16,872 bases of DNA from positions 1-16,872 of the forward strand of contig NQJD01000044.1 in the NCBI GenBank assembly GCA_004284765.1. The letters run 5' to 3'. Below are positions 1-16,872 of this stretch, piece after piece. The DNA comes from Candidatus Electronema aureum. Its GTDB lineage: Bacteria; Desulfobacterota; Desulfobulbia; Desulfobulbales; Desulfobulbaceae. The notes beneath the pieces were generated by a model. It did not search any database, was not told the origin of the DNA, and worked only from the letters and a program-made list of their open reading frames with translations. Each line of letters opens with the position of its first letter. The first letter of the stretch is position 1. The translations under genes were made by a program, and so were the position numbers.

Positions 1-24
1 AACATAATTTGAACCGTCGTATCT

Positions 25-95
25 GTCATTTCGAGCGGAGCGAGAAATCTCACGCCAAGGACGAAGAGGAGATTCCTCGCTCCGCTCGGAATGAC
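25..95. repeat. Imperfect 27-bp inverted repeat / stem-loop element (arms 25-51 and 69-95, 17-nt loop)
   Basis: Arm 1 is gtcatttcgagcggagcgagaaatctc. Arm 2 is gagattcctcgctccgctcggaatgac, its reverse complement apart from 2 transition mismatches that stay G-U compatible in RNA. Translating it yields the low-complexity track ORFs 9..290 and 91..303. Confidence 0.75.
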
Positions 96-348
96 ATTCA
101 AGTTCACTTTATGCTGCTTCAGCTATATCGGGGAAGAACTGCAAAGCCTTGGCGCAGGGCGGCCCGCCGAAATTCGAGACCATCAGAAAGGTGGTGGAGG
201 TGCTTGGCTGCAAGCTGGGCATCGTCTGACCTTGGAGCCTTCCTCACAGCCTGCTTGCCAAAATCCCCGCAAAAGAGTATCCTTGCCTGAAATCACTGAC
301 TGAACGCTGCCTGAACGCCTTCGCAACTCTTAACTGCGCGCCCGAACT

Positions 349-1692
349 TTGAATTCCTCCTCCTGCCCCCTTGTTGCCCTGATTGGCCGCCCGAATGTGG
401 GCAAATCTACCCTGTTCAACCGCATCACCCGCAGCCGCGACGCGATTGTTGATCCTACGCCCGGAGTCACCCGCGACCGGCATTACGCCCAAGCAAGCTG
501 GGAAGAGCAATCTTTCATGCTGGTTGACACCGGCGGGATTGAGGATGAAGACAGCGACAACTTCAGTAGCCACATCCGCAATCAGGCCATGCAGGCGATG
601 GAGGAGGCGGATATCATCATTCTGCTTTTGGATGGCCGCCAAGGCGTGATGCCCGGTGATCATGAGTTGGTGAACCTGCTGCGGCGCACCGACAAGACGG
701 TCTTCTTTGCGGTCAACAAGATTGATGCGCCGGATATTGAAGACAGCCTGCTCACTCCGTTCTGGGAGTTGGGTGTTGATCAGCTCTGGGCCTTGTCTGC
801 CGATCACTCCTATGGTTTCGGCACGTTGATGACCGCCTTGGCCGAGAAGCTGGGTAAAACCGAAGCACCACCGGAACTGCCGGAAAGCACTATCCGACTT
901 GCCTTTCTTGGTCGGCCCAATGTGGGCAAGTCCTCGATGATCAACGCGATCATGGGCCAGGAGCGGATGATCGTCTCTGAGGTTGCTGGTACGACCCGCG
1001 ATTCGGTTGATACCCTGCTGACTCGTGATGAATACAGCTACCTGCTTATTGACACCGCAGGCATTCGCCGCAAGGGTAAGACGCATGACAAGCTGGAGAA
1101 GTTCTCCATTCTCAAGGCTCTGAAATCCCTGACCCGCTGCGACATCGCTGCGGTGCTGATTGATGCGGAAGAAGGTATCACCGAGCAGGACACCAAAGTG
1201 ATCGGCTACACCCAAGAACAGGGCCGCGCTCTGCTCCTCCTGATTAACAAGTGGGACATGATTCAGGATGACAAGAAGCGGCAGACCCAGCTCTTGGAGG
1301 CGGTTCAGGAGGCAACCAAGTTCATCCCCTTTGCGCCGGTGTTAAAAGTCTCGGCTAAAACCGGTTCTGGCATCAAACGCATATTCCCAGAGATCGGCAA
1401 GATGCACCGCCAGTTCCATCAGCGTTTTCCTACTGCTGCCCTCAACCGGCTTTTAGAAGCAGCCACCACAGGCCACGAACCGCCTATGTATCAAGGGCGC
1501 AGACTCAAGCTCTACTACACCGCCCAAATCAGCAGCGCACCTCCTACCTTTGCCGTGATCGCTAATTTCCCCAAAGGCATTCATTTTTCCTACCAACGCT
1601 ATCTCGCTAACCGCTTCCGGGAAGGTCTGGGGTTGGACCGCGTACCCGTGCGGCTTCTTTTCCGAGAGCGAAGCGGTAGGACTAAAGGTTGA
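349..1692 (+). CDS. der: Ribosome-associated GTPase Der/EngA (double GTPase domain)
   Basis: 447-aa ORF with two tandem P-loop GTPase domains: G1 GRPNVGKST and GRPNVGKSS, G3 DTGG and DTAG, G4 NKID and NKWD, followed by a C-terminal KH-like tail. This layout is diagnostic of Der. The only in-frame start upstream of the first P-loop is TTG at 349, with no clear SD, so the 5' end is less certain. Confidence 0.93.
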   Translation: MNSSSCPLVALIGRPNVGKSTLFNRITRSRDAIVDPTPGVTRDRHYAQASWEEQSFMLVDTGGIEDEDSDNFSSHIRNQAMQAMEEADIIILLLDGRQGVMPGDHELVNLLRRTDKTVFFAVNKIDAPDIEDSLLTPFWELGVDQLWALSADHSYGFGTLMTALAEKLGKTEAPPELPESTIRLAFLGRPNVGKSSMINAIMGQERMIVSEVAGTTRDSVDTLLTRDEYSYLLIDTAGIRRKGKTHDKLEKFSILKALKSLTRCDIAAVLIDAEEGITEQDTKVIGYTQEQGRALLLLINKWDMIQDDKKRQTQLLEAVQEATKFIPFAPVLKVSAKTGSGIKRIFPEIGKMHRQFHQRFPTAALNRLLEAATTGHEPPMYQGRRLKLYYTAQISSAPPTFAVIANFPKGIHFSYQRYLANRFREGLGLDRVPVRLLFRERSGRTKG

Positions 1693-2049
1693 TGTAAGAG
1701 TTCATCGCTTGGTATGCCCGAAACAGAGCCAGTTTTTCTGTGACGGGCAAGCAGTACCTATTTCTTGCGGATTACTTTTCTGCTTTCTCCCTTTCTTCTG
1801 CTGCTCTTGCAGGGGAACTCTTGCAAAATTGCTGTTTTTTTGAACCATCTCTTTCCCAACCTGCTAATTTTCGTGACATTGCAATAAAACTTGGTAAAAT
1901 GATTGAGAAATACTGTGCAACTTATATCTGTGCAGAAAAGTCAATACCAATCAGGAAAAATCATGGAGACCAAGTTAGGAAGCTTAACCAAGCGGAATTC
2001 AGAGCTAACAAGTGCATCCAGCAAGAAGACCGAACAGGAGGCTGCCTGA

Positions 2050-2835
2050 ATGATGCTCTCAACCTTGCCCAATTCCATGACTGGAAACCTTATCGGGCAA
2101 CAAACCCCAGATGGGCAAAACATAGTAGGCAGCATCGGGAAAAATCTGGAGCAATATTTCACCGATATAGCTGCCCGCTGCCCTTACGAGCAGCCGCGCA
2201 AGGCTGTTTATCACCAAGCAGTATTTGGTTCTTTGACAGACTCCACAGTGGGCCTGTTTTTTGAAAATGGGTATCGCCGTAACGGTAACTGCATGTATTC
2301 TATGCGCTGCCCACGATGTAACGAGTGCGTCCCTATTCGTTTGGATCCGAGTGAATTTATTCCCAACCGCAACCAGAAGCGAGTTTGGAAAAAAAATCAC
2401 GATGTTTCAGTTGGTTTAGCACCAGTGACCATGTCTGATGAAAACCTTGATCTGTTGACCAAATTTCTGAATGCTCGCTTCCCAGACGGCAAAACAGACC
2501 CAGAGAGCTATTATACTGGTTTTTTTATCACTTCGATGACGAAGTGTTTTGAAATCCGCTACCGAACAGAAAACAACCGGCTCTTGGGTGTGGCGGTGAT
2601 TGACTGTTCAGATCAGTGGTTAAATGCAGTGTATTTCTATTTTGACCCAGACCAGTCCCAACGCAGCCCAGGCACGTTGAATATTCTCTATTTGTTGGAT
2701 TTTTGCCGCAGGCACGGCATCCGTAGCCTGTATCTCGGTTATTGGATCAAACGGCTCAAAGGAATGCAGTACAAGTCTGATTTCCTGCCTCATGAAATTT
2801 TGATCGATGGTTCGTGGCAGCACGTAGCAAAGTGA
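2050..2835 (+). CDS. bpt: Aspartate/glutamate leucyltransferase (arginyl-tRNA-protein transferase family, bacterial Bpt)
   Basis: 261-aa ORF with AGGAGG 8 nt upstream of ATG 2050. The motif block ENGYRRNGNCMYSMRCPRCNECVPIRLDPSEFIPNRNQKRVWKKN matches the conserved GxRRxG...C..C..C.P.R...F...R.Q.R..K.N signature of ATE/Bpt N-end-rule transferases. Confidence 0.85.
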   Translation: MMLSTLPNSMTGNLIGQQTPDGQNIVGSIGKNLEQYFTDIAARCPYEQPRKAVYHQAVFGSLTDSTVGLFFENGYRRNGNCMYSMRCPRCNECVPIRLDPSEFIPNRNQKRVWKKNHDVSVGLAPVTMSDENLDLLTKFLNARFPDGKTDPESYYTGFFITSMTKCFEIRYRTENNRLLGVAVIDCSDQWLNAVYFYFDPDQSQRSPGTLNILYLLDFCRRHGIRSLYLGYWIKRLKGMQYKSDFLPHEILIDGSWQHVAK

Positions 2836-2917
2836 TGTTGACAAAAAGAGGAGATAGAAAAATTCCTCTGAGACTAAAAACTACAGATCATCCCCCTGAA
2901 AATAAGGAGATTACACT

Positions 2918-3400
2918 ATGCAAGAAGTTAAAACCGTTATCACGCCAGTAGATTTTTCGGACAACGCTAAGATGATTGCCGAATCTGCCATGTATATGGC
3001 AGGCAAGTTTGGAGCTGAATTGCACTTAGTTTTTGTGGTGCAAAATTTCGAGGATTATTCCGGCTTCTTTGTTCCACCGGTCAATCTGCCTAATTTGGAA
3101 AAAGAGCTACTTGAGTCTGCCCAGCAGAAGATGGAAGAGTTTGCCGAAGAATACCGAGAAAAAGCTGTAGCTGCTGGAGTAAAGGCTTTGCATAGCAAGG
3201 TACTCACGGGCGATGTGTCTGAGGAGCTTCTTCAGTATGCCCAAGATGTCCGCAGTAACCTCATTATCATGGGTACCCACGGCTATAAAGGCTTAGAACG
3301 AATCATGTTCGGCAGTGTGGCGGATAAGGTGGTGAAAACCGCCTGCTGTCCGGTCATGACGATCAATCCCTACCGAAAGGACTACGGGGAAAAGGCATAA
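2918..3400 (+). CDS. Universal stress protein (UspA family)
   Basis: 160-aa ORF with AAGGAGA (2904-2910) 7 nt upstream of the ATG. The N-terminus I(T)PVDFSD and the C-terminal ATP-binding motif MGTHGYKGLERIMFGSVADKVVKTACCPVM are typical of the Usp fold. Confidence 0.88.
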   Translation: MQEVKTVITPVDFSDNAKMIAESAMYMAGKFGAELHLVFVVQNFEDYSGFFVPPVNLPNLEKELLESAQQKMEEFAEEYREKAVAAGVKALHSKVLTGDVSEELLQYAQDVRSNLIIMGTHGYKGLERIMFGSVADKVVKTACCPVMTINPYRKDYGEKA

Positions 3401-3407
3401 GAAATAA

Positions 3408-3448
3408 ACATGTAGCGGTGGTGCAGATGCGTTTCCACCGCTACATGT
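3408..3448. terminator. Bidirectional hairpin terminator between convergent usp and binding-protein genes
   Basis: Perfect 14-bp stem: acatgtagcggtgg (3408-3421) pairs with ccaccgctacatgt (3435-3448), with a 13-nt loop. It lies in the 61-bp gap between the convergent stops at 3400 and 3462. Confidence 0.7.
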
Positions 3449-3461
3449 TATGAGAGTGCCT

Positions 3462-4337
3462 TCACTGCACTGCTGTTTTCAGTTCTGGATTAATCAGCTT
3501 TGCAATAATTGAAAGCGTGTTAGCAAAAGTAGCTGGTGAAGGACTACAGACTAAATCAGGGCTGATCACGTGTACCTGTTTATTCTGTACTGCGCTGACA
3601 AAGGGAAAACGTTGCCATTTTTCTTTCTCCTGTCGGGCAATGCCAGTCTCGCTACCCATCATGGCAATAAGAATAACATCTGGGTTCCGCTCAAGAACTT
3701 TTTCAAAACTTGTTGCCCCAGCTGTCTGATCCTCAAGCACATTTATTCCACCACTCAGAGCTATATAATCCTGAGTAAAAGAATCTTTTGCCGCACCAAA
3801 GAGCGGAGTAGCTCCGATTTGCAAAAAAACGTTACGGCGGGGCAGTGAAGCACTTTGAGCCGTAATCGCCTTCACCTTGCTTTTTGCCTGTCGGACTATC
3901 TCCTCAGCTCGCTGTTCTAATCCCAGCAATTTACCGATTTCAAGAAATTGGTTACATATCTCCGCAAAGGAAGCGGGCTGACGGAATTGCACAACCTTCA
4001 TGCCCAGCTTGCGCAGCTTCTCTATCTGCGGTGGTGAGGTCAAGCCTGTAGCCAAGATCAGATCAGGATGCAGACTTAGTATTTTTTCAACTGAGAACTG
4101 CATGACTGAACCGATCTTCGCCTTTTCTTTTGCCGCTGCCGGGCGAACACAATAACTCGTCGTGCCGACTAAGTGTTCACCCGCGCCGAGGAGAAAGACA
4201 TTTTCGGTGTTCATTGGACCGAGCGAGACAATCCGCTGCGGAAATGGCGCATTGCTGTCTTCTGCTACCGAACTATGAGGTGATAGAAGATGGCAAGACA
4301 GCAGCATAAGAACAGCGGCAAAAAGAAAATATCTCAT
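3462..4337 (-). CDS. ABC-type periplasmic substrate-binding protein, cobalamin/Fe-chelate class (BtuF-like)
   Basis: 291-aa ORF with signal peptide MRYFLFAAVLMLLSCHLL. The RIVSLGPMNTENVFLLGAGEHLVGTTSYC opening and the ...DVILIAMMG... block fit the class III (Peripla_BP_2-type) binding-protein pattern. The start lies 3 nt after the receptor stop, so it belongs to the same riboswitch-controlled operon. Confidence 0.78.
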   Translation of the reverse strand: MRYFLFAAVLMLLSCHLLSPHSSVAEDSNAPFPQRIVSLGPMNTENVFLLGAGEHLVGTTSYCVRPAAAKEKAKIGSVMQFSVEKILSLHPDLILATGLTSPPQIEKLRKLGMKVVQFRQPASFAEICNQFLEIGKLLGLEQRAEEIVRQAKSKVKAITAQSASLPRRNVFLQIGATPLFGAAKDSFTQDYIALSGGINVLEDQTAGATSFEKVLERNPDVILIAMMGSETGIARQEKEKWQRFPFVSAVQNKQVHVISPDLVCSPSPATFANTLSIIAKLINPELKTAVQ

Positions 4338-4340
4338 GGC

Positions 4341-6308
4341 TTAATATTCCCAGCGCAGAGCAGCAAAGAAACTGCGCCCCGGTAGCGGATATCCTTTAAT
4401 ATACGCATAGTCTTCATCAAAGAGATTACGCGCCTCGCCGCGCAAACTGAAAGCACCAAGTTGATCATTCTGGTAAAAACGCCACGAAGCAGTTGCATCT
4501 GTCACGGTACTGGCATCCAGCTCAACCAAGGGGACAGGGGATGCCACTGATTCCCAATCCTGCACTAACTGACTTCCCATATAGGCAATATTGAGCCGGA
4601 AAGAAAGACCATCGCCGTTATCAGCTATCAGCCCAGCTGAAATATTTGAGTCGCTGATCTGCTGCAAGTCCTCGCCCGTTGTCTCGTCTTCGTATTCAGT
4701 CAGAAGCGTCAGGTTCAGATAAGGACGAAGTTCCCAGCTCCAACCCATCAGCAAACCAAGATCATAAGAGAATTCACCTTCAAAGCCAGCAATGGTTGCA
4801 TCACCGAGATTCTTCCACGTTCTGGTGCCGTTATCAAGCGCATCAACAATGATTTTATCCTCGAAATCCGTATGAAAACCAGTGAGGGTTGCGTTGAAAC
4901 TGCTGCGACTGAAATCTACGCCAAGCTCGTAGGTGCTGTTTGTTTCAGGCTCAAGATCAGGATTACCTACCGTCCGAGTGCCGAAATTTGTGAAATCAGC
5001 AGAGAGCTGATCTGCTGAAGGCAGCATAAATCCTTGTGCGTACTGCGTTCGCAGCTTGAATTCTTTGGTGATCATCCACGCGAGACCTACTTGCGGGGTA
5101 AAGTGGCTGGCATCAGCATCTCTGCCAACAGGTTCGTTGACCTTCACTTGATACCAATCATGCCGAAGCCCTGCGCTGATCGTCAGTTGCTCATCGAAGA
5201 GACTGTTTTTGCCGAGAAGAAATACCGCCGGATTCGCATAGTCAGCAGCATTTGGAGTCCACGTGTTTTCAACTTCATAATCTAACCAATCAAATCCACC
5301 GGTGAGCAAAGCAGAGCCAAACTGACCGCTCAGATGTGCCTGCGCACCCTGCTGATTGGTCTTGTTTTTCGAGATTGTATCGTCATCCCAGCCGTCTGGA
5401 TTAGAAGCAGAGCCATCAAACCAAGAGTTGTTGTCTTGACCAAAAAAGTAGCGCGCCATCCACTGATACGGAGCTGTGGCAGACTTGCCGGTGTAGCTGA
5501 AATCAACCGAATAATTGTCTTTATCGGTACGGTCGTCCAGATCATTTTGGTTCAAATAACCGGGACTGCCTGCATCATCGATGTCCGAACCAGTGAAGAT
5601 CAGACCTAAGCGATTGTTCTCAGCAAACGACCACCCTGCGTTCATGCTCACATCACGTTGCTGATTGGCAGTATTACCGTAGTTCCGCCCGCTGCCGGTT
5701 TTGTAATCATCCTGTTCAGAATGAGAAACGCTGCCAGAAAAATCAAAGCTATCGGCTACGGTTGTACCACCGATGCTGAGTTTATGCGCAGCAAAGGAAC
5801 CTGCGCCGCCTTCCATGAACAAGGATTTTCCCTTAGCCCGACGAGTGATGACGTTGATCACGCCACCCATGCCAGCAGAACCGTACTGCACTGCTCCCGG
5901 CCCCCGGATGATCTCAATTCGTTCAACATTTTCGGTAAGCAACTTAGCAGCATTACCGGTTCCTGCACGACGACCGTTAAGCAAAATCAGCACATGTCCT
6001 TGGAGATCGTTACCGTGGGTATCCGTGCGGAAGCCACGTAGGCCAACAACGGTCATGCCACCAGGATAGGTACGAATCGTACCAACTGCCTTCTCGGTCA
6101 GTAGATCACCCAAATTGCGGCTGGCTGACTGCTGGATATCTTCTTGCGTGATCACTGTGACATTCGCACTGACCGTCTTTCTACTTTCCTCAGTACGTGA
6201 GGCGGTGACCACTACCTCATCCATCAGTACCGGAGCTGTAGCAAAGGATTCTGCGGCACATGCAACGGCCAGCAAAGGACAAACCAGAACAACATGACGA
6301 TGTTTCAT
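4341..6308 (-). CDS. btuB: TonB-dependent outer-membrane receptor, cobalamin-type (BtuB-like)
   Basis: ATG at 6308 is preceded by GAGGAGA. Signal peptide is MKHRHVVLVCPLLAVACAAESFA, with a TonB-box-like DEVVVTASR. Plug motifs are present (RIEIIRGPGAVQYGS), and the C-terminus ends in the aromatic ...AALRWEY typical of OM barrels. The gene lies directly downstream of a cobalamin riboswitch. The track ORF runs up to 6545, but that extension is the riboswitch leader. Confidence 0.88.
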   Translation of the reverse strand: MKHRHVVLVCPLLAVACAAESFATAPVLMDEVVVTASRTEESRKTVSANVTVITQEDIQQSASRNLGDLLTEKAVGTIRTYPGGMTVVGLRGFRTDTHGNDLQGHVLILLNGRRAGTGNAAKLLTENVERIEIIRGPGAVQYGSAGMGGVINVITRRAKGKSLFMEGGAGSFAAHKLSIGGTTVADSFDFSGSVSHSEQDDYKTGSGRNYGNTANQQRDVSMNAGWSFAENNRLGLIFTGSDIDDAGSPGYLNQNDLDDRTDKDNYSVDFSYTGKSATAPYQWMARYFFGQDNNSWFDGSASNPDGWDDDTISKNKTNQQGAQAHLSGQFGSALLTGGFDWLDYEVENTWTPNAADYANPAVFLLGKNSLFDEQLTISAGLRHDWYQVKVNEPVGRDADASHFTPQVGLAWMITKEFKLRTQYAQGFMLPSADQLSADFTNFGTRTVGNPDLEPETNSTYELGVDFSRSSFNATLTGFHTDFEDKIIVDALDNGTRTWKNLGDATIAGFEGEFSYDLGLLMGWSWELRPYLNLTLLTEYEDETTGEDLQQISDSNISAGLIADNGDGLSFRLNIAYMGSQLVQDWESVASPVPLVELDASTVTDATASWRFYQNDQLGAFSLRGEARNLFDEDYAYIKGYPLPGRSFFAALRWEY

Positions 6309-6340
6309 TCTCTCCTCGTTTTGTTTTGTCCGGGGAAAGA

Positions 6341-6380
6341 ATAAAAAAATCCCCGAACCAATTAAAGAATTGATCCGGGG
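6341..6380 (-). terminator. Intrinsic terminator forming the riboswitch expression platform
   Basis: The minus strand reads ccccggatcaatt-cttt-aattggttcgggg, a 13-bp stem that includes 2 G-U pairs. It is followed by ATTTTTTTATT and sits about 35 nt upstream of the btuB SD and ATG. Confidence 0.8.
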
Positions 6381-6695
6381 ATGCCCTTGTTTATCCGCAG
6401 ATACAGCGTGAGAATCTCTTATCCACGAAGATTCTCGCAGCAGAAGCCGTTCGTTACCATAGTTATAGCAACGCACTTTTCTACCCAGCGCAGACACTGC
6501 TGCGCTCGTTTTCAGGCAGGTCTTCTGACTTCTCTGCCCGTTCAACGGCCTTCCCGCCTATATTCTACAGACAGTGGCACACAAGGTTGAACAAGTTCCC
6601 TACTGCAAACAGCAAGGACAGAGTCACAGCGGCGGGCCCGTTCCGGTTTCGCACCGGATTCCCTTTTCATCCGCTTGCGCGGAACCTGAAAACAA
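6381..6695 (-). promoter_or_regulatory. Cobalamin (B12) riboswitch aptamer plus linker
   Basis: Minus-strand reading: ggttcc..gcgg atgAAAAGGGAAtCCGGTGcGAAAcCGGaaCGGgCCCGCCGCTGTga ... GCCACTGt...GGCGGGAAGGCc ... AGTCAGAAGACCTGCC. The last block is the B12 box, at 6515-6530. These are the conserved core blocks of the cobalamin riboswitch family. Confidence 0.88.
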
Positions 6696-6699
6696 TCGC

Positions 6700-6727
6700 A
6701 CTATACCAAAGATTGATGCAGTGTCAA
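6700..6727 (-). promoter_or_regulatory. Sigma70-type promoter driving the riboswitch-btuB operon
   Basis: On the minus strand, TTGACA (6727-6722), a 16-nt spacer and TATAGT (6705-6700). The riboswitch begins a few nt downstream. Confidence 0.7.
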
Positions 6728-6780
6728 TAAGGATTTTGCTCTTGCTTGTTCGTTCTTGATCAGCAACCAGCATTGCCAGC

Positions 6781-7158
6781 TTACCGCCCAAAACCCCATG
6801 AAAAAGAAGCCTTCAGCCAATCGCCACCACCAGCTCGAACACCTGCGAACATGGTTTCAGCCATACCTGTTGAACCCATGATTCTGGCCACCTCAATCAT
6901 TAATTCAGCATCTGCGATCAAACGCTCTACCTCCTCACCGGGGTAGCCTGCCCAATATTTTAAATCATGCTTGAAGCAGGCTGGATACAAGTCAAAGCCT
7001 TGCCATTTATCGAACCAGAATGAGCAGCCATCAGACTTGAATGGCTTTGGCGGAGGATTCTTTTCAATCTTAGCCAACAGCTCATGTAGATGAAAATATC
7101 TGCACAGTTCTCTTATCTGTGCTAAGGGAACTACAGTTCCTGCCTTTGGAATATTCAT
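6781..7158 (-). CDS. Leaderless phospholipase-A2-like protein (prokaryotic/group XIV PLA2 or DUF1353-type His-Asp motif)
   Basis: 125-aa ORF. KSDGCSFWFDKWQGFDLYPACFKHDLKYW aligns by eye with the Streptomyces secreted PLA2 block STDLCTQAPDNPFGFPFNTACARHDFGYRNY (recalled from memory). Both share D.C(S/T), GF, AC..HD..Y, and later R(L)I.(D/A) and (A/G)V(K/R)..G. There is no signal peptide and no SD. The start lies 20 nt after the metallophosphoesterase stop. Confidence 0.6.
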   Translation of the reverse strand: MNIPKAGTVVPLAQIRELCRYFHLHELLAKIEKNPPPKPFKSDGCSFWFDKWQGFDLYPACFKHDLKYWAGYPGEEVERLIADAELMIEVARIMGSTGMAETMFAGVRAGGGDWLKASFSWGFGR

Positions 7159-7178
7159 AGCATAATATTGATATTTTT

Positions 7179-7985
7179 CTATGAAATACTAAAATTAGTT
7201 ATAGCATTATGCTGTAAATCAATTACAGGCACAACGAGCTTATCTGCATAATTAGGACGTGGCTCTGTTGTGGAGCCAGAGGCGAATATAACATCAATTC
7301 CGTACTCTTTTTCCCTATTCCCGTCATCTCCATTGAAACGTTTTTCAACATGCTTATGACCAAACAAGACACACTTTACTCGTGATGCACCGCTACTGCC
7401 TTTTTGTTTGATAATACTCTTGAAAGCGTCATCGTCTCTCAGTTGAAGAAAGTTATTGTAGAAAAAAGGATGATGATGTAGTGCTACAATAGCACGTTTG
7501 CCTGTACTGTCAAGATGATATAGGATGTCCTCCAAGGTTTTAAGCTGCTCCGCGCCTATCTCTCCCTGTGCACCCCATGTGTGATTATTCTGCATTTCAG
7601 AGAGCATTGAATCAAGCAGCACGATCGGATAGGTCGTATTGGGATCACAGTATGGATAGGTCAAATGGACATTATCTACTATATATTCCTTAAATCGGTA
7701 AATGCATTTATCTTTTTGAACTATGCCCGAAAAACCGTAGTCATGATTTCCTGGCACAGAAAAAACTTTTAGGTCTCCTGCGTTGAGCTTGTTAATCTGC
7801 ACCTGTGCATCCTGATATTCCTTTGAACGTCCGTTGTGAACAATATCACCTGTAATGATAACATAATCAGCTTGATGCAGATTTTTCTTATTGAGTATCC
7901 AGTTTACAATGGATGAAAAATGCTGCTCTCTAATATTGGTTGCATCTTTACCAACGTGAATATCAGACAGATGGATAATCCTCAT
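7179..7985 (-). CDS. Calcineurin-like metallophosphoesterase (CpdA/Icc-like motif set)
   Basis: 268-aa ORF with GGAGA 7 nt upstream of the ATG. All five MPE motifs occur in order: LSDIHVG, GDIVHNG, GNHD, ALHHHP, GHKH. No signal peptide. The gene is AT-rich. Confidence 0.88.
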   Translation of the reverse strand: MRIIHLSDIHVGKDATNIREQHFSSIVNWILNKKNLHQADYVIITGDIVHNGRSKEYQDAQVQINKLNAGDLKVFSVPGNHDYGFSGIVQKDKCIYRFKEYIVDNVHLTYPYCDPNTTYPIVLLDSMLSEMQNNHTWGAQGEIGAEQLKTLEDILYHLDSTGKRAIVALHHHPFFYNNFLQLRDDDAFKSIIKQKGSSGASRVKCVLFGHKHVEKRFNGDDGNREKEYGIDVIFASGSTTEPRPNYADKLVVPVIDLQHNAITNFSIS

Positions 7986-8178
7986 AATGTTCTCTCCAAC
8001 GTAGAATTAAGAAGCAAAGAGTTACGTCAACCGTATATCAAACACATCAACTAACCTACCTGAATACCCATTCCGTACCAGTCACAGTCACACCGGTGGC
8101 CCGACACGATGCAGCGATCCGGCTCCCGGAGATGGTGGGCTGGGAGCCGGTGGAGAGAGGAATGGAAATACATTTACT

Positions 8179-8511
8179 TTATATCTTGGTAGCTACCTTG
8201 GTGAGTAGGCCGATTACTTTAGTCAGATTGTTGATTACTTTGATGAAGTTCTCCATCTTTTTCATCTCATCCTGTAGCTCTTTGACTGCACCCTTAAGCT
8301 CTGGAGTATATTTATCGAACTCCTCTGCTATTACCTTAAGGATATTATAGTTTAGCTGAATTCTATATGTCATGAATTCAACAATTTTATCGCTCCACAC
8401 TGCCTTTTCTTTCTTGCTTCGCTTCTGGAGCCAAATATGAAAGTCATTTGACAAGAGGAGATCACTCTCAATCTTCTGTACTATGTCAATCAACTGATCT
8501 TGATTGTTCAT
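8179..8511 (-). CDS. Hypothetical small helical protein (110 aa), translationally coupled to upstream lipoprotein gene
   Basis: The AGGAGGA SD overlaps the TAA stop of the lipoprotein gene, with a 12-nt gap between the ORFs. Charged, heptad-like composition (KELQDEMKKMENFIKVINNLTKVIGLL). No signal peptide, TM segment or motif that I recognise. Confidence 0.6.
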   Translation of the reverse strand: MNNQDQLIDIVQKIESDLLLSNDFHIWLQKRSKKEKAVWSDKIVEFMTYRIQLNYNILKVIAEEFDKYTPELKGAVKELQDEMKKMENFIKVINNLTKVIGLLTKVATKI

Positions 8512-8523
8512 TCTATATCCTCC

Positions 8524-9393
8524 TTATGGTTTAACTGCATGAGCAGTAGCAAGAATATGTTTAATCTCGACCACAAGCGCATGAATACTACTTTGTGCAT
8601 CGTTGCCTGCCAGCAGCTTTTCAAAAATTAAACGCATTTTTTTAGATGCCTCTATAGCAGGTTTGATATCATTCACTGTTGACTTGAGCTGTATAGCCGC
8701 ACGACGTTTGGCAACCCAGTCTTCTTGCGTTGATAGAGGTTTGTCGCTCAAGAGAGGTTGCTTCACTAACAGAATCTCCTTCAACTCAGCTTCAGTTGTC
8801 AAAGCATGTGTAATCTGTCTATCCAATGTTTTTAGCAATAGCTCATGAATCTGTAGCTGTGTTCTAATAAGCTCCTGACGTTTTTCAAACTCTGCCCGCA
8901 ATACTGCTTTAATCCGGGTGTTGACAACAACTTTTGCCAGCTGCGGTAGCGTATTGACCACGTCTGGCGATGACACCTTTAGTTCTGTTGACAGTTTGTT
9001 CATCCCCGTAACCAGATTATTAATTGCAGTTTTCGTCTGGTCAGGTGCATCTGATGTTGCCAGCAACTCAAGCTGCGCAAAGTAATCAGCAAGCAATTTT
9101 GCATTGAACCTGAGGTGTTGAATGGTTGCTAATAGTTTGGCCTCTTCTTTGGTTAACGTATCATATTTTTCTGCACTCACCACGCCTGTGATGCCTTTGA
9201 CCTGCACCAAGCTCCATGAAGTTGAATCAATCTGAGCTTGCTCGGCGGTAACAAGTACCTTATCTACAGCTTTTGCATACTCTGAACCAGCTTGGGAAAA
9301 ATCTGCGTACTCGCTTTTTGGGTGAATAGCACATCCACTCAGTAGCAATAGACTGGCAACCGGGATCAGCATTGTTCTCTTTGTTAGTTTCAT
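8524..9393 (-). CDS. Predicted lipoprotein, all-alpha / coiled-coil-rich, unknown family
   Basis: 289-aa ORF with AAGGAGGA 7 nt upstream of the ATG. The signal peptide carries a lipobox: MKLTKRTMLIPVASLLLLSG|C. The remainder is helix-prone, rich in Leu/Lys/Glu/Gln/Thr, with no catalytic motif recognised. Confidence 0.75.
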   Translation of the reverse strand: MKLTKRTMLIPVASLLLLSGCAIHPKSEYADFSQAGSEYAKAVDKVLVTAEQAQIDSTSWSLVQVKGITGVVSAEKYDTLTKEEAKLLATIQHLRFNAKLLADYFAQLELLATSDAPDQTKTAINNLVTGMNKLSTELKVSSPDVVNTLPQLAKVVVNTRIKAVLRAEFEKRQELIRTQLQIHELLLKTLDRQITHALTTEAELKEILLVKQPLLSDKPLSTQEDWVAKRRAAIQLKSTVNDIKPAIEASKKMRLIFEKLLAGNDAQSSIHALVVEIKHILATAHAVKP

Positions 9394-9467
9394 AGCTTAT
9401 TCCTCCTTTATTTTTTATATAGAAGCTACGGTGAAAATATCTTTCAGCTATGCACAACATAGCATCC

Positions 9468-9515
9468 TAACGAGTAATCCTACTCATGATTAATGTTAGG
9501 AATGATTACTCGTTA
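9468..9515. promoter_or_regulatory. 12-bp perfect inverted repeat in the cassette's upstream region (candidate operator)
   Basis: taacgagtaatc (9468-9479) and gattactcgtta (9504-9515) are separated by 24 bp and lie 75-120 bp upstream of the lipoprotein ATG. An overlapping alternative pairing exists between cctaac (9466-9471) and gttagg (9495-9500). The function is inferred only. Confidence 0.35.
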
Positions 9516-9619
9516 AGTTTATTCAATCACCACAACGTGGTTCATGTCAAGCTGTTTCTTCAAGCCTGAACCCTTTTCTTTCTTTACCAAATAGGGAGCT
9601 GATTTTGTAGGACTGGGGG

Positions 9620-9670
9620 CAAAAAACAACTCAGCCCTGTCTGAACGCGGTGTTCAAGCAGGGCTGAGTT
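9620..9670 (-). terminator. Rho-independent terminator of the 139-aa gene
   Basis: 12-bp perfect stem: aactcagccctg (9628-9639) pairs with cagggctgagtt (9659-9670). On the minus strand it is followed by GTTTTTTG (9620-9627), and it lies 34 nt after the stop at 9704. Confidence 0.8.
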
Positions 9671-9703
9671 TATAAGTTTATAACAAAGATAAGAGCAGAA
9701 CGG

Positions 9704-10123
9704 TCAATCAAGTAGAGCTACCACCTTTTGGTTAAGCGTTGCTACCACCTGTGGGATTTTAGCTGGCTCGCATTCTGCTGTCCGCTCAAGCATGTTGCCC
9801 CATTGTCTCAGCATTTCGCTGTCTATTTTCCTGATGTCGTTGCTTTTACTCCACTCGCGACCAATCTTAGCACCCAGCTCTTCAAGATTTCTTTGGAGAT
9901 CACTTTTTAGTTCTACAGGAGCCTTTGCCAAAATTGTCGATGTGATATCCTTCCAGCCACGAGCATATAAGGTACCTTGCTGGAAGGTATCAAACCACGC
10001 CCGTTCTTGGGCTGAAAGCTGCTCTCTGCCCTGCCGCTGTCCTCCCGCAGCCTGCGGCGGCAGCACAGACAACATGCCCAGTTGAACAAGGGCAACCGCA
10101 TAAAAGATATAGTTGACGCGCAT
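9704..10123 (-). CDS. Hypothetical secreted/periplasmic protein (139 aa)
   Basis: Has its own consensus promoter and terminator. N-terminal signal-like segment MRVNYIFYAVALVQLGMLSVLPPQAA, followed by a helical, charged body. No family recognised. Confidence 0.65.
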   Translation of the reverse strand: MRVNYIFYAVALVQLGMLSVLPPQAAGGQRQGREQLSAQERAWFDTFQQGTLYARGWKDITSTILAKAPVELKSDLQRNLEELGAKIGREWSKSNDIRKIDSEMLRQWGNMLERTAECEPAKIPQVVATLNQKVVALLD

Positions 10124-10178
10124 ATTGCTCTCCCTGAGATACGGTTGAAAATACTACCATGCTGCAAGCCACGTTTGA

Positions 10179-10207
10179 ATTATAGCAGCCTGCGCCTCCC
10201 TTTTCAA
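10179..10207 (-). promoter_or_regulatory. Near-consensus sigma70 promoter for the 139-aa gene
   Basis: On the minus strand, TTGAAA (10207-10202), a 17-nt spacer and TATAAT (10184-10179). It sits about 55 nt upstream of ATG 10123. Confidence 0.75.
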
Positions 10208-10257
10208 GAAGATGAAGAGCGCAGTTTGCCGATAACAGCGGTTTTTTTAGCAGCACA

Positions 10258-11262
10258 TCAAACGATGGCTATCAGGACGAGGAACGTTCCGATGAAAAGC
10301 AGCAGACAAAGTAGGGATGCGGCCAGAACTAAGCGACAGACAAGGAGGATATGCTGCTTTGTAGGAAGGTGAAGTGGATCGCCGATCAGAGGTTTACTCA
10401 CAATCCTACCAAAATAGAGCGACTCTCCGCCAAGCTGGATACCCAATGCACCAGCAGCAGCAGCTTCTGGCCAGCCAGAGTTAGGACTGGCGTGCTGCTG
10501 TCGGTCACGAATAAGGATACGCCACGTGTTCTTCAAGCTACCACCGTAGATCGGCGCAGCAAGAACGAGCGCAAGCCCTGAGATTCGGGCTGGAAGAAGA
10601 TTGGCCCAATCATCGAGCCGGGCCGCGCAGCAGCCGAAGTGCAGGTAGCGTTCGTTCTTGTAGCCGAACATGGAATCCATCGTGCTGACCGCCTTGTAGA
10701 GCATAGCTGCTAAGACGGCACAAACAGCGGGCCAGCTTCCTCCGGCAGGCAAGGCAACGACAGCTCCAACAGTCGCCCAGAACAGCGGGGCAATAATGCC
10801 GTCAGACATGTTCTCTGCCACGCTCTCCACACAAGCACGAATCACCGCAGGCTTGTTCAATTGATCGGTGTCTCGACCCACGATCAAGGCAACCTGCTTT
10901 CGGGCTGCTTCGATGCTTTCGTCTAAAGCGGCATGAACCTGCATAGCATGGCGAAGCAAATCACGGGCTGCTATCGTAGTATAGAGCAGAAAGGCGGTTC
11001 CGGCTAAGAACAGCGGCTGGGAACATTGGGCAACCAAGAACAACAGCGTGGCGCAGCTACAGCCGGTAAAGAGCAAGACCAGCAGCACAGTCAGGCTGCC
11101 ACTGTTCCGCTCACTCAAGGGCAAGCTGCGGGTGAAGCTCTCCATTTTGGCTGCAAACCAGCCGATAATTCGCACCGGATGTGGGAACCAGCGCGGATCA
11201 CCGAAGAACAGATCAAGGATACAGGCTGCCAGCAGCGTATAGATAAAGGACATGTTCTTCAT
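10258..11262 (-). CDS. cbiB: Adenosylcobinamide-phosphate synthase CbiB/CobD (membrane protein)
   Basis: 334-aa polytopic ORF. The N-terminal ACILDLFFGDPRWFPHPVRIIGW carries the CobD/CbiB hallmark (D.P...PHPV...G). Later blocks are RDTD.L, ESVAEN.SDGIIAPLFW and HASPNSGWPEAAAAGALGIQLGG. Confidence 0.9.
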   Translation of the reverse strand: MKNMSFIYTLLAACILDLFFGDPRWFPHPVRIIGWFAAKMESFTRSLPLSERNSGSLTVLLVLLFTGCSCATLLFLVAQCSQPLFLAGTAFLLYTTIAARDLLRHAMQVHAALDESIEAARKQVALIVGRDTDQLNKPAVIRACVESVAENMSDGIIAPLFWATVGAVVALPAGGSWPAVCAVLAAMLYKAVSTMDSMFGYKNERYLHFGCCAARLDDWANLLPARISGLALVLAAPIYGGSLKNTWRILIRDRQQHASPNSGWPEAAAAGALGIQLGGESLYFGRIVSKPLIGDPLHLPTKQHILLVCRLVLAASLLCLLLFIGTFLVLIAIV

Positions 11263-11267
11263 CCCAC

Positions 11268-13679
11268 CTACCTTCTCTTCCGCTTCTGCCGTGCCAGCAC
11301 TTCCTTGAAGAAGCCATGCACGTTGAAGGTGATGCCGAGAAGACTTGGCTTCAACTCAAAAAGGTCGTTCATCATCTCCAGCCAACTCGCCTCATCGCTC
11401 CCCTGCTTGTCTATCTTCTGCACCAACCCATCCAGCTCATCTCTGTGCTTCGGCTGCACCAGACCAAGCAGCTCATGCACACTGTATTTCTTCTTTGAGC
11501 CAATGGGAATAAAGATGTCCGAACCAGCCTCCGCGAGGTCGAGCAGGTTCTCATAGTCTGCGCTGCCATGCTGGTCATCCGGCATCGGCACGCGCTCGCT
11601 GACGGTGAGCTTCTCAAAGCCGCTGTTAATATCGGCCAGCGTGTAGCGGAGATAATGCAGATACTCCCTGCGCTGCTCTCTATTCGCCCAGATGTTGATG
11701 CGCCGCGCCTCTATATCTGCCTTAACCAAAGCCTGCGCCCCGCTGCGCTGATCCTCCAGCAGCACGCCGGTGCGCCAGCAGGTTGCCGCCTTGATGTCCC
11801 TATGCACCTTGACCATGAAGCGGGGAAAGACTGACGGCGGCAGGAAGTCGGGGTAATGCAGGGCGAAACGGAGCGAGCCGCTCTGCTTGAAGGATAACTT
11901 CGGCTCGCTGACCGGCAGAAGCTGCGGGATGAGCACCGCCTCCTTGCCGACCGGGTAGCACAGCTCGAACTTCTCCATCAGGCCCATGATATATGGGTGC
12001 GTGTCGGGCGGGTAGGAATGCTTTTTCTCCCCCCTGAGCGGCAGGATTTCACCCAAGCACTTCAAGCTAAGGAGGCCCTTTCTGTCCGCCATCTTCTCAG
12101 CAGTGATGATCTTATAGACCGCCTCTGTGACCCAGATCGGGTCCAGCACGTGCATGGCATCGAGGATGAACTCCTTGAAATGCACGGCCACGCCGAGATC
12201 ATGTAGGAAGTCCACCAGCACCTCGCAGCTCTGCGCCTCGGTGATGCCCGCCTCTTTGCAGATGCCTTTGTACTCCTCCGCGCTGATGTAGGGTCTGTCT
12301 AACTGCTCCAGCCGCTGCTTGACCGCAAACCAGCTGCCGGGCCAGACAGTGCCAATCATCTCCACCTTGTCCAGCTCCGTCAGCAATGCCTCTTTGAACT
12401 GGGCCACACCCGTGCTGCTCTTGCAGGAGATGCGGAAGAAGTCGCGGATGCCGGGGTATTTCTCCAGCAGGAAAGGCCGGTTGACATCAAACGAGGGGTT
12501 GCTATCCATCTTGTTGAGGACCACCAGCACAGGCGAGTCGCCGCCAAATGCCTCGATGTGCCGCAGCCAGTATTCCATCCGCTCGTCCTTGCGGCCATCA
12601 AGCACGAGGACATACAGGCTGCGCTTGGAGAGGAAGAACTGGTGCGTGGCGTGCTGTATCTCTTGGCCGCCAAAGTCCCAGATATTGATCCTGATCTTCC
12701 GCCCGCCGACCTCCTGCTCCCAGCCTTGGATGTTGATGCCGTGCGTGGTATCCTCGTGCTGGTCAAACGCCTGGCCGAGGAGCTGCTTGACCAGCGAGGT
12801 CTTGCCTGCCGCGCCGTCACCAACGAGGAGAATCTTCACCTCGTTGAGAGGCTGGTCTTCTGGTTGGAGGGAGGCGAAATACTGGCGGATGGCTTGTTTA
12901 CCCTTTGAGGCGACCTCCAGCGGAGGGGAAATGAGGGGGTTATCGCTGAGGCTAAATACAGTCAGACGGGTGAGCTGGCAGATTTCAGGTGGAAGAGTGA
13001 TGAGCTGATTATTGTTTAGGTATAGACTCATCAGGCTAGTAAGTTGACTAATTTCAGGCGGGAGGTCTGTGAGCTGGTTATAGCTAAGTTCAAGTCGCCT
13101 CAGATTAGTGAGCTGGAATAGCTCAGAAGGTAAGGTGGCAAACCGGTTGTATCTTAGGTCAAGTTTAGTCAGGTTGGCAAGTTGGCAGATTTCGGGCGGG
13201 AGGTCTGCGAGCTGGTTGTAACTCAGGTCAAGCCTCCTTAGATTCGTAAGCTGGAATAGCTCAGAAGGTAGGGTTGTGAACTGATTCCCGCCAAGGTCAA
13301 TATCTGTCAGATTAATGAGCTGGCAGAGTTCTGGTAGCAGTGTGATGGGGTTATTAGCCCGAAGGCTAATTTTTTTCAGCTTCCTCAACTGGCATATTTC
13401 AGACGGTAAGGTGGCAAGCTGGTTGCCGCTGAGGTTAAGCTCAGTCAGGTTAGTGAGCTGGCAGAGTTCTATAGGCAGGGAGGTGAGCTGGTTACCGCTG
13501 AGGTCAAGCCGCCTTAGATTAGTGAGCTGGAATAGCTCAAAAGGCAAGGTTGTGAGCTGATCGTGACCGAGGTAAAATTCAGTCTCCCCGCTTGCCTTTG
13601 CCTTCTCTATCCTCTTCAGCAACCATTCATTCGTCATCGCCTGCGCACCTATGTTGTTTGTGGGGTAGGGGCACGACAT
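11268..13679 (-). CDS. ROCO-family GTPase: N-terminal leucine-rich repeats, Roc (Ras-of-complex) GTPase, COR domain
   Basis: 803-aa ORF. Residues about 38-250 form roughly 9-10 LRRs of 23 aa (L..L..L.LS.NQL..LP.EI.QL). The Roc motifs are VKILLVGDGAAGKTSL (G1), WDFGGQE (G3) and LNKMD (G4). A COR-like region of about 300 aa follows. The C-terminus is polybasic (ARQKRKRR). An alternative start is Met15 at 13637, because ATG 13679 lies inside a 28-bp palindrome. Both candidates have SD-like AGG(G/T)G upstream. Confidence 0.85.
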   Translation of the reverse strand: MSCPYPTNNIGAQAMTNEWLLKRIEKAKASGETEFYLGHDQLTTLPFELFQLTNLRRLDLSGNQLTSLPIELCQLTNLTELNLSGNQLATLPSEICQLRKLKKISLRANNPITLLPELCQLINLTDIDLGGNQFTTLPSELFQLTNLRRLDLSYNQLADLPPEICQLANLTKLDLRYNRFATLPSELFQLTNLRRLELSYNQLTDLPPEISQLTSLMSLYLNNNQLITLPPEICQLTRLTVFSLSDNPLISPPLEVASKGKQAIRQYFASLQPEDQPLNEVKILLVGDGAAGKTSLVKQLLGQAFDQHEDTTHGINIQGWEQEVGGRKIRINIWDFGGQEIQHATHQFFLSKRSLYVLVLDGRKDERMEYWLRHIEAFGGDSPVLVVLNKMDSNPSFDVNRPFLLEKYPGIRDFFRISCKSSTGVAQFKEALLTELDKVEMIGTVWPGSWFAVKQRLEQLDRPYISAEEYKGICKEAGITEAQSCEVLVDFLHDLGVAVHFKEFILDAMHVLDPIWVTEAVYKIITAEKMADRKGLLSLKCLGEILPLRGEKKHSYPPDTHPYIMGLMEKFELCYPVGKEAVLIPQLLPVSEPKLSFKQSGSLRFALHYPDFLPPSVFPRFMVKVHRDIKAATCWRTGVLLEDQRSGAQALVKADIEARRINIWANREQRREYLHYLRYTLADINSGFEKLTVSERVPMPDDQHGSADYENLLDLAEAGSDIFIPIGSKKKYSVHELLGLVQPKHRDELDGLVQKIDKQGSDEASWLEMMNDLFELKPSLLGITFNVHGFFKEVLARQKRKRR
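12930..13568 (-). repeat. 69-bp-periodic coding repeats (LRR units), including a ~138-bp tandem duplication
   Basis: Near-identical DNA blocks ttagatt(a/c)gt(g/a)agctggaatagctca(g/a)aagg occur at about 13100-13140, 13236-13278 and 13510-13558. The two-LRR module 13005-13142 is closely similar to 13143-13280 (TLPSELFQLTNLRRL(D/E)LSYNQL(A/T)DLPPEI). Confidence 0.8.
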
Positions 13680-13692
13680 GTCGTGCCCCTAC
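13665..13692. repeat. Perfect 28-bp palindrome
   Basis: gtaggggcacgaca|tgtcgtgcccctac is exactly self-complementary and GC-rich. It overlaps the longest possible ROCO start codon. No T-tract follows on either strand. Confidence 0.85.
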
Positions 13693-13895
13693 GGGAATCA
13701 TCCTCAAGGGATCCCTCCAGATATTCTCAAGGGTACCCACTACTATTTTTAGACGCAGGCTAGGCGTTTCACGCCTCGTCATCTCGCTGCGTCAAAAGTG
13801 GCCCTACTGGTGCTGGCGGAGCGGCTTGAAACCCAGGAAGCCGCCCCGTTCCTCTCTCTATAGGCTTGGCTGTCGCATGAGTGCGTGGCCTTCGG

Positions 13896-14585
13896 TCAAA
13901 GCAAACTGACCACCGCCAGCATCCGCTCCGCCACCTCGTCTGCTGTCAGCTCAGAGGCATCTATCAGCACCGCGTCCTCAGCCATGCGCAGCGGGGCGAT
14001 GGTGCGTTCGCGGTCGTTGCGGTCACGCTCGATGATCTGGGCGAGCAGCTCCGCTTCATCCGGCACGGCCTGCCCCTTGGCGCGGAGCTGCCCAACTCGC
14101 CGTCGGCACCGCTCTTCAGGCGGCGCGTCCAAGTAGAACTTCCACGCCGCAGCCGGGAAAACCACCGTGCCGGTGTCACGGCCTTCAGCGACGATCTCCC
14201 CTGCCCTGCCCATCTTCTGCTGCAAGGCAGTCAGCGTTGATCTCACTGTCGGCAAGGCGGAGACCTGCGAGGCCATCATTCCCGCTTCCGGGCTGCGGAT
14301 GGCCGCGCTGATGTCCTCGTCATGCAGGAACACCCGCACATCATCTCCCTCGTGCAATGGCGGCAGCAGACGGATATCCAGCCGCGCAAGCAGGACGTTG
14401 AGCGCAGCTGAATCAGCCAGTTCGATGCCCGCCTGCCTGCATTGAAAACCGACCGCCCGGTACATCGCCCCAGTGTCCAAATACGTCCAGCCAAGGGCCG
14501 CAGCCACCTTGCGGCTGACCGTGGATTTGCCCACACCGGACGGGCCGTCAATCGTGACCACCTTCAGCCGCATCGCGCCGCTCAT
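13896..14585 (-). CDS. cmk: Cytidylate kinase
   Basis: IDGPSGVGKSTVSRKVAAALGWTYLDTGAMYRAV is the P-loop plus CMP-binding opening typical of Cmk. I chose the start at ATG 14585 (MSGAMRLKVVTIDGP...), which has GGGGA 7 nt upstream. The track ORF extends to 14666, but that would add about 27 non-conserved residues. Confidence 0.88.
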   Translation of the reverse strand: MSGAMRLKVVTIDGPSGVGKSTVSRKVAAALGWTYLDTGAMYRAVGFQCRQAGIELADSAALNVLLARLDIRLLPPLHEGDDVRVFLHDEDISAAIRSPEAGMMASQVSALPTVRSTLTALQQKMGRAGEIVAEGRDTGTVVFPAAAWKFYLDAPPEERCRRRVGQLRAKGQAVPDEAELLAQIIERDRNDRERTIAPLRMAEDAVLIDASELTADEVAERMLAVVSLL

Positions 14586-14669
14586 AACCATTTCCCCTTC
14601 CATAAGAGCCTCTGCATAGTCTGCTGGTATGCTACTCGGCATACGGGTTGATATGCCCCTCGGCATGTT

Positions 14670-16319
14670 TTACAGCTGATGGGCGAGGGCCGCTGCGATG
14701 AAGGCCCGGAAGAGCGGATGCGGCAGCATGGGCTTGGATTTGAACTCAGGGTGGAACTGGCAGCCGAGGAACCACGGATGCCCGCCAAGTTCGACGATCT
14801 CAACCAGACTGCCGTCCGGCGAGGAACCGCTTATGACCATCCCTGCCTGCTCCAGACGTTCACGGTAGAGCGTGTTGAACTCATAGCGATGTCTGTGCCG
14901 CTCGCTGATCTCGCTCTGCGCGTAGGCGGCATGGGCGAGGCTGTTTGCTTGCAGCACGCATGGGTAGGCACCAAGGCGCAATGTCCCTCCCATGTCGGAG
15001 CGCTCATCCCTTGTTTCCGTCCTGCCGCTGCGGAAGTCAAACCACTCCTTCATCAGGTAGATGACTGGGTGGGCAGTGGCCGGGTTCAGCTCCACCGAAT
15101 CCGCTCCCTCAAGCCCAGCAACATTGCGGGCGAATTCCACCACCGCCAGCTGCATCCCCAGGCAGATGCCAAAGAACGGCACCTTGCTTTCTCTGGCGTG
15201 CTGAATGGCCCTGATCTTCCCTTCCGTGCCTCGGCTGCCAAAGCCTCCGGGCACCAGTATGCCGTCGCAGTCTGCCAGCTCATTCACAGAGCCGCCGCCT
15301 TCCAAGTCATCTGCCGCGATATAGCGCAGATGCACCTTGGCATCGCAGGCCAAGCCGCCGTGAATCAGGGCCTCATGCAGGCTTTTGTACGCCTCTTTCA
15401 GCTCCACATATTTGCCGGTGATGCCTATGGTCACGCTGCGCGACGGACTCTTGCTCCGCCTGACCAGATCCTGCCAAGGAGCGATGTTTGGTGCACCTGT
15501 CCAGATGCCCAACTTCTGGAGGATGCGGTGGTCTGCTCCCTCCTCATGCAGGCGCAAAGGCAGCTCGTAGATGTTGTCCACATCAACGGCTGTGAAGACC
15601 GCTTCCGCCTCGATGTTGCAGAAGAGGGCAATCTTTTTCTTCACCCCTGCGTCCAAGGGTGTTTCGGTGCGGCAAATAAGGATGTCGGGCTGAATGCCTG
15701 CGGCCAGCAGCTCTTTAACAGAGTGTTGTGTTGGCTTGGTCTTTATCTCGCCGGCGGTCTTAATGAACGGAACTAATGTCAGGTGAATGAACAGTGAGTA
15801 GTCACGCCCCAAGTCGCCTCGCAGCTGGCGGATGGCCTCGATGAAGGGCAGGCCCTCAATGTCTCCGACCGTGCCGCCTATCTCCACTATTGCCACGTCC
15901 GCCATCCCGTCTAACTGCATGACGGAACGTTTGATCTCATCGGTGATATGCGGAATCATCTGCACAGTGCCGCCAAGGTACTCGCCGCGCCGCTCCTTCA
16001 TGATCACCGAATAATATATCCGGCCAGATGTGTAGTTGTTGATCCGCCCCATGACCGCCTTGGTATAGCGTTCATAGTGGCCCATATCGAGGTCAGTTTC
16101 CGCGCCGTCGTCCGTTACATAGACCTCACCATGCTGGAAGGGATTCATCGTTCCAGGGTCAACATTGATGTAGGGATCAAGCTTTTGGAAGGTAACGGTC
16201 ATACCTCTGCTTTCCAGCAGAGCACCGATGGAGGCTGCGGCCAGCCCCTTACCGAGGGAGGAGAGCACGCCTCCGGTGATGAAGATGAATTTTGTCTTTC
16301 TACTGGCTTGGATGTCCAT
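14670..16319 (-). CDS. pyrG: CTP synthase
   Basis: 549-aa ORF. N-terminal [17 protein letters not shown] (synthetase domain). The C-terminal glutamine amidotransferase domain has GICLGMQ (nucleophile Cys) and ...HRHRYE. GAGGA lies 5 nt upstream of the ATG. Confidence 0.95.
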
Positions 16320-16622
16320 TGCTGTCCTCAGTTGTCGGTTCGGAGAGAGTCACGGCCTGACTCGGCTGTCTGCAACGGGAGGAAACAATACTCGATCAGG
16401 AGGGGTTTGGCAACGTTACGATAGGCGAGAAGAGCGGCGGCAAACCCCTATAGTACTTCAGTTTTTAGATCGTCTGGAAAACCGTCTGGCCGCAAACGCT
16501 TAAACTCTTGATGCCGTCAGCTATTTTTTTAATTTTCGCCTTCATGGAAGCCCAAAATTTTTCTATCGGGTTTAAATAAAAATATCAAGAATACCTAATG
16601 TGCAACTCTTAAAAAAGATGCC

Positions 16623-16693
16623 CGATCCATTGGGCGCATCCTGTAGAATAGTGGTATCTAAGCCCTATTCACAAGGAGTGCGCCAATGGATCG
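16623..16693 (+). promoter_or_regulatory. Hairpin enclosing the RBS and start codon of the transposase gene
   Basis: cgatccattgggcgca (16623-16638) pairs with tgcgccaatggatcg (16679-16693), giving 9+6 bp with a 1-nt bulge. The 3' arm contains ATG 16686-16688, and AAGGAG (16673-16678) sits in the loop edge. A regulatory role is inferred. Confidence 0.4.
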
Positions 16694-16872
16694 AGACGAT
16701 TTTGTTATTGCTGTCTTTCTGCTTGTCTGTGAACAATACGGTGTCATCAGGCAGCAATGTCGGCTGCGGCGGGGCGGATTTAACCCTGCCTTAACAGATG
16801 AAGAAGTCATCACTATGGAAATCTGCGGCGAGTATTTCAAACTCGAATGTGATAAGGACATCTTCGCATACT
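16686..16872 (+). mobile_element. 5' portion of a DDE transposase gene, IS982-like; runs off the window
   Basis: This frame is absent from the ORF track because it has no stop. It reads MDRDDFVIAVFLLVCEQYGVIRQQCRLRRGGFNPALTDEEVITMEICGEYFKLECDKDIFAY... The block (S/T)D.E(V/I)I(T/A)M..(C/V)GE....(D/E).(D/E)..(I/W)F.(Y/F) is the N-terminal signature I associate with IS982-family transposases. AAGGAG lies 7 nt upstream. The IS end and inverted repeat could not be located. Confidence 0.6.

Follow-up and report, generated by a model that had tools for sequence, protein, structure and literature searches.

An apparent mosaic operon with a lipoprotein pair and a metallophosphoesterase/phospholipase A2-like pair in Candidatus Electronema aureum GS

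Four genes on the minus strand were analyzed in a 16,872-nucleotide stretch of DNA (the window), whose source genome was Candidatus Electronema aureum GS. They were read as ORFs for a 289-aa lipoprotein (8524-9393), a 110-aa protein (8179-8511), a 268-aa metallophosphoesterase (MPE; 7179-7985), and a 125-aa phospholipase A2 (PLA2)-like protein (6781-7158). Their common orientation and their position between the btuB riboswitch promoter and the cbiB side were as claimed in an earlier note on this DNA, and all of its sequence-level statements, including those on spacing, lipobox, inverted repeat, and riboswitch promoter, were borne out. The G+C content was 0.414 at 6781-9515 versus 0.496 on the left side and 0.553 on the right side. 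This confirmed the AT-rich region described in the note, whose hand counts of 22, 23, and 35 G+C per 60 nucleotides were exact. The AT-richness had no sharp limit at these genes: btuF, usp, and ate had 46–47% G+C, and GC3 was low already from about 1700 to 10100. Around the region, tRNA genes and flanking direct repeats were searched for and none were found; the Pfam-scanned window ORFs included no integrase, and PADLOC, phage, or island hallmarks were absent from the region.

The right boundary is the btuB promoter and cobalamin riboswitch (6498..6727, minus strand), a separate transcription unit. The riboswitch (6498-6704) matched Rfam RF00174 with 100.3 bits, and the promoter, TTGACA-16-TATAGT at 6727-6700, was found where the note had placed it. 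The left boundary is the intrinsic terminator of the upstream cbiB/139-aa unit (9621..9670, minus strand), which lies outside the operon and is composed of a 19-nt inverted repeat (9628-9646 / 9652-9670) and a T-run (GTTTTTT after the repeat on the minus strand). Across 80 Desulfobulbales genomes, cbiB, which the 139-aa gene usually follows, never lay within 10 kb of this btuB/btuF. The proposal that the genes were wedged into a cobalamin locus was thus not borne out, as cbiB and btuB were not neighbours in these relatives. Between the four genes, no canonical terminator was found. Based on this and on one conserved upstream promoter, the four genes appear to be co-transcribed as one unit.

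The putative promoter (9521..9550, minus strand) has the layout TTGACA-TGAA-CCACGTTGTGG-TGA-TTGAAT, with a -35 element, an operator-like palindrome in the spacer, and an extended -10 element. The same element was found upstream of lipoprotein pairs at two other loci (L017 and L019) and before a cluster of 114-, 346-, and 396-aa genes and an MPE gene at a third (L009), and these were the only such matches in 1.9 Mb of loci. We do not read the palindrome CCACGTTGTGG as a Pho box. Downstream lies a 5' leader (9394..9520, minus strand) with two hairpins and a predicted RNA fold of −31.4 kcal/mol (z = −3.1). It contains the upstream inverted repeat reported in the note, which was perfect over 12 nt (9468-9479 / 9504-9515). 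No Rfam family matched the leader.

The 289-aa lipoprotein has a signal peptide and the lipobox LLLLSG↓C, in which Cys21 is invariant across phyla. Its AF2 model (pLDDT 78) predicted an elongated all-helical architecture of long helices. Searches of Pfam, PADLOC, and the PDB gave no match for the protein, and the model had no structural match, viral folds included. The family is large and has no Pfam model: a profile search gave 959 clusters at 50% identity from several phyla. The lipoprotein resembles helical outer-membrane lipoproteins, such as those of the Lpp/OprI alanine-zipper type and the exclusion lipoproteins TraT, Llp, and Cor, in its lipobox, predicted elongated helices, and envelope location. 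However, it is much longer, the match to the Lpp/OprI model was not significant (E = 0.069, 13.7 bits versus a cut-off of 43), its family lacks both a Pfam model and a structural match, and it has an obligate partner without a signal peptide. This partner is the helical 110-aa protein, whose start lies 12 nt after the lipoprotein stop and whose Shine-Dalgarno sequence, AAGGAGGA, overlaps the TAA stop codon. In L019 (52% identity) and in L017 (42% identity, with a C-terminal extension), a homologous partner comes after the lipoprotein gene, and a paralogous pair (L020, paralogue with 27% identity) is present in the same genome as the window. At these three sites, the pair stands without MPE and PLA2-like genes: between mfd and DUF1622 in L017, between PPTase and a MiaB-like gene in L019, and near glnA/mutS in L020. 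The tight coupling claimed in the note therefore held, with the pairing kept at four sites. Judged by these sites, the lipoprotein and the 110-aa protein are a genuine conserved coupled pair, in which the 110-aa partner is predicted to be obligate.

Behind this pair, the DNA contains a junction. A G+C-rich segment (8082..8178, minus strand, 60% G+C), which has a 9-bp hairpin but lacks a T-run, was unique to this genome, and its fold did not exceed that of shuffled sequence in stability (z = 0.17). The match to L102 and L009 begins only at 8081, leaving 8082..8178 unmatched. The adjoining 8022..8081 (minus strand) is a 3'-end remnant of a displaced gene, which encodes LVRNGYSGRLVDVFDIRLT followed by a stop codon and is preceded by in-frame stops. 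These last 19 codons (8081-8022) matched the C-termini of a 396-aa family that precedes MPE in L102 and L009. In L102, the closest relative, the lipoprotein pair is absent and a 396-aa homologue stands in its place, followed by MPE (78% identity), the PLA2-like protein (86%), and BtuB (98.6%). The window and L009 shared two blocks only. The block 9560-9444, which spans the promoter and the leader's first ~75 nt, was 86% identical to L009 4983-5100, where it precedes a different gene, and the block 8081-7185 was 75% identical. In related cable bacteria (L009), the shared promoter with the leader start lies on one side and the MPE gene on the other side of three different genes, of 114, 346, and 396 aa. 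From the different gene in L102, the 19-codon stump, and the promoter and leader shared with L009, it follows that the lipoprotein pair replaced an earlier cargo; at the level of the alignments, a replacement of the 114-, 346-, and 396-aa genes was shown for this genome.

The 268-aa MPE matched Pfam Metallophos with 68.9 bits, and its MPE motifs are all invariant. Its best solved relatives by profile were Lmo2642, Rv0805/Icc, GpdQ, and the N-terminus of SbcD, with Rv0805/Icc and Lmo2642 aligned over almost the full length. The closest solved relatives were mostly nucleotide phosphodiesterases or nucleases, and the best full-length ones were cyclic-nucleotide phosphodiesterases. Since the first metal motif lies at residues 8–10, there is no room for a signal peptide. 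On these features, the MPE is a predicted cytoplasmic, class-III-phosphodiesterase-like enzyme. It shares the complete metal-binding motif set and the single domain of about 260 aa with class III phosphodiesterases (Rv0805/Icc/CpdA, the glycerophosphodiesterase GpdQ, and Lmo2642), but it belongs to a small clade (31 hits in a word-based search). Its score with the NCBIfam CpdA equivalog was 46.5 bits versus a cut-off of 225; therefore, it is not a CpdA orthologue. MPE orthologues with 41–68% identity occurred in four other contexts, three of which had PNP_UDP_1 and Amidohydro_1 genes beside or near them. These neighbours and the solved relatives point to nucleoside chemistry instead of lipid turnover. 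Between close strains, the dN/dS of MPE was 0.44 versus 0.05 for btuB, and its dS was 2.5 times that of btuB. This divergence is compatible with fast-evolving accessory genes, conflict genes included.

The PLA2-like gene begins 20 nt after the MPE stop, the gap given in the note, and has no Shine-Dalgarno sequence; the note's term 'leaderless' goes further than this. Its product matched PF09056 with only 21.1 bits, below the cut-off of 29.4, and the fold gives support. The AF2 model (pLDDT 83) has a small all-helical fold, and the top four Foldseek matches in the PDB were 7ygk, 4aup (two chains), and 8k1w with probabilities of 0.96–1.0; TM-scores to solved PLA2s were only 0.45–0.55. The profile placed the motif SDGCS..PAC.HD..Y onto the same PLA2 structures, and His64, Asp65, Asp43, and Tyr68 were invariant in 36 homologues. 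The PLA2-like assignment of the note was right at the level of fold and motif, as the top four matches were all PLA2s and the catalytic motif was aligned. The protein is similar to bacterial/fungal secreted PLA2s (PF09056; 7ygk from Sciscionella marina, 8k1w from Saccharothrix espanaensis, and 4aup from Tuber borchii) in its small all-helical fold and its aligned SDGCS...PAC-x-HD-x-x-Y core. It differs in having no signal peptide, which was found in 6 of the 36 homologues, and in a score below the Pfam gathering threshold with TM-scores of only about 0.5. Its family also has conserved features of its own, namely the first 35 residues and, at the C-terminus, the motif SFSWGFGR, and is conserved very highly (842 hits at 66–78% identity across phyla). 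The solved secretory PLA2 class needs Ca2+ and disulfide bonds. Since the solved matches are of this kind, cytoplasmic activity of the PLA2-like protein is uncertain.

A survey of 60 non-redundant PLA2-like genes covered their 94 immediate neighbours. Metallophos was the top Pfam family with 7 neighbours, followed by DUF6765 with 4 and any other family with at most 3. An MPE neighbour was present in 7 of 50 informative PLA2-like clusters (14%). These MPEs belonged to three subfamilies and occurred in both gene orders and at least four arrangements. The same HMMs found one MPE in 1.18 Mb of control loci, a background of about 0.1%. At the level of gene order, the MPE/PLA2-like adjacency was shown to recur statistically across unrelated lineages. 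Since most members of either family stand alone, any functional coupling of the two would be facultative. Neither an MPE nor the lipoprotein gene adjoined the PLA2-like orthologues of Opitutus and Desulfobulbus elongatus. The immediate neighbours were housekeeping genes (DinB, K+ and Na+/H+ transporters, and response regulators) and not defence genes, and the survey found no recurring lipid-metabolism genes beside either family.

The best explanation of the whole, held at somewhat better than even odds, is a lineage-specific two-module mosaic operon with a hydrolase pair in phospholipid turnover. The region 6781-9560 would be confined to one cable-bacterium lineage, that of Ca. Electronema aureum GS, and its two modules would be independent. 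In one module, the conserved promoter with its palindromic operator and the structured leader would drive the lipoprotein gene and its 110-aa partner, a co-regulated, separate envelope module with its own role. The other would be composed of the cytoplasmic MPE and, next, the PLA2-fold protein, which lacks a signal peptide and keeps its His-Asp dyad intact. The PLA2-like enzyme may deacylate glycerophospholipid at the cytoplasmic membrane face, and the MPE would next cleave the phosphodiester of the deacylation product or of a lipid head group, so that the two would jointly turn over or remodel membrane phospholipid. Their role in phospholipid or phosphodiester turnover is suggested with low confidence; lipid remodelling, one of the alternatives in the note, is the favoured reading for the hydrolase pair. 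PlcP is an MPE-family phospholipase C in phospholipid replacement under phosphate starvation (Sinorhizobium SMc00171, marine heterotrophs). As in PlcP lipid renovation, an MPE-family enzyme is proposed here to act on membrane phospholipid, and a second lipolytic enzyme fits the theme. Unlike in that pathway, the vicinity of the four genes had neither a Pho box nor genes for glycosyltransferases or betaine lipids.

The nucleoside-related neighbours of MPE orthologues in three of four contexts and the cyclic-nucleotide phosphodiesterases among its full-length relatives are also consistent with an accidental juxtaposition of unrelated housekeeping genes. The MPE would then be a CpdA/Rv0805-like nucleotide phosphodiesterase in nucleoside salvage, the PLA2-like protein would serve a conserved role of its own, and the lipoprotein pair would have an envelope function unrelated to either. 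The adjacency statistics would in that case stem from the shuffling of operons and not from shared function. The 43 of 50 PLA2-like clusters without an MPE neighbour and the visible rearrangement of this genome region agree with this. It is rather unlikely, however, as 7 of 94 Metallophos neighbours against the background, in three subfamilies and at least four arrangements, are hard to obtain by chance. The recurrence with different MPE subfamilies and gene orders could also reflect an undescribed abortive-infection or toxin-type pair. In such a pair, the phospholipase would destroy the inner membrane when triggered, the MPE would sense or degrade a nucleotide signal, and co-transcription with the envelope lipoprotein pair would be happenstance of this genome. 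The low G+C, the elevated and mosaic divergence (MPE versus btuB dN/dS), the variable upstream cargo, and the potential self-toxicity of a cytoplasmic enzyme with a PLA2 site speak for it, as do weak MPE matches to the anti-phage phosphoesterase models DS9_1 (59 versus a cut-off of 420 bits) and DS8 (57 versus 790) and to PADLOC MPE profiles. Like anti-phage phosphoesterase/phospholipase systems (DS9_1, DS8, PADLOC MPE 'Effector', PDC-S60/S10, and the patatin effectors of CBASS), the window has an MPE domain and a membrane-lytic enzyme type in a low-G+C, variable, strain-specific region. However, the scores were far below cut-off and covered mainly generic metal motifs, in line with the note, which had assigned the genes to no named defence system. 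In PADLOC, the PLA2-like and lipoprotein families had no match, and no cyclase, NTPase, sensor, or immunity gene was present in the window region. The housekeeping neighbours, the mostly solitary members of both families, and an identity of PLA2-like proteins across phyla that is unusual for conflict effectors also argue against such a pair, which was judged unlikely.

The note had proposed that all four genes make up a single envelope-linked defence system, in which the lipoprotein pair would act as sensor and the two hydrolases, MPE and PLA2-like, as effectors. The apparent single transcription unit with one conserved promoter and no canonical internal terminator, the low G+C, and the envelope and hydrolase components side by side fit this proposal, yet it is highly improbable. 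In a co-occurrence search by tblastn and HMM over 183 loci (1.9 Mb), no locus united all four families except the source genome (L001) and a contig of the same organism (L002), the outcome that the note itself had named as speaking against its cassette. The closest relative, L102, has another gene for the lipoprotein pair, the gene stump marks the pair as a secondary insertion, the pair stands alone at three other sites, and 0 of 37 lipoprotein family members matched PADLOC. Only the MPE/PLA2-like pairing recurs in other bacteria; therefore, a conserved defence cassette is not the right description of the four genes. Of the note's interpretation, the lipoprotein/110-aa coupling, the PLA2-like call, and the lack of a named system stood, and the four-gene unit, the cobalamin-locus wedging, and the phage link did not. 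The phage link relied on a phage-derived moron, with which weak PHROG matches of the PLA2-like protein (phrog_6098, E = 4e-4) and the MPE (phrog_1649) would agree. No relative was found in 2.9 million viral contigs by single-protein scans with the PLA2-like protein, MPE, and lipoprotein or by an alignment-based scan with the PLA2-like family; the lipoprotein model had no viral fold match, and, as stated above, neither an integrase nor a tRNA gene nor flanking repeats turned up. The note had also considered a lipoprotein masking the adjacent TonB-dependent receptor BtuB, a view consistent with the position beside btuB here and in L102. A moron or a masking lipoprotein is scarcely credible. L102 retains MPE, PLA2-like gene, and btuB without the lipoprotein, the other lipoprotein pairs (L017, L019, and L020) are not near TonB-dependent receptors, and TonB receptors adjoin PLA2-like genes in two loci only, the window and L102.

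The 268-aa metallophosphoesterase (MPE) was encoded in exactly one complete genome, that of Candidatus Electronema aureum GS (GCA_942492785.1, OW818638.1, about 2.917–2.938 Mb), and was also found on a 14-kb Logan contig of the same organism. In the window, the minus strand carried pyrG (14670–16319), cmk (13896–14666), the gene of an 803-aa Roco-type LRR-Roc-COR protein with LRR, Roc GTPase, COR-A and COR-B domains (11268–13679), cbiB (10258–11262), the gene of a 139-aa secreted protein (9704–10123), and a strong hairpin terminator (9621–9670). The four genes under study followed on the same strand and encoded a 289-aa lipoprotein (8524–9393), a 110-aa protein (8179–8511), the MPE (7179–7985), and a 125-aa phospholipase-A2-like (PLA2-like) protein (6781–7158). 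Downstream, also on the minus strand, were the btuB promoter with a cobalamin riboswitch (6498–6727), btuB (4341–6308), and a btuF-like gene (3462–4337). The mechanical ORF of btuB (4341–6545, minus) started at TTG, comprised 734 aa and extended into the riboswitch; the called gene started with MKHRHVV at 6308 and encoded the 655-aa TonB-dependent receptor BtuB.

The sequence-level statements of the earlier note were all correct. The four ORFs and their spacings were as claimed, with 12 nt between the lipoprotein and 110-aa genes, where AAGGAGGA overlaps the TAA stop, and 20 nt between the MPE and PLA2-like genes. The PLA2-like gene had no Shine-Dalgarno sequence, which falls short of the label "leaderless" in the earlier note. 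The hand counts of G+C (22, 23, and 35 of 60) were exact, a 12-nt perfect inverted repeat was present (9468–9479 and 9504–9515), and the btuB promoter was located at 6727–6700. The AT-rich island was real in composition, with 41.4% G+C in 6781–9515 vs 49.6% on the left and 55.3% on the right, but it was not confined to the four genes. The G+C content of btuF, usp, and ate was 46–47%, and low GC3 also extended beyond the four genes. Since no canonical terminator was found between the genes, the four were probably co-transcribed.

The earlier note had treated the four genes as one unit, a view that it tied to co-occurrence beyond close relatives. When 183 fetched loci (1.9 Mb) were searched by tblastn and HMMs, no locus other than the source genome (L001) and a contig of the same organism (L002) contained all four families, so the view failed on the note's own terms. 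At other loci, synteny was kept by the lipoprotein/110-aa pair, partly by the MPE/PLA2-like pair, and not by the four-gene set. The locus was therefore modular rather than a single four-gene unit.

The origin of this arrangement was traced in two relatives. In the close relative L102, a Logan contig, the gene order was a 396-aa-family protein, MPE (78% identity), PLA2-like (86%), and btuB, and its BtuB was 98.6% identical to that of the window. DNA homology between the window and L102 ran from 4318 to exactly 8081 and then ended. The more distant relative L009 had the order promoter, 114 aa, 346 aa, 396 aa, and MPE, with the MPE 68% identical. It shared only two blocks of DNA with the window: 9560–9444 (86%), which covers the promoter plus the initial ~75 nt of its leader, and 8081–7185 (75%). 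A gene stump at 8081–8022 (minus) encoded LVRNGYSGRLVDVFDIRLT*, the last 19 codons of the 396-aa family, whose gene precedes the MPE in both L102 and L009; in-frame stops stood directly upstream of it. Taken together, the homology limits at 8081, the stump, and the two L009 blocks show that the lipoprotein/110-aa pair, with the junction, replaced the 114/346/396 genes. The replacement sits behind an orthologous promoter, and the outcome was a chimeric operon. The junction at 8082–8178 had 60% G+C. A terminator or structured RNA in the junction region 7986–8185 was rejected, with a fold z of 0.17.

Between the window and L102, dS was 0.11 for btuB, 0.27 for MPE, and 0.40 for PLA2-like, and dN/dS was 0.44 for MPE and 0.20 for PLA2-like. 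The excess of dS over btuB indicated that the hydrolase segment had a different history from btuB or was under weaker constraint. Divergence of window 6781–7985 from L102 636–1826 was mosaic, with 100-nt windows of 75% to 94% identity, which suggests recombination or relaxed constraint between the two close strains.

An element TTGACA-TGAA-CCACGTTGTGG-TGA-TTGAAT was found at 9550–9521 (minus), with CCACGTTGTGG as a palindrome in the spacer; its short form is TTGACA-N4-CCACNNNGTGG. The motif reads as a putative −35 box, palindromic operator, and extended −10 box. The same element was present upstream of the lipoprotein pairs at two other sites (L017, ~7910; L019, ~5594) and of the unrelated 114/346/396/MPE cluster (L009 4983–5100), with no further matches in the 1.9 Mb of loci. 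The 127-nt leader (9394–9520) folded well (z = −3.1). The recurrence of the promoter and the structured leader suggest that cable bacteria have a small regulon made up of envelope genes. The leader matched no Rfam family and was rejected as a known riboswitch. Its hairpin stem had one compensatory change between the window and L009.

The signal peptide of the lipoprotein ended in the lipobox MKLTKRTMLIPVASLLLLSG followed by C, in agreement with the bacterial lipoprotein pattern [LVI][ASTG][GA]C, and all 29 close and all 37 distant homologues kept the lipobox Cys. The AlphaFold model was confident and all-helical (pLDDT 78). A word-based search gave 30 matches, from which the family seemed confined to cable bacteria. 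This was ruled out by a profile search that recovered 959 clusters (50% identity), of which 328 reached E ≤ 1e-30, with named members from Kentron, Sumerlaeota, Chthonomonadaceae, and Calothrix. For 37 family members there were no Pfam matches and no PADLOC matches (0/37). A fold search of the model against PDB and BFVD gave only generic helical bundles at E > 0.1, and the family profile matched only designed helical proteins among PDB sequences. Plasmid tblastn searches that started from the lipoprotein and from a cyanobacterial homologue were negative, and no Rosetta-stone fusions to the partner were found among 176 family members.

The 110-aa protein was helical, had no signal peptide, and matched no family in Pfam, PADLOC, NCBIfam, or PHROGs. 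Three other sites carried lipoprotein genes: homologues with 51–55% identity and, in the source genome, a paralogue with 27% (L020). At each of them a 110-aa homologue followed immediately and no MPE or PLA2-like gene followed, which bears out the coupling of lipoprotein and 110-aa protein proposed earlier. The small partner was obligate at each of the four loci examined, all of them from cable bacteria or their close relatives. In L017 (8885–9742) it had grown to 285 aa, with a hydrophobic linker and a C-terminal beta-rich domain without a Pfam match. The lipoprotein signal peptide MKLTKRAMIIPVASLLLLSGCA was near-identical among paralogues and homologues, and the mature parts had only ~25% identity by alignment. 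The two paralogues in the source genome shared 77% DNA identity over a 91-nt 5′ end only (window 9329–9419 vs L020 7975–8065).

The PLA2-like family had 842 matches, the best 120 of which were 66–78% identical; Desulfobulbus and the verrucomicrobium Opitutus terrae were included. The score against PF09056 (prokaryotic, group XIV-type PLA2) was 21.1 bits, below the gathering threshold of 29.4, and covered residues 32–69 only. The family profile placed solved PLA2s (8k1w, 7ygk, and 4aup) as its top three matches, with the SDGCS...PAC-x-HD-x-x-Y core aligned. The PLA2 catalytic motif was present, namely the His-Asp of the C-x-HD-x-x-Y helix and the SDGCS loop, and S42, D43, G44, C45, H64, D65, Y68, and D83 were invariant in 36 homologues. 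The four best PDB matches of the AlphaFold2 model (pLDDT 83) were bacterial or fungal secreted PLA2s with probabilities of 0.96–1.0, at TM-scores of 0.44–0.55, which are moderate only. The model thus predicts a PLA2 fold. A secreted disulfide-stabilised enzyme was rejected: the conserved domain begins directly at the start codon of an ORF with no possible upstream extension, no signal peptide is present, and Cys61 was missing from several of the 36 homologues. Signal peptides were found in 6 of these homologues; most, like the window protein, had none.

The MPE passed the threshold of Pfam Metallophos (PF00149), the calcineurin-like superfamily: residues 1–213 scored 68.9 bits, where 21.5 are required. 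It carried the metal-binding motifs DxH, GD, GNH[DE], H, and GHxH, and D8, H10, G46, D47, G79, N80, H81, H170–172, G209, H210, and H212 were invariant among 31 homologues. No signal peptide was found. The best solved matches of the family profile were Lmo2642, Rv0805/Icc, and GpdQ, plus the SbcD/Mre11 N-terminus. A CpdA 3′,5′-cAMP phosphodiesterase was rejected, and the GenBank name CpdA is an over-annotation, because the score was 46.5 bits against the equivalog cut-off of 225 (NCBIfam NF008359). The MPE was also distinct from the anti-phage phosphoesterases DS9_1 (NF053862; 59.2 vs 420 bits, 486 model positions vs 268 aa) and DS8 (NF053861; 57.3 vs 790 bits, 994 positions vs 268 aa). MPE orthologues at 41–68% identity occurred in four further settings, frequently close to PNP_UDP_1 and Amidohydro_1 genes. 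Genes for a PNP_UDP_1 nucleosidase/phosphorylase and an Amidohydro_1 deaminase lay beside or near the MPE orthologues at L009 8829–11518, L013 8940–9779, and L015 10995–13157.

The adjacency of MPE and PLA2-like genes was investigated in 80 metagenomic PLA2-like loci, with genes clustered at 90% identity. An immediate MPE neighbour was found in 7 of 50 informative clusters; these MPEs belonged to three subfamilies and lay upstream or downstream at gaps of 5–150 nt. Among 94 immediate neighbours, Metallophos was the commonest Pfam family (7), followed by DUF6765 (4), Response_reg (3), and others (≤2 each). The same MPE HMMs gave one match in 1.18 Mb of control loci. One contig had a PLA2-like gene of 76% identity with a distant MPE (27% identity to the window MPE) directly downstream; in Opitutus and D. 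elongatus, unrelated genes flanked the PLA2-like orthologues. The MPE/PLA2-like association was real but facultative. DUF6765 (4 of 94 neighbours: L115 4713–5702, L137, L152/L153, L155, and L183) had invariant H6, D35, H77, D82, H131, D135, H139, H162, D170, and H308. So many invariant His and Asp residues suggest a metal-dependent hydrolase, conceivably a Zn-phospholipase-C-like protein; its profile found no solved relatives among PDB sequences.

The cassette had also been described as wedged into a cobalamin locus. In 80 Desulfobulbales genomes, no homologue of this btuB/btuF and no cassette gene lay within 10 kb of cbiB (0/80), and the description did not hold. The proposed check next to cbiB revealed no simple empty site, as relatives do not have cbiB and btuB linked; synteny stopped after the 139-aa gene in 80/80. 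The 139-aa gene followed cbiB in 28 of 80 Desulfobulbales loci (L022–L099). The 139-aa protein (9704–10123), a conserved downstream partner of cbiB, had a signal peptide and no family match. The Roco gene was directly upstream of cbiB at a 5-nt gap, and cbiB had no Roco neighbour in 80/80 relatives.

The locus as a whole was read, with slightly better than even confidence, as a mosaic operon of two modules with a function in lipid turnover. Its mosaic structure was highly probable; lipid turnover by the MPE and PLA2-like proteins was a tentative assignment. The two hydrolases may act on phospholipid-derived substrates, where the PLA2-like protein would first deacylate and the MPE would then cleave the phosphodiester. 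The lipoprotein/110-aa pair would have a separate role at the envelope. Accidental juxtaposition, with the MPE serving nucleotide or nucleoside metabolism, was unlikely. Proximity to PNP_UDP_1 and Amidohydro_1 genes hints at a nucleoside-metabolism role for MPE orthologues; the recurrent adjacency in 7 of 50 clusters points to a real association.

That recurrence would also fit a two-gene conflict module, which was judged rather improbable next to the failed matches to DS8 and DS9_1. PADLOC, NCBIfam, and PHROGs gave nothing above cut-off for the five small proteins. In PADLOC-DB v2, the PLA2-like, lipoprotein, and 139-aa proteins had no matches, the 110-aa protein reached E = 0.002 or weaker, and MPE matches were limited to the N-terminal motif; as the earlier note had said, no named defence system could be assigned. 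A more specific version, held to be a long shot, is that PLA2-like/MPE is an undescribed, horizontally mobile pair that, when triggered, would attack or remodel the cell's own inner membrane as effectors of abortive infection or stress suicide, and that in cable bacteria it would lie at the 3′ end of a promoter/leader "landing pad" at which strains exchange envelope cassettes (lipoprotein/110-aa vs 114/346/396-aa). The original idea of one four-gene defence system, which drew on the compositional deviation and close spacing, was very improbable given the co-occurrence in L001 and L002 only. Least credible of all were a phage moron and a lipoprotein masking the neighbouring BtuB. Single-protein scans and a PLA2-like alignment scan found no relatives in viral contigs. 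Insertion of a genomic island or prophage was rejected: the window had no tRNA genes or flanking direct repeats, a Pfam scan of ten window ORFs gave no integrase domain, and only the compositional deviation was present. The lipoprotein/110-aa pair took the place of other genes within an operon.

In the mosaic-operon reading, the parts add new members to known superfamilies (MPE, PLA2 fold, and lipoproteins), but their combinations are undescribed and form no recognised system. These are a PLA2 family that mostly lacks signal peptides and is linked to MPEs, a large lipoprotein family that has no Pfam model and came with a small partner at the loci studied, and the replacement of cassettes behind a common promoter. 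Literature searches on the Electronema aureum lipoprotein, the PLA2 and MPE neighbourhood, DUF6765, and the locus-tag prefix CDV28 gave nothing relevant. Discarding the false four-gene "system" keeps it out of defence-system catalogues. A very conserved PLA2-fold family, mostly lacking signal peptides and with MPE as commonest neighbour, hints at an unstudied bacterial phospholipid/phosphodiester pathway, and the lipoprotein family (~960 clusters at 50% identity, several phyla) is a new lead. To our knowledge, genetic manipulation of cable bacteria is still impossible; the locus offers a clear case of cassette replacement in them, and the common operator could define a regulon.

The source genome carried a DDE transposase just past pyrG (L001 407–1300) and a Gp49/HTH toxin-antitoxin-like pair past der (L001 18037–18563). 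Their presence near the locus was consistent with a rearranged region of the chromosome.

Follow-up and report, generated by a model that had tools for sequence, protein, structure and literature searches.

An LRR-Roc-COR gene between cmk and cbiB in Candidatus Electronema aureum and its paralogous family in cable bacteria

Layout of the locus and domain architecture of the protein

The window, i.e. the whole stretch of DNA that was analysed, comprises 16,872 nucleotides of Candidatus Electronema aureum. On its minus strand, the reading frame 11268-13679 is open and encodes 803 aa that end in ARQKRKRR, a C-terminus that had already been described in an earlier reading of the sequence alone. 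This gene, termed Roco in the following, is flanked by cmk on its upstream side, with pyrG also located upstream on the same strand, and by cbiB on its downstream side. The annotated features are:

10258-11262, minus strand: cbiB (adenosylcobinamide-phosphate synthase; Pfam CobD_Cbib 2e-100, TIGR00380), downstream neighbour
11263-11270, minus strand: Roco stop codon TAG (11268-11270) and 5-nt spacer to the cbiB ATG (11262)
11271-11465, minus strand: subfamily-specific tail, residues 739-803 (65 residues)
11466-11876, minus strand: COR-B, residues 602-738 (PF25497, 1.1e-26, 93.8 bits)
11916-12341, minus strand: COR-A, residues 447-588 (PF16095, 1.6e-37, 129 bits), contiguous with Roc
12360-12845, minus strand: Roc GTPase, residues ~279-440
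12897-13586, minus strand: LRR domain, residues 32-261, ten 23-residue repeats after an N-terminal cap helix
13623-13637, minus strand: candidate start at Met15 (MTNEW...), preceded by the conserved leader AGGTG...CAGGCG
13665-13692, minus strand: leader hairpin, a perfect 28-nt palindrome with a 12-bp stem and a 4-nt loop
13896-14666, minus strand: cmk (cytidylate kinase), upstream neighbour

All Pfam domain matches of the protein lie above the curated cut-offs. The LRR domain is based on matches to LRR_4, LRR_8 and LRR_14 over residues ~40-250 and on the repeat register, and the structural model presents ten beta-strands with a 23-residue period in this region, in agreement with the roughly ten N-terminal LRRs counted earlier; its GC content is 0.49, compared to 0.59 for the Roc-COR part. 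The Roc GTPase (PF08477, residues 282-392, 7e-32, 110.5 bits at a cut-off of 27) retains intact G1 (GDGAAGKT, 287-294), G3 (DFGGQ, 335-339) and G4 (NKMD, 389-392) motifs at the places given in the sequence-only reading, and further contains a switch-I motif (DTTHG, 310-314) and a G5 motif (SCK, 418-420). The region that follows, which that reading had considered to be of COR length, was identified by Pfam and Foldseek as COR-A and COR-B, and the coordinates of COR-A were unchanged in a whole-genome scan. In CtRoco, COR-B is the dimerisation part of COR. The AlphaFold model (pLDDT 86.7) resembles CtRoco and MbRoco2, with 6hlu, 3dpu, 4wnr and 8r4b as the best Foldseek matches and a TM score of 0.84 against the COR domain of CtRoco (3dpt). 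The features of the ROCO family are present, namely a Roc domain with intact nucleotide-binding motifs and COR-A and COR-B directly C-terminal of it in the same polypeptide. Beyond COR-B, where a cryptic module was looked for, there is no match in Pfam, NCBIfam or PADLOC, and the minimal LRR-Roc-COR layout lacking an effector is borne out by Pfam and Foldseek. The gene product is almost certainly a stand-alone ROCO protein of the CtRoco type, in which LRR, Roc, COR-A and COR-B are followed by a short conserved tail.

Two reports (PMC6337361, PMC7135905) describe the RocCOR tandem and present CtRoco as a bacterial homologue of LRRK2. CtRoco from Chlorobaculum (Chlorobium) tepidum (6hlu, 3dpu, 3dpt, 8r4b-d) has the same domain order, LRR-Roc-COR-A-COR-B, and contains no kinase or other enzyme. 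It provides the best Foldseek matches and a phmmer E of 1e-133, yet is only 31-35% identical to Roco, has more LRRs and carries a C-terminal region of ~150 residues with no relation to the 65-residue tail found here. The closest solved relative, MbRoco2 from Methanosarcina barkeri (4wnr; 57% identical across Roc and COR-A, TM 0.90, E 3e-129), is archaeal, and its solved part is a RocCOR fragment without COR-B. The structures of human LRRK1 and LRRK2 are significant fold matches as well and share the LRR-Roc-COR core at ~20% identity. Eukaryotic ROCO proteins differ by ankyrin, armadillo, kinase or WD40 additions and by their part in eukaryotic trafficking, and MASL1/MFHAS1 is a human ROCO protein without a kinase.

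The ATG at 13679, taken as the start codon in the sequence-only reading, is likely not the true start, and Met15 (13637; 789 aa) is favoured. Paralogues start with MTNEELL at the position equivalent to Met15, orthologues do likewise after a conserved Shine-Dalgarno-like leader, and a separate gene call for the same sequence (P0005) also has 789 aa; the coding sequence is therefore probably 11268-13637. The leader DNA is conserved across paralogues and species. Its hairpin, which the MFE and centroid folds both contain, ends 27 nt 5' of the probable start codon, and the ATG at 13679 lies within its loop. Paralogues and orthologues present the same hairpin at the same distance with compensatory changes: in the alignment, 97% of the cells are paired, 6 of the 12 pairs are changed on both sides and the score is reached by none of 500 shuffles. 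Since the same element also occurs at the 3' ends of unrelated genes, it is considered REP-like. A known RNA or riboswitch was not found in the leader using Rfam, the sole match of which in the window is a cobalamin riboswitch at 6498-6704.

Genomic context and the cobalamin neighbours

The 5-nt distance between the Roco stop codon and the cbiB ATG on the same strand, with cmk on the other side, is as described earlier, and the Shine-Dalgarno-like sequence of cbiB (AGGTAGGTGGG) overlaps the end of the Roco gene. Given this short gap and the finding of neither a terminator-like nor a promoter-like site between the two genes, their co-transcription is plausible as a prediction from sequence and would be incidental if real; as the gap is too small to accommodate a separate cbiB promoter, transcription of cbiB probably continues from Roco. 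Nevertheless, cbiB belongs to no Roco system. On the cmk side, the 93% nucleotide homology shared with the two closest genomes stops at 13906-13907, homology to relatives ends at the 5' border of cbiB, and the closest genomes (pyrG dS 0.14) have no Roco copy at this locus. Linkage of cmk and cbiB was absent from the eight other genomes of the genus, and no Roco gene beside cmk or cbiB was detected in the other genomes of the genus searched. Other upstream neighbours are present at the cbiB loci inspected in five relatives, and in all eight other genomes no Roco match lies close to cbiB, the matches being on a different contig or, in the closed genome G002, ~0.9 Mb off. The placement of Roco between cmk and cbiB is, on the basis of these synteny comparisons, a lineage-specific rearrangement. 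The gene had been viewed as accessory, and this view holds, as the flanking genes are unlinked in every relative searched and the LRRs, which range from ~3 to ~14 repeats, are the most divergent part of the protein; neither fixed housekeeping synteny nor slowly evolving LRRs were found.

Two readings of this arrangement can be weighed at this point. The sequence-only reading had raised possible co-transcription of Roco with a cobalamin-salvage gene, and Roco might be functionally tied to cobalamin salvage, e.g., by sensing or regulating it while being expressed together with cbiB. In addition to the 5-nt same-strand gap, this would fit a second paralogue (contig C1) that lies tail-to-tail with a cobD-cobQ fusion gene, a Roco gene immediately upstream of that cobD-cobQ gene in genome G004, and a B12 riboswitch with a TonB receptor and a BtuF-like gene 4.5 kb from Roco. 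However, that riboswitch governs another transcription unit, no Roco gene neighbours cbiB in 8/8 other genomes of the genus, cmk is nowhere linked to cbiB, and the break in homology to relatives falls exactly at the cbiB start. Moreover, three cob adjacencies among ~45 Roco genes are about what chance would give (~1 expected by a rough estimate), and two of them may represent one event. The adjacency is unique to the window's genome, where it sits at a synteny breakpoint; a functional tie is very improbable, and the link was rejected as chance. Even less credible is an artefact, in which a metagenome mis-join within the conserved Roco core would have united an ORF and neighbours that never share a cell. 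The genome is in 73 contigs and the flanks differ in the nearest relatives, pyrG and cmk being 94-99% identical to G003 and G006 while cbiB reaches 68-79% to anything. Against this, no exact repeat of a length suited to a mis-join is shared with other contigs except a 28-32-nt REP-like palindrome, which lies at the 5' border of Roco (13659-13692) with copies on contigs C35 and C8, and the long stretches of coding sequence that match other contigs do so at no more than 74% identity. An identical 803-aa protein is present on a 2.94-Mb NCBI contig and the 789-aa call on three further contigs, and divergence changes at domain borders across the family, not at one junction. Mis-assembly was rejected since the shared repeats are too short and the identical protein occurs on other contigs.

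A multigene family with a constant tail

The sequence-only reading had treated Roco as a single gene, but it is one of six intact paralogues (COR-A genes) in the window's genome and part of a cable-bacterium family; fragments are present in addition, and one decayed copy has lost Roc and COR-A. COR-A genes occur in 6/6 and 14/14 genomes of the two cable-bacterium genera (Electronema and Electrothrix, 20 genomes in all), with 2-7 copies each, compared to 2 of the 78 genomes from 13 other genera of the taxonomic family, where they are single copies. Across nine genomes of the genus the number of Roco copies ranges from 1 to 8 (at least 2 in those that are at least 80% complete), and their positions differ between genomes. 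The named organisms among the best 120 homologues are Ca. Electronema and Ca. Electrothrix, save a single MAG labelled Planctomycetes (P0085) and two records of 'Desulfobulbus sp.'. Every cable-bacterium genome that was searched contains members of this ROCO multigene family, which is nearly absent from single-celled relatives.

Within this family, the variable number of LRRs sits on a strongly conserved Roc-COR core. In the three closest inter-genome matches, identity is 35-57% in the LRRs versus 83-86% in Roc, and the divergence along the gene shifts at the domain borders in every family member. No positive selection was found at domain-wide resolution, the LRRs included (dN/dS 0.13-0.5). 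Between genomes G000 and G005, housekeeping genes have a dS of 1.0-2.1, whereas Roco pairs have a dS of 0.28-0.69; because the synonymous divergence of Roco is below the housekeeping background of these two species, sequence comparison suggests that Roco genes have been exchanged between species.

The tail is kept in all paralogues. It comprises two low-confidence helices and a conserved G-I/V-x-hydrophobic-N-L ... F-K motif, and its final helix is amphipathic with a basic end (pLDDT about 71-81). A tail profile retrieved nothing but Roco copies in the window's own genome, and 67 matches among 1.84 billion representatives, of which all ten that were checked are Roc-COR proteins or fragments thereof; a word-based search with the tail returned cable-bacterium proteins only. 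PDB sequences gave no match (the best, Lon, is not significant at E 0.025), and the ESM Atlas gave no usable match. The tail is also retained in rare relatives that have the N-terminus swapped for a TIR domain (P0167) or for an AAA ATPase module (P0039, with 68% identity across Roc, COR and tail). As the checked profile matches (10 of 67) are all Roc-COR and there is no PDB match, a shared adaptor (EAD) was rejected as its identity. A strong amphipathic membrane anchor was likewise rejected upon an unremarkable hydrophobic-moment scan, which leaves a membrane-anchoring role as a mere possibility.

Possible functions and significance

CtRoco undergoes a nucleotide-dependent dimer-to-monomer cycle. 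By analogy with this protein (31-35% identical), from which the mechanism is borrowed, Roco probably acts as a GTP-dependent switch. In the GDP-bound or empty state, COR-B would keep the dimer together with the LRR folded back onto Roc-COR, and binding of GTP would open and monomerise the protein, with the variable LRR as binding site for a protein ligand. Since an enzymatic domain is lacking, the output would be a protein-protein contact, or a membrane contact through the constant Roc-COR-tail part.

The sequence-only reading had also drawn a parallel to NLR/STAND-type immune sensors. This likeness holds in architecture only, as judged from the domain content: Pfam gave no match to a STAND family, the central switch being a Ras-like Roc GTPase, and an effector, a PADLOC match and a conserved partner gene are all lacking. 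Searching PADLOC-DB 2.0 with the 789-aa protein identified no family at E <= 0.001. When the regions around the six paralogues and three fragments were compared all-against-all by BLAST, the Roco genes alone matched and no recurrent partner gene emerged. The neighbours of the paralogues include dnaE, cobD-cobQ, purA-like, FadL, TerC and NamZ genes. A defence island was rejected, as Roco has no PADLOC match and the paralogues are flanked by housekeeping genes. A metallophosphoesterase encoded nearby has weak N-terminal PADLOC matches only.

The best available explanation, held tentatively and at somewhat less than an even chance, is a role in conflict, with the family representing the multi-copy LRR-AP-GTPase-COR type of filamentous bacteria. 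For filamentous bacteria, LRR-AP-GTPase-COR proteins with many paralogues have been predicted to act as 'counter-invader' conflict proteins, each with one out of at least 24 different effector or EAD domains at its C-terminus, differing between paralogues (Kaur, Iyer, Burroughs, Aravind, eLife 2021; PMC8195603). The cable-bacterium proteins resemble these in their variable N-terminal LRRs, the AP-GTPase (Roc), COR and several paralogues per genome. Unlike them, they have no C-terminal effector or recognisable EAD and the same short tail is found on all six paralogues, instead of differing effectors; the missing PADLOC match and recurrent neighbour, the housekeeping flanks and the domain-wide dN/dS also speak against a conflict role. 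Some of these points suit a different proposal, in which the family functions in the biology of the multicellular filament instead of defence: as scaffolds regulated by GTP, Roco proteins would take part in cell-cell signalling, division of labour or the organisation of envelope and cytoskeleton, with LRRs that bind endogenous partners. The presence of the family in 20/20 cable-bacterium genomes searched and its near-absence in non-cable relatives indicate that it tracks the filamentous lifestyle. In addition, the genes are embedded among housekeeping genes, all domains are under purifying selection, an effector domain is missing, and eukaryotic Roco proteins have roles in cytoskeletal and trafficking pathways (PMC3128523). 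However, copy numbers of 1 to 8 among nine genomes, varying positions, pseudogenes and fragments, the lack of a positional orthologue in the closest relatives and a dS below background, which suggests interspecies exchange, argue against it. Copy variation, shifting positions, decay and low dS typify accessory genes rather than a core developmental module, and the filament proposal is rather unlikely. The leading guess, by analogy and still on the doubtful side, is that the cable-bacterium Roco is an intracellular surveillance or conflict sensor. Taken together, the full account of a stand-alone ROCO protein, a GTP switch, a guessed conflict sensor and a rearranged locus falls just short of an even chance. 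It is more speculative, and improbable at present, that cable bacteria maintain a horizontally exchanged LRR-Roc-COR repertoire as an effector-less, NLR-like immunity, in which the tail, freed on GTP-induced opening, would attack the membrane or recruit a partner. If true, the tail would represent an effector principle that is new for ROCO proteins, and a minimal bacterial ROCO protein would have its first assigned function.

As a single gene, Roco is ordinary, with the layout of CtRoco, the standard bacterial model for the Parkinson's protein LRRK2. The ROCO family, in turn, is a marker of the cable-bacterium clade (20/20 genomes versus 2/78 in other genera), and it is not mentioned in the cable-bacterium genome literature as far as this was searched. 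This marker, the signs of interspecies movement of Roco genes and the survival of the constant tail through N-terminal swaps go modestly beyond textbook knowledge. To our knowledge, genetic tractability has not yet been achieved for cable bacteria. As their genomes contain 2-7 copies that lack an effector, together with a conserved peptide as candidate output, they are a sensible lineage in which to study the physiology of bacterial ROCO proteins.

Domain architecture and start of the Roco protein

The reading frame at 11268-13679 (-) is open and translates into 803 residues. Several Pfam LRR families cover residues ~40-250, followed by three domains that score far over the curated cut-offs.

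Pfam domains of the Roco protein
Roc, residues 282-392
COR-A, residues 447-588
COR-B, residues 602-738

The Roc G1, G3 and G4 motifs, described as intact in the sequence-only reading, are located at residues 287-294, 335-339 and 389-392 and are accompanied by a switch-I DTTHG and an SCK G5 motif; the estimate of about 10 LRRs agrees with a count of ten repeats of 23 residues each. In an AlphaFold2 model built from a 94-sequence alignment (mean pLDDT 86.7), ten strands are seen in the LRR part, and COR comes after a Ras-like fold. The top Foldseek match of the model is the LRR-Roc-COR crystal structure of Chlorobaculum tepidum ROCO (CtRoco), while RocCOR of Methanosarcina barkeri MbRoco2 matches with a TM of 0.90 and 57% identity; phmmer against PDB sequences is consistent with this ranking. 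The region after Roc, previously characterized as being of COR length, corresponds to Pfam COR-A and COR-B, and the structure search proposed for this C-terminal part returned COR rather than a mismatch (TM 0.84 to the CtRoco COR domain). On both sequence-defined criteria, membership in the ROCO family is established, and a GTP-dependent dimer-to-monomer mechanism may be inferred from CtRoco.

In agreement with the earlier statement that an output domain is lacking, Pfam, NCBIfam and PADLOC yielded no match C-terminal of COR-B. The tail (residues 739-803) is conserved in all paralogues and carries a near-invariant Phe in its last helix. A tail profile search among 1.84 billion representatives retrieved 67 proteins, and all full-length matches checked were Roc-COR proteins; in the window's own genome (G000), only Roco copies matched. 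Since the tail motif is retained both in database protein P0167 (31% identical, with a TIR N-terminus in place of the LRRs) and in P0039 (68% identical core, with an AAA-type AAA_16/AAA_22 N-terminus), Roc-COR-tail is, as judged from these sequences, the constant unit and the N-terminus an exchangeable module. Neither PDB sequences nor the ESM Atlas gave a match to the tail, its last helix is modelled with pLDDT 71-81 and the remainder with ~50, and binding of a membrane or partner by the tail is a guess.

A perfect palindrome of 28 nt (13665-13692) has the ATG at 13679, initially regarded as the start codon, in its loop; as RNA, the palindrome forms a 12-bp hairpin retained in the centroid structure. 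Other Roco paralogues start with MTNEELL, equivalent to Met15, and the 27 nt between hairpin and Met15 ATG, which include a Shine-Dalgarno-like AGGTG, show DNA-level conservation among paralogues and between species. An independent gene call gives 789 aa, versus 803 in the NCBI record. These features favour 13637, which is taken here as the putative start.

The hairpin element of Roco leaders

The hairpin belongs to a family in which the outer stems (GTAGGGGC ... GCCCCTAC) are conserved, whereas the inner stem varies in sequence but stays complementary through covariation. Across 13 copies, pairing holds for 97% of cells, with changes on both sides in 6 of the 12 pairs; the covariation score was reached by none of 500 shuffles, and pairing falls to 41-56% in slid registers. 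The element lies ~27 nt 5' of the start codon in most Roco paralogues and orthologues, and ~180 nt upstream in three Roco genes, with a repeat-rich insert between. Copies are present in seven of nine genomes of the genus.

Hairpin copies in G000 (C, contig)
Window, 13665-13692
C1:70053-70080
C5:44208-44235
C35:18198-18225
C6:22027-22054
C29:16473-16500
C29:16805-16832
C47:8564-8591
C8:95903-95930

Only 4 of the ~10 copies in G000 are found in Roco leaders. Because the others are located at 3' ends of unrelated genes, the element is REP-like and dispersed rather than an operator specific to Roco. Additionally, a repeated GGGTACCCTTGAG-like motif upstream of the hairpin may be a promoter.

Genomic neighbourhood of the window gene

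Features flanking the Roco gene
13896-16319, flank with pyrG and cmk
10258-11262, cbiB
9704-10123 (-), 139-aa ORF (orf139), no family match
6781-9393, low-GC (0.42) stretch
7179-7985, metallophosphoesterase gene
6498-6704 (-), cobalamin riboswitch, 100 bits, ahead of a TonB-dependent receptor gene (to about 4341)
3462-4337, Peripla_BP_2 (BtuF-like) gene behind the same riboswitch

The placement between cmk and cbiB was confirmed: cmk and pyrG precede the Roco gene, and 5 nt separate its stop from the cbiB start. Homology with the two closest genomes, 93% at the nucleotide level, breaks off at 13906-13907, ~10 nt inside the cmk 3' end, and cbiB-side homology to relatives ends at 11235-11253, at the cbiB start; the Roco gene plus leader (2.6 kb) fills exactly the space between these two blocks, which are unlinked in other genomes. 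The suggested survey of orthologue neighbourhoods spoke against a conserved cbiB linkage, as no relative examined links cmk to cbiB or carries a Roco gene adjoining either. Each genome has different flanks around cmk and around cbiB, and synteny is therefore scrambled in general. No common neighbour of the Roco paralogues was found, their neighbours being housekeeping genes (such as dnaE, cobD-cobQ, purA-like, FadL, TerC, NamZ). As neither a terminator-like nor a promoter-like site was found at the Roco-cbiB junction, read-through into cbiB is likely, presumably without functional meaning.

The two window flanks differ in their nearest relatives: on the pyrG and cmk side, identity to genus members G003 and G006 is 94-99%, whereas cbiB and orf139 share no more than 58-79% with any genus-mate, and G003 yielded no cbiB. 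The cbiB block could itself have been imported recently. Orf139, preceded by a near-consensus sigma-70-like promoter (10207-10179), accompanies cbiB in G005, G007 and G004 (58-69% identity). Between orf139/cbiB and the riboswitch, the low-GC stretch is a possible inserted islet. It contains the metallophosphoesterase gene, whose weak PADLOC 'effector endonuclease' matches are confined to the N-terminus, along with a 289-aa ORF and two short ORFs lacking family matches. For the TonB receptor, the listed TTG start (6545) is too far upstream, since the riboswitch is located there. Elsewhere in G000, a dnaE with a LAGLIDADG-domain intein (C35:18841-23694, L032) and then a HicB-like ORF are located upstream of a Roco paralogue; the same arrangement in G003 C10 (L014:11047-15879) makes this the only inter-species conserved Roco position seen.

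Family expansion, turnover and candidate functions

The 2.76-Mb assembly of G000 contains six intact COR-A genes, two in tandem, together with LRR-only and Roc-only ORFs, and its Roco paralogues share 50-62% identity. COR-A genes occur in 6/6 genomes of Ca. Electronema and 14/14 of Ca. Electrothrix (2-7 copies each), but in only 2/78 genomes from 13 other genera of Desulfobulbaceae, as single copies. Because related genomes are not independent, this distribution probably reflects one gain and expansion at the root of the cable-bacterium clade. Among the best 120 database homologues, the named ones are from Electronema or Electrothrix, except one Planctomycetes-labelled MAG and two 'Desulfobulbus sp.' records. 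The cable-bacterium genome papers searched do not mention LRR, GTPase or Roc proteins, and the literature search found no paper treating cable bacteria together with Roco.

Across the family, the Roc-COR core is strongly conserved, while LRR number ranges from about 3 to 14. Identity of the window Roco to its three best inter-genome matches is 83-86% for Roc, as against about 35-52% for the LRRs and 43-49% for the tail. In these comparisons, dS ranges from 0.3 to 0.5 for Roc and COR-A, goes as high as 0.77 for COR-B and covers 0.9-2.9 for LRRs and tail, with dN/dS of 0.13-0.5 in all domains. The pattern is consistent with purifying selection and a mosaic mode of evolution, but misaligned LRRs may account for part of it. 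GC steps up from 0.49 (LRRs) to 0.59 (Roc-COR). For housekeeping genes, dS between G000 and G005 is 1.0-2.1, versus 0.28, 0.67 and 0.69 for Roco pairs; in one of these pairs the LRR domains are identical. By contrast, the nearest relatives of G000 (pyrG dS 0.14) have no Roco copy at the window locus, and their best match has a dS of 0.67. In addition, a decayed copy in G000 (C12:6844-8364, L034) has lost Roc and most of COR-A and retains the tail; its LRR ORF ends at the LRR/Roc linker, and in the next ORF the motifs 'DFLH' (COR-A) and 'DFLP' (COR-B) have become directly joined by the deletion. Similar short COR-B-plus-tail ORFs occur in G004 and G001. The dS pattern, the missing locus copy and the pseudogenes point to inter-species exchange and a birth-and-death mode of turnover, the behaviour to be expected of accessory genes. 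Locus L015 (G005 C94:21600-38750) holds four intact Roco genes inside 18 kb, two directly in tandem, and this pair is collinear with the G000 C58 pair (dS 0.28 vs housekeeping dS 1-2).

Regarding function, a fused gene for a cobD-like aminotransferase and cobQ (cobyric acid synthase) adjoins a Roco paralogue in two genomes, convergently in one and in tandem in the other (G000 C1:72063-74636, L030:9064-11637; G004 C12:7416-9974). However, three cobalamin adjacencies among ~45 Roco genes are near a rough chance estimate, and the genes controlled by the sole riboswitch of the window are those for the TonB receptor and the BtuF-like protein; the cobD-cobQ adjacency is judged to be chance and a cobalamin role highly improbable. 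Multi-copy LRR-AP-GTPase-COR proteins of filamentous bacteria have been predicted as counter-invader sensors (Kaur et al., PMC8195603). The parallel to GTPase conflict systems drawn earlier holds for the resemblance to these multi-copy proteins and fails for the effector that defines them, for which reason the Roco is not classed with them. Action as a counter-invader sensor, with an effector in trans or supplied by the tail, is nevertheless a tentative possibility, and a filament-specific signalling role appears rather unlikely. Overall, the window Roco is a further ROCO of known layout, whose family context is of moderate interest and whose function is framed by candidate readings only.
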